DNA from: Gammaproteobacteria bacterium
GTDB lineage: Bacteria; Pseudomonadota; Gammaproteobacteria; Ga0077536
Reading direction: 5' to 3'
DNA length: 64,000 bases
Assembly: GCA_038116745.1 (NCBI GenBank)
Contig: JAYODW010000003.1
Coordinates: 64,274 to 128,273, forward strand
Both the position numbers and the translations under genes were made by a program. This document shows, piece after piece, positions 1 through 64,000 of this stretch. The notes beneath the pieces were generated by a model. That model did no database searches. It was not told where the DNA came from and worked only from the letters and a program-made list of their open reading frames with translations. The first letter of the stretch is position 1, and the number at the start of each line of letters is the position of its first letter.

Positions 1-1604
1 TGGAATTCAACAACCTGCGCCTGGAGGACGCTGCCGACGGTGTCGTGCTGGTCACGCTGGATATGCCCGGTCGACCGTTCAATGTTTTCTCAGAGGACAT
101 GATTGACGAGCTCGAGGCGCTCATTGATACGCTGGCCGCGCGGGCGGACAGCTGGCGGGGTGTGGTTATTACCTCGGGCAAGAACGCGTTCATGGCCGGT
201 GCCGATCTGGCCATGGTGGAGGGTTTTACCACCCTTCGTCACCGCGCCGCGCCGGACGCAATCCGCGCGACTTTTTCACGCCTGAGCTACCTCCTGCGTC
301 GGCTTGAACGTCTGCCGCAGACGCTGGTTGCCGCGGTCGAGGGACTGGCACTTGGCGGCGGGCTGGAGCTGGCCATGGCCTGTCATCATCGCGTGGCGGC
401 CATCGGTGACAAGCCGTCTCTGGGATTGCCGGAAGTGCTGTTGGGCCTGCTGCCAGGTGCGGGCGGCACGCAACGTCTGCCGCGGCTCACCGCCCCCGCG
501 TTCGCGGCGCGCATGCTGCTGAGTGGCGCGCCGGTCACACCGCAGGCGGCGCTCGACGCCGGTCTGGTCGATCGGCTGGTGCCGGCCGAGGCGCTGTTCG
601 CGAGCGCGGTGGAAATGGCGCAGCGCGCAGCGCCCGGTGCGCGCTGGGATCAGCCCGGTTGGACTCCGCCCGCGGATCCGACCGGTCTGCTGGATGGTGC
701 CGACGCCGAAGCGGCGCTGCTGCAGTCCGGCTGGACGGACCCGGCCGTCGCGCACTGCTATCCGGCGCTCCGCGCCATCCTCAACTGCATCCGCGAGGGG
801 CGCGGCCGCGATTTCGACGCCGCGATGGAGCTCGAGTTCGACCAGTTCCTCGGGCTGATGCTCGACCCCGTGGCCGGGAACATGGTGAATACCGGCTTTC
901 TCGCGAAAACCGCCGCCGTACGCCGGGCGCGCGAGCGTCTCGGCGAGGCGACACACCAGCCTGCGCGGATTGCGCTCACCTGTGCCGGTCCGGTTCCGGC
1001 GCGACTGGCTTCCCGCCTGGACGTGGTGAACAGCGCGGACGCGGATCTGCATCTCGGTCTGCGCGAGGTGACCAGTGAGGCGGACAGCGGCTGCGCGGTC
1101 GAAGCGCGCTATGCGGGTGATTTCGCCCGAGCGCAGGCGGTGGAACTGGCAGCGGCCCCGGGTGAGCCCGCGGCGCAGGCTGTCGCGGCGCTGAGTCGTG
1201 TGGGGCTCATACCGATTGCGGTCAGTCGTACCGACAGCGGTCCGGCCGCACGCCTGCTACAGGCCGCCCGACGCTGGCTGACGGAACACGCAGCGTCAGA
1301 CGAGCAGCGCGCGCAGATCGCGACCGCGATTGACGGCGCCGCGTTCTTTGCGGCAGCCGGTCTCAAGACGCACCACACGGCGAGTTTTGAGGCCAGCGAT
1401 CGTGAGCGGGGTCTGGCTCTGCTGGCCGCCGTCGCCGCTGAGGCGGCCGCTTGCGTACGCGAAGGACTGGTCGTCGCAGCACAGGATCTCGACGTGCTCG
1501 CGGTCTTCGTGCTCGGCTTTCCGGCCTGGACCGGCGGTCCGCTGCGCCTGCTCGAGGACGCGCGGCGTGGCGACGTGCCCGGCCTGACGCTGCCTGCGCA
1601 CTGA
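1..1604 (+). CDS. Enoyl-CoA hydratase (crotonase) fused to a 3-hydroxyacyl-CoA dehydrogenase C-terminal-like domain; 5'-truncated by the window edge
   Basis: The reading frame is already open at base 3 (EFNNLRLEDAADGVVLVTLDMPGRPFNVF...), with the crotonase motif GKNAFMAGADL. The C-terminal stretch GFPAWTGGPLRLLED resembles a 3HCDH_C domain. No GxGxxG Rossmann motif is seen between the two parts. Confidence 0.7.
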   Translation, partial: EFNNLRLEDAADGVVLVTLDMPGRPFNVFSEDMIDELEALIDTLAARADSWRGVVITSGKNAFMAGADLAMVEGFTTLRHRAAPDAIRATFSRLSYLLRRLERLPQTLVAAVEGLALGGGLELAMACHHRVAAIGDKPSLGLPEVLLGLLPGAGGTQRLPRLTAPAFAARMLLSGAPVTPQAALDAGLVDRLVPAEALFASAVEMAQRAAPGARWDQPGWTPPADPTGLLDGADAEAALLQSGWTDPAVAHCYPALRAILNCIREGRGRDFDAAMELEFDQFLGLMLDPVAGNMVNTGFLAKTAAVRRARERLGEATHQPARIALTCAGPVPARLASRLDVVNSADADLHLGLREVTSEADSGCAVEARYAGDFARAQAVELAAAPGEPAAQAVAALSRVGLIPIAVSRTDSGPAARLLQAARRWLTEHAASDEQRAQIATAIDGAAFFAAAGLKTHHTASFEASDRERGLALLAAVAAEAAACVREGLVVAAQDLDVLAVFVLGFPAWTGGPLRLLEDARRGDVPGLTLPAH

Positions 1605-1682
1605 CTGTGGCGCCGCCGTCAGCGGAGGCTGGCGGCCACGCCCTGCACGGTTTTAAAAAACGTTTTGATGGATTGAGGAATC

Positions 1683-2849
1683 ATGATCCCACGCACGCTG
1701 TTTGAACCTGAACACGACATCTTCCGCGCCTCGGTAAGGCGCTTCATTGAGCGTGAGATCACGCCGTACCACGACCAATGGGAAAAAGACGGCGCGGTGC
1801 CCCGGGAGCTCTGGCTCAAGGCCGGCGAAGCGGGGCTCCTGTGCTGCTCGGTGCCGGAGGAATACGGCGGTGCGGGCGCGGATTATCTGTATGACGTGGT
1901 CGTGTTCGAAGAAATGGCGCGCGCCGGGGCAACCGGTCCTGGCTTCATGATCCATACCGATCTGGTGTCGACCTATATCCGCTCTTTCGGCACGGAAGAG
2001 CAGAAGCAGGCCTGGCTGCCGAAGATGGTGCGCGGCGAGGCGATCGGCTCGCTCGGTATGACCGAACCCCACGCGGGTTCCGATCTGAAAAACATCCACA
2101 CCCGCGCGGTGCTCGATGGCGACGAGTTCGTGATTAACGGCCAGAAAGTCTTCATCTCGAACGGGCAGCTGTGCGACATCCTGGTGCTGGCGACCAAAAC
2201 TGATTCCGCCGCTGGCGCCAAGGGGGTGACCCTGTTCCTCGTCGAAGGCGATCGCCCTGGATTCACCCGTGGGAGAAACCTCGACAAGCTCGGCATGAAG
2301 GCGCAGGACACCTCAGAGCTTTTCTTCGAGGATGTGCGGGTGCCGGTGTCGAACATGCTCGGCGGTGAAGGGCAGGGATTCGGCATGATGATGACCAAGC
2401 TCGCGCAGGAACGTCTGGCTCAGGCGATCCGCAGTGCTGCTGTGGTCGAGGCCGTGATCGACTGGACCGTCGCCTATACCGCAGAGCGCAAGGCTTTCGG
2501 TCAGACCATCGGCGATTTTCAGAACACCCAGTTCAAGCTGGCCGAGCTCAAGACTGAAGCGACCGCCGGGCGCATCATGACTGACCGCTGCATCGAAGCC
2601 TTCATGGCCGGTGAGCTGGATGCCATCGATGCCGCGATGGCGAAGATGTTCCTGTCCAACCTGCATTGCAAAACGGTGGACGAGTGCCTGCAGCTGTTCG
2701 GCGGCTGGGGCTATATGTGGGAGTACCCGATCGCGCGTGCCTACGCCGACGCACGGGTGGTGAAGATCGCCGGCGGCTCGATCGAGATCATGAAATACCT
2801 GATCGGACGGGACATGTTCCGGCACTATCGGGAAGGGCAGGGCGGCTAG
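1683..2849 (+). CDS. Acyl-CoA dehydrogenase
   Basis: 388 aa with typical ACAD N- to C-terminal layout (ITPYHDQWEKDG..., GMTEPHAGSD, C-terminal helical domain ending IGRDMF). An ATG and a plausible upstream RBS are present. Confidence 0.9.
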   Translation: MIPRTLFEPEHDIFRASVRRFIEREITPYHDQWEKDGAVPRELWLKAGEAGLLCCSVPEEYGGAGADYLYDVVVFEEMARAGATGPGFMIHTDLVSTYIRSFGTEEQKQAWLPKMVRGEAIGSLGMTEPHAGSDLKNIHTRAVLDGDEFVINGQKVFISNGQLCDILVLATKTDSAAGAKGVTLFLVEGDRPGFTRGRNLDKLGMKAQDTSELFFEDVRVPVSNMLGGEGQGFGMMMTKLAQERLAQAIRSAAVVEAVIDWTVAYTAERKAFGQTIGDFQNTQFKLAELKTEATAGRIMTDRCIEAFMAGELDAIDAAMAKMFLSNLHCKTVDECLQLFGGWGYMWEYPIARAYADARVVKIAGGSIEIMKYLIGRDMFRHYREGQGG

Positions 2850-3026
2850 CCGCGCGCGTGGCCAGATCCAGGTGCGCTGGAGTTTGGTGCCCGTTTATTG
2901 ATTAAAACTTCAATAGAAGTTAGCGTCGGTGTCGATAGCGCCGCCTCGAGGAGCGTATCGCGGTGGCAAATGCGTGGCACAGATTGTCTCAGCAGAGCTG
3001 TGGTGAAGAGAAAGAAGGAGTGCACA

Positions 3027-4136
3027 ATGTTTTTTGACTATGCGCGTTACTACCTAACCTTCGGCTTGCAGCTGATGACCGCCGCCGGTCTGCTGCTCGG
3101 CGGCGCGTGGGCGTGGCTGGGTCTGAGCACGCTGTTCGTGTTCGCTGTTGCCGACGAACTTCTGCCGCTGGATCTGGCGCCGCGCCGCATGAATAACCAG
3201 GCGCTGGCCAGCGTGCCGCTGTGGCTGTGCACCCTGAGCGGCCCGCTGCTGGTGCTGCTGCTGGCGTGGACCGCAGCGCAGGGGAACTTCGCAGGGCTCG
3301 ACTGGGCCGGTGCGGTGATCAGCACCGCCTGGCTGTCGGTCATCGGCTACGTCCCTTCGAGCCACGAGCTCTACCATCAGCGCAGCTGGCTCGCGCAGTT
3401 TGTCGGCAACTATGGGCAGGTGGTGTACCTCGACTGCACGCGCAGCGTCGGGCACACGGTGGGCCACCATATCGACGTCGGTACCAAGGAGGATTCGGAT
3501 ACCGCACCGCGCGGCAAGGATCTGTACTCGTTCACCCTGAAGGCGCTGGTCGACAGCACTATCCTGTCTTCGAAGATCGAAAGCGACGCGCTCGAGAAGC
3601 GTGGCTACAGCCGCTGGTCGTGGCGCCATCGGGCGTGGAAGGCCGTGCTTGCGCAGCTCGTGTTTCACGCGGTCGCCTATGCCATCGCCGGCTGGACGGG
3701 CGTCGCTGCCGCGCTGGCGTCGATGCTGGTCGCCCGTCTCTGGGTCGAGTCGTTCAACTACTTTCAGCATTACGGCATCGTGCGCGCACCGGGTAAGCCA
3801 GTGGCGCGCCGCCATCTGTGGAATCATCTGGGCTACCTGACCCGCCCGGTGGCGATGGAGATTACCAACCACGCCGATCACCACCTGGATTCCTACATCC
3901 CCTACTACAAGCTGCAGCCCGATCCGACCGCGATCCGCATGCCGAACGTCTTCCTGTGTTTTCTGGCCGCGCTGGTGCCGCCGCTGTGGCACCGCTACAT
4001 CATCATGCCTGCGCTGAAAGAGTGGGATCTCAAGTTCGCCAGTGCCGAGGAGCGCGAGATCGCGCGTGCGCAGAATCTCGCTGCAGGGTGGCCGGACTGG
4101 TTCAGCGAGGCGCCGCAGCAGGCGGTCGCCGCATAG
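3027..4136 (+). CDS. Integral-membrane di-iron hydroxylase of the AlkB/XylM/fatty-acid-desaturase family
   Basis: Multiple TM helices and three histidine boxes (HELYHQ, GHTVGHH, NHADHH). The ATG at 3027 is preceded by AAGGAG at 3015-3020. The longer ORF listed from 2898 is unlikely to be the real start. Confidence 0.75.
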   Translation: MFFDYARYYLTFGLQLMTAAGLLLGGAWAWLGLSTLFVFAVADELLPLDLAPRRMNNQALASVPLWLCTLSGPLLVLLLAWTAAQGNFAGLDWAGAVISTAWLSVIGYVPSSHELYHQRSWLAQFVGNYGQVVYLDCTRSVGHTVGHHIDVGTKEDSDTAPRGKDLYSFTLKALVDSTILSSKIESDALEKRGYSRWSWRHRAWKAVLAQLVFHAVAYAIAGWTGVAAALASMLVARLWVESFNYFQHYGIVRAPGKPVARRHLWNHLGYLTRPVAMEITNHADHHLDSYIPYYKLQPDPTAIRMPNVFLCFLAALVPPLWHRYIIMPALKEWDLKFASAEEREIARAQNLAAGWPDWFSEAPQQAVAA

Positions 4137-4145
4137 TTCAACCGC

Positions 4146-4174
4146 GCCGCGTCCGCTTCTGGACGCGGCATTTT
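4146..4174. terminator. Bidirectional rho-independent terminator between convergent genes
   Basis: Perfect 9-bp stem gccgcgtcc/ggacgcggc with a 6-nt loop, followed by ATTTTCC. It lies between the AlkB-like stop (4136) and the amidohydrolase stop (4189). Confidence 0.55.
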
Positions 4175-4188
4175 CCTCCCGCCTCCGG

Positions 4189-5169
4189 TCAGTTCGAGGC
4201 GCTCAGGCCCAGGAAGCGTGCTGCCGCGCCGTCCCAGTCGTGCGCCCCGGCGCCGTTGAGGAAGGCGGCCAGCTCGGTCTGCTGGATCACATACGGGTAA
4301 TCCGTCCCGGGAAATACCTGACCCGGGGCGAAGGTGCCGGCCAGATGGTCCAGGTACCCCGGGTCGTAAACCAGACTGTCGTAGAAGAAGCCGGCTGCGA
4401 CCACACTCGGTGATGCCCGCAGCGCTTCCTGAAAGCCGTCACTCAGTTCCCAGCTCCGGGTCAGGCGGTGCGCGAGCGGCACGATAGCGCCGCCGCCATG
4501 GCTGAAGCCGAAGCGCAGCGCGGGGAAACGCTCGCTGACGCCGGCCCGGATCAGGGTCGCCGCGGCGAGTCCGGTATCCAGTGGGAAATTGGCGAACGGC
4601 ACCAGATCCGGCCAGGTGCTGACCCGCTCGACGCCGATCGGATGCAGCGCGTGGACGAAAATCGCCAGTCCAAGCCGCTCGGCCTCGGCGTAGAACGGAT
4701 TGAACCGCGCGTCGCCCGGCATCACGCCATCGATGTTTGATCCGATCTCGACACCGGCGAAGCCATCCGCTTTCAGGCGCGACAGTTCCCGGGCGGCGAG
4801 TTCGACGTCCTGCAGTGGTACGCTGCCCAGGCCGTAAAAGCGTCCCGGCGCGGCGCTGCACAGTTCGGCAATGGCGTGATTCACCCAGCGGTTGAGTTCG
4901 AGGGCCGACGCTGGCTGCATCCAGTAGGACAGCAGTTCCGGCATCGGCGAGAGCGCCTGGGCTGTCAGTCCCTCGCGCTCCATGTCGTCGATGCGGCGCC
5001 CCATCTCCCAGGAACGCGGGTCCAGCTCGCGGAAAGGTTTACCGTCGAATTCGATCGTGGCGCGACCGGCCGCGTGATGCCGCATGCACGGCCAGCGCCC
5101 GCCGCAGCCGGGCGCAGGGTCGGCAGGAAAGGAAGCCGGCACGAGATGGGTATGGACGTCGATCAGCAT
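4189..5169 (-). CDS. Amidohydrolase-2 family metal-dependent hydrolase/decarboxylase (ACMSD/LigW-like)
   Basis: Starts MLIDVHTHLVP (metal-binding HxH) and is 326 aa. It is the last gene of the minus-strand aromatic operon. Confidence 0.7.
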   Translation of the reverse strand: MLIDVHTHLVPASFPADPAPGCGGRWPCMRHHAAGRATIEFDGKPFRELDPRSWEMGRRIDDMEREGLTAQALSPMPELLSYWMQPASALELNRWVNHAIAELCSAAPGRFYGLGSVPLQDVELAARELSRLKADGFAGVEIGSNIDGVMPGDARFNPFYAEAERLGLAIFVHALHPIGVERVSTWPDLVPFANFPLDTGLAAATLIRAGVSERFPALRFGFSHGGGAIVPLAHRLTRSWELSDGFQEALRASPSVVAAGFFYDSLVYDPGYLDHLAGTFAPGQVFPGTDYPYVIQQTELAAFLNGAGAHDWDGAAARFLGLSASN

Positions 5170-5230
5170 GGGTGTTCAGGCTTTGCGCACGCAGCAGGGC
5201 GATCGCGGTGGTCTGCTGTGGAGGAAAAGC

Positions 5231-5974
5231 TCACAGCATGGTGCTGCCGCCGTTGACGCTGATGACCTGGCCGGTGACGAAGCTCGCTTCATCGCTCGCC
5301 AGGTAGGCCACCATCGATGCGACTTCGGCCATGGTCGCGGGTCGGCCCATGGGGATGACGTTGTTGAACTGCATCACCCAGGGGTCCTGCCGCGCCATCA
5401 GTTCAGCCACCATGGGGGTGGCGACCATGCAGGGTGCCACCGTGTTGATGGTGATGTTGCGCTCGGCGAACTCGCGCGCGAGGCCGGTAGTCAGGCCGTG
5501 CATACCTCCCTTGGCTGCGTTGTAGGCGGCGTGTTCGGGCAGACCGTTGCGCACTGAATCCGCACCGAGATTGATGATGCGGCCGCCACCTTGTTCCAGC
5601 ATCACCGGCAGTACGCGATGGCAGCACCAGAGCACGGTCCACAGGTTGCGGTCGATGGTCTGTTTCAGCGATTCGGCGGTGTGCTCGAGAAACGGCCGGA
5701 TGACGCCGCCGCCGGCGTTGTTGACCAGGATGTCGATCTGCCCCAACCCGCTGCGGGCAGTTTTGACAAGACCGGCCACGGTGTCCTCCTCACAGAGGTC
5801 GCCCACAAAGCTGAGCGCGTCCGGTGCCAGCGCCGCCGCAACGGCAGGTGTGCTCTCCGCGAGATCGGCGAGGCACACGCGCGCGCCCTCGGCGACCAGG
5901 CGTTCGGCGATGGCCAGTCCGATCCCTGCTGCGCCCCCGGTGACGATGGCGGTTTTTCCCTCGAGTCGAGGCAT
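5231..5974 (-). CDS. Short-chain dehydrogenase/reductase (probable cis-dihydrodiol dehydrogenase)
   Basis: N-terminal sequence MPRLEGKTAIVTGGAAGIGLAIAERL (the TGxxxGxG motif) plus NNAG and YxxxK-type SDR motifs. The start at 5974 lies 1 nt after the upstream stop. The longer ORF to 6214 overlaps the upstream gene. Confidence 0.85.
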   Translation of the reverse strand: MPRLEGKTAIVTGGAAGIGLAIAERLVAEGARVCLADLAESTPAVAAALAPDALSFVGDLCEEDTVAGLVKTARSGLGQIDILVNNAGGGVIRPFLEHTAESLKQTIDRNLWTVLWCCHRVLPVMLEQGGGRIINLGADSVRNGLPEHAAYNAAKGGMHGLTTGLAREFAERNITINTVAPCMVATPMVAELMARQDPWVMQFNNVIPMGRPATMAEVASMVAYLASDEASFVTGQVISVNGGSTML

Positions 5975-5975
5975 A

Positions 5976-6878
5976 TCAGATCTCCAGTGTTTCCAGTGCG
6001 CCGCTGCTGCCGAAGCGGGCCTCGGGGACGGCGCCCCAGTAGTCGATCGACTCGAGTGTGGGTGGCAGCCGCCGCGGCGGGCGCGGATCCTGCTCGGGAA
6101 ACTCTTCCATGCCGAAGCTGTATTCGAGGGTGATGCCGTCCGGGTCGAGAAAGTAGAAGAAGATAGACTCTGACGGTGGATGACGTCCGGGCCCGAAGAC
6201 CACCGGGGCATCAAGCCTGCGGGCGCGGTACAGCGCGCGCCCGATGTCGTCGATGTCGGTCACCATGAAGTTGACGTGATGCAGCTGATTGCGCTCTGCG
6301 CGGCTCAGGCCCAGCGAGTGATGCAGCGGATTCGGGAAGCAGCGCAGAAACGTCACCGCACCGTCGATGCGGTCGGATACGCGGTAGTTCAGCTGCTCGG
6401 TGAAAAACCGCTCCGACGCGTCATGTTCCGCGCAGCCGAGCACCACGTGTCCGAGCCGCACGATCCGGGCCACGGTCGGTGTAAAAGCGCTCGCGGCGGC
6501 GGCAAAGCCCGCGAAATATTCAAAGGTCGCGCCGGTGGAAGGCTCGGTCACGCGAAACGCGCTGCCAAGCCCGAGTGCCGCACAGTGCTCCTCGGCAAGG
6601 TCGTAGCAGGTCAGCCCCTGCTGTTCCAGGTGTCGCCTCAGGGTGACGCAGTCTTCCTCCGTCGCCATCTCCCAGCCCACCCGGCGCAGGCCCGGACGGT
6701 CAGACTGGTGCAGGATGACATCGTGATGACGAGCGCTGCAGCGATAGAGAAATTCTTTATCTGGCGCTTCACCGGCAGGCTGCAGGCCCACCATGGCCTG
6801 ATAGAAGTCGTGCGCGCGCACCTGATCGGTGACGTTCAGCGCAACGTAGGCGAGGCGCCGGTAGCGGAAAGCAGTCAT
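5976..6878 (-). CDS. Type I extradiol ring-cleavage dioxygenase (VOC/glyoxalase superfamily, catechol 2,3-dioxygenase-like)
   Basis: 300 aa with the two-domain VOC architecture (YRRLAYVALNVTD..., HHVNFMVTDIDD...). It sits between the Rieske beta subunit and the SDR. Confidence 0.75.
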   Translation of the reverse strand: MTAFRYRRLAYVALNVTDQVRAHDFYQAMVGLQPAGEAPDKEFLYRCSARHHDVILHQSDRPGLRRVGWEMATEEDCVTLRRHLEQQGLTCYDLAEEHCAALGLGSAFRVTEPSTGATFEYFAGFAAAASAFTPTVARIVRLGHVVLGCAEHDASERFFTEQLNYRVSDRIDGAVTFLRCFPNPLHHSLGLSRAERNQLHHVNFMVTDIDDIGRALYRARRLDAPVVFGPGRHPPSESIFFYFLDPDGITLEYSFGMEEFPEQDPRPPRRLPPTLESIDYWGAVPEARFGSSGALETLEI

Positions 6879-6889
6879 GGTGAAGGTCT

Positions 6890-7396
6890 CTAAAGAATGA
6901 TGCTCACCTTACCCTGCTCGCGGATGTCGTCCTGGTCGATGAACGTGGTTTTTTCCAGGATCCTGGGCGCGCCCTCAGAGCAGGTCAGCAGGTAGCGGTG
7001 ATGGCCAAAAAAAGTGTCGGTGCGCCCCATCTTGCTACGCCAGGTGACGTAGTTGGCGCAGGCTTCAAAGCGCGCGTCGTTGCCACCGAGGATACGAACG
7101 TTGCTGATCATGCGTCGACAGCGGGAGCGGGGGAATTCGGCGTGCGCGGTGCGCTTCTTGAGTCTTTTGACCCGCTCGGTGAGACGGTGGTAGTCGTCGG
7201 CGACATAGAACAGGGTCGTCGCCGGAACCGCTGAGTCATCCGCGCCGGCAGGTGGCACCAGGTAGCGCGCCCCTTCCGCGAACAGCGCGAGCCAGCCGTC
7301 GAGGTCCCACTGGTCAAGCAGGGCGGCTTCGAGATAGAGAAAATCCTCCAGCTCGGAGCGGCTCAGCGAAGGCATCTCGGTTGTGGCGCCACGCAT
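6890..7396 (-). CDS. Aromatic ring-hydroxylating dioxygenase beta (small) subunit
   Basis: SnoaL-like beta-subunit sequence (ELEDFLYLEAALLDQWDLDGWLALF). Its ATG overlaps the alpha-subunit TGA (TGATG), indicating translational coupling. The longer ORF to 7543 would overlap the alpha subunit. Confidence 0.8.
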   Translation of the reverse strand: MRGATTEMPSLSRSELEDFLYLEAALLDQWDLDGWLALFAEGARYLVPPAGADDSAVPATTLFYVADDYHRLTERVKRLKKRTAHAEFPRSRCRRMISNVRILGGNDARFEACANYVTWRSKMGRTDTFFGHHRYLLTCSEGAPRILEKTTFIDQDDIREQGKVSIIL

Positions 7397-8670
7397 CACT
7401 GCGCTCCGGCGACGCGACGGTGCCACTCGCGCCAGAAGGCACGCATCTGCGCCTCGTCGTCCACTCGGGGTGTGACGCTCTGATAGCCCTTGGAAATGTC
7501 GTTCCAGCCGGCCCCGTCGAGATTGCTGTAGCCACGCTGACACAGCGCGAGGGCCTCGCAGTCGTCAGGTGTGGCGAAACCGCCTGGACCGAGGAACTCG
7601 AGGAAGTTGTACAGGCGGAGCTCACGCATCCGCGCTGACTCTTCTTTGGGTGCCAGCGCCCAGGCGTGCACCAGCTGCCGGTCCGGGGCCTGCGGGAAGA
7701 AGGTTCTCACGGTGATCGCCATGATGTCGTTGATCACGAGGTTCGGAAAAATGAGCAGGTTGCGATTGACGGTTGCCATCCGCCTGGCGCGCTCGGCGCC
7801 GAAGCGCTCGACCAGCCGGGCGTAGCTGGCCGCCACTTCGCGCCCGGCCTCCTCGCCCCAGGCGGGGACCGCCTGGGCCACCGGTCGCCCCCACGGTGCG
7901 GTGTACTCGACGACCGCGTGGCCCTGGCCAAGATCGTGGGCCTGACCCTCGATGGCGATATCGACCAGCGCGCCCGGTTTGGAGCGCACGTAGTCGAAGT
8001 AGCTCACATGGGTCGGCAGGCCGTGATAGCCGTCAAAGCTGTTTTCGCACAGCAGTTTCCAGTTGGCAGAAAAGCCGTAGGTCTGCGTGCCGCCGACAAT
8101 CTCCATTTCGTTCTCTGCCTGATCGAGGATCAGATCGATGAACTCGATCGCAGCGCCGAGGTAGTCGCGCAGGCTGTCCGTGCCCTGCTGGAAGTGGACG
8201 AAGCACAGACCGCGGTAGCTCTCGAGGCGCGCCACAGGCACCAGGTTGTGCAGACCGCTGTCACGGGTTTCAGCGGCGTAATCCTCGTCGCCGGGACGGT
8301 TGATCAGCTGTCCTTCCAGGCTGAAGGTCCAGGAGTGATAAAAACAGCGGAACAGGCTGCCGTTACCCTGCTGTTCGCGGCAGACCATGGCGCCTCGGTG
8401 CGGACAGCTGTTGTAGAAGCAACGCAGGCCTGCGTCTTTGCCGCGCACCAGCAGCAGCTCCCGACCGCCGACGGTGCGGGTCAGAAAGTCGCCGGCATCG
8501 GGTACTTCCGAGGCGTGGCCGACGTAAAGCCAGCAGCCGGCGAAGATCTGTCGGCGCTCGGCTTCGAGCACGGATTCATCGGTAAACACGCGGCGCGCGA
8601 CGCGGAACAGACCCCGGGCCTGGTCGTCTTCTATGAGGCTCATCGGGGACTGGTCGGGAGAAGCTGCCAT
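7396..8670 (-). CDS. Rieske non-haem iron ring-hydroxylating dioxygenase alpha (large) subunit
   Basis: Rieske motif CPHRGAMVC...CFYHSWTF followed by a catalytic domain. The start is uncertain: ATG at 8670 or 8643. The ORF start at 8823 would overlap the divergent mtoX start. Confidence 0.85.
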   Translation of the reverse strand: MAASPDQSPMSLIEDDQARGLFRVARRVFTDESVLEAERRQIFAGCWLYVGHASEVPDAGDFLTRTVGGRELLLVRGKDAGLRCFYNSCPHRGAMVCREQQGNGSLFRCFYHSWTFSLEGQLINRPGDEDYAAETRDSGLHNLVPVARLESYRGLCFVHFQQGTDSLRDYLGAAIEFIDLILDQAENEMEIVGGTQTYGFSANWKLLCENSFDGYHGLPTHVSYFDYVRSKPGALVDIAIEGQAHDLGQGHAVVEYTAPWGRPVAQAVPAWGEEAGREVAASYARLVERFGAERARRMATVNRNLLIFPNLVINDIMAITVRTFFPQAPDRQLVHAWALAPKEESARMRELRLYNFLEFLGPGGFATPDDCEALALCQRGYSNLDGAGWNDISKGYQSVTPRVDDEAQMRAFWREWHRRVAGAQ

Positions 8671-8821
8671 GCTGTAACTGGCCTGTGTGGTCGGGCTGGC
8701 GAAGGTAGCGTGCCCGTTCATGCAAGTAAATTCGGAGCGGCGTTCAAAGGCCGGCGTAGCGCACACGCGCGCTCGATGCGACACTCCGCTCTCCCAGGAG
8801 TAAACGTCAGGAGTGGAAGCC

Positions 8822-10153
8822 ATGGCTCATTCGTCGTTCAGTGCGCGCGTGCGGCGCGGCGCAGGGATGCTTGCGCTGGCGGTGAGTATGACCGCGTTTG
8901 CGGACGAAACCTGCCAATCGCCATACATGACGCCCATCAAGGGGCAGGAAGAATTTGTCTACGTCTGGACCCTTGGCGTTGACGGCGTCGGTGACGAGTC
9001 GGACAAGCTGGTGACGGTGGACGTCCGTCCGGGCAGTGAGACCTACGGCAAGGTTATCAATACTTACTCAGTCGGCGGTCAGCACGAGGCGCACCATTCG
9101 GGGCTGAGCGATGACCGCCGCACCCTGTGGGCCGGCACGCTGGATGACAGCCAGCTCTACCTCTTCGACATCGCGAGCGACCCGGCGAAGCCGCGCCTGA
9201 GAAAACACATTACAGATTTTGTCGAGGCGACCGGCGGCGCGACCGGGCCGCATACCGTATTTGCGCTGCCCGGCCGGGTGCTGATCACCGCCACCTCGAA
9301 CAACCGCGACCATGGCGGGCGCAGCGCGCTGGTCGAGTACAGCAACGAAGGCGACTACATCGCGACCCACTGGATCCCGACGCCCGACAACATGCAGGGT
9401 GCCACCGGCGCCGAGTTTGCAGACGGCTACAACTACGACGTGCGTGCGCTGCCGCGCAAGAACGTGATGCTGACCTCGAGCTGGACCGGCTGGTCAAACT
9501 ACATGCGTAACGCCAGCGAGGTGATGAGCGACCCGGTGGCGATGAAACGCTTCGGCAACTCGATCACCGTGTGGAATCTGCATACCCGCCAGCCGCTCAA
9601 GGTACTGCAGGTGCCCGGCACCCCCCTGGAGATCCGCTGGGCGCTCAGTCCTGAGCACAACTATGCTTTCACGCATGCCAGCCTGACCTCAAAGCTGTGG
9701 CTGATTTATGAAGACGCGCAGGGTGAGTGGCAGGCTAAGGAGGTGGCCACAGTCGGCGATCCCGAGAAGCCCACATTTCCGGGCTCCATCATGATCACCA
9801 ATGATGATCAGTATCTCTGGTGGCAGGGGATCGGCGACGGCACTACACGCCTGCTGGACATCCGCGACCCGTTCAATCCCAAAGAGATCTACGCCAAACG
9901 CATCGGCAGCCAGATCAACATGGGCTCGACCAGCTGGGACGGCAAGCGGCTCTATTTCACCTCCTCAGCGCTGTCTAAATGGGACCGTAACGATGAGCAG
10001 GCTGAGCAGTTTCTGCGCGCCTATGATTGGGACGGGAAGGAGCTGGTGCAGACGTTCAGCATCGATTTCATTGCTGAGGGGCTGGGGCGGGCCCACCAGA
10101 TGCGCTTCGGTGCCTATAGCCTGTATTCCGATGTGACAACGGCCCAGCGCTGA
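8822..10153 (+). CDS. mtoX: Selenium-binding-protein (SBP56) family methanethiol oxidase
   Basis: Extended similarity to the SBP56 family, for example VTVDVRPGSETYGKVIN...HHSG and TSWDGKRLYFTSSALSKWD against human SELENBP1 LSLDGKRLYITTSLYSAWD. It has an N-terminal signal peptide. The ATG at 8822 is preceded by AGGAG. Confidence 0.85.
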   Translation: MAHSSFSARVRRGAGMLALAVSMTAFADETCQSPYMTPIKGQEEFVYVWTLGVDGVGDESDKLVTVDVRPGSETYGKVINTYSVGGQHEAHHSGLSDDRRTLWAGTLDDSQLYLFDIASDPAKPRLRKHITDFVEATGGATGPHTVFALPGRVLITATSNNRDHGGRSALVEYSNEGDYIATHWIPTPDNMQGATGAEFADGYNYDVRALPRKNVMLTSSWTGWSNYMRNASEVMSDPVAMKRFGNSITVWNLHTRQPLKVLQVPGTPLEIRWALSPEHNYAFTHASLTSKLWLIYEDAQGEWQAKEVATVGDPEKPTFPGSIMITNDDQYLWWQGIGDGTTRLLDIRDPFNPKEIYAKRIGSQINMGSTSWDGKRLYFTSSALSKWDRNDEQAEQFLRAYDWDGKELVQTFSIDFIAEGLGRAHQMRFGAYSLYSDVTTAQR

Positions 10154-10187
10154 CCCCGCGCTTGGAATAATTGCACGGGCCTGCCGG

Positions 10188-10994
10188 GTGAACCGCACCG
10201 ATCGCACGCCGTGGGTGGTGGCTGGTGTTGCGCTGCTCGTGGCCCTGGGGCTCAAACTGCAGACAACTGGACCCTCACCCGCGCCGCGCCGCACTGCGCC
10301 TGCAATAGTTGAGGAGAGCAACGCTGCGGCGCATGAGCCCGCCCACGCGCACGCCGCGATGATGCCGGCAGCGGGGTTGGATCTGTCCCGCACGGCCGAG
10401 TTTGATTTTGATCCCCCGGTAGCAGGGACCTATAGGCTCCCGGTGATCCGGCCGGCGGCTGACGGCGCCGTGCTCGATAGCGCCGGGACCGCGCGCACGC
10501 TGCACGAGCTCTACGCCGGACGCATCGTTCTGCTCAGCTTTATCTACACCCGCTGCACAGATGCCAACGGCTGCCCGCTGGCGACGGCGGTGCTGTATCG
10601 CATTTTCGGCGCCAGTCAGGCGGACGCAGAGCTGGCCGCAAACCTGCGCCTGGTCAGCCTGAGCTTCGACCCGGAACATGACACCCCCGAGGTCATGGCT
10701 GGCTACCGGGATGGTGCAGGGCCGCAGTGGGCAGATGGGGCCGAGTGGTTGGATCTCACAACTGCATCAGAGGCTGAGCTGCAGCCTATCCTCAACGACT
10801 ACGATCAGCTTGCGCGGCGACGGGTCGATGACGCAGGCCGGCCGACGGATGTGTTCGGCCACCAGCTGCGCGCCTATCTCATCGATCGGCAGCAGCGGAT
10901 CAGGAACATCTATGGCCTCGGCTTCATGGATCCGCGGCTGCTGGTGGCGGACGTGCGGACCCTGCTGGCCGAGGAACGCGGCGCGGCGCACTGA
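10188..10994 (+). CDS. SCO1/SenC-family thioredoxin-fold copper chaperone
   Basis: N-terminal TM/signal segment and a thioredoxin-like core with YTRCTDANGCP...H. It lies directly downstream of the SBP56 gene. GTG start. Confidence 0.7.
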   Translation: MNRTDRTPWVVAGVALLVALGLKLQTTGPSPAPRRTAPAIVEESNAAAHEPAHAHAAMMPAAGLDLSRTAEFDFDPPVAGTYRLPVIRPAADGAVLDSAGTARTLHELYAGRIVLLSFIYTRCTDANGCPLATAVLYRIFGASQADAELAANLRLVSLSFDPEHDTPEVMAGYRDGAGPQWADGAEWLDLTTASEAELQPILNDYDQLARRRVDDAGRPTDVFGHQLRAYLIDRQQRIRNIYGLGFMDPRLLVADVRTLLAEERGAAH

Positions 10995-10998
10995 GCTG

Positions 10999-12210
10999 GT
11001 GAGCGTGTCGGTAGCGCAGGCGGGGCCCCTCGTGGCGGGTTTTCAGGCCCGCCGATCCAAGCGATGGCTCGCGCTGTTTGCGGGCCTGCTGGCGTCCTGC
11101 GCAGTGGCGGCCATGGACATGGACCAGCGCGCGCTTGCACGCTTGCGACAGCCACCCCTCGGCCTGCCGGCGGTCCCCGTGCCCGCTGACAACCCGCCGA
11201 CCTCGGCGAAGATTGCACTGGGACGCAAGCTTTTTTTCGACCGCCGCCTGTCGCACAACCGCACCATGTCCTGTGCCATGTGCCACATCCCGGAGCAGGG
11301 TTTTACCAATAATGAAGTTGCCACGCCGGTCGGCGTGAAGGGGCGCAGCCTGCCGCGCAATGCGCCGACTGTGTTCAACGTTGCGTACGAGACCCGCCTG
11401 TTCCACGACGCGCGCGAAACCTCGCTCGAGAACCAGGTACTGAGTCCGCTCCTCGCCCGCGAGGAGATGGCGAATCCCTCGGTTGGGTACCTGCTTGAGA
11501 CCATCACCGCAGCGCCTGACTATGACGGGCAGTTCGAGCAGGCTTTCGGCGCGCCCGCTGATGTGCGCAATATCGGCCAGGCGCTGGCGAGCTATCAGCG
11601 CACCCTGGTGTCGGCAAACGCGCCGTTTGATCGCTGGTATTTCGGCGGCGATGCGGATGCCCTGTCGCTGAGCGCGCAGCGCGGGTTCAAGCTGTTCATG
11701 GAGAAGAGCGGCTGCGTGCAGTGCCATAGCCTGGGCGGTGACAGCGCGCTGTTCACTGACCAGCGCCTGCATGTCACCGGCGCCGGGCGCCGACCTTCAG
11801 GCAATGCGGGAGCGGCAGGCGCGGCAGTGACGGTGGAACTGGTGCCGGGGGTGGTGACCCCGGTGCAGCTGAAGCCCGGTGCCGACAGCCTGCGCCACGA
11901 GCTGCCGGACACCGGACGTATGGCGATCACACACGACCCGGTCGATCAGTTCGCGTTCAAGACCCCGGGACTGCGCAACGTGGCGCTGACGGCGCCCTAC
12001 ATGCACGACGGCTCGCTCGAAACGCTGGAGGCGGTGGTGCGCTTTTATCGTGCCGGCGGCGGTGAACTACCGGGACGCGATCCGCTGTTGCGGCCGCTGA
12101 CGCTCGATGCTGAAGAGATTGCGGATCTGGTCGCTTTCCTGGAAAGCCTGACCGGGGATAACGTCGCAGAGTTGATTGACGACGCGCGCAGCGCGCCTAT
12201 TGGTAATTGA
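10999..12210 (+). CDS. Di-haem cytochrome c peroxidase / MauG-like protein
   Basis: Two CxxCH haem motifs (CAMCH, CVQCH) and a CCP/MauG-like fold. It probably starts at GTG 10999, just after the SCO1 stop, with a lipoprotein-like leader (LLASC). The listed ORF from 10678 overlaps SCO1. Confidence 0.75.
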   Translation: MSVSVAQAGPLVAGFQARRSKRWLALFAGLLASCAVAAMDMDQRALARLRQPPLGLPAVPVPADNPPTSAKIALGRKLFFDRRLSHNRTMSCAMCHIPEQGFTNNEVATPVGVKGRSLPRNAPTVFNVAYETRLFHDARETSLENQVLSPLLAREEMANPSVGYLLETITAAPDYDGQFEQAFGAPADVRNIGQALASYQRTLVSANAPFDRWYFGGDADALSLSAQRGFKLFMEKSGCVQCHSLGGDSALFTDQRLHVTGAGRRPSGNAGAAGAAVTVELVPGVVTPVQLKPGADSLRHELPDTGRMAITHDPVDQFAFKTPGLRNVALTAPYMHDGSLETLEAVVRFYRAGGGELPGRDPLLRPLTLDAEEIADLVAFLESLTGDNVAELIDDARSAPIGN

Positions 12211-12233
12211 GCGGTAGCGAACGGGGTCGCAGC

Positions 12234-12908
12234 TCAGTCGATCAGGATCAGCTGGTCCGGCAGTTCGTTGACGTCACCGCTGTCGCGCGGCAGCAGTCTT
12301 GTGAGCAGACTGCCGGCCAGCGCAAGACCGTCGAGCAGGCCCTGCGTCGGATCGTCCCGACGCATGCCGTCGACCACCGCCGCGCAGATCGCATCCCATT
12401 CAGCCAGTGAGACGCGCGCGTCGACCGCGTCGTCGCCGAGAACCCGCACACGATGCTCGTAGAGCGAGACGTAGATCAGCAGCCCGGTGCCGCCCGCCGT
12501 TCCTCTGACGCGGTGGGTCTGGAACGCGGCGCGCGCTGCACGGTCCACCTCGGCGTCAATCTCTGCGCTGCTGATGAAGGGCAAGCGCAGCAGCGGTACA
12601 CGGCTTGCCAGCCACGCGCCGCCGATGAAACCCAGAGCGAAGATCGCCAGCACCCCGATTAAGCCGAGGCGGGGCGCGGCCGCGCCGCTCCACGCAGCCT
12701 CGCCAGTCCCCTGCTGGACGAACCAGATGGCGCTTACTGCAGCCAGAGCAACGACGAGCCCGAACAGATCCTCTGCCCGGTCATAGCGCCCGGAGCTGGT
12801 TGCAACTACCGGCACGATCTCGCCGGCAGTGCCCGATTCCGCAGCTGCAATCGCCGCACTGATGCGGGTGCGGTCCTGCTCGCTGAACAGACTGCTGGCG
12901 CTTTTCAT
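12234..12908 (-). CDS. TPM-domain (DUF477/YgcG-like) membrane protein
   Basis: Contains GEIVPVVATSSGRYDRAEDLFGL, a TPM-phosphatase-like sequence, followed by a TM helix. The ATG at 12908 is preceded by GAGGAGA. The longer ORF overlaps the upstream gene. Confidence 0.55.
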   Translation of the reverse strand: MKSASSLFSEQDRTRISAAIAAAESGTAGEIVPVVATSSGRYDRAEDLFGLVVALAAVSAIWFVQQGTGEAAWSGAAAPRLGLIGVLAIFALGFIGGAWLASRVPLLRLPFISSAEIDAEVDRAARAAFQTHRVRGTAGGTGLLIYVSLYEHRVRVLGDDAVDARVSLAEWDAICAAVVDGMRRDDPTQGLLDGLALAGSLLTRLLPRDSGDVNELPDQLILID

Positions 12909-12918
12909 CGACGTCTCC

Positions 12919-13668
12919 TCACCACGAGCCGCTGGCGCCACCGCCACCGGAGGAGCCGCCGCCGAAGCCGCCGCCCGATCCGCTGGACGCAGCCCGCAGG
13001 GCAAAGAAAAGCAGCGCCGCCATGGCCAGGATCAAAGCCCACGCCCAGCCCTTGCGGCCGGTCTTGAACAGGTTGACGACCAGCAGGACGAAGCCGATGG
13101 CGCCCACAATCAGCAGCGGCAGAACCCAGGCCGGCCGCGTTGGCCGCGGCAGACCAAGTCCCCGGGCAACGGCGTCGAGCCCACGCACGCCGTCCATGAT
13201 GCCGACGGCGAAGTCGCCCCGCTTAAACGCCGGCACGATCAGCGATTGCATGATGTCCATGGCCTGAGCGTCGTATTGATGCTCAAAGCCGGCGCCGAAC
13301 TCGATGCGCGCTTTGCGGTCGCCGCGGGAGACCAGCAGGAGCATGCCGTAGTTACGGTCCTCAGAGCCGATTCCCCAATGGTCGAACAGCGCGGTGGCAT
13401 ATCCCTCAATGCCCATGCCGGTCGCTTCGTATTGCGCCAGTGACGCGATGGTTACTACGAACAGGGGAATCTGCTCATCACGCAGCAGGAGCAACGCCGT
13501 CTCGTTGACCTTGGCTTTAGCTGCATCATCGAGCATGCCCGCCTCGTCGACGAAGAAATCGGCATCCGGCGGCTTGTCCGGAAAGGAGGCGGCGAGCACC
13601 ATGCTGTGAAACAGGCATGACAACGCCATCAGAAAACAGAAAACCAGACGTTGTCTGAACGGAGTCAT
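12919..13668 (-). CDS. TPM-domain protein with signal peptide, C-terminal TM helix and glycine-rich tail
   Basis: Signal peptide, then a TPM-like core (FVVTIASLAQYE..., LLLVSRGDRKARIEFGAG), a TM helix and a GGGFGGGSSGGGGASGSW tail. Confidence 0.6.
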   Translation of the reverse strand: MTPFRQRLVFCFLMALSCLFHSMVLAASFPDKPPDADFFVDEAGMLDDAAKAKVNETALLLLRDEQIPLFVVTIASLAQYEATGMGIEGYATALFDHWGIGSEDRNYGMLLLVSRGDRKARIEFGAGFEHQYDAQAMDIMQSLIVPAFKRGDFAVGIMDGVRGLDAVARGLGLPRPTRPAWVLPLLIVGAIGFVLLVVNLFKTGRKGWAWALILAMAALLFFALRAASSGSGGGFGGGSSGGGGASGSW

Positions 13669-13826
13669 GCCTCAAGGATAGCGGCTATGCGCTGCAGGGG
13701 CGAACCCGGAACGCAGCGGGGGCCACGCAGGCTGCGTTCGTCGCGGTCCCTCGTTGTCAGGGGGAGATGGTGGCGCCGGGAGGGGGACGTAAGATGCGGC
13801 AGCGTCATTGAAGGGAGAATCGACTC

Positions 13827-15677
13827 ATGGAACGACATCATCTGGTCTTGCTGCTCCTCGCTGGCCTGGCAGGCAACGCCTCCGCCGCCGAGCCTGCGGT
13901 CGCCGGTTCAGCATCCACTTTCTCCAGCGGCGCCGAGTGGCTGAGCTACAACAAGTCGCTGGATGGCCAGCGCTATTCGCCCCTGACGCAGATCAACCGC
14001 ACCAACGCGGCAGAGCTCACAGAAGTCTGCCGTGTGCAGGTCGACGACAGCGGCTCATTCCAGGCCGGCCTCATTGTGGTCGACGACGTCATGTACGCAA
14101 CGACCGCCACCGATACGCTGGCGCTGAATCCGGTGAACTGTGAGGTTATCTGGCGCGTCAGCTATCGGCGCGAGGACGCCGCACCTTTCCCGGTCAATCG
14201 CGGGGTGGCATACAACGGCGGGCGGCTGTTCCGCGGGACTGATGACGGTCGTGTGATTGCGCTTGACGCGCGCACCGGACAGGAGCTGTGGTCGAACATC
14301 GTCGGCGAGCCTGGCTACGGCGAGGTGGTGACCGGCTCACCGCTGGTCTGGAACGGTTTGTTAATCGTCGGCACGGCGGTGTCCGAATTCGGCTCCCGCG
14401 GACGGGTGATTGCTTTCGACACGGTTTCAGGGCGGGAGATCTGGCGCTTCAACACCGTGCCGGCCGAGGGCGAGCCGAATTACGAGACCTGGGGCGGAAG
14501 CGTCTGGAACACCATCACCGGCGGCGGAGGCGGCAGCTGGTCGCATTTCGCGCTGGATCCGTCAACGGCGGAAGTGTTCATCCCGGTCGGCAACCCGATC
14601 CCGGACTTCGTGCCCGCAGAGCGCCCCGGCGACAACCTTTACACCAACTGCGTGCTGGTGCTCGACGCGCGTACCGGCCAGCTCAAGTGGTGGTATCAGC
14701 TCGCGCCCAGCGACGGTCTGGACCATGACCTCGCAGCGGCCCCTGTGCTGTATCGAGACTCCAAGGGCAAGCGGCGCGTCGCGGCGGCGGGCAAGGACGG
14801 CTACCTGCACATCATCGACCGTGAAACCCACCAGCGGCTGGCGCGTACCGCCGTCACTACGGTCACCGAGCCGGTCGCGGTGCCGACCCCGGAAGGGATC
14901 GAGGCCTGCCCCGGCCCTGCTGGTGGCGTGGAATGGAACGGACCGGCGTTTCACCCGGAACTGAACCGGCTGTTCGTCGGTTCGCTCGACTACTGTGCGC
15001 TGTTCATGGCTGAGCCGGGCACGAAACCTGCCGTCGGCGGTTACAACATGGGCGGCACGTGGAGTGGTCTCGGTACCCCGCGCGGCTGGATCGTCGGCAT
15101 CGATGCCGACAGTGGCGAAGTCGCCTGGCGCTACCACGCGGACTACCCGGTCGTCGGGGCGCTCACAGCTACTGCCGGCAATGTCCTTTTCGGCGGCGAT
15201 AACGCCGGCAAGTTTCTGGTGTTCGATGCGGACACGGGCGAGATATTGAAAGAAGTGGCTACCGGCGGGTCGTTGTCGGGTGGTCTGATCACCTACGCAC
15301 AGCGCGGGCGGCAGTACGTGGCGATGACTTCGGGCAATATCTCGCGCTCCCTGTTCGGGGCGATGGGGCGCCCGTCGATTCTGATCATGGCGTTGCCGCA
15401 AGCGGTGATCGCGGCCGGGCAGAATACGGCGGCGTCGAGCGCAGCGCGCGGGCATGTGGCGTACGGACGCTATTGCGCTGTTTGTCATGGCGCGCAGGGC
15501 AGCGACTGGCAGAACGTCGATCTGAAAGCGGTCAAGCGCAAAATGAACGCCGAGCAGCTCGTGGCGTTCATGCGCAACCCACGCGCACCGATGCCTAAAC
15601 CGTTTGCCGAGCCCTGGTCGTCGGCGGACGAACAGCGGGCGCGGGATATCGCTGCGTTTCTGATGCAGTGGCAATAA
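13827..15677 (+). CDS. PQQ-dependent quinohaemoprotein dehydrogenase (type II alcohol dehydrogenase-like) with C-terminal cytochrome c domain
   Basis: Signal peptide and PQQ beta-propeller repeats (repeated W..G motifs). The C-terminal CAVCHG is a haem c site. RBS AGGGAGA lies upstream of the ATG. Confidence 0.8.
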   Translation: MERHHLVLLLLAGLAGNASAAEPAVAGSASTFSSGAEWLSYNKSLDGQRYSPLTQINRTNAAELTEVCRVQVDDSGSFQAGLIVVDDVMYATTATDTLALNPVNCEVIWRVSYRREDAAPFPVNRGVAYNGGRLFRGTDDGRVIALDARTGQELWSNIVGEPGYGEVVTGSPLVWNGLLIVGTAVSEFGSRGRVIAFDTVSGREIWRFNTVPAEGEPNYETWGGSVWNTITGGGGGSWSHFALDPSTAEVFIPVGNPIPDFVPAERPGDNLYTNCVLVLDARTGQLKWWYQLAPSDGLDHDLAAAPVLYRDSKGKRRVAAAGKDGYLHIIDRETHQRLARTAVTTVTEPVAVPTPEGIEACPGPAGGVEWNGPAFHPELNRLFVGSLDYCALFMAEPGTKPAVGGYNMGGTWSGLGTPRGWIVGIDADSGEVAWRYHADYPVVGALTATAGNVLFGGDNAGKFLVFDADTGEILKEVATGGSLSGGLITYAQRGRQYVAMTSGNISRSLFGAMGRPSILIMALPQAVIAAGQNTAASSAARGHVAYGRYCAVCHGAQGSDWQNVDLKAVKRKMNAEQLVAFMRNPRAPMPKPFAEPWSSADEQRARDIAAFLMQWQ

Positions 15678-15728
15678 ACGCCTGCAGGCGCACCGCACTC
15701 AGCAGGCGTCCAACCGAGGAGTAGAGCA

Positions 15729-16196
15729 ATGAGCGACGATTTTCCCCCTGAGGTGATGCAGGCGTTCGCCGAGCATGAACAGCAGTACCTGACCGATCCG
15801 GATGCCGCCCGGTTGTGGGATCCGATCTGCATCGGCGTGCCCGGCGGGCCGGTGCCCTGTCTGCTGCTGTTCCATACCGGCCGCCGCTCGGGTAAGCGCC
15901 TGAAGTCGGTGCTGCAGTACTACACGCGCAACGGACAGATCGCGATCGTCGCCTCCAAGGGTGGCGCGCCGAGCCATCCCAAGTGGTATCTGAACCTGGT
16001 GGCGGACCCCACCTGCGAGGTCTGGATCGGCAGCCACAAAACTGCCGCGACGGCGCGTGCAATGACGCCGGATGAACACGCCTACTGGTGGCCGGAGATG
16101 AAGGCCGAGCAGCCGGCCCAGGTCGAGTACGAGAAACGGACCTCGCGGCAGATCCCCCTGCTGATCCTTGAACTCGAGAAACCGATGCCGGCCTGA
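15729..16196 (+). CDS. Deazaflavin-dependent nitroreductase-family protein (DUF385, PNPOx-like split barrel)
   Basis: LLLFHTGRRSGK...ASKGGAPSHPKWYLNL...EVWIG matches the DUF385 consensus. GAGGAG RBS. Confidence 0.65.
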   Translation: MSDDFPPEVMQAFAEHEQQYLTDPDAARLWDPICIGVPGGPVPCLLLFHTGRRSGKRLKSVLQYYTRNGQIAIVASKGGAPSHPKWYLNLVADPTCEVWIGSHKTAATARAMTPDEHAYWWPEMKAEQPAQVEYEKRTSRQIPLLILELEKPMPA

Positions 16197-16301
16197 GCGT
16201 CTCGCCCGGGGCCCCTCGGCAGCGGTGCTCTGCCGGGGCGTCAGCGGGGGATCGAGCGCCGGCAGGGAATCAGCGGCGCCTGCAGGCGGTGTTCGCCGGG
16301 A

Positions 16302-17474
16302 TTACTCGATACTGAAAACTGGTTTCCAGCCGGCCGGGGCGAGGGTGGTCGTTGTGTCGAAGGCCTGAAGCGTCTGAGGCGTCACCGCGACGGGAAGCGG
16401 CTGCACGTGTTCAGCCAGACGTCCCAGATCGGTTAATTGCGGTCGGCCGCCTGTGGCCATCGGTTTTCCTTCGAGCAGACGGACCGCCTGGTCGACCGCT
16501 ATGCGGGCCTGCAAGATGACCTGGTCTGTGGGTGCCATGGCAACCTGACCCTGCGCGATCAGCTCATGCACGCTCTGCGTGTAGTAATACACCACGATTT
16601 TGACGCGGTCCGTCATTCCTCGGTCACGCAGCACGGCGATGGCGCTCTCTGCCGTTGGTGAGGTTCCGACGATATAGGCCAGGTCGGGATAGGCGTTCAG
16701 CCCTGCTTCAACCAGCTCGCGCTGTGCCTCGATGCTGGTGTCTCCCCAACGGGTGTCGACGATCTCGGCGGCGCTGCCCTCTACTGCAGCGCGGCAACCC
16801 TGATCACCGCCCAGTGACCAGCCGGCGCCATAGGGGCCCGGATACCATCCGATCCTGACGGTCGGGGTTCCCGCAGGGTGCCGCTCGGCGACCCAGCTGC
16901 AGGCCATGTACCCCATGCTGAAATAACTCTCGACTGATTTGGCATCGACCGCGTTATTGGTGCCGTTGATGAGGTCAACCACCTTCACGCCCTGAGCCCG
17001 CAGGGCGTCCACCTGCGGCGCGTTGCCGTCGCTCGAGATAGCGCCGAGCAGGACCGCTTCCGCCCCGCCGGTGGCGCAGGTGTCGATCTGGGCGAGCTGC
17101 TTGCTGAGGTTGCCATAGCCGCCGGCTTCGACCAGCGTGATTTTCTGGCCCAGCCGTCGGCCCTCCTCGATGATGCCGTAGGCTGCCGCCAGCCAGTAGG
17201 AATCTTCGTTCAGATGTGGAAACGAGACGCAGAGATGATGCTTCCCCGTCACCGCCGCCGGCATCAGGGGTTCGTAATAGGCTTGCTCGAGCCGGTTCGC
17301 GCTGTTCCGCGGATCGTTCACGCAGGCAGCCGTACCGTCGGTGCAGGCGGGGTTGAAGACCTGTACCCTGGCGGGCCACCACGGCGGGACCTCATCCGCT
17401 CCCGCAGTCAGGGCCAACAACGCGCTCAGGGTGAGGATGATGCCGCGGCTGGTATGTTGGGTAAGCGCTTTCAT
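16302..17474 (-). CDS. Periplasmic binding protein, sugar-binding/TorT-like (Peripla_BP family); orphan, no permease nearby
   Basis: Signal peptide (MKALTQHTSRGIILTLSALLALTAGA) followed by a two-lobe PBP fold. Start chosen at the ATG at 17474. Confidence 0.6.
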   Translation of the reverse strand: MKALTQHTSRGIILTLSALLALTAGADEVPPWWPARVQVFNPACTDGTAACVNDPRNSANRLEQAYYEPLMPAAVTGKHHLCVSFPHLNEDSYWLAAAYGIIEEGRRLGQKITLVEAGGYGNLSKQLAQIDTCATGGAEAVLLGAISSDGNAPQVDALRAQGVKVVDLINGTNNAVDAKSVESYFSMGYMACSWVAERHPAGTPTVRIGWYPGPYGAGWSLGGDQGCRAAVEGSAAEIVDTRWGDTSIEAQRELVEAGLNAYPDLAYIVGTSPTAESAIAVLRDRGMTDRVKIVVYYYTQSVHELIAQGQVAMAPTDQVILQARIAVDQAVRLLEGKPMATGGRPQLTDLGRLAEHVQPLPVAVTPQTLQAFDTTTTLAPAGWKPVFSIE

Positions 17475-17884
17475 TGCTGAGGTTCCTTCGTCCGGTGGCC
17501 GCACATGATGCTCCATCGTCATTGCCGGATGCGCCGACATCGACCGGTTGGTGCTGGCCCGCCTGGAAGCCAGTAGGCGCCGTATATGGGGCCGTCTTCA
17601 TCCTACCTTTCTGGTCGGGTGGCCGCGATCCCGCCGCAACCGCCACGCCTCAGTGGTCCCGCCGCAGTGTTATCAGTGACGCCAGCCGGTTTATAGTCCG
17701 ACCCCGCATCAATTCACGAAAGCGGCGCCTCAATGCGCCAGAACACCCATGCCAAGAAACCGGTCGTCGCAATTGATGAGCGTGCCGCCCGAGGATCAGA
17801 CGCAGCACCTCAGCGGCGCCAGCGGAGGCAGGCAGGAGCGGACAGGTGACGCCGTTGGATCAATGGACCTGATGGAGAAACGAC

Positions 17885-18745
17885 ATGAATGTGCTTGAGG
17901 GCGAACGCTTTGAGCAGCGCCGGATCCTGTTTCAGGGGCGGCCGGAATGGACAACGGTCGATGGTGACAGTCTGCGGCTGATGGACGGGCGGCAGCTGGC
18001 TGAATCTGAGGCTGTCTATCTGCCGCCCTGCGAGCCGACCAAGATCCTGTGTATTCACCTCAACTACGAGTCACGGCGCATCGAATTCCGCGCGCCCGAT
18101 CTGGTGACGCCGACCTACTTCCAAAAACCCGTCAGCGCGCTGAACAGCCACCGGGGCATGCTCAACCGGCCCGACAACTGTCAGTACCTCAACTACGAAG
18201 GTGAAGTCGCCGCCATCATCGGCCGGCCGATGAAGAACGTGCCGCGTGATGAGACCTGGCACTACATTGCCGGTTTTGCGCCGGCCAATGATGTCGGCGC
18301 GCAGGATTTCCGGGATACCGATGCCGGCGGCATGACCCGGGTCAAGGGCATGGATGGCTTCTGCCCCATCGGTCCCGGGATCGTGCGAGGAGTCGACGTG
18401 CGCCGCTCAACCCTGCGCACCTATCTGAACGGTAAAGTCGTGCAGGAAGGGGAAGTCGCTGAAATGACCTTCGGTATTGATTACCAGCTTGCCGATCTGT
18501 GTCGCCACATCACCCTCATGCCCGGGGATATTGTCCTTACCGGCACGCCGGCTAACTCGCGCCCCATGCAACCCGGCGACCGGGTCGAGGTCGAGGTTAC
18601 GGGGCTCGGCCGTCTGAGCAACACGGTGCAGAATGTTCCGGCACCGGCGCATGATGTCGGTCATGATCCGACCGATACTGATGCCGTGCGTCGGGTCGCC
18701 CTCGGCGGCGACTGGTGGGCCGAGCAGGAGGCAAAGCAAGGCTGA
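17885..18745 (+). CDS. Fumarylacetoacetate hydrolase (FAH) family hydratase/hydrolase
   Basis: FAH-family motifs (ILCIHLNYE, NYEGEVAAIIGR, GDIVLTGTP). GGAGAA RBS. Confidence 0.8.
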   Translation: MNVLEGERFEQRRILFQGRPEWTTVDGDSLRLMDGRQLAESEAVYLPPCEPTKILCIHLNYESRRIEFRAPDLVTPTYFQKPVSALNSHRGMLNRPDNCQYLNYEGEVAAIIGRPMKNVPRDETWHYIAGFAPANDVGAQDFRDTDAGGMTRVKGMDGFCPIGPGIVRGVDVRRSTLRTYLNGKVVQEGEVAEMTFGIDYQLADLCRHITLMPGDIVLTGTPANSRPMQPGDRVEVEVTGLGRLSNTVQNVPAPAHDVGHDPTDTDAVRRVALGGDWWAEQEAKQG

Positions 18746-18912
18746 GCTGGCTGAACACTTGGCTGGGCTCCGCGCGTCGGTGGAGGCTGCTCTGCGATGC
18801 AGAGAAAGACCAACTCCGCGAGCGCTCTGAGCCGCGCGGTGCATACATACGTATCACCAGGCAGAACCAAACGCACTTCCCGAGCAACGGAAGCCACTGA
18901 GAAGAGAACCTT

Positions 18913-20559
18913 ATGGCTGAGAACACATCCCCGAACAGTCCGCCGGATTGCGACGTTGTCGTGGTTGGCGCAGGATTTGCCGGCATCTACGCCCTGTGGC
19001 AGGCGCGCCAGCGTGGCTTTTCGGTGCGCGGCTTCGAGCGCGGATCAGACGTCGGCGGCACCTGGTACTGGAACGCGTACCCCGGCGCGCGCTGCGACGT
19101 CGAAAGCTACAACTACGCCTATTTTTTCCGCGACGACATCGTGCGGGACTGGGACTGGAGCGATGCCTGCGCCGGTCAGGCCGAGATCCAGCGCTACCTG
19201 CGCTTTGTCGCCGAGCGCTGCGAGGTGCTCGGGGACATTACCTTCAACACGCCGATCGGCGCGGCCCGCTACGACGACGAAAGCGGTCTTTGGCGGGTCG
19301 AGACAGCGGGCGGTGAGACCGTTGTGTGTCGCTACCTGGTGCTCGCGATCGGTGCTCTGTCCGATCCCAAGGCACCGGATATCGAGGGCGTGGACGATTT
19401 CGCCGGCGAGGCCTACTTCACCTCCAGCTGGCCAAAAGACGGCCGAGTGGATCTCCGGGGTAAACGGGTCGGCATCATCGGTACGGGATCCTCCGGGGTA
19501 CAGGTCGTTCCCGAGATCGCAAAGCTCGCCGGGGAGGTCCATGTTTTCCAGCGCACGGCGAACTTCGTGACGCCCACGCATGCAGGTCCGATGGATCCGG
19601 AGCTGGTGGCAGCCCTTCGCGAAGATCCGCAGGCGGTGCGGCGGGCGTTCCGTGAGACCTACGGGGGGCACACCCCGCTCAGCATGGGCAGCGAGCGCTA
19701 TCTGGAACTTGATGAGGCCGGCCGCGCTCGCGTGCTGCAGCAGGCATGGGACGAAAACTACATCGCGCTCGCGTTCCGGGACGCCTACCTACCGGAAGCC
19801 AATGCCGCAATCTCCGATTTCATCCGCCAGCGTATGCAGGAAGTTGTAAAAGACCCCTGGACCGCGCATCACCTGGTGCCCTGGGATCATCCCTACGGCG
19901 GCAAGCGGCCCTGTCAGAGCGACGTCTACCTGCAGACTTTCAACGAGCCGCATGTGCACCTGGTGTCTTTGCGCGAGACGCCGATTGAGCGCATTGAGCA
20001 GGGCGGGATCCGCACGAGCGAAAAAATCATTCCTCTCGATGTGATCGTCTACGCGACCGGCTTTGATGCGATATCCGGCCCAGTGTTCGCGATCGACATC
20101 AGTGGGGTCGGCGGCCGTTCCATGCGGGAGACCTGGGCTGATGGCCCGCTGAACTATCTCGGCACCATGGTTAACGGTTTCCCCAACCTGTTTCTGCCCT
20201 CGAGCGCGATGTCGCCGTCAGTGCTGTCCAACATGGCGACGCTAGCTGAGCAGCAGGTGGACTTCATTTTCGACACGGCGGAATGGCTGGATCAGCACGG
20301 CCGACCGCGGCTGCATCCCCTCCCGGAGTCGCAGATGTTCTGGCGTGAGGAGACGCTACGGTACGCCAAACGCAGACCCGGCGCGCTGACCACGCGCAGC
20401 TGGTACTCTGGCGCCAACATTCCGGGGAAGCCACGCATGTTCATGGTCTACTGCGGAGGCTTTAAGCGCTATAACGAGACCTGCTACGACGAGCTCAGCG
20501 CCGGCTTCCCGGGCTATGAACTGCTCCCGCCGCCGCACCTGGAGCGCGGTGCAGCTTGA
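18913..20559 (+). CDS. Baeyer-Villiger-type flavin monooxygenase (class B), paralog 1
   Basis: VVVVGAGFAG FAD Rossmann, GGTWYWNAYPGARCD, second Rossmann GIIGTGSSG. The BVMO fingerprint reads FAGEAYFTSSWP, with Phe in place of the canonical His. Confidence 0.8.
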   Translation: MAENTSPNSPPDCDVVVVGAGFAGIYALWQARQRGFSVRGFERGSDVGGTWYWNAYPGARCDVESYNYAYFFRDDIVRDWDWSDACAGQAEIQRYLRFVAERCEVLGDITFNTPIGAARYDDESGLWRVETAGGETVVCRYLVLAIGALSDPKAPDIEGVDDFAGEAYFTSSWPKDGRVDLRGKRVGIIGTGSSGVQVVPEIAKLAGEVHVFQRTANFVTPTHAGPMDPELVAALREDPQAVRRAFRETYGGHTPLSMGSERYLELDEAGRARVLQQAWDENYIALAFRDAYLPEANAAISDFIRQRMQEVVKDPWTAHHLVPWDHPYGGKRPCQSDVYLQTFNEPHVHLVSLRETPIERIEQGGIRTSEKIIPLDVIVYATGFDAISGPVFAIDISGVGGRSMRETWADGPLNYLGTMVNGFPNLFLPSSAMSPSVLSNMATLAEQQVDFIFDTAEWLDQHGRPRLHPLPESQMFWREETLRYAKRRPGALTTRSWYSGANIPGKPRMFMVYCGGFKRYNETCYDELSAGFPGYELLPPPHLERGAA

Positions 20560-20639
20560 GCCACGGCCGGTCATCGGGCAGCCGGGGGTCCCGGTTACTC
20601 AGGTCTGCTGATGCAGCTAGACACTCATAGAGGATTCTG

Positions 20640-21134
20640 ATGCCCCTGGCTCGTCCGTCTGCCAAATCCATCGTTGAGGCGGTCGCTACGCTGTCCGTGC
20701 TGGGGTCTCTGCTTTTGGTCATTCTCGAGCTTGCTGCCAACGAGCGTGCTGTGCGCTCTGCGACGGCCAGCGACGTCGCGCTCTCTCTCGGACAGTACTA
20801 CGCGAATGTCGGTCTTTACGGTCAGGCCGGAAAGTTGTTCCGTCGAGGCATGCGCGAACCTGCTGAACTGACCGAGGAAGAGCTTGCCGATTTTATTTTT
20901 CTCCTGCACGGAGGCGTGCTGCTTTACCAGAACGCGTTCGTACTCGGTCAGGAGGGAACACTGGACCAGAGTCTGCGCACCGTAACTTTGGAAACGCTTT
21001 CTTCGATCGTTTCCACACCAGGGTTCAAGGTCTACTGGTCCCAGCGTCACTCCGTTTTTACCCAGGAGTTTCAGGACTACGTGCTGGAGCTCGAATCGCA
21101 TGCGCCGAGCGCACTGCATCGTCTCTACGAATAA
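20640..21134 (+). CDS. Hypothetical protein with one N-terminal TM helix
   Basis: 164-aa ORF with an AGAGGA RBS. No recognisable family. Confidence 0.4.
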   Translation: MPLARPSAKSIVEAVATLSVLGSLLLVILELAANERAVRSATASDVALSLGQYYANVGLYGQAGKLFRRGMREPAELTEEELADFIFLLHGGVLLYQNAFVLGQEGTLDQSLRTVTLETLSSIVSTPGFKVYWSQRHSVFTQEFQDYVLELESHAPSALHRLYE

Positions 21135-21349
21135 CCTCAGGCCCGTCCAACACAGCCGCCTTCCATACAGGTAGTCACTAACGGCGCAACTCGAAGTTGG
21201 CATGCGAGCGTGCGCACCGGGCTTCCAGCCTGTTTGGTAAAAAACAAACTATAGTTTAGACAGTACCGTTCAATTCGTTTATAAAGACTCGACAGTCTCA
21301 CTGTCAGTGGCAGTAACCCCAACGAGTAGCGCATGAGGTACGGACCTCG

Positions 21350-24300
21350 GTGATTTACTTTCGTCTCCCGCTGAATGCCCACGAAGCCGAGGGCTGTCAT
21401 GCGCTGCCTGATGCTGCCCCGGCGGGGGGCAACGATGCGATCTTCGGACTGCTCGAAGCGCTGACGTCGTCTACTGGAGCGACGGCCGCGACGCTTTATC
21501 TCGGGACTGGAGAGCAGAGTACCCTGGAGTCGTCTGTCGGGACCGCATGCTTCGGAGGAGGGCAGCAGCTGCGTCCCTTGCTCCTGCCCGTGCTGCTGTG
21601 CCCGGAACTGGCAGGAGAGGACGCACAAGCCAGCACCCAGCAGAACGTTGGTGCTGGAGGCGAGGACGGGACGCTCTGCCTCGGTCTCGCTGTTGTGACC
21701 GGTTCTGGAGAGGTTCTGGGCAGCGCGTTTCTTATTGGACTGGCCGACGATCAACAGCTGTCAGCGCCGCAGGCTGCTCAGCTGCAAACGCTGACCAAAG
21801 CGCTCGCCAATCTGCTCGAATACGAACAGGTGACGGGCAATGAGTTTGCTGATCTGCAGGCCCGGGTTCACCGTTCCGAAGCGCTATATGCCCGCACGCC
21901 CGCCATGCTGCACTCGTTCAACGGCGAGCGCAGGATGGTCGATGTCAATCAGGCCTGGCTGGACGTCATGGGCTACACGCGTGACGAGATCATCGGTCAG
22001 GAACCTTCTACTTTTATGACGGAGGCATCGCTGCAGTATGCGCGTGAGGTTACCTGGCCGGAATTTTTTCGGACCGGGTATTCCGAGAATGTTGAATACC
22101 AGTACATCAAGAAAGACGGAGCGGTGATTGACGTACTGGTTTCCGCTGTGCTTGAGCGGGACAGTGATGGCAATGTTTTGCGCTCTATTGCGCATGTGGA
22201 GGATGTGACCCGTCGGAAGGCGGCAGAGCGGGCGCTGCACGGCAGCCGGGACCGACTGCAGAATATCCTGCAGGGCACCAACGCGGGGACCTGGGAATGG
22301 AATATCAAGACCGGTGAGCTCAGGGTTGACCGACGATGGGCTGAAATCGTCGGCTATGAGCTGGAGGAGCTTGAGCCGATCTCGATTGCTACGTGGGAAA
22401 AACTGGCCCACCCGGACGATCTCAAGGCATCAGAAGCCCTGCTGCGCCTGCATTTTGATGGGCGCACCGATTCCTACCAGCACGTCTCACGGATGCGCCA
22501 CAAGCGCGGTCGTTGGGTTACGGTGCGGGATTACGGCATGGTCACTGAGCGTGACGCCACTGGCGCGCCCGAGTGGGTTCGGGGTACGCATATCGACATT
22601 TCCCAGTTCACCGAGCTGCAGGCCCGGATGGAGCGGGAACAGCGATTTCTTAAACAGACCGGCACTATCGCGAAGGTGGGCGGCTGGTCTATGGTCATCG
22701 GCGGCGAGCATATAACCCTGACCGAAGAGGCCTGTCGTGTTTTCGAGATAGAAGTCCGACCGGTGCACCTGCTTGAGACCATTACCGCCCGAATGGACGC
22801 ATCGGCGCGCGACCTGTTTCGGCAGCGAACTGATGCACAGGCGCCGTTTGCTGAATCCTGGGAGCTGGATTCGAATATCGAAGCAGGTGCTCACGGCCCC
22901 AAGCGGGTGAGGCTCTCCTGCGAGCCAGAATTGCGCGACGGCGGCGTGTCGTTGCTGACCGGCGCCGTCCAGGACATTTCTGAGCAATACAGCGCCGAAC
23001 GCATGGTAGAAACTGTGTTGCAGCAGAGACAGGCTACCCTGGATGCGATTCAGGACGGCGTGATTTTTGTCGGCGCTGACGGCTGCGTTGAGTGGATGAA
23101 CCCGGCCGCGCAGCGGCTGACCCATCTGTCCAAAGTGTTCGCGCATGGACGCCCGCTGTCCGAGGTCTTGCCGATCGTCAGTGAGGCTAACGGAAAGCCA
23201 GCAGCGCCTCTGCTTGAACGCTGTCTGTCTCAGGGGCGCTCTTATTCGCGGAACGGTGACACGCTGCTGGTGGTGCCGGCTGGGGCACCTGTTCCCGTTT
23301 ACGAGACCTATTCTCCGGTGCGGCGCGCAGACGGAGAGCTCGCGGGTGCAGTGGTCGTATTTGGCGATGAGTCAGAAACGCGCGCAGCCGCGCTGGAAAT
23401 GAGCTTCAGGGCCGCACACGATGCCCTGACCGGGCTCGCGAATCGCGCTGAATTCGAGCGCTGTCTGACGCAAGCAATGGAGGCGCAGCGGATCGGAGCA
23501 CAGGTTTTGTCGTTGCTGTTTATCGATCTGGACAATTTCAAGCTGGTTAACGACAGCTGTGGGCATGCGGCGGGCGATCGCCTGCTGGTGGAACTGGCGC
23601 AGCTGTTGCGGCGTTGTACCCGACAGGAAGACCTGGTCGCCCGACTTGGCGGTGATGAGTTCTGCGTCATTCTGGGTAACTGCCCTGAGGCCGAAGCCTT
23701 GCTGGTGGCTGAGAAGCTGTGTCGCGAAGTGGCCGCCTATCAATTCCACGAACAGGGGCAGCGCTATCGCGTGGGCGCGAGCATTGGTCTGGTGACGCAT
23801 GACGGGCTGATGGATCAGGAGGCTCTGAGCGGCGCCGGCGACAAAGCCTGCTACGCCGCAAAAAAAGCCGGGCGGAACCAGGTCGTCGTATGGCGGCCGG
23901 AGGTAGGCGCTGATCAAGACCACAGGCGGACTGAAGACTGGGAAAAGCGTGTTCGGCATGCGATGCAGGACGGGTCGTTGAAGCTTTTTTTTCAGTCGGC
24001 CGTGGCGGCTGCGGCGCCACAGGAACCTGCTTATCGGGAAGCGCTTCTGAGGCTTGATGATCTGGAGGGCGGTTGTGTGGTGGCCAGTGCGTTTCTCCCC
24101 GCGCTGGAGAGGCGGGGATTGATGGCCGAGATCGATGCCTGGGTCGTGAAACAGGTCGCAGACACCCTACTGGCGAGCGGGTCGCAGCGCAGATCGGACG
24201 GCATCCTGGCGGTAAACCTGTCGCTGCAGTCGATGCGCGACCCGGCATTTCATCAAAAGGTCTGGGACACCGCTGTGACCCTTGGTAGCGCGGCGAGCAG

Positions 24301-24676
24301 GCTGTGCTTCGAGATTGACGAGGCGCATATCGCCGGACACACGGCGGTGCGCGAATTCGTGTCGGGATGTCGCGAGCGGGGGATCAAGGTTGCTCTCTCA
24401 GGGTTCGGGCTATCTGCCGCGGCGCTGGACTATCTCAAGGCTGCACCGGTTGATTTTCTGAAGATAGATCCGGGCATCACGGACGAGCTTGACTCGAACC
24501 AGCTCAGCGGCAATGCGCTGCGCTGGGTTCAGGAGACCGCCCGGGCTATCGGTGCCCGGACCGTGGCGGAGCGTGTCGAATGCGCGTCTCTCGGCAGGCG
24601 TCTGCGCGAGTTCGAAGTCGATCTGCTGCAGGGAGATGGCATCCATCTGCCGGCCCCGCTGGACGGCGACGCCTGA
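21350..24676 (+). CDS. Multidomain c-di-GMP signalling protein (N-terminal GAF-like region, PAS domains, GGDEF, EAL)
   Basis: PAS-like repeats, an intact RLGGDEF motif and an EAL domain with YREALLRL. The metal-binding DDFGTG motif is replaced by SGFGLS. The GTG start is uncertain. Confidence 0.75.
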   Translation: MIYFRLPLNAHEAEGCHALPDAAPAGGNDAIFGLLEALTSSTGATAATLYLGTGEQSTLESSVGTACFGGGQQLRPLLLPVLLCPELAGEDAQASTQQNVGAGGEDGTLCLGLAVVTGSGEVLGSAFLIGLADDQQLSAPQAAQLQTLTKALANLLEYEQVTGNEFADLQARVHRSEALYARTPAMLHSFNGERRMVDVNQAWLDVMGYTRDEIIGQEPSTFMTEASLQYAREVTWPEFFRTGYSENVEYQYIKKDGAVIDVLVSAVLERDSDGNVLRSIAHVEDVTRRKAAERALHGSRDRLQNILQGTNAGTWEWNIKTGELRVDRRWAEIVGYELEELEPISIATWEKLAHPDDLKASEALLRLHFDGRTDSYQHVSRMRHKRGRWVTVRDYGMVTERDATGAPEWVRGTHIDISQFTELQARMEREQRFLKQTGTIAKVGGWSMVIGGEHITLTEEACRVFEIEVRPVHLLETITARMDASARDLFRQRTDAQAPFAESWELDSNIEAGAHGPKRVRLSCEPELRDGGVSLLTGAVQDISEQYSAERMVETVLQQRQATLDAIQDGVIFVGADGCVEWMNPAAQRLTHLSKVFAHGRPLSEVLPIVSEANGKPAAPLLERCLSQGRSYSRNGDTLLVVPAGAPVPVYETYSPVRRADGELAGAVVVFGDESETRAAALEMSFRAAHDALTGLANRAEFERCLTQAMEAQRIGAQVLSLLFIDLDNFKLVNDSCGHAAGDRLLVELAQLLRRCTRQEDLVARLGGDEFCVILGNCPEAEALLVAEKLCREVAAYQFHEQGQRYRVGASIGLVTHDGLMDQEALSGAGDKACYAAKKAGRNQVVVWRPEVGADQDHRRTEDWEKRVRHAMQDGSLKLFFQSAVAAAAPQEPAYREALLRLDDLEGGCVVASAFLPALERRGLMAEIDAWVVKQVADTLLASGSQRRSDGILAVNLSLQSMRDPAFHQKVWDTAVTLGSAASRLCFEIDEAHIAGHTAVREFVSGCRERGIKVALSGFGLSAAALDYLKAAPVDFLKIDPGITDELDSNQLSGNALRWVQETARAIGARTVAERVECASLGRRLREFEVDLLQGDGIHLPAPLDGDA

Positions 24677-25056
24677 CCCAGTCGGGGAGTTCTGCGTGTT
24701 GACGGTTGTAGCGGGGCACGTGAGCGTAGCGGCTACCGCCGATCCAGCGTGTCGCTCTGCCAGGGAGGCAGGTCGCAATCGGGAGGTTGGTTGGGCGATG
24801 GCGAGACAAGCAGCGGGCGAACAGCGCCGCAGCTGTGACGTTCTGCGAGCCTGTAGATCAGCGCTATAAACGACACCACGGAAGACCGTTCGGGCTCTGA
24901 TTTCTGAGCCCTGTATGCCGGGGCCAGGCATCTCTGCAGTTGCGCTGGTGGTCAGGTGTGGCGCGAGCTTGATGTTTCCCAAGGCGTGCTAACCTCACTG
25001 CTCCTTGTTCCAGGCGCCCTGTGCACTCGTTGCTTATGATGGATTCAGACCCGGTC

Positions 25057-28000
25057 ATGCACCCTCGCTGGCAGTTCTGGATCGACCGGGGTGGTACGTT
25101 CACCGATATCGTCGGCCGCGGCCCTGACGGGCTGATCAAAACGCACAAGCTGCTCTCCGAGAATCCGGAGCAGTACCTTGATGCGGCGCTCGCGGGGATC
25201 AGAGATCTGCTCGGCCTGCGGCGCGATGCGGTGATTCCGGCGGCGGCTATTGAATCCGTGAAGATGGGCACGACGGTGGCCACTAATGCGCTGCTCGAAC
25301 GCAAGGGGGAGCCGACCGCGCTTTTCGTGACCCAGGGCTTCGGTGATGTGCTGCGCATCGGCTACCAGAACCGGCCGCAGCTGTTTGCGCTCGATATCGT
25401 GCTCCCAGAGCTGCTTTATTGCGAAGTGTGTGAGGTCCGCGAACGTCTGGGCGCACACGGCGACGTCGTCGTGCGGCTGGACGAAGAGCAGGTGCGGAAG
25501 GACCTCAAGCGTGTCTTTCGTGCCGGGCTGCGCTCGATTGCCATCGTTTTCATGCATGCCTACCGTTTTCCAGAACACGAGCAGCGCGTCGCCGCGCTCG
25601 CGCGCGAGGTCGGCTTCACCCAGGTTTCCGTGTCCCACGAGGTCAGTCCGCTGATGAAGATCGTCGGGCGGGGTGATACGACCGTGGTCGATGCCTACCT
25701 GTCTCCTATCCTGCGGCGCTATGTCGACCGGGTGGTGGCAGAACTCGGTGGCGCGCGACTGATGTTCATGCAGTCCAGCGGTGGCCTCACCGATGCGACG
25801 GTGTTCCAGGGTAAGGACGCCATCCTGTCTGGGCCCGCCGGCGGGATCGTCGGTGCGGCGCGGACCGCCGCCGCCGCCGGCTTCGAGGCGGTAATCGGCT
25901 TTGACATGGGGGGTACCTCGACCGACGTGTCGCACTACGCCGGCGAGTTTGAACGCGCTTTCGAGACCGAGGTCGCCGGCGTGCGCATGCGCGCGCCGAT
26001 GATGAGCATTCATACCGTCGCTGCCGGTGGCGGTTCGATTCTGCACTTCGATGGCGCGCGCTACCGCGTAGGGCCTGATTCGGCAGGTGCCGATCCGGGA
26101 CCAGCATGTTACCGGCGCGGCGGGCCGCTGACCGTGACTGACGCCAACGTCATGCTGGGTAAGGTGCATCCGGCATTTTTTCCACACTGTTTCGGACCGC
26201 AGGGTGACCAGCCGCTGGATGCCGAACTCGTCCGTTCGCGATTTGACGAACTCGCCGCGGAGATCCGGTCCCAGACCGGCGACGCACGCTCCGCGGAGGA
26301 CGTTGCGGAGGGTTTTATCGCAATCGCGGTCGACAACATGGCCAACGCGATCAAGCGGATCTCGGTGCAGCGCGGTCATGACGTCACGCGCTACACCCTG
26401 TGCTGCTTCGGCGGGGCGGGCGGTCAGCACGCCTGCCTCGTGGCTGACGCGCTGGGGATGGAGCGGGTCCTGATCCATCCCTATGCCGGGGTGCTATCGG
26501 CCTACGGGATGGGCCTCGCCGATGTGACCGCGATGCGCGAGCGGGCGATCGAGGCGCGCCTGGGTTCCGGTGAGAAGGCGCTGCTCGAAACGGTCATCGC
26601 TGAGCTGGCAAAGGCGGCCTGCGATGAGCTTGAAAGCCAGGGGATTGCCCCCGATGCGATCACGCTGCAGCGGCGGGTGCATCTGCGCTACGAGGGCACC
26701 GATGCAGCGCTACTGGTGCCATACAGCTCGGCTGAGGCGATGCGGGAAGCTTTCGAAACCGCCTACCGACGTGGTTTCGGGTTTCTCATGCCCGATCGCG
26801 CGCTTACGGTCGAGGCGGTCTCGGTCGAAGCGCTGGGTGGCTCCGGCCACGGCGAGGAGACCGAAGGGTGCCCGTCTGCCGCGACCGCGGACAACGCCTC
26901 GCCGGCATCAGGGACGGCTATCGCGCAGGTGCGCATGTTCAGCGGCGGCGTGGCCCACGAGGCACCGGTGTATCAGCGCGAGCAGCTTGTCGCGGGACGC
27001 GGTGTGGCCGGCCCGGCCATGATTGCCGAGGCCAACGCGACGACGGTGGTCGAGCCTGGCTGGGAGGCGGTGCTCAGTGCACGCGGCGATCTCGTGCTGA
27101 GCCGGGTGGTGGCGCGACCATCACGAGTGGCCATCGGCACCCGCGCCGATCCGGTGATGCTCGAGATCTTCAACAACCTTTTCATGTCTATTGCCGAACA
27201 GATGGGCGCCACCCTGGCGAAGACGGCTTACTCGGTGAACATCAAGGAGCGTCTCGATTTCTCCTGCGCGCTGTTCGACGCCGATGGCAGCCTGATTGCG
27301 AACGCGCCGCACATGCCGGTCCATCTCGGCTCGATGGGGGAATCGGTGAAGTGCGTGATAGCCGACAACGCCGGGCGCATGCGGCCCGGCCAGGTCTACA
27401 TGCTGAACGACCCTTATCGTGGCGGGACGCACCTGCCTGACATCACGGTGATTACGCCGGTGTTTGATGCTGCCGGCGAACGGCTGCTGTTTTATGTCGG
27501 TTCGCGCGGGCATCACGCGGATGTCGGCGGCATCACGCCAGGATCGATGCCGCCGACCAGCCGCACGGTGGACGAAGAGGGGGTGCTGGTCAGCAATTTC
27601 CTGCTCGTTGAAAACGGCGAGCTGCGCGAGCACGCCACCGTTGATCTGCTGCAATCGGGTCGCTGGCCGGCGCGCAACGTGGCGCAGAACCTGGCCGATC
27701 TGCGCGCCATGATTGCGGCGAACGAGAAAGGCGTACAGGAGCTGCGCCGCATGGTGGCGCAGTTCGGCCTTGAGACTGTGCATGCCTACATGGCCCATGT
27801 GCAGGACAACGCCGAAGAGGCGGTGCGCCGCGTGATTGAGGCGCTCAGGGACGGTCACTTCGTGTGCGAACTCGACAATGGTGCACGCATTGAGGCCTCC
27901 ATCCGCGTGGACCGTGCGCGGCGCCGGGCGGTGATTGATTTCACCGGGACCAGCACCCAGCTCGAAGACAATTTCAATGCGCCGACGGCGGTCACCATGG

Positions 28001-28674
28001 CGGCCGTGCTGTACGTGTTTCGCACGCTGGTTGTGGACGATATTCCTCTCAATGCCGGCTGTCTGAAACCGCTTGAGGTCCGGATCCCTGCAGGTTCGCT
28101 GCTCAATCCGCGTTATCCGGGCGCGGTAGTGGCGGGTAACGTCGAGACGTCCCAGTGTGTGACCGATACCCTTTACGGCGCGCTCGGCGTGATGGCGGCT
28201 GCGCAGGGCACCATGAACAACTTCACTTTCGGCAATGCCCGTTACCAGTATTACGAAACCCTGTGCGGCGGGTCCGGTGGTGGACCCACCTGGGATGGCT
28301 GCGATGCGGTGCACACGCATATGACCAATTCCCGTCTGACCGATCCGGAGGTCCTGGAGTGGCGGTTTCCGGTGCGCCTGGAACGCTTTGAGATTCGACG
28401 CGGCAGCGGCGGCGCTGGACGCCACCGCGGCGGCGACGGTACCGAGCGGCAGATCCGTTTTCTCGAGCCTATGACGGCCGCTATCCTGGCGGGTCGGCGG
28501 CGCGTGCCCCCGTACGGCATTGCGGGCGGAGCAAGCGGCGCCCCGGGACGCAACTGGGTGGAGCGCACCGATGGCCGCAGAGAGGATTTCGGGCCGACCC
28601 ATGAAGTGGAGATGCAGGCCGGGGACGTGTTTGTGATCCAGACCCCGGGCGGCGGAGGCTACGGCGCGCCCTAG
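25057..28674 (+). CDS. Fused hydantoinase A/B / 5-oxoprolinase-family ATP-dependent cyclic-amide hydrolase
   Basis: N-terminal sequence [21 protein letters not shown], a hallmark of OplAH/HyuA. The HyuA and HyuB halves sit on one ~1200-aa polypeptide. Confidence 0.8.
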
Positions 28675-28693
28675 GTTTCCGCGCCGGTCTTCC

Positions 28694-28999
28694 GTGAAGT
28701 CGTTACCGCCCACGGTGCGCGCTTACCGGCAGACGCCGGTTTTCAGCGAGGAAGATGTGCCCGCAGGTCTGTTGGCCGAGCACACGACCAAATCCGGCAC
28801 CTGGGCGCGGATCGTGGTGCTCGAAGGGGTGCTGCGCTACCGCATTTTTACGTCGGAGCCGGAGGAGGTCCGGCTGACGCCCTACTGCGTGGGCATTGTC
28901 GAGCCGGGGGTGGTGCACTCGGTGTTTCCGCTCGGCGCGGTGCGCTTTTATGTTGAGTTTCTGCGGGAGGACAACAGCACTCTCTCCGCGGGGCACTGA
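28694..28999 (+). CDS. DUF1971-domain small protein
   Basis: 101 aa with a TehB-N-like DUF1971 pattern (WARIVVLEG...RY...PGVVHSV). Confidence 0.45.
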   Translation: MKSLPPTVRAYRQTPVFSEEDVPAGLLAEHTTKSGTWARIVVLEGVLRYRIFTSEPEEVRLTPYCVGIVEPGVVHSVFPLGAVRFYVEFLREDNSTLSAGH

Positions 29000-29094
29000 A
29001 CACGACAGCGGCCGGCAGGACATGCGACACTGCCCCCACGCAACAACCGGTCGATGGGTGCGGATGTGCTCTGCGACCCGGTGAAATCCGTTTG

Positions 29095-30723
29095 ATGAAT
29101 CAGGGGTATGCCATGGACCAGCAGAAAAAAGGACAGACAGACTACGACGCGATTGTGATCGGAGCCGGCTTCGGCGGCCTGCGCATGCTGCATGAGCTGC
29201 GTGAGCTCGGATTAACCGCACTGGTGGTTGAGGCGGGAACTGACGTCGGCGGCACCTGGTACTACAACCGCTATCCCGGGGCCCGGACCGACAGCGAAGC
29301 CTGGCTCTATGCCTTTTCCTTTTCGCAGGAGATCCAGGACCGTTGGGACTGGGCCGAGCGCTTTCCCAGTCAGGGGGAGGCCCTGTCTTACCTGCAGTAC
29401 GTCGCCGAACACTGCGATATGCGTAAGGACATCCGGTTCAGTACCCGGGTAACCGGTGCGTGTTACCAGGAGTCTGACGACCGCTGGGAGGTGGCCACCG
29501 ATGACGGTAAGACCCTGACGTGCCGTTATTTCATTACCGCGACAGGACCCCTGTCGACGCCGTATCGACCGAACTTTCCCGGGATCGATGAGTTCCGCGG
29601 TGAGTGGTACCTGACGGGCAACTGGCCGAAAGAGCCGGTGAGCTTCAACAATAAACGGGTCGCTGTGATCGGCACCGGCGCCACGGCCGTCCAGGCGATC
29701 CCGCTGATCGCACAGACCGCGGCGGAGGTGACCGTCTTCCAGCGCACGCCGAATTACGTTCTGCCGGCGCGTAACGCGCCGCTGAGCGACCACGATCGTG
29801 AGCGCTACCGCAAGAACTATGACGCTATCTGGGCGCGCACCCGTGAGCAGGCGTTTGCGTTCGATTTCAATGACGCCGGGCGTAACCTGGGGGATGTCTC
29901 ACCGGAGGAGTGCCGCCGCATTCTCGAGCGCGGCTGGGAGATCGGTACCTTCCGTTTCCTGTTTGAGACCTTCGACGACATTTTCGTCGACGAGCATGCC
30001 AACGAAGTCGTGTCAGAGTTCGTGCGCGACAAGATCCGCTCGATCGTGACCGATCCCGAAACCGCCGAGCTGCTCTGTCCTAAGGATCATCCCCTCGGGG
30101 CCAAGCGTCCGCCGCTGGGACACTTCTATTACGAGACCTTCAACCGCGACAACGTGAAGCTGGTCAATATCCGTGACAACCCGATCACCGGGATCAGCGA
30201 GAAGGGTGTGCTGGTGGGCGATGCAGAGTACGAGGCGGACCTCATCGTCTTCGCCACCGGATTCGACGCCGTGACGGGCACGCTCAACCGGCTCGATATC
30301 CGTGGCCGCGATGGTGTGGCGCTGAATGACCGGTGGCTGGGCGGACCGAGTACCTATCTCGGGATCACGGTGGACGGCTTTCCGAACCTGTTCATGGTCG
30401 GCGGCCCGCAGACGCCTTTCGCCAATATCCCGGTGATCATCGACGGCTGCGTCGACTGGATCGGGCGCGCCATCAAGCATCTGCGCGACTCCGGCAGCGC
30501 GGTCATGGAGCCGCGCTCAGAGGCCGTGAGCAGCTGGGGCCAGCATATGAACGAGCTGGTGAATATGACGGTGCTGCCGCGCTCTCAGGGCTCCTGGTTC
30601 ATGGGCGGCAACATACCCGGCAAGCCGCGTGCGGTGCTCTTCTACTTCGGCGGCGCCGGTAACTACCGCAAGGAATGCGACGCGGAAGCGGAGAGCGGGT
30701 ACCCGGAATTCAAGGTCGCCTGA
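29095..30723 (+). CDS. Baeyer-Villiger-type flavin monooxygenase, paralog 2
   Basis: AIVIGAGFGG, GGTWYYNRYPGARTD, fingerprint FRGEWYLTGNWP (Leu in place of His), VIGTGATAVQ. An alternative ATG at 29113 is preceded by AGGGG. Confidence 0.8.
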   Translation: MNQGYAMDQQKKGQTDYDAIVIGAGFGGLRMLHELRELGLTALVVEAGTDVGGTWYYNRYPGARTDSEAWLYAFSFSQEIQDRWDWAERFPSQGEALSYLQYVAEHCDMRKDIRFSTRVTGACYQESDDRWEVATDDGKTLTCRYFITATGPLSTPYRPNFPGIDEFRGEWYLTGNWPKEPVSFNNKRVAVIGTGATAVQAIPLIAQTAAEVTVFQRTPNYVLPARNAPLSDHDRERYRKNYDAIWARTREQAFAFDFNDAGRNLGDVSPEECRRILERGWEIGTFRFLFETFDDIFVDEHANEVVSEFVRDKIRSIVTDPETAELLCPKDHPLGAKRPPLGHFYYETFNRDNVKLVNIRDNPITGISEKGVLVGDAEYEADLIVFATGFDAVTGTLNRLDIRGRDGVALNDRWLGGPSTYLGITVDGFPNLFMVGGPQTPFANIPVIIDGCVDWIGRAIKHLRDSGSAVMEPRSEAVSSWGQHMNELVNMTVLPRSQGSWFMGGNIPGKPRAVLFYFGGAGNYRKECDAEAESGYPEFKVA

Positions 30724-30742
30724 AGCCGGCCTGAGTCCGCGC

Positions 30743-31726
30743 TCAGGACGCCCGGCAGCCGGCGCTCTGAGCGCGTTGCTGCACCAGCGCGAGCACCATA
30801 TCGAGCGTCGGCGTGGGCGTGCCGGTGAGGCGGCCAAGTTCCTGCACGGCCGTCACCAGCGCATCTATTTCCAGCGGCCGGCCGCGCTCCAGGTCCTGCA
30901 GCATGGACGTCCTGTGCTCACCCACCTCGCGGGCGCCTTCGATGCGGCGCTCGACGTCAATCGCAAAGCGTACGCCCAGCGCCTTGCCTACGGCCTCGGC
31001 TTCGAGCATGAGGGTGCGGACGATGGCGCATACCCCCGGGTCGTCGAGCATCGCCGCGATAGTCGCGCCGGTGAGCGCGCTGACCGGGTTCAGGCTGCAG
31101 TTACCCCACAGCTTGATCCAGATCTCGTCGCGGATCCGAGGCCTTACAGGTACCCGGAATCCGGCGCTGCTGAGGGCCTGCGCCAGCGTCTGTACGCGCT
31201 CGCTCTTCGTGCCGTCGGGTTCGCCCAGCGCAAAGCGGTTGCCATGGTCGTGACGCACGACGCCGGGCGCAACGAGCTCCGCAGCCGGGTAGACCACGCA
31301 GCCGAGCGCCCGCGCCGGACCGATAACGTCCCACTGCAGGTTGCCGGGATCGACGCTGCTCAGGCGGGTGCCGTCGAGCGCGCCGCCGTGCCGATAGAAA
31401 TACCACCACGGCACGCCGTTCTGCGCCGTGACCACGCTGGTGTCGGCGCCGAGCAGGGGGGCCATGTGCCCGGCAACCCTGGCGGCTGCGGGAGCTTTCA
31501 GCGCGAGGATGACAAAATCCTGTTCGCCTGCCGCGGCCGGGTCGTCGGTAGCGGACACCCGTGCGACCCGGGTTTCACCGCCGATCAGCAGCGTGAGTCC
31601 GTTTTGACGAATTGCTTCGAGCTGCGCGCCGCGGGCGATACAGGTGACCTCCGCCGCGCCGCTGCGCGCCAGTTCCACGGCCAGATAGCCGCCGATCGCG
31701 CCGGCGCCATAGATGCAGATCTTCAC
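30743..31726 (-). CDS. Ketopantoate reductase (PanE/ApbA) family oxidoreductase
   Basis: VKICIYGAGAIGGYLAVELARSG Rossmann motif plus an ApbA C-terminal domain. Probable GTG start at 31726, 16 nt after the upstream ligase stop. Confidence 0.6.
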   Translation of the reverse strand: MKICIYGAGAIGGYLAVELARSGAAEVTCIARGAQLEAIRQNGLTLLIGGETRVARVSATDDPAAAGEQDFVILALKAPAAARVAGHMAPLLGADTSVVTAQNGVPWWYFYRHGGALDGTRLSSVDPGNLQWDVIGPARALGCVVYPAAELVAPGVVRHDHGNRFALGEPDGTKSERVQTLAQALSSAGFRVPVRPRIRDEIWIKLWGNCSLNPVSALTGATIAAMLDDPGVCAIVRTLMLEAEAVGKALGVRFAIDVERRIEGAREVGEHRTSMLQDLERGRPLEIDALVTAVQELGRLTGTPTPTLDMVLALVQQRAQSAGCRAS

Positions 31727-31742
31727 GCCGCGCGCCGCCGCT

Positions 31743-33254
31743 CTACAGGCCCAGTTTTTCGTGCAGGCCGATACGCTGCACCTTGCCAGTCGCCCCCTTG
31801 GGGATCTCTTCCAGGATAAGTACCTGCCGGGGCACTTTGAAATCCGCCAGGCGCACGGCGGCGAACCCACGCAGCTCGTCCGTGCTCGCCTGCGCGCCTT
31901 CGCGCAGGACGACGGCCGCTGCGACCTCTTCGCCGAGCTTGTCATGTGGCACGGCGAAGGTCACCGCCTGGGCCACGGCCGGATGGTCGAGCAGGACCTC
32001 ATCGACCTCCCGCGGACTGATCTTCTCGCCGCCGCGGTTGATGATCTCCTTAAGCCGTCCAGTCAGGGCGAGATAGCCGTCGGCATCGATGACACCCTGA
32101 TCCCCGGTGCGGAACCATCCGGCGCTGAACGCGTCTGCGTTCGCGCCCGGATTGCTCTCGTAACCGGCGGTCACGTTAGGGCCACGGATCACGACTTCTC
32201 CGATCTCTCCGTCGGCGAGGAGCTGCCCGTCGGCATCCATGATGGCGACTTCCGGACCGGCGGGCAGTCCGACTGCGCCGGGCTTGCGCGCCGCCGGGGG
32301 CAAAGGGTTAGAGGTCATCTGATGCGCGGCCTCGGTCATGCCGTAGGCCTCGATGACCGGACAGCCGAAGGCGGCTTCCAGCTCCGCCATGACCTGCGGC
32401 GGCAGCGAGGAAGAGGACGACCGGATGAGGCGCAGCGCGAGGCGGCTGATCAGCTCGGCCTGACGCGCTGCGCGGGCAAGGATCGCCTGGTGCATGGTGG
32501 GGACGGCGGTGTACCAGGTGGGCGCGGCGTCCTCCAGCCAGCTGAACACGCGCAGCGCGTTGAAGCCCGGGGTGCAGTACACCGAGCCACCAGCGGCGAG
32601 GCTCGACAGCACGGCCGCGATCAGGCCGTGAATGTGGAACAGCGGCATGATGTTCAGGCAGCGATCGTCCGGCGTCAGCGCCAGCGAAGCGCCGATGTGA
32701 CGGGCAGACGCGCAGATGTTGGTGTGGCTCAGAGGCACGATTTTCGGGCGTGAAGTCGTGCCGGAGGTGTGCAGCACGAGGGCGGTGTCCTCAGGCGCCG
32801 CGGGACCACCATGGCTGATCGTGCGGTCGCCGGTGGGCAGGGTGAAAGCGCCGGCGGGCGCGTCTTCTGCAACCGCGATTTCATACACCGGCACACCGAG
32901 TTCGCTGGCGACGTCGCGCGCGGGCGACGTGCTGCCGGTTTCGATCAGCAAGGCCCGGGCGTTCAGATCCTCCAGATAAAACCTGAATTCCTCGGCACGA
33001 TAGGCCGGATTCAGCGGTGCCGTGGTCGCGCCCGCGGCCACGGCAATAAACGCAGCTGCCATTTCCGGACCGTTGGGCAGCACGATCGCTACCCGATCAT
33101 TGCGGCCGATCCCCAGCCGGTTGAGCCCGGCGATGGTGTCAGCGATCAGCGCGCGCAGGGCGGCGTAGTGCAGCACAGGGCGCTGCGGCGCACAGAGCGC
33201 GACAGCGTCATCTGGTGCTGCGTGCAGCAGTTCGCGCAGGGTGACGGCGGACAT
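31743..33254 (-). CDS. AMP-dependent synthetase/ligase (acyl-CoA synthetase family)
   Basis: AMP-binding motif TSGTTSRPKIV and a C-terminal lysine region (PKGATGKVQR). 503 aa. Confidence 0.85.
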   Translation of the reverse strand: MSAVTLRELLHAAPDDAVALCAPQRPVLHYAALRALIADTIAGLNRLGIGRNDRVAIVLPNGPEMAAAFIAVAAGATTAPLNPAYRAEEFRFYLEDLNARALLIETGSTSPARDVASELGVPVYEIAVAEDAPAGAFTLPTGDRTISHGGPAAPEDTALVLHTSGTTSRPKIVPLSHTNICASARHIGASLALTPDDRCLNIMPLFHIHGLIAAVLSSLAAGGSVYCTPGFNALRVFSWLEDAAPTWYTAVPTMHQAILARAARQAELISRLALRLIRSSSSSLPPQVMAELEAAFGCPVIEAYGMTEAAHQMTSNPLPPAARKPGAVGLPAGPEVAIMDADGQLLADGEIGEVVIRGPNVTAGYESNPGANADAFSAGWFRTGDQGVIDADGYLALTGRLKEIINRGGEKISPREVDEVLLDHPAVAQAVTFAVPHDKLGEEVAAAVVLREGAQASTDELRGFAAVRLADFKVPRQVLILEEIPKGATGKVQRIGLHEKLGL

Positions 33255-33666
33255 GGCAGGGGCGGGCTCCTATGCAGATTAGATGGGTGCTGTGCCGTGG
33301 CGCCGGCGGGGCGCACGATAGCAATCACTGTTGTGCTTGTCAGCGGAATACCAACGCTGGGACGGTGCCGGCCGGACGCGTAAGTGGGTGAGAAAATCAG
33401 CCATCAGGCCTTTCCCCCTTCGGGCACGCTGCATCGTGTTCTGCGCTCCGACAATTCTCTGTGCGGAATGGTGCCAGGACTCTGTGCGCCGCCCCTCGCT
33501 GTCCGTATGTCTTGTCCGGGCAGGATGGCTGCCCGAAAGGACCGGCTGCATCCGACTTACCGTACCGGCCTTTTCGTCTGATACCTCTCTGCGGTCGTGT
33601 TGCCCTATAAGCCGAGCTTTGAGGACCCCGTGCGAACGCGCAGCGGGACCCTGTTCGGGTGAACTC

Positions 33667-34416
33667 TCAGGCCCGGGTGGCAGAAATAATGACCGCCGGT
33701 GGCTGCCTGAGAAAAGGCGCCCAGAATGCGCTGTCGTCAGCACCGTCGCGTGCAGGCTCAAGGCGTAGCGGGTGGAAGGTGATCTCCTCGAACCCTGCAT
33801 CAGCGAGGCCCGCAGCGTAGGCTGCTGCCGGCAGGTAGTAGTTCTCTACGTCGAGCGAGATCCCGTCGAGGTGAAAGCGGAACACCAACGGCGCGCCTTC
33901 GACGGCCGACGGCGGCAGCAGTACCTCAAAACCATAGGGCCGGAAGTCTGGCGGCGTTGCCTGCCAGGTATACATTTCAGGGTTGGTAATGAGCTGCACA
34001 CAGCGGCCGCCGTGACGCACCTGGCGCGCCAGCCCGTCGCACATGCGGGCCAGCTCAGCGCGATCCCGCGCGTAGACCAGCAACCAGTTCGATGTCACCA
34101 GATCGCAATCGCGCTCGGGCCTTGTGGCGCGGGCGTCTTCAACGGCGTAGTCAATGTCAAGCGGTTGCGCAGTCTCTGCGTCCCGCGCGAGCGCGATCAT
34201 ATCCGGCGAGAGATCGAGACCGAGGATCCTGCGCGCGCCGGCCCGTTTCAAGGCGCGCGTCAGCCAGCCGTCGCCGCAGGCACAGTCGACGACAGAGAGT
34301 CCGGTCACGTCACCGACGATCTCGAGCATGGAAAAAAGCTCTGAACGCTCGCGCCAGGCCTGCGCTTTGGCAGCGCGATAGCGCGCGGCATTCTCCTCGT
34401 CGTAGCGGGTCTTCAT
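33667..34416 (-). CDS. Class I SAM-dependent methyltransferase
   Basis: SAM motif I VVDCACGDGWL and LDLSPDM. Start at ATG 34416 (MKTRYDEE). Confidence 0.7.
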   Translation of the reverse strand: MKTRYDEENAARYRAAKAQAWRERSELFSMLEIVGDVTGLSVVDCACGDGWLTRALKRAGARRILGLDLSPDMIALARDAETAQPLDIDYAVEDARATRPERDCDLVTSNWLLVYARDRAELARMCDGLARQVRHGGRCVQLITNPEMYTWQATPPDFRPYGFEVLLPPSAVEGAPLVFRFHLDGISLDVENYYLPAAAYAAGLADAGFEEITFHPLRLEPARDGADDSAFWAPFLRQPPAVIISATRA

Positions 34417-34825
34417 GGTTGCTTGCTCGCAGAAAAGGGACAAACGGCGCCCCGGCGCAGGCCAGTGTCGTCCTCTCGAACAAATAGGTCCAGCAGGGGG
34501 CACGCCCCATGAGGCGTTTTGCTATGTCCTTACGCCTGACGCGAGCAGAGGGCTCGCACTTTCGGGGGCTGTGCAGCACGCCGAGAAGGCCAACCGCGAG
34601 ACCGGAGGCCGATCCTGGAGGGTAGCGGAGGCAGCGTTGCACAATCAGCGCGGTGAAGGCCTGATGGTATAAACGCGTAGCTTCGCTCGGTCTTGGGATT
34701 TATCCTGTGCTCCGGGCAGCGTGGCCGATTGGAGCACTAGTGACTGGCACGTTTGACGCCAAACCCAGGAAGCAACTGCCGCGATTTTTCTTCCTCGCTA
34801 TTCCGACTATGAGGACCGTTCTGTT

Positions 34826-36100
34826 TTGAACCCAGGCGCACTGCTGAAACACCCGCTGCTTGTCGCAGGACTGGTCGCGGTCGTCATCGCCCTAGTGATG
34901 TTTCGTCCGCGTGCCGCGGATGAGTCGCCAATCCGGATCGGGATCCTGCACTCGCTGACCGGCGCCATGGCGATAAGTGAGCGCAGTATGGTCGACGCCG
35001 AGCTGCTGGCGGTCGAGGAAATCAATCGTGGTGGCGGTCTGCTCGGGCGACAGGTCGAGGCCGTTGTCGCTGATGGTCAGTCGGACTGGCCGACCTTTGC
35101 GCGAGAGGCAGAACGACTGATCTCGGAAGAGAAAGTGGTGACGGTGTTCGGCTGCTGGACGTCGGCCAGTCGAAAGACCGTGAAGCCGGTGTTTGAACAG
35201 CATGATCACCTGCTGGTTTACCCCATGGCCTACGAGGGCCTCGAACAATCTCGCAATATCGCCTACATCGGCGCCGCACCTAATCAGCAGGTCACGCCGG
35301 CCCTGACCTGGGGCGTCGAAAATCTGGGCAAGCGCGTGTTCCTGGTGGGTTCGGACTACGTGTGGCCGCGCACCATCAACGCGATCATGAAGGACATGCT
35401 GCCAAGCCTCGGCGCGGAGCTGGTCGGCGAGAGCTACGTGTTTTTCGGGAGCACGAAACTCGACCAGACCGTGGCAAAGATCAAGGCTGCCGCACCGGAC
35501 TTGGTCATCAGCTCAGTGGTGGGCGACAGCAATCCCGCGTTTTATCGTGCGCTGCGTGAAGCCGGCATCAGCGCTGAATCGACACCCGTTCTGACCTTCA
35601 GCATCGGTGAGTCGGAGCTGCTAGAGATGGATCCGCTGGATGTCAGCGGGCACTTTGCCGCCTGGAGCTATCTGCAGAGCCTGCCGGGGCAAACCAATCA
35701 GGAGTTCATCGCTCGATTCCGCGAGCGGTTTGGCGCTGAGCGGGTAACCAGCGACGTGATTGCTACCGCCTACAGCAGCGTCCTGCTGTGGGCACAGGCA
35801 GTGGAACAGGCGCAGAGCATCGAAGTCGATCAGATCCGTACTGCGCTGTACGGGCAGAGCATCGCAGCGCCGGAAGGGATCATTTCGGTGGATGCAGCGA
35901 CCGGGCATGCATGGCGCTCGATCTCGATCGGCCGAATCAATAAGTCGCGCGGTATCGATCAGGTATGGGCGCTGGAGCGACCCATTCGCCCGGTGCCTTT
36001 TCCCAGCAGCCGCACGCCGGCAGCCTGGCGCATGTACCTGGACCACCTGTATCAGGCCTGGGGCAACAGCTGGGCTAACCCGGAGGAGAGCGCGCTGTGA
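34826..36100 (+). CDS. Periplasmic ligand-binding protein of the LivK/UrtA/AmiC family (Peripla_BP_6)
   Basis: Signal/TM leader followed by [39 protein letters not shown], which is UrtA/AmiC-like. Probable TTG start. Its stop overlaps the next gene's GTG (GTGA). Confidence 0.7.
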
Positions 36101-38469
36101 AGGATATTCCAGGGCTATCTCTTAATCCGCTCAGTGAAAATTTTGCGGCCTCACCGCAGCTGACGCTGGAAGATCTTGAACGCCTGGCGGATGCCGGGTT
36201 CAAGAGTGTGATCAACAATCGCCCTGATTTCGAGGGCGGCCCCGAGCAGCCAACCAGCGCGCAGATGGCGCGTGCTGCAGAAGCGCTGGGGCTGCAGTTC
36301 GCGGCCCTGCCGGTGGTCATGAGCCAGATCAACGATGCCGACGTCGCGGCTTTCTCCAGGCTGTTGAAGACCTTGCCCGCGCCTGTCTGCGGCTACTGCG
36401 CAGTGGGTGGTCGCGTGAAAAAACTCTACGAGCTCGCGCAGGCCCGCCGGCGCCCCATCGTTCCACTCGCCCGGCGTCTGGTCCTGGGCATGGTGCTGAT
36501 AGCGGTGCTCGCCTGCTCAGTGCTCGCGCTGGTGGTTGACAGGATGTCGGGGCGGTCGCTCGAGCAGACCTCCCTAAAGAATCTCCTCGCGGTGAGTCAG
36601 CGGAAGGTCAGCCGTCTTGAGGAGTTCGCGTCGGAACTGCTGCGCGGCGTGCATGCCGCGGGTCACAGCACAGAGCTTCAGCAGCTGGTCGCCGATCTGC
36701 AGCGTTCCGCAGACGATGGCAATGACCTGCGGGATACGGCAACTGTTCGGGCACAACTGAAGTCCTATCTCGAGCGTACCTCCGCGCTTTATGGTTTTGT
36801 CAACGCCCTGGTGGCAGCGCCTGATGGCGAGATCCTGTTTGCGCTGAATAGCCAGAGCGCAGAACTTGATGTCGGGGGGAACCTACAGCAGGGCGCTCTT
36901 GAAGATTCGGAGCTGGCGCGTCTGTTCGCGAGGACCAGGGCGCTGAAGCAGGAGGAGATATCCCGCTATGGGGTCTATTCCGGGATGGTGGCGCCTGCTG
37001 TTTTTGTGGCCGGCCCGGTCCTGCATCGCAACCATCTTCAGGGCGTGTTGCTGCTTCAGATCGACAACATGGCGCTGCGGCGCATCCTGTTGGATTACAC
37101 CGGGCTGTACAGCACCGGAGAGGTGTTGGTTGCGCAACGTGACGGAGACGCCGCCGTGCTGGTTGCCCCGACCCGCTTCCGGCCTGGAGCCGCTTTTGCG
37201 GAAGAATCCCGCGTGCCGCTGGGATCGGAGCGCGCGCTGCCGGTGCAGAAAGCTGTGCTGGGAAGTCGATGGTATGGGCTGTACGTTGACGAGCGCGGTG
37301 AGCAGACCATTGCGATTGCGAGCTACTCGCCCGCGTTCGAGTGGGGCATCGTGGTCAAACAGGATGTCGACGAAGCGCTGGCGCTGGTGGACGAGCAGAG
37401 ATCGATGACCGCCTACGTACTGCTCGCGCTCTCTCTGCCGATCGTTCTCGGCGCCCTTGTTTTCACGCGCAGCATCACGTCCCCGGTCCGGTTTGCGGCT
37501 ACCGCCGCGGAGCAGCTGCAGGCTGGTGATCTGACAGTTGCTGTCTCAGATCCGAAGCGCAACGATGAGACGGGTGTGCTGATCTCCGCGCTCAAGTCGC
37601 TGGTCACCTATCTGCGCACGCTGGTGAGCAATTTCAAAAGCGTCAACGCGACCATCGGCGCGGCGACCGAAAGCATGGTCGCCACGACCCGGGTGCAGGA
37701 AGAAGGAGTCCAGACCGTCAGCACATCGAGCGCTGAGATTGCCGCCAGCGCGCGGCAGATCGCTGCAACGGCGGAGGCGCTGCTGACATCAATGCGCGAA
37801 GTGGCGGACCGACTGCGGGAGACCGCCGAGCTGGCTACCAAGGGGCGGGACAACATCGCCAGCATGAACAGCAACATCAGGGACATGTCGGATGGCAGCG
37901 AGGCGATCAGTGGACGACTGGACGTGATTGCACAGCGGGCGGAGAAAATTACTGAAGTGGTCAGCACCATCACCAAAGTCGCGGACCAGACCAACATGCT
38001 GTCCCTGAACGCCGCCATTGAAGCCGAGGTTGCCGGAGAAGCGGGCCGTGGCTTCGCTGTGGTGGCGCAGGAGATCAGACGTCTGGCCGACCAGACCGCC
38101 GTCGGCACGCTGGATATCGAGCAGATGGTGAGGGAAATGCAGGCCGCGGTAGCCGGCGGCGTGCAGGAGATGGCTGCGTTTGAAAACATGGTCGAGAGCC
38201 GTGTGCAGGCCTCGGTGGCGACCTTTGAGCAGCTGGGCCTGATCATCGAGCAGGTCGAACTGCTGCAGCCGCAGTTTGAAACCGTCAATGAAGGAATGCG
38301 GTCGCAGGCGGTCGGCGCTACCCAGATAGCCGGTGCTATGAGTCAGTTGACCGACGTGGCTGCCGGCACCCGCGATTCGATCGCCGAGCTGATTAAGATC
38401 ACCAACGAAATGAATGCGGCGGTGGCGGTTCTCAATTCGGCGACACTCCGCTTCCATACCGGTGACTAG
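36097..38469 (+). CDS. Methyl-accepting chemotaxis protein with an N-terminal DUF442-like (Blh/sulfur-transferase-like phosphatase) domain
   Basis: The C-terminal MCP signalling domain [33 protein letters not shown] is highly conserved. HAMP and TM segments are present. The N-terminal ~125 aa ([18 protein letters not shown]...CGYCAVGGR) resemble DUF442. GTG start overlapping the upstream stop. Confidence 0.7.
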
Positions 38470-38695
38470 CGCGCTTCTTGATGACCTGTCGTCGTCACCA
38501 TTTTCGAGCTCGCTTGGCGCTGCAGCCCGTTTTTTCCTGTTGACTGCCAGCGTTGGTGGTCACCCGACCCGCACCTTTCTCCCGCTGACTGCTCGCCCTG
38601 ACTTTGAGTGCCGTGGTCAGCGCGGCGTGCTTCTGCATGAAGCGACTCATGCCCGGCGACTTCGACCGGCTCTAACTCCGATGGCTGATTGATCT

Positions 38696-39535
38696 TTGGA
38701 CGCGGTCGCCGCTCTGGCCGAGCATCTGCCGCTGGTGCTCACTCTCTGCGCCGCGGGGGCGGTCGCGGGTATGACCGCGGGTCTGTTCGGCAACGGCGGT
38801 GGCTTTGTCATCGTGCCCGCGCTGGTGACCTTGCTGGATGCTTACGCTGGCACTCAGCGGGAGCTGATTTACACCGCGATAGGGACCTCTCTTGCATGCA
38901 TCACGCTCACGACCGCGCGGGCGGTGCTGGCGCACCGGCGGCAAGGCGCGGTTGATTTCGGCGTCGTGCTCAGCTGGGCCGGGTGGGTATTTCTAGGCGT
39001 GCTGGCCGGGCTCAGCGTGGCCTCTCACGTCAATGCCAATGCGCTGTTTTTTTTGTTCAGCGGGGGGGTATTGGTTTACTCGGTGTATTTCCTCTTTCCT
39101 GACCGTTTCAATCTGCGCCGCAAACAAGCGCAGATGCCGGCGGGGATCGCCCGCGCCGCACTCGCAGCTGCACTCGGGGCATTTTCTTCGATCCTCGGGA
39201 TCGGTGGCGGGACGATTACCGTGATCACCATGGTTACCTGTGGGCGTCCCATACATCAGGCTGTGGCGACGGCGTCGGGCGTCGGTTTCGTGATCGGCTT
39301 GACCGGCGCGCTGGGTTTTCTCTGGATGGGCCTGGGACAGCCGAGCGCGGTGTTCGGCTCGATCGGCTATATGAACGTGCCTGCGTTGCTTGCGATAAGC
39401 AGCCTGTCTCTCGTGACAGCGCCGATTGGCGCTGCCTGGGCGCACCGTCTTGATGGCCGCAGGCTCAAACAGATTTTTGGTGTCTATCTGCTGCTGGTGT
39501 CATGCTCCATGTTCTATAAGGGCTTGACTCTTTAA
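38696..39535 (+). CDS. TauE/SafE (TSUP, DUF81) family anion exporter
   Basis: Eight TM helices with an internal repeat (GxGGG) typical of TSUP permeases. Confidence 0.75.
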   Translation: MDAVAALAEHLPLVLTLCAAGAVAGMTAGLFGNGGGFVIVPALVTLLDAYAGTQRELIYTAIGTSLACITLTTARAVLAHRRQGAVDFGVVLSWAGWVFLGVLAGLSVASHVNANALFFLFSGGVLVYSVYFLFPDRFNLRRKQAQMPAGIARAALAAALGAFSSILGIGGGTITVITMVTCGRPIHQAVATASGVGFVIGLTGALGFLWMGLGQPSAVFGSIGYMNVPALLAISSLSLVTAPIGAAWAHRLDGRRLKQIFGVYLLLVSCSMFYKGLTL

Positions 39536-39578
39536 CGTGACTGCCGGTGGATCCGAGCGACTGACGGGAGGACTGAAA

Positions 39579-40718
39579 ATGGACGGAATAAACGACAGAC
39601 GCATCTTTCTCAAAGGCGCTGCAGCGGCGGCCGGATTGTCGGCGCTGTCGGGATTAGTTGGCGCGCGGGCAGTGACGGACGGTTCTGACATCCTCGTGCC
39701 TGAGCCCGGGATCGCCAAGCTCAACGCTAATGAAAACCCGACCGGACCCAGCGCCAGGGCCAAAAAAGCGATCGCGGAAGCTGCGCAGTACAGTGCGTAC
39801 TACGTTGGAGAAAACGTCAGGCGGCTCAAGTCAATGATTGCAGAGCGTCACGGTTTGAGTACCAGCAACGTTGCGCTCAGCTCAGGTTCCAGCGGGGTAT
39901 TGACCTATCTGGCTGTGGCGGCATCTCGCCGCGGTGAGATCCTCTGCGCCGATCTGTTCTGGGACACCACTGCCAAGGCGGCAGAGCGACAGGGGGCGGT
40001 GCTTCGTCGGCTGCCGAAATCTCCGGACCTCAGCATCGACCTTGGACAGATGGCGGCTGGGATCACGTCCGCCATCGCGCTGGTGCATGTCACCAATCCG
40101 AACAATCCCACCGGCCTGATGCAGGAGCCCGAGGCGTTACGGAAATTCTGCCGCACGGCGGCGGCCAAGACCTACGTACTGGTCGACGAGGCTTACAACG
40201 AGGTCACTGACGATCCGGCACGAAACTCGATGGTCGATCTGGTCCGTGAGGGTCACAACGTAGCGGTCGCGCGCACCTTCTCCAAAATCTACGGGCTTGC
40301 CGGCCTGCGCATCGGGTACATGCTCGGTAGTGAGGAGATCATCGAGCAGGTCAATCAATTCAGTCTGGGAGACTACGCGCTCAATCAGGCGGGTGTTGCG
40401 GCGGCGCTTGCCAGCTATAACGACGAGGCGTTTATTCGCTATTCCAAAGCCATCATCCTGGAGGGTCGCGGGATGATTGAAGAAGCGGTGCGCTCACACG
40501 GGCTGCGCTCTCTGCCGTCACAAACCAATTTTTTGTTTGTGGATCTGGGTGGGCTCAATGCGGAGACTTTCCGCGCGGAGATGGCGCAGCGTGGCGTTCT
40601 CATTCGAGGCATTTATCGGGACTACACCAACTGGTCCCGCGTCAGCATGGGGCGCCTGTCCGACGTGCAGAGCTACGTCGACGTGCTGCCGCAGGTGCTG
40701 GAAGCGATGAACGCCTGA
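39579..40718 (+). CDS. Class I/II PLP-dependent aminotransferase (HisC family) with a twin-arginine (Tat) signal peptide
   Basis: MDGINDRRIFLKGAAAAAGLSALSGLVGARA is a Tat-type leader. The mature part has LNANENPTGPS and the conserved YGLAGLRIGY region. GGGAGG RBS 7 nt upstream of the ATG. Confidence 0.75.
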   Translation: MDGINDRRIFLKGAAAAAGLSALSGLVGARAVTDGSDILVPEPGIAKLNANENPTGPSARAKKAIAEAAQYSAYYVGENVRRLKSMIAERHGLSTSNVALSSGSSGVLTYLAVAASRRGEILCADLFWDTTAKAAERQGAVLRRLPKSPDLSIDLGQMAAGITSAIALVHVTNPNNPTGLMQEPEALRKFCRTAAAKTYVLVDEAYNEVTDDPARNSMVDLVREGHNVAVARTFSKIYGLAGLRIGYMLGSEEIIEQVNQFSLGDYALNQAGVAAALASYNDEAFIRYSKAIILEGRGMIEEAVRSHGLRSLPSQTNFLFVDLGGLNAETFRAEMAQRGVLIRGIYRDYTNWSRVSMGRLSDVQSYVDVLPQVLEAMNA

Positions 40719-41997
40719 ACAAAAGGACGTGAAGCACCAGGGACCTCCAGCCCAGCGGTAGCCTGGCGTGGCCGCCGCGCCTGATGCAGGCGGCAGTGCA
40801 AACGATGCGGTCTTGCGGTGTGCGATGGATTCGAAGGCTTGCTTTTCCTGGGTGAGGTTTCGCGACAATTCGCGCAGGATCGGCTGGCGTCCGCGAGGGC
40901 TTTTGCGGCCATCAGAGCGGTCTGTCTGCCAGGTCAGGCACTTTCCTGAGAAATGACAAGGACAGACTGGTATCGGTGCTGTGTCATTGTCTGTGAAGAC
41001 GTTTCAGGAGATTCGTTTCAGCAGCCTGGCGCGGCGTCAAGCCTCCGGTTTTGCATCCAATCAAAAGCCACTGGCGACTAGGCTTCGGGTTACCTTCAAC
41101 CAGGTCCTGAGTCTCGGTCCCGAGGATTAACCTGTAGCCCTCGTGCGTCTACTACCAGATTGAAAGCCAGATCAGTCGTCGGCGCTGAGTTTTTTCAGAT
41201 ACTGACGTGCGGGGGAAATCGCGAATATGGTTCATTTATTTACTGAAAAGGAATTAATTAATAAGCCGTGCAGCGGTTATCCATCATAGTTAGAGCGGAT
41301 GAGGGCGCAGACGAGCGAGCGAAGATGGGCAGCTTTGGGTGCGCGTGACTGAAGCGCAGGGGGATTCTCGACGCTTTGCATGCGGAAGCAGTATTGCGAA
41401 TCCCAGCCTGTCGTCGCGACTGAGGCCGGTCGATTTGCGAACAAGTGGCAGATGAAAGAGCCGCTCAAAATAAAGTACCGAACAGGAAATTTATTACAAA
41501 TAAAACGCGCTCTTGCTGCTTCAAAGGATGTCTGACGTGAGAAGTGTGTTGGAAGCGTTTTGAACTGCTTACGTTTTTGAAACCCACGCCCGGGTGGCTG
41601 CGGTCGCATTCACGGAGGCAGCCCGTCGGACGGAGAGAGCCGTGGCGACGCCGCCTACCTGGACGCAGACGCGAGCAGAATCCAGTGGACTCCAGGCTGC
41701 CTAATGGATACAGCGCCTGTCGGCGCTGAATAAGCACGTGCAGCCGCGTGTCCCCGCGGTCCTCGCGTGTAGTGCGCGCAACCTTATGGGACGTCCATGC
41801 ACTCGAGCTTCGCTGTGGACAAGCGCACCTCCAAACAGCTGCAGCAACACCCATCAGACCATCGCATCAGGTCATGGCATTCATGTTCTGGACACGACTG
41901 GCGCGAGACCGCACACGCCGGTTGTGGAGACAGGGATCTCCTCTGATGAGAGCTCCGCGGAGATCGGAGGCGATTGACCAGACCCCGACGAAGAACT

Positions 41998-42699
41998 TCA
42001 GAAGTTCAGTAGGAGCGTGACTGAGAGCACGTGATTGACCGCGTCCGGCTGCCCGCTGCGCGTAATCCACTGATTTAGATAGCCAACCTCCCCGCGCGCG
42101 CTGGGCGCGAGACGCACGCCCACACCTGCAAACAGTCGGTTCTGATCCAGACCGTCATCAGCACCCCAGTCAGTGTCGTTGAGATTGACGAAAAATTCGT
42201 CCCAGGCTGACAGATAAAGCCGTCCGTCGAAGGCCAGCGGGCGCGACACCTTGCTCAGGTGTCGGAAGCGCCATCCGGTATCGTCGAAGCTCTCGACGGT
42301 GCGCTGCTCGAGCCGTGTGCGGGTCGAGAGCGAAAACCCCAGCAGCGGCGCTTCTTTGCTCCAGGTCAGCTGCTGCCAGTAACGGTGCTCGGTTACGTCT
42401 TCATCTGTTCCCTGCGGATCGTTATTGATATGTCCGTAGCCCGCCCAGAGGACCGTCCGCGGTCTTATGCGGTAGCCCGCGGCAGCTCGCAGCAGGCTCT
42501 GGTTGAGATGTGAGCTGTCATCGTCGTACCGCCCCTGAGCTTCGAGCCAGACGCGATAAGGGGCTTCTTTTCCGGCTGGCGAAACGGTGGCAATGACTGC
42601 CGCCCAGGTCTGGAAGTCCTCGACCGTGTCGGCTATGACGCTCAATGGGAGCAGCGCAAGAATCAGGAGACTGCTGAGAATAATCGTTCGAAATTTCAT
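41998..42699 (-). CDS. DUF2490-family outer-membrane beta-barrel protein
   Basis: Signal peptide, alternating amphipathic beta-strands and a C-terminal Phe. Confidence 0.55.
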   Translation of the reverse strand: MKFRTIILSSLLILALLPLSVIADTVEDFQTWAAVIATVSPAGKEAPYRVWLEAQGRYDDDSSHLNQSLLRAAAGYRIRPRTVLWAGYGHINNDPQGTDEDVTEHRYWQQLTWSKEAPLLGFSLSTRTRLEQRTVESFDDTGWRFRHLSKVSRPLAFDGRLYLSAWDEFFVNLNDTDWGADDGLDQNRLFAGVGVRLAPSARGEVGYLNQWITRSGQPDAVNHVLSVTLLLNF

Positions 42700-42895
42700 A
42701 GTTTTTTTACGGGAAAGGTCGTTAATCGGCTCACTCGGAAAGGGCTCAGGGTAGCGTCGGATGGCGCAGCTGGGAAACCGCCCCCGATCAGCACTGTCGG
42801 GAGAGCGACCGTTTTCCGCCTCGTTCAGACCTGTTTGACACGCGCGTCGAGCTTACGGAAGCATCTCGTCGGGACATTCATGTGGAGTAGAGCAA

Positions 42896-43684
42896 ATGCA
42901 GGTCACTCAGCTCGGGCGGGTCTTCGTGAAGGCAACGCGCTTTCTGCATCCGGCAGAGGTGGCGGTGGACGCGGACGGGATCCGGCATGACCGGTCTTTC
43001 GGTCTGGTCGAGGCTGACGATCGCTTTGTCGGCTCGGCGCAACACAGCGAGTTCATTCCACTCACCTTTGAGCTATCGGACGACGCTTCCGAGCTCCAGC
43101 TGACGTGGCCGGATGGCAGTTCCCTGTCGGGTCCAGCAGCGGCAACCGGGCGCGCTTTTGAAATTGATCATCACGGACTCCGCGGGGTAAGCGTGCGCGA
43201 GGTGGCGGGTCCATGGCAGGAGGCGCTTTCTGCGTTTGCCGGGCGTCCTCTGCGGCTGGTGCGCTGTCTTTCTGCCGGCGGCGCTATCGACGTGCTGCCC
43301 GTTACCCTGACGACCACCGGCTCATTGCGGCGCCTCGCCGGAGTGGTCGGTGCGGAGGTCGATGCAGCTCGTTTTCGCGCCGGTATCGTGCTGGCGAACG
43401 ACGAAGCCCACGCGGAGGACGGCTGGGACGGACAGCAGCTGCGGGTGGGCGATGTGTTGCTGCGTATGCGCACTGCGGTGCCGCGTTGCCAGATCACCGG
43501 CTTCAATCCGGCATCCGGCATTGCAGACCAGGCCGTGATGCAGGCGCTGATCAAGTATCGGGAAAAAGTACACCTGCCGGACGGCATGCTGCCCGACTAC
43601 GCGACGCCGGGTTTTGCTTCTTATTGCGAGGTGATCGAACCGGGGCGGATTAAGCTCGGAGACAGCGCCGAACTGCTTCCCTGA
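42896..43684 (+). CDS. MOSC-domain protein (YcbX-like, MOSC_N beta-barrel plus MOSC)
   Basis: The conserved cysteine is in its usual context (AVPRCQITGFNP). 262 aa. Confidence 0.7.
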   Translation: MQVTQLGRVFVKATRFLHPAEVAVDADGIRHDRSFGLVEADDRFVGSAQHSEFIPLTFELSDDASELQLTWPDGSSLSGPAAATGRAFEIDHHGLRGVSVREVAGPWQEALSAFAGRPLRLVRCLSAGGAIDVLPVTLTTTGSLRRLAGVVGAEVDAARFRAGIVLANDEAHAEDGWDGQQLRVGDVLLRMRTAVPRCQITGFNPASGIADQAVMQALIKYREKVHLPDGMLPDYATPGFASYCEVIEPGRIKLGDSAELLP

Positions 43685-43803
43685 AAAGCATCTTTCCTGA
43701 CTTCTGCGCTCGGGGTGGGCGCTTCGCGAGCGCGCCACCGGGCCCTGTTGCTAGACTCACAGATGAAACGCAGCAGCGCCGTCACCGCGGAGGGGAGGAA
43801 ACG

Positions 43804-45930
43804 ATGTCAGCAGTTATGAAATCTACGCATCACGGAGGCTGTCCCCATGACTGCCCCGATACCTGTTCCATGGTCTTTGAAGTTGAGGACGGCAAGCTGG
43901 TGGGTGTACGGGGAAATCCCGAACATCCGATGACCCGCGGCGGTCTCTGCGTCAAGCTGCGTGACTACGAGAAGCGCCACTACCACCCGGAACGTCTGCT
44001 TTATCCGATGCGCCGCACGGGGCCCAAGGGCAGCGCGAGTTTCGAGCGTATCAGCTGGGAGGAGGCGCTCGATGCGATAGAAAACCGATGGCGGGCCATC
44101 ATTGACCAGTATGGTGCGCAGGCCATCGCGCCTTACAGCTACCTGGGACACCAGGGGCTGGTCCACGGTCTGAACGGTGGCGATGCATTTTTTAATCGCC
44201 TCGGCGCGACCGTCATGGAACGGACGTTCTGCGGTGAGGGATCGGCCACCGCGTGGCTCATGACCTACGGTCCGAGCGGCGGACTTGACCCTGAATCATT
44301 CCGGCACGCCCGCTACATCGTGATCTGGGCATGCAATAGCGTGAGCACCAATCTGCATCACTGGCATATCGTCAAAGATGCGCAGAAATCCGGCGCTAAA
44401 GTCGTCGTCATAGATGCCTACGCGTCGCGGACCGCCAAAGAGGCTGACTGGCATATTGCGCCCCGGCCGGGAACTGACGGCGCGCTGGCGATGGCGCTGA
44501 TCAACGTGCTGTGCGCCGAGGGTCTGGTCGATCGGGACTATGTCGACAACTACACTGTCGGCTTTGACGAGCTCGCCGAAAGGGCCGCGGACCGCACACC
44601 CGAGTGGGCGGCTGATATCACCGGGGTCCCGGCCGAGGAGATCCGCCGACTCGCGCGGGAGTACGCCGCAACCCAGCCCGCGGCCATGCGTATCGGTGTG
44701 GCGCTTGAACGGCATCGTGGCGGAGGCCAGACCATCCGCGCAGTGTGCTGTCTGCCGGCGCTGACCGGCGCCTGGCGGCACGTCGGTGGCGGGATCCTGG
44801 CGATGCCCGTGTGGGAACACCCCTACAACTTCCAGGCTATCTGTCGACCGGACTGGATCCCGTCCGGGACCCGCGTCGTGAACAACCTGCAGCTGGGGCG
44901 CCTGTTAACGGGTGAGATCCCGCTCGACCCGCCCATTAAATCGCTCATGTGCTGGAACTCGAACCCGGTTACACAGGCGCCGGAAGGCGACCGGATCGTA
45001 GCCGGGCTTGAGCGTGAAGATCTGTTCCTCGTCGTGGCTGAACACTTCGTCACGGATGTGGCAGCCTACGCGGACATCCTGCTGCCGGCCTCAATGGGTG
45101 CCGAGATGGAAGACATCATTCTGTCCTGGGGCCACAACTACCTGACATATAACGCGAAATGCGTCGAGTCGCCGGGTGAAGCGGTACCTAACCGTGAGAT
45201 CTTCCGCCGTCTCGCTGCGCGGATGGGCTTCGATGAACCGGAATTCCAGTGGTCGGACGGGGAGTGCCTCGAACATTTTGTTGACTGGGCATCGCCGGCC
45301 TGTGCCGGTTTCGATCTGACGCATCTGCGCGAGCACGGGTTCGCGCGTCTGGCGCTGGGCGGTGCTGACGAGCGCGCGCCGCATCGTGAAGGCGCGTTTC
45401 CAACGCCCTCCGGTAAGTGTGAGTTCAAGTCGAGCATTGCCGCGGGCGGTAACTTCGTCGCGCCGCCGTTCCGTCAGATGTACGAGCACCTGCAGGGCGC
45501 AGAGCCGCTGGATGCGCTGCCGGACTACGTGCCTTCGCGCGAAAGCCCGGCGAGTAACCCGGCGCTGGCCAGGCGCTATCCGCTCAACATCGTATCTCCC
45601 AAGAGTCACGGTTTTCTGAATTCCTGCTACGCCAACATGACTCAGAAGATCCGCGGTCAGGGCGAGCAGTTCGTCATGGTCAGTCCTGTGGATGCCGCTG
45701 CCCGCGGTATCAGGGAGGGGGATGTGGTCCGCGTGTTCAACGATCGCGGTGCGTTCGAAGCCGCAGCGCAGATTACCGCTGATGTGAATCCCGGTGTGGT
45801 GGTTGCCACCCTGGGCTATTGGCGACAGCTGAACCGCGGCACGGTCAACGTCGTCAGCTCAGCAGAGTTTGCCAATATGGGGCACGCGCCGAGTTTTTCT
45901 GACAACCTGGTCGAAGTGCAGAAAGCCTGA
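43804..45930 (+). CDS. Molybdopterin-dependent oxidoreductase (MopB superfamily) with N-terminal Fe-S cysteine cluster; cytoplasmic
   Basis: HHGGCPHDCPDTCS...LC cysteine motif followed by the MopB molybdopterin-binding domains. No Tat signal. Confidence 0.7.
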   Translation: MSAVMKSTHHGGCPHDCPDTCSMVFEVEDGKLVGVRGNPEHPMTRGGLCVKLRDYEKRHYHPERLLYPMRRTGPKGSASFERISWEEALDAIENRWRAIIDQYGAQAIAPYSYLGHQGLVHGLNGGDAFFNRLGATVMERTFCGEGSATAWLMTYGPSGGLDPESFRHARYIVIWACNSVSTNLHHWHIVKDAQKSGAKVVVIDAYASRTAKEADWHIAPRPGTDGALAMALINVLCAEGLVDRDYVDNYTVGFDELAERAADRTPEWAADITGVPAEEIRRLAREYAATQPAAMRIGVALERHRGGGQTIRAVCCLPALTGAWRHVGGGILAMPVWEHPYNFQAICRPDWIPSGTRVVNNLQLGRLLTGEIPLDPPIKSLMCWNSNPVTQAPEGDRIVAGLEREDLFLVVAEHFVTDVAAYADILLPASMGAEMEDIILSWGHNYLTYNAKCVESPGEAVPNREIFRRLAARMGFDEPEFQWSDGECLEHFVDWASPACAGFDLTHLREHGFARLALGGADERAPHREGAFPTPSGKCEFKSSIAAGGNFVAPPFRQMYEHLQGAEPLDALPDYVPSRESPASNPALARRYPLNIVSPKSHGFLNSCYANMTQKIRGQGEQFVMVSPVDAAARGIREGDVVRVFNDRGAFEAAAQITADVNPGVVVATLGYWRQLNRGTVNVVSSAEFANMGHAPSFSDNLVEVQKA

Positions 45931-45981
45931 ACACGGCCTCAGCCTGCGACCGGCCCTGCGTAAACCTCACCTGCCGCTGAA

Positions 45982-47643
45982 ATGCGCAACGCGCAAAGTG
46001 GTTCGGCCGCGATGCCCGTCGGGGCTATAGCCCATGTCGATGTGGTCATCGTCGGCGCCGGTTTCGCCGGCCTGCAGGCACTCTATCGACTGCGCGAACA
46101 CGGTCTCAGCGTGCGTCTGCTCGAAGCGGGCGATGGGGTCGGCGGGACCTGGTTCTGGAATCGCTATCCCGGTGCACGGGTCGATTTCGAGAGCTTCGAG
46201 TACTCGTTCTCTTTTTCCAGCGAGCTCGAACAGGACTGGTGCTGGTCCGAGCGTTTTCCCGCCCAGCCCGAGCTGCAGCGCTATCTGGAACATGTCTGCG
46301 CACGCTTTGATCTGGCTCGCGACATACAGCTTGAAGCGCGAGTGCAGGAGGCGATATTCGACGCCGAGTCTTGCCGCTGGCGGCTCCGCACGGAAAACGA
46401 CGAAACGATTTCCTGCAGCTTCTGCATCATGGCCACCGGTCTGCTCTCTGCGCCCAGAGAGCCTGAATTTCGCGGACTTGAGGAGTTCCGTGGCGCGCGC
46501 TACCTCACGGCGCGCTGGCCGAAAGAATCCGTCGATTTCAGCGGGCTCCGGGTCGGGGTGATCGGGACCGGGTCGAGCGGCGTGCAGGTGATTGGTGCGC
46601 TGGCGCGGGAGGTTGAAGAACTGTTCGTGTTCCAGCGCACCGCGCCTTTCGTGGTGCCGGCTCATAACAGGCCGATGGACTCCGCGTACGAACGTGCGAT
46701 CAAGGCGCAGTACGCCACCCTGCGGCGCCACGAGTTCCTGTCCGAAACCGGGATAGGACTGCTCGATGGCGCAGTCGAGGCGTTGCCTTTGCCGCGTCAT
46801 GTCAGTGCGCTGGCGGTGGATGCGACGACACGTGAAGCGGAGTTCGAACGGCGCTGGCGGAACGGCTCGCTGTGTTTTCTGAACGCGTTCAACGATCTCA
46901 TTTTCGACCTCGAGGCTAACGAGACGCTGGCGGAGTTCCTGCGCGAAAAAATTCGCGCCCAGATCGATGACCCGGCTCTGGCGCAGAAGCTCCTGCCGCA
47001 GGGCTATCCGGTATTTTCGCGGCGACTCTCGGTCAGCGACGACTACTACGCGAGCTTCAACCGCGGCAACGTGACGCTGGTTGACCTCAACGAAACCCCT
47101 TTAACTCGTTTTACGCCTGGCGGGCTCACGGTGGGTAAGCGCGAGATAGCGCTCGATGCGGTGATCTTTGCAACCGGCTTCGATGCCCAGACCGGCGCGC
47201 TGACGCGGATTGATATCCAGGGACGCGACGGGTGCGAGCTGCGCAGCAGCTGGCAGCAGGGGCCGGATAATTACCTGGGACTCATGACCCCCTGCTTCCC
47301 GAATCTTTTCTATCTCTGCGGACCGGGTAGTCCGACCGCCTTTTACCCACCGATCCTGCTGGCTGAATATCAGACAGATTGGTTGATCAAGATCTTTGAT
47401 GCGATGAAAGCGCGCGGCAAGCGGACTATTGAGCCGCGAACCGCAGCGGCGCAACGCTGGCTGCATCATTCACGCGAGATGGCGAACGCGACAGTCTTTC
47501 CGCGCGGCCACTCGTGGTACATGGGCACGAACGTCGCCGGCAAACCGGTTGGCCTGCTTTCCTACATCGGCGGGTTTACGCAGTACCGCAGCTGGATGGA
47601 AGAAACCATCGCCGGTGGTCTGACAGACTTCGAAGTGGATTAG
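45982..47643 (+). CDS. Baeyer-Villiger-type flavin monooxygenase, paralog 3
   Basis: VVIVGAGFAG, GGTWFWNRYPGARVD, fingerprint FRGARYLTARWP (Leu in place of His), VIGTGSSGVQ. Confidence 0.8.
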   Translation: MRNAQSGSAAMPVGAIAHVDVVIVGAGFAGLQALYRLREHGLSVRLLEAGDGVGGTWFWNRYPGARVDFESFEYSFSFSSELEQDWCWSERFPAQPELQRYLEHVCARFDLARDIQLEARVQEAIFDAESCRWRLRTENDETISCSFCIMATGLLSAPREPEFRGLEEFRGARYLTARWPKESVDFSGLRVGVIGTGSSGVQVIGALAREVEELFVFQRTAPFVVPAHNRPMDSAYERAIKAQYATLRRHEFLSETGIGLLDGAVEALPLPRHVSALAVDATTREAEFERRWRNGSLCFLNAFNDLIFDLEANETLAEFLREKIRAQIDDPALAQKLLPQGYPVFSRRLSVSDDYYASFNRGNVTLVDLNETPLTRFTPGGLTVGKREIALDAVIFATGFDAQTGALTRIDIQGRDGCELRSSWQQGPDNYLGLMTPCFPNLFYLCGPGSPTAFYPPILLAEYQTDWLIKIFDAMKARGKRTIEPRTAAAQRWLHHSREMANATVFPRGHSWYMGTNVAGKPVGLLSYIGGFTQYRSWMEETIAGGLTDFEVD

Positions 47644-47653
47644 CCGTGACCTT

Positions 47654-48256
47654 TCAGCTCGTGCGCAGGTTGAATGAGACCGATACGCGGAGCTCGTCGG
47701 TCAGATTCGGCGTGACCCAGTGCTTGAGCCAGCCAGGGAAAAAGAGAATCTCGCCCTCGCGTGGGGCGACCGAGACGACTCCCTGGGTGAGCTCGGTATC
47801 GGCGGAGAGCTGAACGAAACTGCGCCAGTGGGACGCAGGTGCACCCTCACGCGCATCGAAGAACTGGATCACGCCCTGATCCTCGCGCGACACGCTTAGA
47901 TAGAGCACCCCGGACAGCAGCGAGTCCGCGTGCGCGTGCACCGAGTTGAAGTTGAAGCGGCCATTCACGTTGGCCCACAGAATGCCGTTGTCGAAGCGCA
48001 GGTCGGGCGCGTAGCTCGGCGCGATCTCGTTGGCGTACTGGAAAAGTCGTTCGAGTAGCCAGGCAAATTCCGGAAATCGGTACAGGTCGTCTGCGCTCTG
48101 CCAGCCGCCGAAATTGGTTTTTGCGACGCTGGTTTCGCTTTTTATCAGCTCGCCGATGCGGTCGAGCATGGCCTGACGCATCTGCGTCCAATGCGGCTCG
48201 GTCTCCGGCATGCTGGTCTGCCACAGCGGGGTGTAGAACAGCCGCCTTTCGTGCAT
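47654..48256 (-). CDS. Putative 2OG-Fe(II) oxygenase-like protein (TIGR02466-type conserved hypothetical)
   Basis: 200 aa with an HxD...H-like arrangement (HAHADS...H). Confidence 0.45.
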   Translation of the reverse strand: MHERRLFYTPLWQTSMPETEPHWTQMRQAMLDRIGELIKSETSVAKTNFGGWQSADDLYRFPEFAWLLERLFQYANEIAPSYAPDLRFDNGILWANVNGRFNFNSVHAHADSLLSGVLYLSVSREDQGVIQFFDAREGAPASHWRSFVQLSADTELTQGVVSVAPREGEILFFPGWLKHWVTPNLTDELRVSVSFNLRTS

Positions 48257-48384
48257 CAGCGGTTCCTCGTGGCGCGGGTCTCAGTGGACCGAGGCGGGGA
48301 GACGCCTGTGTGGTTCGTCTGCACAGCGGGGCTGGCGTGAGAGCGGGCGGGGCGCAGATATCCCCCCGCTCCGCGCCCCTGCAC

Positions 48385-49662
48385 TCAAGCCGAGACCGTC
48401 TGGTCCTGGGCGGATAGGGTGCATTTCACAAACTCGCCGCCTTTCATAATCCCGAGCAGCCGGTCGCGGTCCTGCAGTACGCGCAGATCCTTCGAGGGGT
48501 CGCCGTCGACGATCAGGAGATCGGCGAGCTTGCCCGCCTCGATGGTTCCTAGATCTTCCGACCGCCCCTGGAGCGCGGCCCCGTTTACGGTCGCCCAGCG
48601 GATCACATCGAGATTGCTGACGCCGCAGAGTTCCGGATAGACCGCGAGTTCCTTGGCGTAGTCGCCGTGTGGCATCAACGACCCGAATCCGAAATCGTCG
48701 CCGAGGACAATCGGTACGCCGGCCTCGTCGGCGCGTTTGACGACTTCTGGAAATTCTTCGAGCGTGCGCTCGAGGTCCGGGATCATGGGCGCGAGTCCGG
48801 GCGCTTCACCGCTCAGGTAGCCACTGACGAGACGGGACGGGAAGTACAAGCTTGGCGCCAGAAAGCTGCCCTTCTCGAGGAAAAGCTCGATACATTCGTC
48901 ATCCGTTCCGTCTCCGTGATCGACCACGTCGATGCCCGCCTGGAGGGCCGCCTTTACGCCCCGCTGGCTGATCAGATGACCACGGATTTTGACGCCGCGC
49001 TGGTGAGCAGTGCTCACCGCCATGTTCAGCTCTTCCTCGGTCATGCTCATCATTTCACGACCGTGCGGCAGGCCATGCCCCCCGGTCGGATAGAGCTTGA
49101 CGATATCGACGCCGTTTTTGGCTTCCTCGCGAACTGCTTTGCGAAAATCCTCCGGGCCGTCGCACACGCAGGCCAGTCCCGAGAGACCCAGGCCCCACCA
49201 CTCGGGATGGGAGTCAACCGAGTCTCCAGTCGTGACCACATCGCGCCCGCAGGCCATGACCCGCGGTCCCCGGATCAGCCCGCGGTTAATGGCATTACGT
49301 AGCACGACATCAATGTAGTGTGCGGCGCCGGCGCCCACGGACATGGTGTAGCCGCACATGAGCAGCAGCTCAGCGTTCTTGGCTGCGACCAGGGTCAGCA
49401 TGGTCGGCGGATGCTTGAGATCGATCTCCTGAATGCTGTTTACGTCATCGTAGGCAGGGTGGTAATGACAGAAGGCCATTCCCGGCATGACGCTCTTGCC
49501 ACCGAGGTCGAACACCGTGTCTTTTTTCCGAGGAGCCGGTGCTTTCGCGGCAGGGACGACACGTGAGATGCGGTCACCGGTAATCACAATGACCATGTCA
49601 TTGCAGGGTTTGTTCAGGCCATCGATCAGTCGCGCGCCGCGCAGAAAAGTATTGCAAGCCAT
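48385..49662 (-). CDS. Metal-dependent amidohydrolase (imidazolonepropionase/prolidase-like TIM barrel)
   Basis: Amidohydrolase motifs (PGMAFCHYH, VKLYPTGGHG, histidine and aspartate ligand positions). Confidence 0.7.
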   Translation of the reverse strand: MACNTFLRGARLIDGLNKPCNDMVIVITGDRISRVVPAAKAPAPRKKDTVFDLGGKSVMPGMAFCHYHPAYDDVNSIQEIDLKHPPTMLTLVAAKNAELLLMCGYTMSVGAGAAHYIDVVLRNAINRGLIRGPRVMACGRDVVTTGDSVDSHPEWWGLGLSGLACVCDGPEDFRKAVREEAKNGVDIVKLYPTGGHGLPHGREMMSMTEEELNMAVSTAHQRGVKIRGHLISQRGVKAALQAGIDVVDHGDGTDDECIELFLEKGSFLAPSLYFPSRLVSGYLSGEAPGLAPMIPDLERTLEEFPEVVKRADEAGVPIVLGDDFGFGSLMPHGDYAKELAVYPELCGVSNLDVIRWATVNGAALQGRSEDLGTIEAGKLADLLIVDGDPSKDLRVLQDRDRLLGIMKGGEFVKCTLSAQDQTVSA

Positions 49663-49969
49663 GATTTTCCTCCCCAGGGTTGGTCAACGCTGCTGGAACG
49701 ATTGTAGGGCCAGCCGTGTGTGAAGCGGTACCGCGTAGGGGTAGCGGAAATGGAGTTAAGGCAAGGGCATCGCAGTAACGACCAGCCAGCGCCCAGGGGC
49801 TCAGTGCTCAGTTCAGGAGACCATGGGTGTACGACCGGCGTGCCGGTCAGACGCCGAGCGCAAGAGTCGTCGGCTTGGGCAGGCCGTGCTCGATACGGCG
49901 CAAAGTCTGCTTTGAAGACGTTCCCGCAGGTCCAGGGCACGTCTCGTTCGGGTCTGACCGTGCGCAGGC

Positions 49970-50881
49970 TCAGGTCGCGGTCTGATGCGAGCGAATCCAT
50001 TCGGCGGTGCTGATAGCGCCGCCAAAACCGAAGACGTGGATCCCGCTGACGTTGCCCAGACGACCCTGGGTACGCTGTGTGGCAATGGCTTCAACCAGCG
50101 GTCCCGGGTCGGTGTGCAGCGCCAGTCGTGCGATCCCTGTTCCCAGCTGGCTGAGCGCTCGGCGGCTGGCGCTCACCCCGCAGAGACGGGCATAGCGCAG
50201 AAGTTTGAGCGGATCCGTGGGTCCTGCAATGCCGACCTGCAGGCCCAGAGTGGGAAACGCCCGTGCGAGGCTTGCGCAGTAGGCGAGCACCCGCTGGGGT
50301 GAAAAACAGAACTGCGTGACGATGAAGGGTTTGATGCCCTGAGCCTCGAGATACTGCACCTTGAGTTCCAGAGTCTGCATCGCCTGGCCCGGGTTGAGAT
50401 GCGGGTGCCCTTCCGGAAAGCCGGCCAGTCCAGCCTGGACGATACCGTGATCACGCAGCAGGTCGTCGCGCAGAAAGCTTGAGCAATCTTTATATGGCCC
50501 GTCGCTGGCGATGATGTCACCGGCAATTAACAGGATCTGCTCTACTCGTGCCGCTTCATGAAGCCGCGACAAAAATTCGGTCGCATCAGCGCGCGAGGCG
50601 AGGCGACGCGCCGCGATGTGCGGGACAGGATTGAAACCGGCGGTGCGAACCCGCTCCGCTGCTTTCACGAGCTCCGCGCTGCTCGTACCTTCCGGCGAAG
50701 GGATAAAGATCGACGTGCCTGGCGCGAGATGGTCGCGAAGCTTCGGGAGCTCGAACAGTGCGCGGGGCAGCAGCTCCAGTGACCAGGGGCCGCTGCTGCC
50801 CGGCCGGCCACTCGGTTCTGCATGCTGCGACGCCGGAGATGGCGCTTCAGGTACGTTTTCGCGAAATGACATAAGACTCAT
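49970..50881 (-). CDS. metF: Methylenetetrahydrofolate reductase (MetF family)
   Basis: Pattern-level match to MetF (LSLELLPR for SFEFFPP, PHIAA for PHLTC, LIAGD for ALRGD, TQFCFS for TQFFFD). Start at ATG 50881 or 50872, just downstream of the upstream gene's stop. Confidence 0.65.
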   Translation of the reverse strand: MSLMSFRENVPEAPSPASQHAEPSGRPGSSGPWSLELLPRALFELPKLRDHLAPGTSIFIPSPEGTSSAELVKAAERVRTAGFNPVPHIAARRLASRADATEFLSRLHEAARVEQILLIAGDIIASDGPYKDCSSFLRDDLLRDHGIVQAGLAGFPEGHPHLNPGQAMQTLELKVQYLEAQGIKPFIVTQFCFSPQRVLAYCASLARAFPTLGLQVGIAGPTDPLKLLRYARLCGVSASRRALSQLGTGIARLALHTDPGPLVEAIATQRTQGRLGNVSGIHVFGFGGAISTAEWIRSHQTAT

Positions 50882-52250
50882 CCAGAAACCAGAGGCTGCC
50901 GCAGCGCTGGAGTATTTCGCTGGTAGCGTCCAGATAACTACGGTCGCCAACCACCTGAGCGAGACGTTCGTCCTCAATTTGAGCAACGTAGGTTGCTGCG
51001 TTCCATGCGGCGAACAGGGTTGAGGTTCCGATGCTCTCTGAGATCTCGGTTGGCAGGGTGTGCATGTCGTAGCGGAAGATCGCACGTGAGTCGGCATAAG
51101 CGTTGAAATTGAAATCCCGTGCGTCTCGTCCCAGCGCTCTTCTTACAGCGCGCAGCAGGTCGTGGCGGCTGGTGGTAAAGGGATCTTCACCCGGCCAGAT
51201 CTGCCGGACTATTTCCATGCCCGGATCGTTGCCGCAGGAATGGATTCCGAGCAGACGCCCCCCGGGGCCGAGCGCGCGTGTGAGCGGTGAGATGACCCGC
51301 TCTGCCTTGAAATCGAGCGATACCCGCGCGCGGTAAGGCTGCGAGGCGATGATCAGGTCAAAACCGGCGGTCGCGCCGGCCTGCCTAGGGATGACGTCGT
51401 GCAGCAGAAACTGGTAATCGCGGCGGTAAATCACGAGCACGACCGGGCTTTCGTAGACCGGATTACCGGATACCGGACTGGGCCGGGCCTGCCAGGCTTT
51501 GGCGAGAAACGGCTCGAGTTCCTCGATCTGCTCTGCGAACTGGTGCGCGGTATCCCCTTCCAGAGCAAGTTCCTTCCACACCATAGCGGTGGCTGCACTC
51601 AGCGAGCGCGGCGTCAGCCATGGTGCTTCCGTGTAGTACATGTTGGTCACAACCAGAACCGTGGCCGGGTGTTCCGATAGGCGATCGGCCATTTTCTGCA
51701 AGGACAGGCGGACGTCTTCGAGGCTGATCTCCTTGCCCACGATATAGAACGGCAGGGTCGGCAGGCGCCTGTGCATTTCCCGCATCACGCTATCGAGCAC
51801 GCTGCCATCGCCCATGCCGGCATCGAAAAGACGCAGCGCGGGCGGTCGGGGATGAAGATGGGAGATCTCCAGGCCGACGCGCCTGGCGACGACGGCTTTC
51901 TCGCTGCAGGTGTTGACGAACAGGAGGTACTTCTGTCGGTTATCGAAGAAGCGGAAATTCTGCGAGCGGGAGCGCTGATCGGGCAGAGGTTGCGGCGGTT
52001 CGGAAGCGGCGCCGACGTCAATGAGCTCTGAAAGTTCGTGCGCAGCCGGGGCGGCCGGTGCGGCGCCGTGGCGGGCGAGATACTGGTTCAGTCGCGCCAG
52101 AGTAGCCGGCGTGATTCGCGCGCCATCACGGAGTCGGCCGACGAATTTACCGTCGTTGACCGCCTGGCGACCGAAGGTTGTCTCTGCGACCCCTCGTTGC
52201 CGGCAGAAATCGGCGATTGTCTGCAGCAGGTTGGCGGCTCGTTCCCCCAC
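50847..52250 (-). CDS. Class I SAM-methyltransferase-like protein with a ~110-aa N-terminal extension and a long C-terminal extension
   Basis: Motif-I-like LRLFDAGMGDGSVL and a second glycine-rich segment. GTG start with a GAGGAGG RBS. The function is unclear. Confidence 0.4.
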   Translation of the reverse strand: MGERAANLLQTIADFCRQRGVAETTFGRQAVNDGKFVGRLRDGARITPATLARLNQYLARHGAAPAAPAAHELSELIDVGAASEPPQPLPDQRSRSQNFRFFDNRQKYLLFVNTCSEKAVVARRVGLEISHLHPRPPALRLFDAGMGDGSVLDSVMREMHRRLPTLPFYIVGKEISLEDVRLSLQKMADRLSEHPATVLVVTNMYYTEAPWLTPRSLSAATAMVWKELALEGDTAHQFAEQIEELEPFLAKAWQARPSPVSGNPVYESPVVLVIYRRDYQFLLHDVIPRQAGATAGFDLIIASQPYRARVSLDFKAERVISPLTRALGPGGRLLGIHSCGNDPGMEIVRQIWPGEDPFTTSRHDLLRAVRRALGRDARDFNFNAYADSRAIFRYDMHTLPTEISESIGTSTLFAAWNAATYVAQIEDERLAQVVGDRSYLDATSEILQRCGSLWFLDESYVISRKRT

Positions 52251-52416
52251 GGTGCCTCCTCGCCCTGGTGTCCATAAATCGATCCTGCAGCGACGAGAAG
52301 TGGGATAACAACCACAAAATTTTCAAGACCATAAGTGGGATTCATCCCACTGGACGACTCGCTGTGCCCGAGTACTCCGCAGACAGCCGGGGGCCGCCAA
52401 CAGCCTCGGCGAAGGG

Positions 52417-54081
52417 CTATCCCCGATGCACTGAGAAGTGCGCGTAGCCGTCAGCTTCGCCCGCCGTGCACTGCTGCCGGTAGTTTTCCAGGCCGCCAAG
52501 ATAGGACAGCAGCGCGCGGGGTTTGCCAGGAATATTGGCGCCCACGTACCAGCTGTTGGCTTTGAACAGCAGACTGCCTTCACCCACCTCGTGCATGTGC
52601 TGCATCCAACCCTCTTCGGCCTCGACAGTAGCTTCAATGACCGTCTCTTCCGCGAAACCCAGGTGCTCGAGACAGCGGTCTATCCATTCCACCTGGTATT
52701 CCGACAACAGCATCGGGCTGACCAGAGCGCCATTGGCGCAGGGCCCGTCGAGAAAAAACAGGTTGGGGAAGCCGACGCTGGCCAGGCCGAGGTAGGCGCG
52801 TGGGGCGCCGGTCCAGTGGTCGTTCAAATCGTGGCCGTTCTTACCCAGCACCTCTATCTGGCTGATCGCGCCGGTGACCGCATCGAATCCTGTCGCGAAC
52901 ACGATGCTGTCGACAGCGTACTCTTCGCCCCGCACGACGAGTCCCGCAGCCGTTAGTTTTTCGATCGGCGAATCTTTGATGGAGATCAGAGTGACGTTAT
53001 CCCTGTTGTAGGTCTCGTAATAGTTAGTGTCTGCGCACAGGCGTTTTGCCATGATGGGATAGCCGCGCGGCAGCAGCATCTCTGCGACCTCGGGATCGTT
53101 AACCCGCGCGCGCGTTTTTTCGCGCACGAAGTCGGCGAGCGTGTCGTTTGCTGCCTGATTGGTCAGCAGATCGATGAACGACGCGTAAAAACACAGGCCG
53201 CCCGACTGCCAGCGGTTTTCATAATCCGCCAGGCGATCCGCACTGCTGACGGCGAGGGCGCTGTTGTCGTTGGAGAGTGTTGGCTGATTGTTGACCGCGA
53301 TGAACCCTACGCGGGATTCGTAGCGTTGCAGCCGCCGCCATTCCGGGTACATGGCTTTGACGCGGGCTTCGAATTCAGGGTCCAGCGGACCGTTGCGCAG
53401 CGGGATAGAAAACGGTGGTGTGCGCTGGAAGACGAACAGGTGGTCCACCTGTTGCGCAATGATCGGAATGGCCTGGACCGCCGACGAGCCTGTGCCGATG
53501 ACGGCAACTCGCTGTCCGCTGAAATCAACGCCCCCCTCCGGCCAGCGCGAAGTCAGGTATTTGTTCCCGGCATAGTCATCGAGGCCTGCAAAATCAGGGA
53601 TGTTGCCTGAGGAAAGAAAGCCCGTGGCGAGGATGCAGTATTTCGCCCTGACGGTTTCTCCGGACGTGGTTTCGACCTGCCAGTCCCGTGAGGCTTCCTG
53701 ATACCGAGCCGCTGTAACCCGGGTGTTGAGCTGTATGTTCGGCCACAGATTGAAGCGTTCAGCGCAGTGGTTGATGTAACGCTGCAGCTCCGGTTGGCCC
53801 GCGTAGCGCTCGCTCCATGACCATTCCTGCTGCAGGGCTTCGTCGAAAGAGTAGGAATATTCCATGCTCTCGACATCCACCCGCGCGCCGGGATAGCGGT
53901 TCCAGAACCAGGTGCCGCCGATCCCGCTGCCCGCTTCGAACAGGCGGACGCGCAGTCCGCGTTGCTGCATTCGATGCAGCATGTAAAGGCCCGCAAAACC
54001 CGCGCCTACGATGAGCACGTCCAGTTGCTGCTGGTCACAGGAGGTGCTGACAGTCTGTGAACTTGTGCGTGCCTGACTCAT
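52417..54081 (-). CDS. Baeyer-Villiger-type flavin monooxygenase, paralog 4
   Basis: VLIVGAGFAG, GGTWFWNRYPGARVD, fingerprint YAGNKYLTSRWP (Leu in place of His), VIGTGSSAVQ. AAGGAGA RBS. Confidence 0.8.
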   Translation of the reverse strand: MSQARTSSQTVSTSCDQQQLDVLIVGAGFAGLYMLHRMQQRGLRVRLFEAGSGIGGTWFWNRYPGARVDVESMEYSYSFDEALQQEWSWSERYAGQPELQRYINHCAERFNLWPNIQLNTRVTAARYQEASRDWQVETTSGETVRAKYCILATGFLSSGNIPDFAGLDDYAGNKYLTSRWPEGGVDFSGQRVAVIGTGSSAVQAIPIIAQQVDHLFVFQRTPPFSIPLRNGPLDPEFEARVKAMYPEWRRLQRYESRVGFIAVNNQPTLSNDNSALAVSSADRLADYENRWQSGGLCFYASFIDLLTNQAANDTLADFVREKTRARVNDPEVAEMLLPRGYPIMAKRLCADTNYYETYNRDNVTLISIKDSPIEKLTAAGLVVRGEEYAVDSIVFATGFDAVTGAISQIEVLGKNGHDLNDHWTGAPRAYLGLASVGFPNLFFLDGPCANGALVSPMLLSEYQVEWIDRCLEHLGFAEETVIEATVEAEEGWMQHMHEVGEGSLLFKANSWYVGANIPGKPRALLSYLGGLENYRQQCTAGEADGYAHFSVHRG

Positions 54082-54384
54082 GCAAAGGTCTCCTTGTTCG
54101 GGTAGAAGGCGTCTACCGCAACGTAGGGCGAGAGTCTGCTCTGCAGTGCGGAAAGGCGGGGGAGTATATCCTTCCCGTCCGCGAGGCCGGCTCGCGAAAT
54201 CCGGCGCGCTCGTGGCCCCTCTGTACGCGAATCGCGCTGTCGCCGGGATTCAAAATGACACCATCTGAAAACGAGCCCGGCTCTATCCGGTATGCTCCGG
54301 TCGACGAACTCTCCTCGGAGTTTTCTTTGCGCACGTGATGGCTCCGGGGTTGGCGACCGGGTTGCGGTTATCCAGGAGCGAGAT

Positions 54385-55059
54385 GTGGGCATTGAATCGA
54401 TAGCAGCACTTTCCATGGCCGGCGGGGCGGCGTGGGCCAGCGGTCTTAACCTCTACGCCACGCTCCTCGCGCTTGGCATCATGGGGAGTACCGGAACGGC
54501 GACCTTGCCGCCGGATCTGGCGGTGCTGGAGCATCCGCTGGTCATGACTGCGGCCGGCTTCATGTACTGCGTTGAGTTTTTCGCCGACAAGATCCCGGGT
54601 TTCGATTCGCTGTGGGACGCGCTGCACACGTTTGTTCGGATCCCGGCCGGCGCGGTGCTGGCAGCAGGCGCTGTTGGCGAGGTAGATCCTGCCGTGCAAT
54701 TCGCAGCGCTCATCGTCGGCGGCGCGCTGGCTGCGTCTACCCACGCTGCAAAGAGCAGCACCCGGGCGGTGATCAATACCTCGCCGGAGCCGTTTACCAA
54801 TTGGACAGCGTCAGTGACAGAGGACGTTGTCGCAATTACCGGCCTGTGGGCCGCGTTGACCCATCCATATCTTTTTCTGAGTTTGCTAGTGGTGTTCCTG
54901 CTGGTGCTGGCCTGGCTGCTGCCGAAAATTTTCAGGCTGTTGCGATCTGTTTTCAGTCGGCTGGTGGGTTTGTTCAAAAGAGGCCCTGCGACGGCAAGCC
55001 AACCGTCATCTGAGATGCCTCAGGCGTCAGTTGATAGCGATGCCGGAGGCGGGCGCTGA
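54385..55059 (+). CDS. DUF4126-family inner-membrane protein
   Basis: Several TM helices with a DUF4126-like N-terminal region (AWASGLNLYATLLALG). GTG start preceded by AGGAG. Confidence 0.5.
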   Translation: MGIESIAALSMAGGAAWASGLNLYATLLALGIMGSTGTATLPPDLAVLEHPLVMTAAGFMYCVEFFADKIPGFDSLWDALHTFVRIPAGAVLAAGAVGEVDPAVQFAALIVGGALAASTHAAKSSTRAVINTSPEPFTNWTASVTEDVVAITGLWAALTHPYLFLSLLVVFLLVLAWLLPKIFRLLRSVFSRLVGLFKRGPATASQPSSEMPQASVDSDAGGGR

Positions 55060-55175
55060 CGCCTGCTCTAGACCACTGATCCGGATTTTCGGGACTGGAG
55101 GAAAAATCATCCGGGCCGGTTGGCGCCTTGCGGTAATCCCCCTGGCGTGATGCGGAACCTTTGCGCAGCCGACGC

Positions 55176-55619
55176 TCAACCCGGCGCGCGCAAGCGGAAG
55201 AGATAGGCCTCTGCCACATTTTCATTCCGAGGTCTGCGGTCGTATTTCACCTCATACGCATCTGCGAACTGCGCGAACTCGTCGGTGCCGGTCACACGTT
55301 CCGCGAGGAGGTCGTAAATCTGGTCGCCAACACGAAGGCGTACGCGAGGATCCGCCTCCATATGCTGGACCCAACTGGCGTGGTTTGCGCCGGCGTGAAC
55401 ATAGATGAGCTGTCCGAGTCCGATAGCCCAGATATTCACGGAGTACGGGTCGGCCGGCCGTGTTTCGAGCTGAATGGTGTCGATTTCGCGAAGCAACGAC
55501 CAGTCTGCGGGTATTTCAGCAGTTGACCCTGAGAGTTTTCCTCCGGGCAACATGAATACGGGGTCGCAACCGGTGAGCAGAATCAACCATAGTGGCAGGA
55601 GGAGTTTGTTCATGCGCAT
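55176..55619 (-). CDS. Lipoprotein, PNPOx-like/DUF385-like split-barrel fold (hypothetical)
   Basis: Lipobox LLTGC after a signal peptide. GAGGAA RBS before the ATG at 55619. Confidence 0.45.
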   Translation of the reverse strand: MRMNKLLLPLWLILLTGCDPVFMLPGGKLSGSTAEIPADWSLLREIDTIQLETRPADPYSVNIWAIGLGQLIYVHAGANHASWVQHMEADPRVRLRVGDQIYDLLAERVTGTDEFAQFADAYEVKYDRRPRNENVAEAYLFRLRAPG

Positions 55620-55883
55620 CTGAGTTCCTCGGTTTTTTCGCAGGGGGTGTGCGGCAGTCAACGCGATCCGGTGTGTCCTGATCAGACGCGCTCAGCGGTG
55701 CTGCGACGCATCGGACTTTCAGTTGATGCACGTTAACCCAACAAGAAGACCCAAACAGCTAGCGCTTCGCTTTAACATGCGGCGCCCTGCTGTTGCGCGG
55801 ATGATGAGTCAGCGTACGGCCGGCCCTGACCGCGATGCGTCCGGAGCGCGGCACAAAATCTTTCCTCAGGAGAACCTCTCGTT

Positions 55884-56510
55884 ATGTCTACTATGCTCTA
55901 CATTGAAGCGTCACCCCGTGGTGAGCGTTCTCATTCAGTCAAAGTGGCTGAGCAATTTCTCAGCGCTTACGCGGCCGCGAATGCAGGCGACACGATAGAC
56001 CGCTTGAATCTGTGGGCAGAAGACCTGCCCCAGTTCGACGGGGATATGCTGAATGCGAAGTACCGCATCATGCACGGCACGGATCCGTCTGCGGCAGAGA
56101 AGTCGGCGTGGGGAACTGTGGAGACACTGTTCGCCCGCTTCAATCAGGCGGACAAGTATCTTTTCTCGGTTCCGATGTGGAATTTCGGTCTGCCTTACCG
56201 ACTGAAGCAATACATCGATGTGATCACCCAGCCGGGGCTCGCATGGAGCTTTTCTCCAGACAGTGGCTACAGCGGCCTGGTCACCGGCAAAGCCGCGGTG
56301 GTCTATGCCAGTGCAGGTGTGTATCACGCAGGCAGCGGTGCAGAAGCGTTCGATCTGCAGAAGCCCGCCTTCGAAGGCTGGCTCGGGTTTATCGGGATCA
56401 CCGACGTCAGTCGTCTGATTGTTGCCCCGACGCTGGGAGCGCCGGACGACGTCGCGGCGGCGGAAGCAACGGCTGCCGAACAGGCGCGGACTCTCGCGGC
56501 GACGTTCTGA
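55884..56510 (+). CDS. azoR: FMN-dependent NADH-azoreductase (AzoR family)
   Basis: Flavodoxin-like N-terminus (MSTMLYIEASPRGERSHS). 208 aa. Confidence 0.75.
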   Translation: MSTMLYIEASPRGERSHSVKVAEQFLSAYAAANAGDTIDRLNLWAEDLPQFDGDMLNAKYRIMHGTDPSAAEKSAWGTVETLFARFNQADKYLFSVPMWNFGLPYRLKQYIDVITQPGLAWSFSPDSGYSGLVTGKAAVVYASAGVYHAGSGAEAFDLQKPAFEGWLGFIGITDVSRLIVAPTLGAPDDVAAAEATAAEQARTLAATF

Positions 56511-56568
56511 CTCTAATGAATGCTCGTTTCCTAGGGCGCAAGCAGGCGACAGCAGACTGAAGTCTGAG

Positions 56569-57270
56569 ATGGGACTTTCATCTCAGGAACTGATCGGACG
56601 CGCGCATGAGCTGACGCCGATGCTGGCAAGGAGCGCGCTTGAGACCGAACGGAATCGAGCGCTTCCGGATGCGATCGTCGAAGCGCTGGTTGATGCGGAA
56701 CTGCTCGCTACCCTCGTGCCAAAAGTCTACGGCGGGCACGAGCTGCCGGTGTCGACCATGGCTGAAATTGTGCGCGTGCTCAGTTCGGCGTGTCCCTCGA
56801 CCGGATGGGTCTCTGCGTTTTACCAGGGGGCCGGCTGGAGGCTGCTTGCTTTTCCTGAGCGGGCGCAGCGCGAGGTGTTCAGTAAGCCTTACGTCCTTTC
56901 CGCCGGACAGGCGGCGCCTTTAATAGAGGCCGTGCGGGTCTCCGGGGGCTATCGGATCTCGGGTCAGACCCCATGGGGTTCGGGTTCCTCCCACGCGGAG
57001 TGGATCTTGTTCATGGGCGCAGTCGAGCAGGCGAACGGAGCGGTGCATCCCCGGATGTTCCTGGTACCACGTACGGAGACGACACTGGTCGACACCTGGT
57101 TTGCGGCCGGTATGCGCGGCACCGCCGGCAATGACCTACGGGTCGACGAGGTGTTCGTGCCGGAGCATCGGTCGACGTCTTTTGTTGCTGCGCTGAACGG
57201 CGAAGCCGAGGGTATGGCGTTGCATCCGAACCCGATGTACCACCGCCCATTTGTGCCGTTTCTATTCTGA
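56569..57270 (+). CDS. N-terminal ~233 codons of an ACAD-fold (HpaH/DszC-like) flavin monooxygenase or acyl-CoA-dehydrogenase-type gene, terminated by an in-frame TGA
   Basis: ACAD N-terminal and middle domains. The frame is identical to the downstream fragment. The TGA at 57268-57270 is the only interruption. Confidence 0.5.
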   Translation: MGLSSQELIGRAHELTPMLARSALETERNRALPDAIVEALVDAELLATLVPKVYGGHELPVSTMAEIVRVLSSACPSTGWVSAFYQGAGWRLLAFPERAQREVFSKPYVLSAGQAAPLIEAVRVSGGYRISGQTPWGSGSSHAEWILFMGAVEQANGAVHPRMFLVPRTETTLVDTWFAAGMRGTAGNDLRVDEVFVPEHRSTSFVAALNGEAEGMALHPNPMYHRPFVPFLF

Positions 57271-57273
57271 GAA

Positions 57274-57729
57274 GTGGTGCCGGTTCTGGTAGGCGCACTG
57301 CGCGGGGCAGCGGAATCCTTCGTACAGCGCGTTCAAGGCCGGCAAGGGACCATCAGTGGACAGCGCGCAAGGGACAAGCCCGCCTCGCAGATGCGTCTCG
57401 CGCGCGGTCTGGCAGCGGCCGATGCAGCCGAAGTGCTCTTGCAGGCCTACCTGGCGCGGTTTGAGTCCGACGAGCCTGACCAGAGCACTGTCGCCAGTCG
57501 GGTGGCAATGAAGCTGCAGGCCTCGTTTCTGAGCGATTTCTGCCGCAACGCGGTCAATGAACTGGCGCGTGGTTTTGGCGCGGACGGCTTTCGGGACGCT
57601 AGCCCGCTGCAGAGGTATTTCCGCGATCTGAACATGCTTGCTGTGCATGCTTTTCTGGATATCGAGACGGCCGCGGAAACCGCTGGACGGCTGGCTCTGG
57701 GACTTCAGCCTGAGGACCCGATTATCTGA
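57274..57729 (+). CDS. C-terminal helical domain of the same ACAD-fold protein (continues in frame after the TGA)
   Basis: ACAD C-terminal four-helix region. No RBS or start of its own other than the GTG at 57274. Confidence 0.5.
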   Translation: MVPVLVGALRGAAESFVQRVQGRQGTISGQRARDKPASQMRLARGLAAADAAEVLLQAYLARFESDEPDQSTVASRVAMKLQASFLSDFCRNAVNELARGFGADGFRDASPLQRYFRDLNMLAVHAFLDIETAAETAGRLALGLQPEDPII

Positions 57730-57768
57730 ACAATCGATGGGGGATGCCTTGCGGCATGGCGGTTAAGC

Positions 57769-57844
57769 TGGCGCCCTGAGCAGGATTCGAACCTGCGACC
57801 TACCGCTTAGGAGGCGGTCGCTCTATCCCCTGAGCTACCAGGGC
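57769..57844 (-). tRNA. tRNA-Arg (anticodon CCT)
   Basis: Folded by eye as a cloverleaf: acceptor GCCCTGG/TCAGGGC, D arm GCTC-AGGGGATA-GAGC, anticodon arm ACCGC-CTCCTAA-GCGGT, T arm GCAGG-TTCGAAT-CCTGC, discriminator G and an encoded CCA. 76 nt. Confidence 0.85.
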
Positions 57845-57911
57845 GGAGGGAACACTGGCGCAGTCTAGCAAACCCTGATCTGCGGGCGAGGGCAGGATAA
57901 TGACCCGACAG

Positions 57912-59570
57912 TTAGCTGTTCTGCGTCCTGGCCCAGGTATCGCGCAAGGTTGCGGTCCGATTGAACACTCTGCGCTCTGGGCCATCGTCCTTTGAGTCGC
58001 AGCAGAAATACCCCAGACGCTCGAACTGAAACACTTTCTGCCGACTGGTCGCAAGCGCCTGTTCGCCCTGCGCGCCGCTTACCACCTGTAACGACGCGGG
58101 GTTCAGATGCGCCAGGAATTCCTCCGCGCCTCCTGGGTCTGGAACGTCGAAGAGGCGATCGAACAGTCTTACTTCCAGCGGCACTGCCTGGTTGCACGCC
58201 ACCCAATGGATGATTCCTTTCACTTTCCGACCGTCGGCAGTCTGGCCATTGGCTGAGTCGGGATCGTAGCTGCAGCGCAGTTCGATAATTTCACCTGCGT
58301 CATCACGCCGGACTTCGTCGCAGCGAATGACGTAGCCGTAGCGCAGACGAACCTCGCGCCCGGGGGAGAGACGGTGAAACTTTTTCGAGGGCTCTTCCAT
58401 GAAGTCGTCGCGCTCAATGAACACTTCCCGGGTTAAGGGAACCTGTCTGGTGCCGAATGCGGGATCCTTGGGGTGGTTGGGGGCAGAAAGCCACTCTATG
58501 TGGCCCGCTGGAAAGTTCTCAATCACGACACGGATGGGGTCAAGTACCGCCATCGCCCGGGGCGCGCTCTGGTCGAGCGCTTCGCGGACACAGTTTTCCA
58601 GTACCGCAAAGTCGATCACGGTCTCTTTTTTGGTGATGCCCACGCGGTCACAGAAATCCCGCAGGGCCGCGGGCGGGTAGCCTCTGCGTCGCATGCCTTT
58701 AATGGTCGGCAGGCGCGGGTCGTCCCACCCGTTGACATGTCCGTCGCGCACCAGCGTGAGCAGCTTGCGTTTGCTGGTCAGGGTGTAGCTCAGCTCGAGG
58801 CGGGCGAATTCAATCTGCTGCGGGTGGCAGGGAACATCGAGCTGCTCGAGAATCCAGTCGTACAGGGGGCGATGGTCCTCGAACTCCAGTGTGCACAGTG
58901 AGTGAGTGATCCCCTCCAGCGCATCAGAAATGCAGTGCGCGTAGTCGTACATCGGATAGACATGCCAATCGCTGCCCGTGCGATGGTGCGGCTCCCGGCG
59001 GATCCTGTACAGCGTGGGGTCGCGCATGTTGATGTTCGGTGCTGCCATATCTATCCGGGCACGCAGCACATAGCGCCCGTCCTCGAATTCGCCGGCGCGC
59101 ATGCGTTCAAACAGCGCCAGGCTTTCCTCGGGCGGGCGATTTCTGTCCGGACTGTTCTGGCCGGGTTCGGTCAGCGAGCCGCGAGCAGCGCGGATTTCCT
59201 CATTCGATGAACTGTCGACATAAGCTTTCCCCGCGCGGATCAGGTCGCAGGCATAGTCAAAAAATTGCGGGAAGTAGTCGGACGCGTGATAGAGATGACC
59301 GGACCAGTCGAAGCCCAGCCAACGGACGTCTTCGGCGATGGCATCCGCGTATTCCACTTTTTCGGTTGACGGGTTGGTGTCATCGAAGCGGAGGTTGCAA
59401 CGGCCGGCGTAATCGACAGCGAGACCGAAATTCAGGCAGATCGACTTCGCGTGGCCGATGTGCAGATAGCCATTCGGCTCTGGCGGGAAGCGTGTCAGCA
59501 CCCTGCCGTTGTTCTTTTGGGCAGCGATATCGTCGTCGATGATGTGCCTGATGAAATTTGAAGTGCTCAT
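57912..59570 (-). CDS. glnS: Glutamine--tRNA ligase
   Basis: HIGH motif (PEPNGYLHIGHAKS), a KMSKS-like LTSKR, and full-length similarity to GlnS. Confidence 0.9.
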   Translation of the reverse strand: MSTSNFIRHIIDDDIAAQKNNGRVLTRFPPEPNGYLHIGHAKSICLNFGLAVDYAGRCNLRFDDTNPSTEKVEYADAIAEDVRWLGFDWSGHLYHASDYFPQFFDYACDLIRAGKAYVDSSSNEEIRAARGSLTEPGQNSPDRNRPPEESLALFERMRAGEFEDGRYVLRARIDMAAPNINMRDPTLYRIRREPHHRTGSDWHVYPMYDYAHCISDALEGITHSLCTLEFEDHRPLYDWILEQLDVPCHPQQIEFARLELSYTLTSKRKLLTLVRDGHVNGWDDPRLPTIKGMRRRGYPPAALRDFCDRVGITKKETVIDFAVLENCVREALDQSAPRAMAVLDPIRVVIENFPAGHIEWLSAPNHPKDPAFGTRQVPLTREVFIERDDFMEEPSKKFHRLSPGREVRLRYGYVIRCDEVRRDDAGEIIELRCSYDPDSANGQTADGRKVKGIIHWVACNQAVPLEVRLFDRLFDVPDPGGAEEFLAHLNPASLQVVSGAQGEQALATSRQKVFQFERLGYFCCDSKDDGPERRVFNRTATLRDTWARTQNS

Positions 59571-59855
59571 GTGATGCGCGGTGTTTTGACGGTACTTTCA
59601 CTGGCAGCGGAGTGGTCTCCGCGGCCGCAGATTATAGAGAGCTCAGCCCGCACATAGGTGGACAGCGAGTCTTGGCGTTCTTTCGCTTGGAATCATATGA
59701 TTAACGTTCGAACTTAGAGTGTTGCGGCACTTTAGGTCGCGGGGATGGAATGAGGCTTCACACGTCTGATCATTTTTGTCTCAAGCTCCGACCGACTATC
59801 CGGGCGAGAAAAAAGCTCTGGTTAACGAGGGTCCTGCAGCGGAAGCGCGCATTGA

Positions 59856-62800
59856 GTGATGGCTAACGGCAACGATCAACCTCAAGGTGCGTCCAGACGC
59901 AAATTCACGCGCATTCCTGTCAATCTTCCAGGTTACGTGCGGGTCGGCGGGAACACACCCGTGGCCTGCACGGTCCGCGACTATTGCCCGGGCGGCATGT
60001 TCATTGCCCCCGATTCCGGTTCGTTCGCTGATCTGGCAACCCCAGCGAAGGCGGAGCTGCTCTTCGCGCTTATCGTTGATGGAGAACAGCGCGACCTGAG
60101 TTTGAATCTCATGGTGGTCCGCGCAGCCGATCAGGGCATGGGTGTGTCCTTCGTCGAGCCGGACCCGTTAGTGCTGGAGACTCTGCGACAGCTTGCGGAC
60201 AGCGTCAGTCATGCGGATGCCGCGACAGGTAACAGCACGGCTCTCGATGGCACGCTGAGTGGCTTTGCACCGGAACATGCTGCACTGAGAGAGCCGCTTA
60301 AGCAGGCGGTCGAAGCGCCGCTGACAGGTCTTGGCGAGCGCTTTTTCAAGCAGGCCTGCGACGCCCTGTTCGTCGCTGCGAGGGACGCGGGGAGTAACGT
60401 CGAGGAGCGGCGATTCCTGGATGCCCAACGTCAGATGCTGGCGCTGAGTGCCGGGGTAAAAACGCAGTTCATTCCGGACCTCCAGGGTGGTGTTGAGATT
60501 CTTGGGAATCCTGTCGCGAGGACTGAACAATCCTCGGGTCTGTCGCTGGAGTCCGGCGGACTCTCTCTCATCGATAAGGGTGATTTCGAGGACTTTTTGG
60601 CAATTTCCGAAGCAGCGGCAGAACTGGAGGCCCGGTTCAAAGACGCGTTGTTTGATCTGGGCGCACGGCTATCGCATCTGGCCAAACGTGAGGTCACCTT
60701 AAGTAATAATCCTCTTGGCCCCAGCGCGCTATGCAATCTGCTGGCTGGATTGTTCAAAGAGCTTGACGCAGACCATCGGGTAAAAACGATGGTCTACCGG
60801 GAGCTCAAAGGCACGCTCCACGCTGAACTCGGGGCGATTTACGAGCAGCTGAACCGCTTTCTTGCGGGGCAGGGAATACTGCCCGATGTCGTCAAAGAGC
60901 AGCCTGACTATCGGCCGAGACCGTCAGCTGACGTTGGTTTCGGCGTTTCCGGAAACGCGCGGTCACGTCGACCTGAGGCAAATGCGTTTGCTGAGGAGGC
61001 GCTTGATGACCTCATGCCCGGCCCTGAGAACTATGATGGCAGCGCGGTTCCGGCATCTCTGGAACCGGCTGATTTCGTCGCGCCTTCCGCCTCTGTCAGG
61101 GCGGTGCGGCCGGCCGCGCCTCCAGGGGCACAACCGCTTTCTTCGGGGTCATCGGTGACCGCTGAACCGCCGCTGTCTGAACGTCCAAGCGCAGCCGCTG
61201 AACCGTCAGTGGCAAGCTGGGGCAGGACGCCGGTGAATGCGCTTGCGCGCACTGCGCCCAGAGTCCACTCAGCAGTGCAGGCGCAGCTTGCGCTGCGGCG
61301 TCAGATACGCGAACAGCCGCAGGGTCCCGTTCTGGCTGCAGCTGCAGAATCAAGCCTGGGCGGCGTTAGCGAGGGTGCAGGTCAGCGCGCCATTGCGCGC
61401 GTCTCTGCGGGCTTGCTGAATGTCCAGCGCAACATCGGCGCCGATGCTTCATCTGGCGATGAAGAGCACATAGACAGCCTGGTCCAGGCGGCGCTCGCGC
61501 AGGCAGATCCAGCCGACGAAGCATTGAATGCTGATGATGCCGATGCCATGGAGGTAGTCGGGAACCTGTTCTCCGCGATGATGGACGATGAGCTGGTCGC
61601 CACGTCTGCCAAAGCGCAGCTCGCCCAGCTTCGGCCGGCTTCGCATCGTGCCGCGCTGCTCGACCCTGAATTCTTCGCCTCCAACCAGCATCCTGTGCGA
61701 CAGGTCATCAATCGCGTGTCCCGAGTCCGTGGAGGAAACAGCCCCGAGCAGATCGAACGCCGCGCCCGTGTTCAAGGTCTTCTGGAACAGGTGAATAAAG
61801 ACTTCGTCGACGATGTGCGGGTGTTCGAGCCAGTGTCCGCAGCGCTTGATGCAGTTCTGTTGGAACAGGAAAACGCTTTTCAGGATCGCCTGTCAGACAT
61901 CGTTCGGTCCTGTGATGAACAGCAGCGCATCCTGGATAACCGACGCGTTGTCGGGAATGTTGACGCTCAGGCCGCCGATGCAGAGAAAGCCGATACCCCG
62001 GAAGAGTGGCACAAGTGGCTCGAGCGTGCGGACCGACTCAAGGTCGGCGACCGCGTCATCATCAACGCCAAGAGTCCTCGTGCAACTCCCGGGCAGGTGG
62101 CCTGGAAGGAAGCGACGGGGAAGCTTTTTGTATTCGTCGATGATGCGGGCAACAAGGCGAGCACGCTGACGCGGCAACAGGTTGCCATGTACCTGCGACG
62201 CGGCCTCCTGCGCGTTCTTGGCGAGAGTGCCGATGCGCCTGGCGTCGATCGCGCCATGCTGAGTGTTGTTGATCGGGTACATAAGCAGGTCGAATCCGAC
62301 GCTACCAAGGATCCGCTGAGCGGTTATCTGGCGCGGCGCTTTTTCGAGGAGGCGGTGGAGAAACATATTCAGGACGCGGACCCCGCCGCGGGCAAAAATC
62401 TCGCGATGTGTTATGTGTCGCTCGAGAATCTGCGCGACGTGAATGACAAGATGAGCGAGTCTGTGGGCGACTCGCTGCTCAAAGAGTTTGCAGAGGAATT
62501 GACGCAGCGACTTGCTGAAGAACCGGTGATCTGTGGCCGACTGAGCGGCTCCATCCTGGCGCTGTTCTGGAAAAGCGGAGGGACGGCAGCGGCGCACAAG
62601 AAGCTGCGCGCCAGCGTCGAGATGCTTCGAGAACTGAGCGTCGGGGTGCCTTATGAGGCTATGGACGAAGGGGAGCTTGCGCACGCTGAAAGTGAAACTC
62701 AGGAAATCGATCATCGGCGGGTCAGTCCCGTTTTTGTGATTGGAATTGCCGGCAGCGAAGATAATGCTGTTGACGCCGAAGGCCTGATCAGCGCTGCTCG

Positions 62801-63626
62801 AGAGGCTTGTGACCACGCACGCGAGAGCGCCGCGGAGCCTCCCATCCACGTCAGCGGCTCCGAGAGCGAGCAGCGCGCACAACTTGAGCGCATGGTTGCG
62901 TATGCTGATAAAGCGCTGGAGAAAGACCGTCTTACGCTATCCGGCCAGAAGATTTCCAGCCTGACCGACGAACGTCTGCCGCCCGCATTGTCGATGACGC
63001 TGGGGGCTGTGGATCGGTCGCGGAGAAAGATCCCAGAGAAGCTGATAACCCCGGCGCTGAAACGTTGCAGCCAGCTTGCTGCCTACGACCGATGGGCGTT
63101 GCATCGTGCGTTTGAGTGGGTGCTGGCGAATGAAGAACTGGCGGAGCGCTACGCCATGTTTGTGCTGCCACTCTCTCGCGCTGCCATTGAAAATGAGGAG
63201 CTGCCGAACGAACTTATCGGTGAGTTCATGGAGTCACCCGTTCAGCCAGGTCAGGTTTGTTTCAGCCTCCCCGATCAGGCGGTGGTCGATAACCAGTCTC
63301 TGGTTTCGGATCTGGTGGACGCTCTCAAAGCCTATGGCTGTCGTTTCATTCTGGAAGATTTCGGCAGCGGCCACGACAGCTATGACTACATCAAGAGCAT
63401 AGATATCGACTTCGTGGAAATTCGCACAAGCTTCATCGAGGATGCGGACAAGAACCCTAAAGACCTGGCCATGGCGAAATCAATCAATGAACTCGCCCAT
63501 TTCCTGGGGAAGAAAACCATCGGGCGTCAGCATCTGGGTAAAGACCTCGCAGAGACGATGCGGGCGATTGGCATCGACTTCATGCACCAGCAAGCCGGAC
63601 AGGTCGAGATCGTGAAGCGAACATGA
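59856..63626 (+). CDS. Large c-di-GMP-related protein: N-terminal PilZ domain, ~700-aa uncharacterised Ala-rich middle region, degenerate GGDEF domain and EAL domain with degenerate motif
   Basis: PilZ motifs RRKFTRIP and DYCPGGMF. The GGDEF-fold region has GRLSGS in place of GGDEF. The EAL-fold region has EDFGSG (the DDFGTG position) but PAL in place of EAL. Confidence 0.65.
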   Translation: MMANGNDQPQGASRRKFTRIPVNLPGYVRVGGNTPVACTVRDYCPGGMFIAPDSGSFADLATPAKAELLFALIVDGEQRDLSLNLMVVRAADQGMGVSFVEPDPLVLETLRQLADSVSHADAATGNSTALDGTLSGFAPEHAALREPLKQAVEAPLTGLGERFFKQACDALFVAARDAGSNVEERRFLDAQRQMLALSAGVKTQFIPDLQGGVEILGNPVARTEQSSGLSLESGGLSLIDKGDFEDFLAISEAAAELEARFKDALFDLGARLSHLAKREVTLSNNPLGPSALCNLLAGLFKELDADHRVKTMVYRELKGTLHAELGAIYEQLNRFLAGQGILPDVVKEQPDYRPRPSADVGFGVSGNARSRRPEANAFAEEALDDLMPGPENYDGSAVPASLEPADFVAPSASVRAVRPAAPPGAQPLSSGSSVTAEPPLSERPSAAAEPSVASWGRTPVNALARTAPRVHSAVQAQLALRRQIREQPQGPVLAAAAESSLGGVSEGAGQRAIARVSAGLLNVQRNIGADASSGDEEHIDSLVQAALAQADPADEALNADDADAMEVVGNLFSAMMDDELVATSAKAQLAQLRPASHRAALLDPEFFASNQHPVRQVINRVSRVRGGNSPEQIERRARVQGLLEQVNKDFVDDVRVFEPVSAALDAVLLEQENAFQDRLSDIVRSCDEQQRILDNRRVVGNVDAQAADAEKADTPEEWHKWLERADRLKVGDRVIINAKSPRATPGQVAWKEATGKLFVFVDDAGNKASTLTRQQVAMYLRRGLLRVLGESADAPGVDRAMLSVVDRVHKQVESDATKDPLSGYLARRFFEEAVEKHIQDADPAAGKNLAMCYVSLENLRDVNDKMSESVGDSLLKEFAEELTQRLAEEPVICGRLSGSILALFWKSGGTAAAHKKLRASVEMLRELSVGVPYEAMDEGELAHAESETQEIDHRRVSPVFVIGIAGSEDNAVDAEGLISAAREACDHARESAAEPPIHVSGSESEQRAQLERMVAYADKALEKDRLTLSGQKISSLTDERLPPALSMTLGAVDRSRRKIPEKLITPALKRCSQLAAYDRWALHRAFEWVLANEELAERYAMFVLPLSRAAIENEELPNELIGEFMESPVQPGQVCFSLPDQAVVDNQSLVSDLVDALKAYGCRFILEDFGSGHDSYDYIKSIDIDFVEIRTSFIEDADKNPKDLAMAKSINELAHFLGKKTIGRQHLGKDLAETMRAIGIDFMHQQAGQVEIVKRT

Positions 63627-63636
63627 GCAAAGAGCA

Positions 63637-64000
63637 TGCTTGATACGCCAGAAAAGATCGGGAAATACGAGATTACCGAGGTCATCGGCAAAGGCTCGAT
63701 GGGGGTGGTTTATAAAGGTCACGACAGCTACGTCGATCGCACGGTGGCGATTAAGGTTGCGACCAATGCAGATGCAGATGCAGATGCCCAGAGCGTGGCC
63801 AAGCGACTCTTCATCAACGAGACCCGGTCGGTCGGCCGTCTGGATCACCCCAACATATTGAAAGTCTACGAGGCGGGAGAGGACCAGGGCCTGCCGTACA
63901 TGGTGATGGAGTATGTGAGTGGCGGCGATACGCTGCGCGCTTATTGCAAGGCGCCCAAGCTTCTGCCGATCAAGCGCGTCTGTGAACTGATTCAGCAGGT
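63637..64000 (+). CDS. Hanks-type serine/threonine protein kinase (3'-truncated by the window edge)
   Basis: Gly-rich loop IGKGSMGVVYKG and VAIKV lysine motif. It begins 10 nt after the stop of the preceding gene. Confidence 0.8.

What the first reader, a model, noticed from the sequence alone, without database searches (positions are those of the whole stretch)
59856..64000. 1256-aa protein combining PilZ with degenerate GGDEF and EAL domains, co-transcribed with a Ser/Thr kinase
The N-terminus has both PilZ c-di-GMP-binding motifs (RRKFTRIP, DYCPGGMF). The C-terminal third has GGDEF and EAL folds whose catalytic motifs are altered (GRLSGS in place of GGDEF; PAL in place of EAL while EDFGSG is retained). 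In between lies a ~700-aa Ala/Leu-rich region I cannot assign to a family. The layout resembles a FimX-like c-di-GMP receptor with an added PilZ domain. A Hanks kinase gene begins 10 nt downstream, suggesting a coupled c-di-GMP and phosphorylation signalling module.
Basis: partly seen in the sequence, partly recalled or inferred. Interest (0 to 1): 0.6.

Follow-up and report, generated by a model that had tools for sequence, protein, structure and literature searches.

The report
Dead-enzyme c-di-GMP sensor paired with kinase
This gene encodes a large signalling protein that probably still senses the bacterial messenger c-di-GMP but has lost both of its enzyme activities, and in related bacteria it is always found next to a cyclic-nucleotide-binding protein kinase that probably switches it by phosphorylation.

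Summary
Window 59859-63626 (+) encodes a 1255-aa protein with a PilZ domain, a degenerate GGDEF and a degenerate EAL domain. A Hanks kinase gene starts 9 nt downstream.

Two corrections:
- The unassigned middle region is DUF1631 (PF07793, E 2.6e-82), the PacR-type family of unknown mechanism.
- The EAL-motif equivalent is SMT, not PAL. Only 1 of 9 catalytic-core residues survives.

New findings:
- The architecture defines a large uncharacterised family, with at least 145 representatives at 50% identity.
- The PilZ motifs RxxxR and [D/N]xCxxG are nearly invariant across it.
- A clade holding half the family sits next to a 407-435-aa kinase with a C-terminal cNMP-binding domain. This was true in 15 of 15 loci examined, with differing flanks and orientation.
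- That clade has largely lost EAL and GGDEF catalytic residues. The other half keeps them and had no kinase in 13 of 13 loci.
- Residue T769 is Ser/Thr in all 15 kinase-linked genes. It is Asp/Glu in 9 of 13 unlinked ones and in five stand-alone DUF1631 proteins. Four blind predictions from this residue were all correct.

Best reading: a c-di-GMP-sensing pseudoenzyme scaffold gated by a cNMP-regulated kinase. This is a new variant of a known kind, and the biochemistry is untested.

The parts
59859..63626 (+). Gene for the 1255-aa PilZ-DUF1631-GGDEF*-EAL* protein. A GTG at 59856 is an alternative start.
   Evidence: ORF. Domains. A 97%-identical protein P0001 has the same start.
59895..60212 (+). 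PilZ domain (residues 13-118): a beta-barrel plus a C-terminal helix
   Evidence: Pfam PilZ 31.7 bits. The AF2 model has strands at 19-98 and a helix at 103-118, with pLDDT about 73-87. Foldseek matches the PilZ domains of BcsA, Alg44, MapZ and PA0012 with probability 1.0 and TM up to 0.83.
59898..59912 (+). RxxxR c-di-GMP-binding motif (R14-K-F-T-R18)
   Evidence: R14 is kept in 128 of 129 and R18 in 132 of 132 aligned family members.
59979..59996 (+). Second PilZ motif D41-Y-C43-P-G-G46, a [D/N]xCxxG variant of [D/N]xSxxG
   Evidence: D/N41 in 141 of 141 members. C43 in 127, with Ser in 10. G46 in 139 of 141.
60270..60869 (+). DUF1631 N-terminal helical region (residues 138-337)
   Evidence: Pfam PF07793. 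Partial PacR NF058594 match at residues 147-357. AF2 helices with pLDDT mostly 74-89.
60900..61238 (+). Ala/Pro/Ser-rich linker, predicted disordered (residues about 348-460). Its length varies between homologues.
   Evidence: pLDDT below 50 over residues 348-505. Composition A23 P19 S15. Large length variation in alignment A1.
61239..62033 (+). DUF1631 second helical region (residues 461-725; PF26671 DUF1631_2nd in the precomputed annotation)
   Evidence: Invariant residues include H611, P612 and F605/F606.
62052..62258 (+). DUF1631_C small beta-domain plus helix (residues 732-800). This is the most conserved part of the family.
   Evidence: PF26670 annotation on P0001. AF2 strands at 732-771 and a helix at 772-781. 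The invariant block V758-F-V-D..G764.K766.STLT..QVAMYL.RG is.
62160..62171 (+). Candidate phospho-acceptor patch S768-T769-L-T771
   Evidence: Residue 769 is S/T in 15 of 15 kinase-linked genes and D/E in 9 of 13 unlinked ones. It ranks first of 1255 positions for this pattern. Stand-alone DUF1631 proteins have E/D there. Four of four blind predictions were correct.
62274..62858 (+). Degenerate GGDEF domain (residues about 806-1000). The motif SGSIL lies at residues 896-900 (nt 62544-62558).
   Evidence: Pfam GGDEF 43.6 bits. Alignment to RbdA. Motif table. Confident fold, with model pLDDT 89.
62913..63584 (+). Degenerate EAL domain (residues 1019-1242). The EAL-motif equivalent SMT lies at residues 1045-1047 (nt 62991-62999).
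   Evidence: Pfam EAL 90 bits. Alignment to RbdA. One of 9 catalytic-core residues is kept. The fold matches RbdA, LapD, MorA and FimX.
63627..63635 (+). 9-nt spacer between the two genes, with no terminator-like site
   Evidence: Orthologous pairs overlap by 4 nt in L003 and L006 and abut in L008.
63636..64000 (+). 5' part (121 codons) of the partner Hanks Ser/Thr kinase gene. In the sister strain the full protein is 428 aa with a C-terminal cNMP-binding domain.
   Evidence: Pkinase 57 bits. 119 of 121 residues are identical to the L005 kinase. The full L005 protein has Pkinase plus cNMP_binding.
59672..59701 (+). Promoter-like site in the 288-nt glnS-divergent intergenic region. The evidence is weak.
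   Evidence: One consensus match against 0.9 expected by chance. No Rfam element was found in the leader.

Best explanation
**What it is.** The gene encodes a soluble pseudoenzyme. It belongs to a large, uncharacterised family with the architecture PilZ-DUF1631-GGDEF-EAL.

**Proposed mechanism**
1. c-di-GMP binds the N-terminal PilZ domain. This is inferred from the near-invariant RxxxR and [D/N]xCxxG motifs.
2. The signal passes to the helical DUF1631 core and its small C-terminal beta-domain.
3. The C-terminal GGDEF and EAL domains are folded but catalytically dead. They neither make nor break c-di-GMP. They most likely serve as a LapD-like dimerisation or docking platform.
4. The protein works as an obligate pair with the co-transcribed Hanks kinase, whose C-terminal cyclic-nucleotide-binding domain senses cAMP or cGMP.
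5. The kinase most likely phosphorylates the S768/T769/T771 patch of the DUF1631_C domain. The phosphate would restore the negative charge that kinase-independent relatives carry permanently as Glu or Asp. DUF1631 output would then need both the c-di-GMP and the cNMP signal.
6. The downstream output is unknown. By analogy with PacR it would be motility, biofilm or adaptation control.

**Shown here:** the domain content, the loss of catalytic residues, the conservation of the gene pair, and the covariation of residue 769 with the kinase.

**Inferred:** ligand binding, the phosphorylation event and its site, and the output.
For: **Domains and folds**

**Loss of catalysis**
- The GGDEF motif is SGSIL, both metal-binding Asp are lost, and there is no I-site.
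- One of 9 EAL core residues is kept.

**PilZ conservation**
- Across 146 sequences at 22-97% identity: R14 in 128 of 129, R18 in 132 of 132, D/N41 in 141 of 141, C43 in 127 and G46 in 139 of 141.

**Kinase partner**
- A Pkinase plus cNMP_binding gene is adjacent in the window and in L001-L003, L006-L010, L013-L016, L094 and L095.
- The pair persists where flanking genes differ (L007, L010, L013, L095) and where the orientation is divergent (L010, L016).
- The genes overlap by 4 nt in L003 and L006.
- The kinase has an intact G-loop, VAIK, HRD, DFG and SPE.
- Orthologues have a canonical FGE...R[ST]A phosphate-binding cassette.
- Class III cyclase genes lie next to the pair in L007, L010 and L095.

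**Family structure**
- The kinase-linked genes fall in one clade of 80 of the 159 sequences in the tree. That clade contains none of the 11 unlinked genes placed in the tree.
- Inside the clade the EAL core is intact in 19 of 80 and GGDEF in 2 of 80. Outside it the figures are 78 of 79 and 27 of 79.

**Residue 769**
- It is S/T in all 15 linked genes. It is D/E in 9 of 13 unlinked genes and S/T in only 1 of those 13. It ranks first of 1255 positions for this contrast.
- Five of the six stand-alone DUF1631 proteins compared, including the Stenotrophomonas PacR-type ones, have E/D there; the sixth aligned ambiguously.
- Four blind predictions from residue 769 were correct: P0045 and P0104 have a kinase, P0153 and P0124 do not.

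**Other DUF1631 links**
- A separate DUF1631-PP2C phosphatase fusion exists (P0023).
- PacR, a DUF1631 protein, has a published genetic link to c-di-GMP-related phenotypes (PMC9543026).
Against: - No biochemistry exists for any family member.
- The kinase-linked genes form essentially one clade. The residue-769/kinase correlation may therefore reflect a single ancestral event, so it is not statistically independent. Within that clade 12 of 80 representatives lack S/T at 769.
- One unlinked gene (L017) has Ser at 769, and 20 of 79 sequences outside the clade have S/T.
- T769 sits in a predicted beta-strand. Its surface exposure could not be checked.
- The PilZ motif has Cys where c-di-GMP-binding PilZ domains have Ser, and the Pfam score is modest (31.7 bits).
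- In the window's own lineage the kinase's phosphate-binding cassette reads ARAF instead of R[ST]A. Cyclic-nucleotide binding there is uncertain. That domain also lies outside the window and is inferred from a contig 95.9% identical in DNA.
- The output of DUF1631 is unknown.
Confidence: 0.5

Rival explanations
1. The direction is reversed. The PilZ-DUF1631 protein is an upstream c-di-GMP-dependent regulator or scaffold of the kinase, not its substrate. c-di-GMP-bound receptor would activate or inhibit the kinase, which then phosphorylates other cellular targets. The S/T769 pattern would be a clade-specific structural feature.
For: The conserved pairing fits either direction. The kinase-linked genes form one clade, so the residue-769 correlation could be inherited. 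Pseudo-GGDEF/EAL tandems such as LapD act by docking partner proteins (established knowledge; fold similarity).
Against: S and T interchange freely at residue 769, but other residues are rare there in the linked clade. The ancestral and out-group state is acidic. This is the pattern expected for a phospho-acceptor that evolved from an acidic residue. The two models do not exclude each other.
Confidence: 0.25
2. This is the first reader's model: a FimX/LapD-type receptor in which the degenerate EAL domain is the c-di-GMP-binding site, and the PilZ domain is accessory or binds a partner.
For: The GGDEF*-EAL* tandem folds confidently and superposes on LapD and FimX structures. The DFGSG loop and much of the EAL scaffold are retained.
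Against: Only 1 of 9 core positions survives. The replacements differ among close relatives (HPEDDETKY, FPEDGNSRH, RSEDGESKH, YPSDNEVRI, SPSDEDERH), so the old ligand pocket shows no constraint. The PilZ motifs, in contrast, are nearly invariant. There is no REC/PAS or HAMP input as in FimX or LapD.
Confidence: 0.12
3. The gene pair is not a functional unit. The kinase is an unrelated housekeeping or anti-phage (PD-T4-6-like) Ser/Thr kinase that merely sits downstream in a syntenic core-genome block.
For: The kinase scores up to 271 bits against PADLOC PD-T4-6 models. In most loci the whole block glnS / receptor / kinase / dagK / isocitrate-isopropylmalate dehydrogenase family / lexA is syntenic, so vertical inheritance alone could keep the neighbours together.
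Against: The PADLOC match covers only the generic catalytic domain, and the receptor has no PADLOC hit. The pair survives where the flanks are completely different (L007, L010, L013, L095) and where the orientation is inverted (L010, L016). The genes overlap by 4 nt in L003 and L006. The context is not a defence island.
Confidence: 0.05
4. The protein is still an enzyme, an active diguanylate cyclase and/or phosphodiesterase with unusual motifs.
For: Both Pfam domains score above their cut-offs. Most distant family members do keep a complete EAL core.
Against: GGDEF reads SGSIL and both metal-binding Asp are lost. In the EAL domain the metal ligands (E, N, E, D), the catalytic Lys and the general-base Glu are all replaced.
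Confidence: 0.02

Closest known systems
PacR / XC_3388 of Xanthomonas campestris and other stand-alone DUF1631 proteins (PF07793; NCBIfam NF058594)
   Same: They share the DUF1631 helical core and the C-terminal beta-domain (Pfam 277.9 bits; local alignments to P0017, P0022 and P0024). PacR is genetically tied to c-di-GMP-related phenotypes (PMC9543026).
   Different: PacR-type proteins are about 750-810 aa with no PilZ, GGDEF or EAL domain. They carry the DUF1631_3rd segment (PF26672), which this protein lacks, and have Glu at the residue-769 equivalent. The NCBIfam PacR score is 83 bits against a cut-off of 1200. Their mechanism is unknown.
LapD (Pseudomonas fluorescens, Vibrio cholerae) and FimX (P. 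aeruginosa, Xanthomonas): degenerate GGDEF-EAL c-di-GMP receptors
   Same: Both have a catalytically inactive GGDEF-EAL tandem used as a signalling platform. The predicted tandem superposes on apo LapD (3pjw TMq 0.61; 6pwj TMt 0.67-0.69), and the EAL domain superposes on FimX (TMt about 0.8).
   Different: Those receptors bind c-di-GMP in the EAL pocket and take HAMP or REC-PAS inputs (established knowledge). Here the pocket residues are replaced and unconstrained. The inputs are PilZ plus DUF1631, and the partner is a Ser/Thr kinase.
RbdA / PA0861 (PAS-GGDEF-EAL phosphodiesterase of P. aeruginosa)
   Same: It is the best solved-structure match by sequence and fold (5xgb E 8.2e-35; 5xge Foldseek E 1.6e-31).
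   Different: RbdA is an active phosphodiesterase with intact ELL, N, EVTE, DDF, KID and E...QG residues (alignment). This protein keeps only one of them.
EAL-intact half of the same family (for example the 'DUF1631 family protein' of Sulfuriflexus sp., WP_314161785.1, and Kangiellaceae MAG proteins)
   Same: They share the PilZ-DUF1631-GGDEF-EAL architecture and the PilZ motifs.
   Different: They keep 8-9 of 9 EAL core residues and often an intact GGDEF motif. They carry DUF1631_3rd, usually have D/E or another residue at 769, and have no adjacent kinase. They are probably real phosphodiesterases.
Bd1971 of Bdellovibrio (cNMP-binding domain fused to an EAL phosphodiesterase)
   Same: It is a known case of cAMP/cGMP to c-di-GMP cross-talk through a cNMP-binding domain. 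Its structures appear among the fold matches (6hq4, 6hq5, 6hq7).
   Different: In Bd1971 the cNMP domain is fused directly to an active EAL enzyme. Here it sits on a separate Hanks kinase, and the EAL domain is dead.

Membership tests
PilZ domain (PF07238), c-di-GMP-binding type | Six-stranded beta-barrel with a C-terminal helix, and an HMM score above the gathering threshold | tested here: met
   31.7 bits against a 22.5 cut-off. AF2 barrel at residues 19-98 plus a helix at 103-118. Foldseek probability 1.0 to Alg44, BcsA, MapZ and PA0012 PilZ domains.
PilZ domain (PF07238), c-di-GMP-binding type | RxxxR motif on the N-terminal arm | tested here: met
   R14-K-F-T-R18. Both Arg are nearly invariant in the family.
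PilZ domain (PF07238), c-di-GMP-binding type | [D/N]xSxxG motif | tested here: inconclusive
   The motif reads D41-Y-C43-P-G-G46. D and G are kept, but Ser is replaced by Cys in 127 of 141 family members. The effect on binding is unknown.
PilZ domain (PF07238), c-di-GMP-binding type | Actual binding of c-di-GMP | not testable with these tools
   This needs ITC, DRaCALA or MST on purified protein.
DUF1631 (PF07793) | HMM match above the gathering threshold | tested here: met
   277.9 bits against 33.7, E 2.6e-82, residues 140-694 plus a second stretch. The precomputed annotation on P0001 lists PF07793, PF26671 and PF26670.
PacR family proper (NCBIfam NF058594) | Full-length score at or above the curated cut-off (1200 bits) | tested here: not met
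   83.2 bits, covering only residues 147-357. The DUF1631_3rd segment (PF26672) is absent.
Diguanylate cyclase (active GGDEF domain) | GG[D/E]EF active-site motif and two metal-binding Asp | tested here: not met
   The motif is SGSIL, and the metal positions are S854 and E856.
Diguanylate cyclase (active GGDEF domain) | RxxD inhibitory site five residues upstream of the motif | tested here: not met
   The sequence there is A-E-E-P.
c-di-GMP phosphodiesterase (active EAL domain) | Catalytic core E(AL), N, E, E, D, D, K, E, Q | tested here: not met
   The core reads S, P, S, D, E, D, E, R, H, so 1 of 9 is kept.
FimX/LapD-type degenerate-EAL c-di-GMP receptor | Folded, inactive GGDEF-EAL tandem | tested here: met
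   Model pLDDT 89.2 and pTM 0.78. It matches LapD and FimX structures.
FimX/LapD-type degenerate-EAL c-di-GMP receptor | EAL pocket retains and conserves its c-di-GMP-contacting residues and binds the ligand | tested here: inconclusive
   The former pocket residues are replaced and differ between close relatives, which argues against this feature. FimX and LapD contact residues were not aligned directly, and binding cannot be tested here.
Hanks-type Ser/Thr kinase with a cNMP-binding domain (the partner gene) | Intact kinase catalytic motifs | tested here: met
   GKGSMG, VAIK, HRDIKPAN, DFG and SPE in the L005 orthologue, which is 119 of 121 residues identical over the window's fragment. Pkinase scores 175 bits in orthologues.
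Hanks-type Ser/Thr kinase with a cNMP-binding domain (the partner gene) | cNMP-binding domain with an FGE...R[ST]A phosphate-binding cassette | tested here: inconclusive
   PF00027 matches in every orthologue. The cassette is canonical in 12 of the 13 orthologues aligned. In the window's lineage it reads FGELEYLEATARAF: the Arg is kept but the next two residues are unusual. The domain itself lies beyond the window end.

The most novel reading that the evidence does not exclude
In half of the PilZ-DUF1631-GGDEF-EAL family, an ancestral and permanently acidic residue of the DUF1631_C domain was converted into a phospho-acceptor (S/T769). A dedicated cNMP-gated Hanks kinase was recruited at the same time. 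DUF1631 output thereby became a three-input switch responding to c-di-GMP through PilZ, to cAMP/cGMP through the kinase, and to phosphorylation. The EAL and GGDEF enzyme activities then became dispensable and decayed repeatedly. If true, this would give the first mechanistic handle on the DUF1631/PacR family. It would also be a clean bacterial example of a phosphosite evolving from an acidic residue.
Probability: 0.3. Interest if true: 0.75.

Novelty: new variant of a known kind. Interest (0 to 1): 0.55.

Why it matters
- DUF1631 proteins are widespread in Gammaproteobacteria. In Xanthomonas, PacR acts as a master regulator of adaptation and virulence, yet no molecular mechanism is known for the family (PMC9543026).
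- This locus ties DUF1631 physically to a c-di-GMP-binding domain. It also ties it, by conserved gene pairing, to a cyclic-nucleotide-binding Ser/Thr kinase.
- It points to one specific residue as the likely control point. That turns a domain of unknown function into a set of simple, testable experiments.
- It documents a natural series in which an active EAL phosphodiesterase family decays into pseudoenzymes once a kinase partner appears. This is useful for understanding how c-di-GMP receptors arise from enzymes.
- It suggests a direct node of cross-talk between three bacterial signalling currencies: c-di-GMP, cAMP/cGMP and Ser/Thr phosphorylation.

Tried and rejected
1. I first recalled that P. 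aeruginosa PA2989 was a DUF1631 protein with a PilZ domain. The papers show PA2989 is a tetramer-type PilZ protein, unrelated to DUF1631. I dropped the idea.
2. Word-indexed protein searches found only about 16 close relatives, and a profile query added nothing. The true family size emerged only from the exhaustive phmmer search.
3. The metagenome scan chose its patterns from the EAL domain. About 65 of its 80 loci were therefore generic GGDEF-EAL genes, and only about 17 were family members.
4. A sequence search of the first 800 residues against the PDB found nothing. Foldseek found nothing for the DUF1631 helical part, and only a weak Tudor-like hit for the small beta-domain. The AlphaFold-database library was unavailable.
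5. I looked for a riboswitch or other RNA element in the 288-nt leader and found none. The only Rfam hit in the window is a tRNA.
6. PADLOC was used to test a phage-defence reading. The receptor has no hit, and the kinase hits PD-T4-6 models only over its generic catalytic domain. I rejected this reading as uninformative.
7. I looked for a conserved alternative partner in kinase-less loci. The neighbours are unrelated housekeeping genes, except for a stand-alone GGDEF gene upstream in L021 and L023 and an MshEN ATPase in L012.
8. Searches for DUF1631, PF07793, XC_3388, PacR and kinase/cNMP/PilZ combinations found no paper on this architecture or gene pair.

Full report
**1. The observation**

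The window has one long ORF at 59856..63626 on the + strand. The ATG at 59859 gives a 1255-aa protein. The 97%-identical database protein P0001 starts at the same residue.

Pfam finds four domains, all above their curated cut-offs:

| Domain | Residues | Score |
|---|---|---|
| PilZ | 13-112 | 31.7 bits |
| DUF1631 | 140-694 plus a second stretch | 277.9 bits, E 2.6e-82 |
| GGDEF | 816-921 | 43.6 bits |
| EAL | 1019-1242 | 90 bits |

- NCBIfam also gives a partial PacR match of 83 bits, far below the 1200-bit cut-off.
- The next ORF starts at ATG 63636, nine bases after the stop. No terminator-like site lies between them.
- That ORF is a Hanks kinase, cut off by the window end after 121 codons.

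**2. Catalytic residues**

I used the HMMER alignment to the solved phosphodiesterase RbdA/PA0861.

- In the GGDEF domain, RLGGDEF aligns with RLSGSIL. The two metal-binding Asp are S854 and E856. The I-site position reads AEEP.
- The other core residues are also replaced: N to P, EVTE to SLPD, DDF to EDF, KID to EIR, the general-base E to R, and Q to H.
- One of nine core residues survives.
- Both domains still fold. An AlphaFold model of residues 791-1255 has mean pLDDT 89.2 and pTM 0.78.
- That model matches RbdA (E 1.6e-31), apo LapD (TMq 0.61; V. cholerae LapD TMt 0.67-0.69), MorA and FimX.
- The protein is therefore a folded double pseudoenzyme.

**3. The PilZ domain and the rest of the N-terminal part**

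- The model of residues 1-830 (mean pLDDT 64.7) shows a beta-barrel at 19-98 and a helix at 103-118.
- Foldseek matches only PilZ domains: Alg44, BcsA, MapZ and PA0012, with probability 1.0 and TM up to 0.83.
- The DUF1631 part forms two helical regions (138-337 and 461-725), separated by a disordered Ala/Pro/Ser-rich linker.
- A small beta-domain follows at 732-787. No solved structure resembles the helical part.
- No hydrophobic segment suggests a membrane span.

**4. The family**

- Word-indexed searches found only about 16 relatives.
- An exhaustive phmmer search of 1.84 billion representatives gave 506 hits at E <= 1e-30. The top 150 all scored at least 243 bits. Most were 1150-1350 aa with near-full-length alignments at 23-47% identity.
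- I aligned the query with 145 of them.
- The PilZ motifs are almost invariant: R14 in 128 of 129, R18 in 132 of 132, D/N41 in 141 of 141, C43 in 127 (Ser in 10) and G46 in 139 of 141.
- The hallmark is RxxxR plus [D/N]xCxxG, with Cys in place of the canonical Ser.
- 88 of 146 members keep at least 8 of 9 EAL core residues, and 24 also keep GG[D/E]EF.
- The window's relatives at about 30% identity or more have 0-2 of 9 core residues, and their replacements differ from one another.
- The only source names found are 'DUF1631 family protein' (Sulfuriflexus sp.), 'hypothetical protein' (Kangiellaceae MAG) and generic GGDEF/EAL labels.
- Close relatives come from uncultured Gammaproteobacteria MAGs.

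**5. The kinase partner**

A contig that is 95.9% identical in DNA (L005) supplies the full downstream gene.

- The full protein is 428 aa, a Pkinase domain plus a C-terminal cNMP-binding domain. It is followed by a convergent dagK gene.
- Its catalytic motifs are intact.
- The same Pkinase plus cNMP_binding gene, 407-435 aa and 45-65% identical, lies beside the family gene in L001-L003, L006-L010, L013-L016, L094 and L095.
- That is 15 distinct loci counting the window.
- The usual upstream neighbour is a divergent glnS. The pair persists where the flanks are quite different (L007, L010, L013, L095).
- It also persists in two loci where the kinase is divergent rather than downstream (L010, L016).
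- In L003 and L006 the two genes overlap by 4 nt.
- Class III nucleotide cyclase genes sit next to the pair in L007, L010 and L095.
- Of the 13 kinase orthologues aligned, 12 have a canonical FGE...R[ST]A cassette. The window's lineage reads ARAF.
- Thirteen other family loci have no kinase within the retrieved flanks (L012, L017-L021, L023, L024, L038, L047, L062, L096/97, L098/99). Their neighbours are unrelated.

**6. Structure of the family**

I built a neighbour-joining tree of 159 sequences.

| | Clade holding all 15 kinase-linked genes (80 sequences) | Rest of the tree (79 sequences) |
|---|---|---|
| Unlinked genes placed in the tree (11) | 0 | 11 |
| EAL core intact (at least 8 of 9) | 19 | 78 |
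| EAL core nearly erased (2 or fewer of 9) | 35 | 0 |
| GGDEF motif intact | 2 | 27 |

- Gaining the kinase partner therefore coincides with relaxed selection on enzyme activity.
- Unlinked members also carry the DUF1631_3rd segment (PF26672). The linked ones lack it.

**7. A candidate control residue**

I compared 13 linked genes with 11 unlinked genes at every position of the protein.

- Residue 769 ranked first of 1255 for 'Ser/Thr in linked, Asp/Glu in unlinked'. It lies in the motif G764-N-K-A-S-T769-L-T of the DUF1631_C domain.
- Five of the six stand-alone DUF1631 proteins compared also have Glu or Asp there. They include the Stenotrophomonas PacR-type ones and a DUF1631-PP2C phosphatase fusion. 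The sixth (P0026) aligned ambiguously.
- I then made four predictions from this residue alone. P0045 (Thr) and P0104 (Ser) should have the kinase. P0153 (Glu) and P0124 (Asp) should not. All four were correct.
- The totals are S/T in 15 of 15 linked genes, and D/E in 9 of 13 and S/T in 1 of 13 unlinked genes.
- The linked genes form one clade, so these counts are not independent events. In that clade 12 of 80 representatives lack S/T769.
- Free Ser/Thr interchange over sequences as low as 25% identical, against an acidic ancestral state, is the pattern expected of a phospho-acceptor that replaced a fixed negative charge. That general principle is from my own knowledge (Pearlman et al., Cell 2011).

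**8. Most likely mechanism**

- c-di-GMP is sensed by the PilZ domain.
- cAMP or cGMP is sensed by the kinase.
- The kinase phosphorylates the S768/T769/T771 patch and so gates the DUF1631 output.
- The dead GGDEF-EAL tandem serves as a LapD-like platform.
- Shown: the architecture, the loss of catalysis, the conserved pairing and the covariation.
- Inferred: ligand binding, the phosphorylation and its site, and the output.
- The main rival is the reverse direction, in which the receptor controls the kinase. The two may both be true.
- An enzymatic role is excluded by the residues. A defence-kinase or chance-neighbour reading is contradicted by the context (and section 5).

**9. Comparison with the known, and novelty**

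- The protein is a member of Pfam DUF1631 but not of the PacR family proper.
- It works somewhat like LapD or FimX, as a pseudo-GGDEF/EAL receptor, but differs in sensor domain, input and partner.
- The only functional paper on DUF1631 reports pleiotropic, c-di-GMP-linked phenotypes for PacR and states that the mechanism is unknown (PMC9543026).
- No paper found describes this architecture or the kinase pairing.
- I rate it a new variant of a known kind. The interest is moderate and comes mainly from the testable kinase-DUF1631 link.

Noticed in passing
window 56419-57729 (+), stop codon at 57268-57270: An acyl-CoA dehydrogenase-like gene is interrupted by a single in-frame TGA. The N-terminal domain lies in the first ORF and the C-terminal domain in the second, both in the same frame. 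It could be a pseudogene, a sequencing error or a read-through codon.
   Followed up: partly
window 59979-59996 (residue C43) and family alignment: The canonical Ser of the PilZ [D/N]xSxxG motif is Cys in 127 of 141 family members. Such strong conservation of a Cys at a ligand-contact position could mean redox-sensitive c-di-GMP binding.
   Followed up: partly
window 21350-24676 (+): A second, canonical c-di-GMP protein of 1108 aa. It has several PAS domains plus GGDEF (144 bits) and EAL (151 bits), so it is probably enzymatically active.
   Followed up: partly
window 36097-38469 (+): A 790-aa chemoreceptor (HAMP plus MCPsignal) with an unusual N-terminal BLH_phosphatase-like domain.
   Followed up: no
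window 57769-57844 (-): tRNA-Arg(CCT) lies between the acyl-CoA dehydrogenase-like gene and glnS.
   Followed up: yes
window 45982-47643 (+) and 52417-54081 (-): Two paralogous flavin monooxygenase-like genes (553 and 554 aa) flank a block that includes an amidohydrolase gene and two ORFs without Pfam hits (49970-51097 and 50847-52250).
   Followed up: no
protein P0023 (1131 aa): A stand-alone-type DUF1631 protein fused to a PP2C Ser/Thr phosphatase domain. This is a second, independent link between DUF1631 and Ser/Thr phospho-signalling. Its residue-769 equivalent is Asp.
   Followed up: partly
L096 14165-15376 (+): A PP2C phosphatase with a cNMP-binding domain lies 4.6 kb downstream of a kinase-less family member that has Glu at residue 769.
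   Followed up: no
homologues P0002-P0009, linker region (alignment A1 columns about 420-640): The disordered linker of close homologues holds tandem copies of a unit of about 17 residues, (Y)xVQGAxPSxPAGG. The window protein has only a short, non-repetitive version.
   Followed up: no
L007, L010 and L095 (flanks of the gene pair): Class III nucleotide cyclase genes (HAMP-PAS-, GAF-PAS- or FHA-linked) sit directly beside the receptor-kinase pair in three loci. They could supply the cNMP sensed by the kinase.
   Followed up: partly
L021 5193-6266 and L023 7449-8549: In two kinase-less loci a stand-alone GGDEF gene (357 and 366 aa) lies immediately upstream of the family gene on the same strand.
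   Followed up: no
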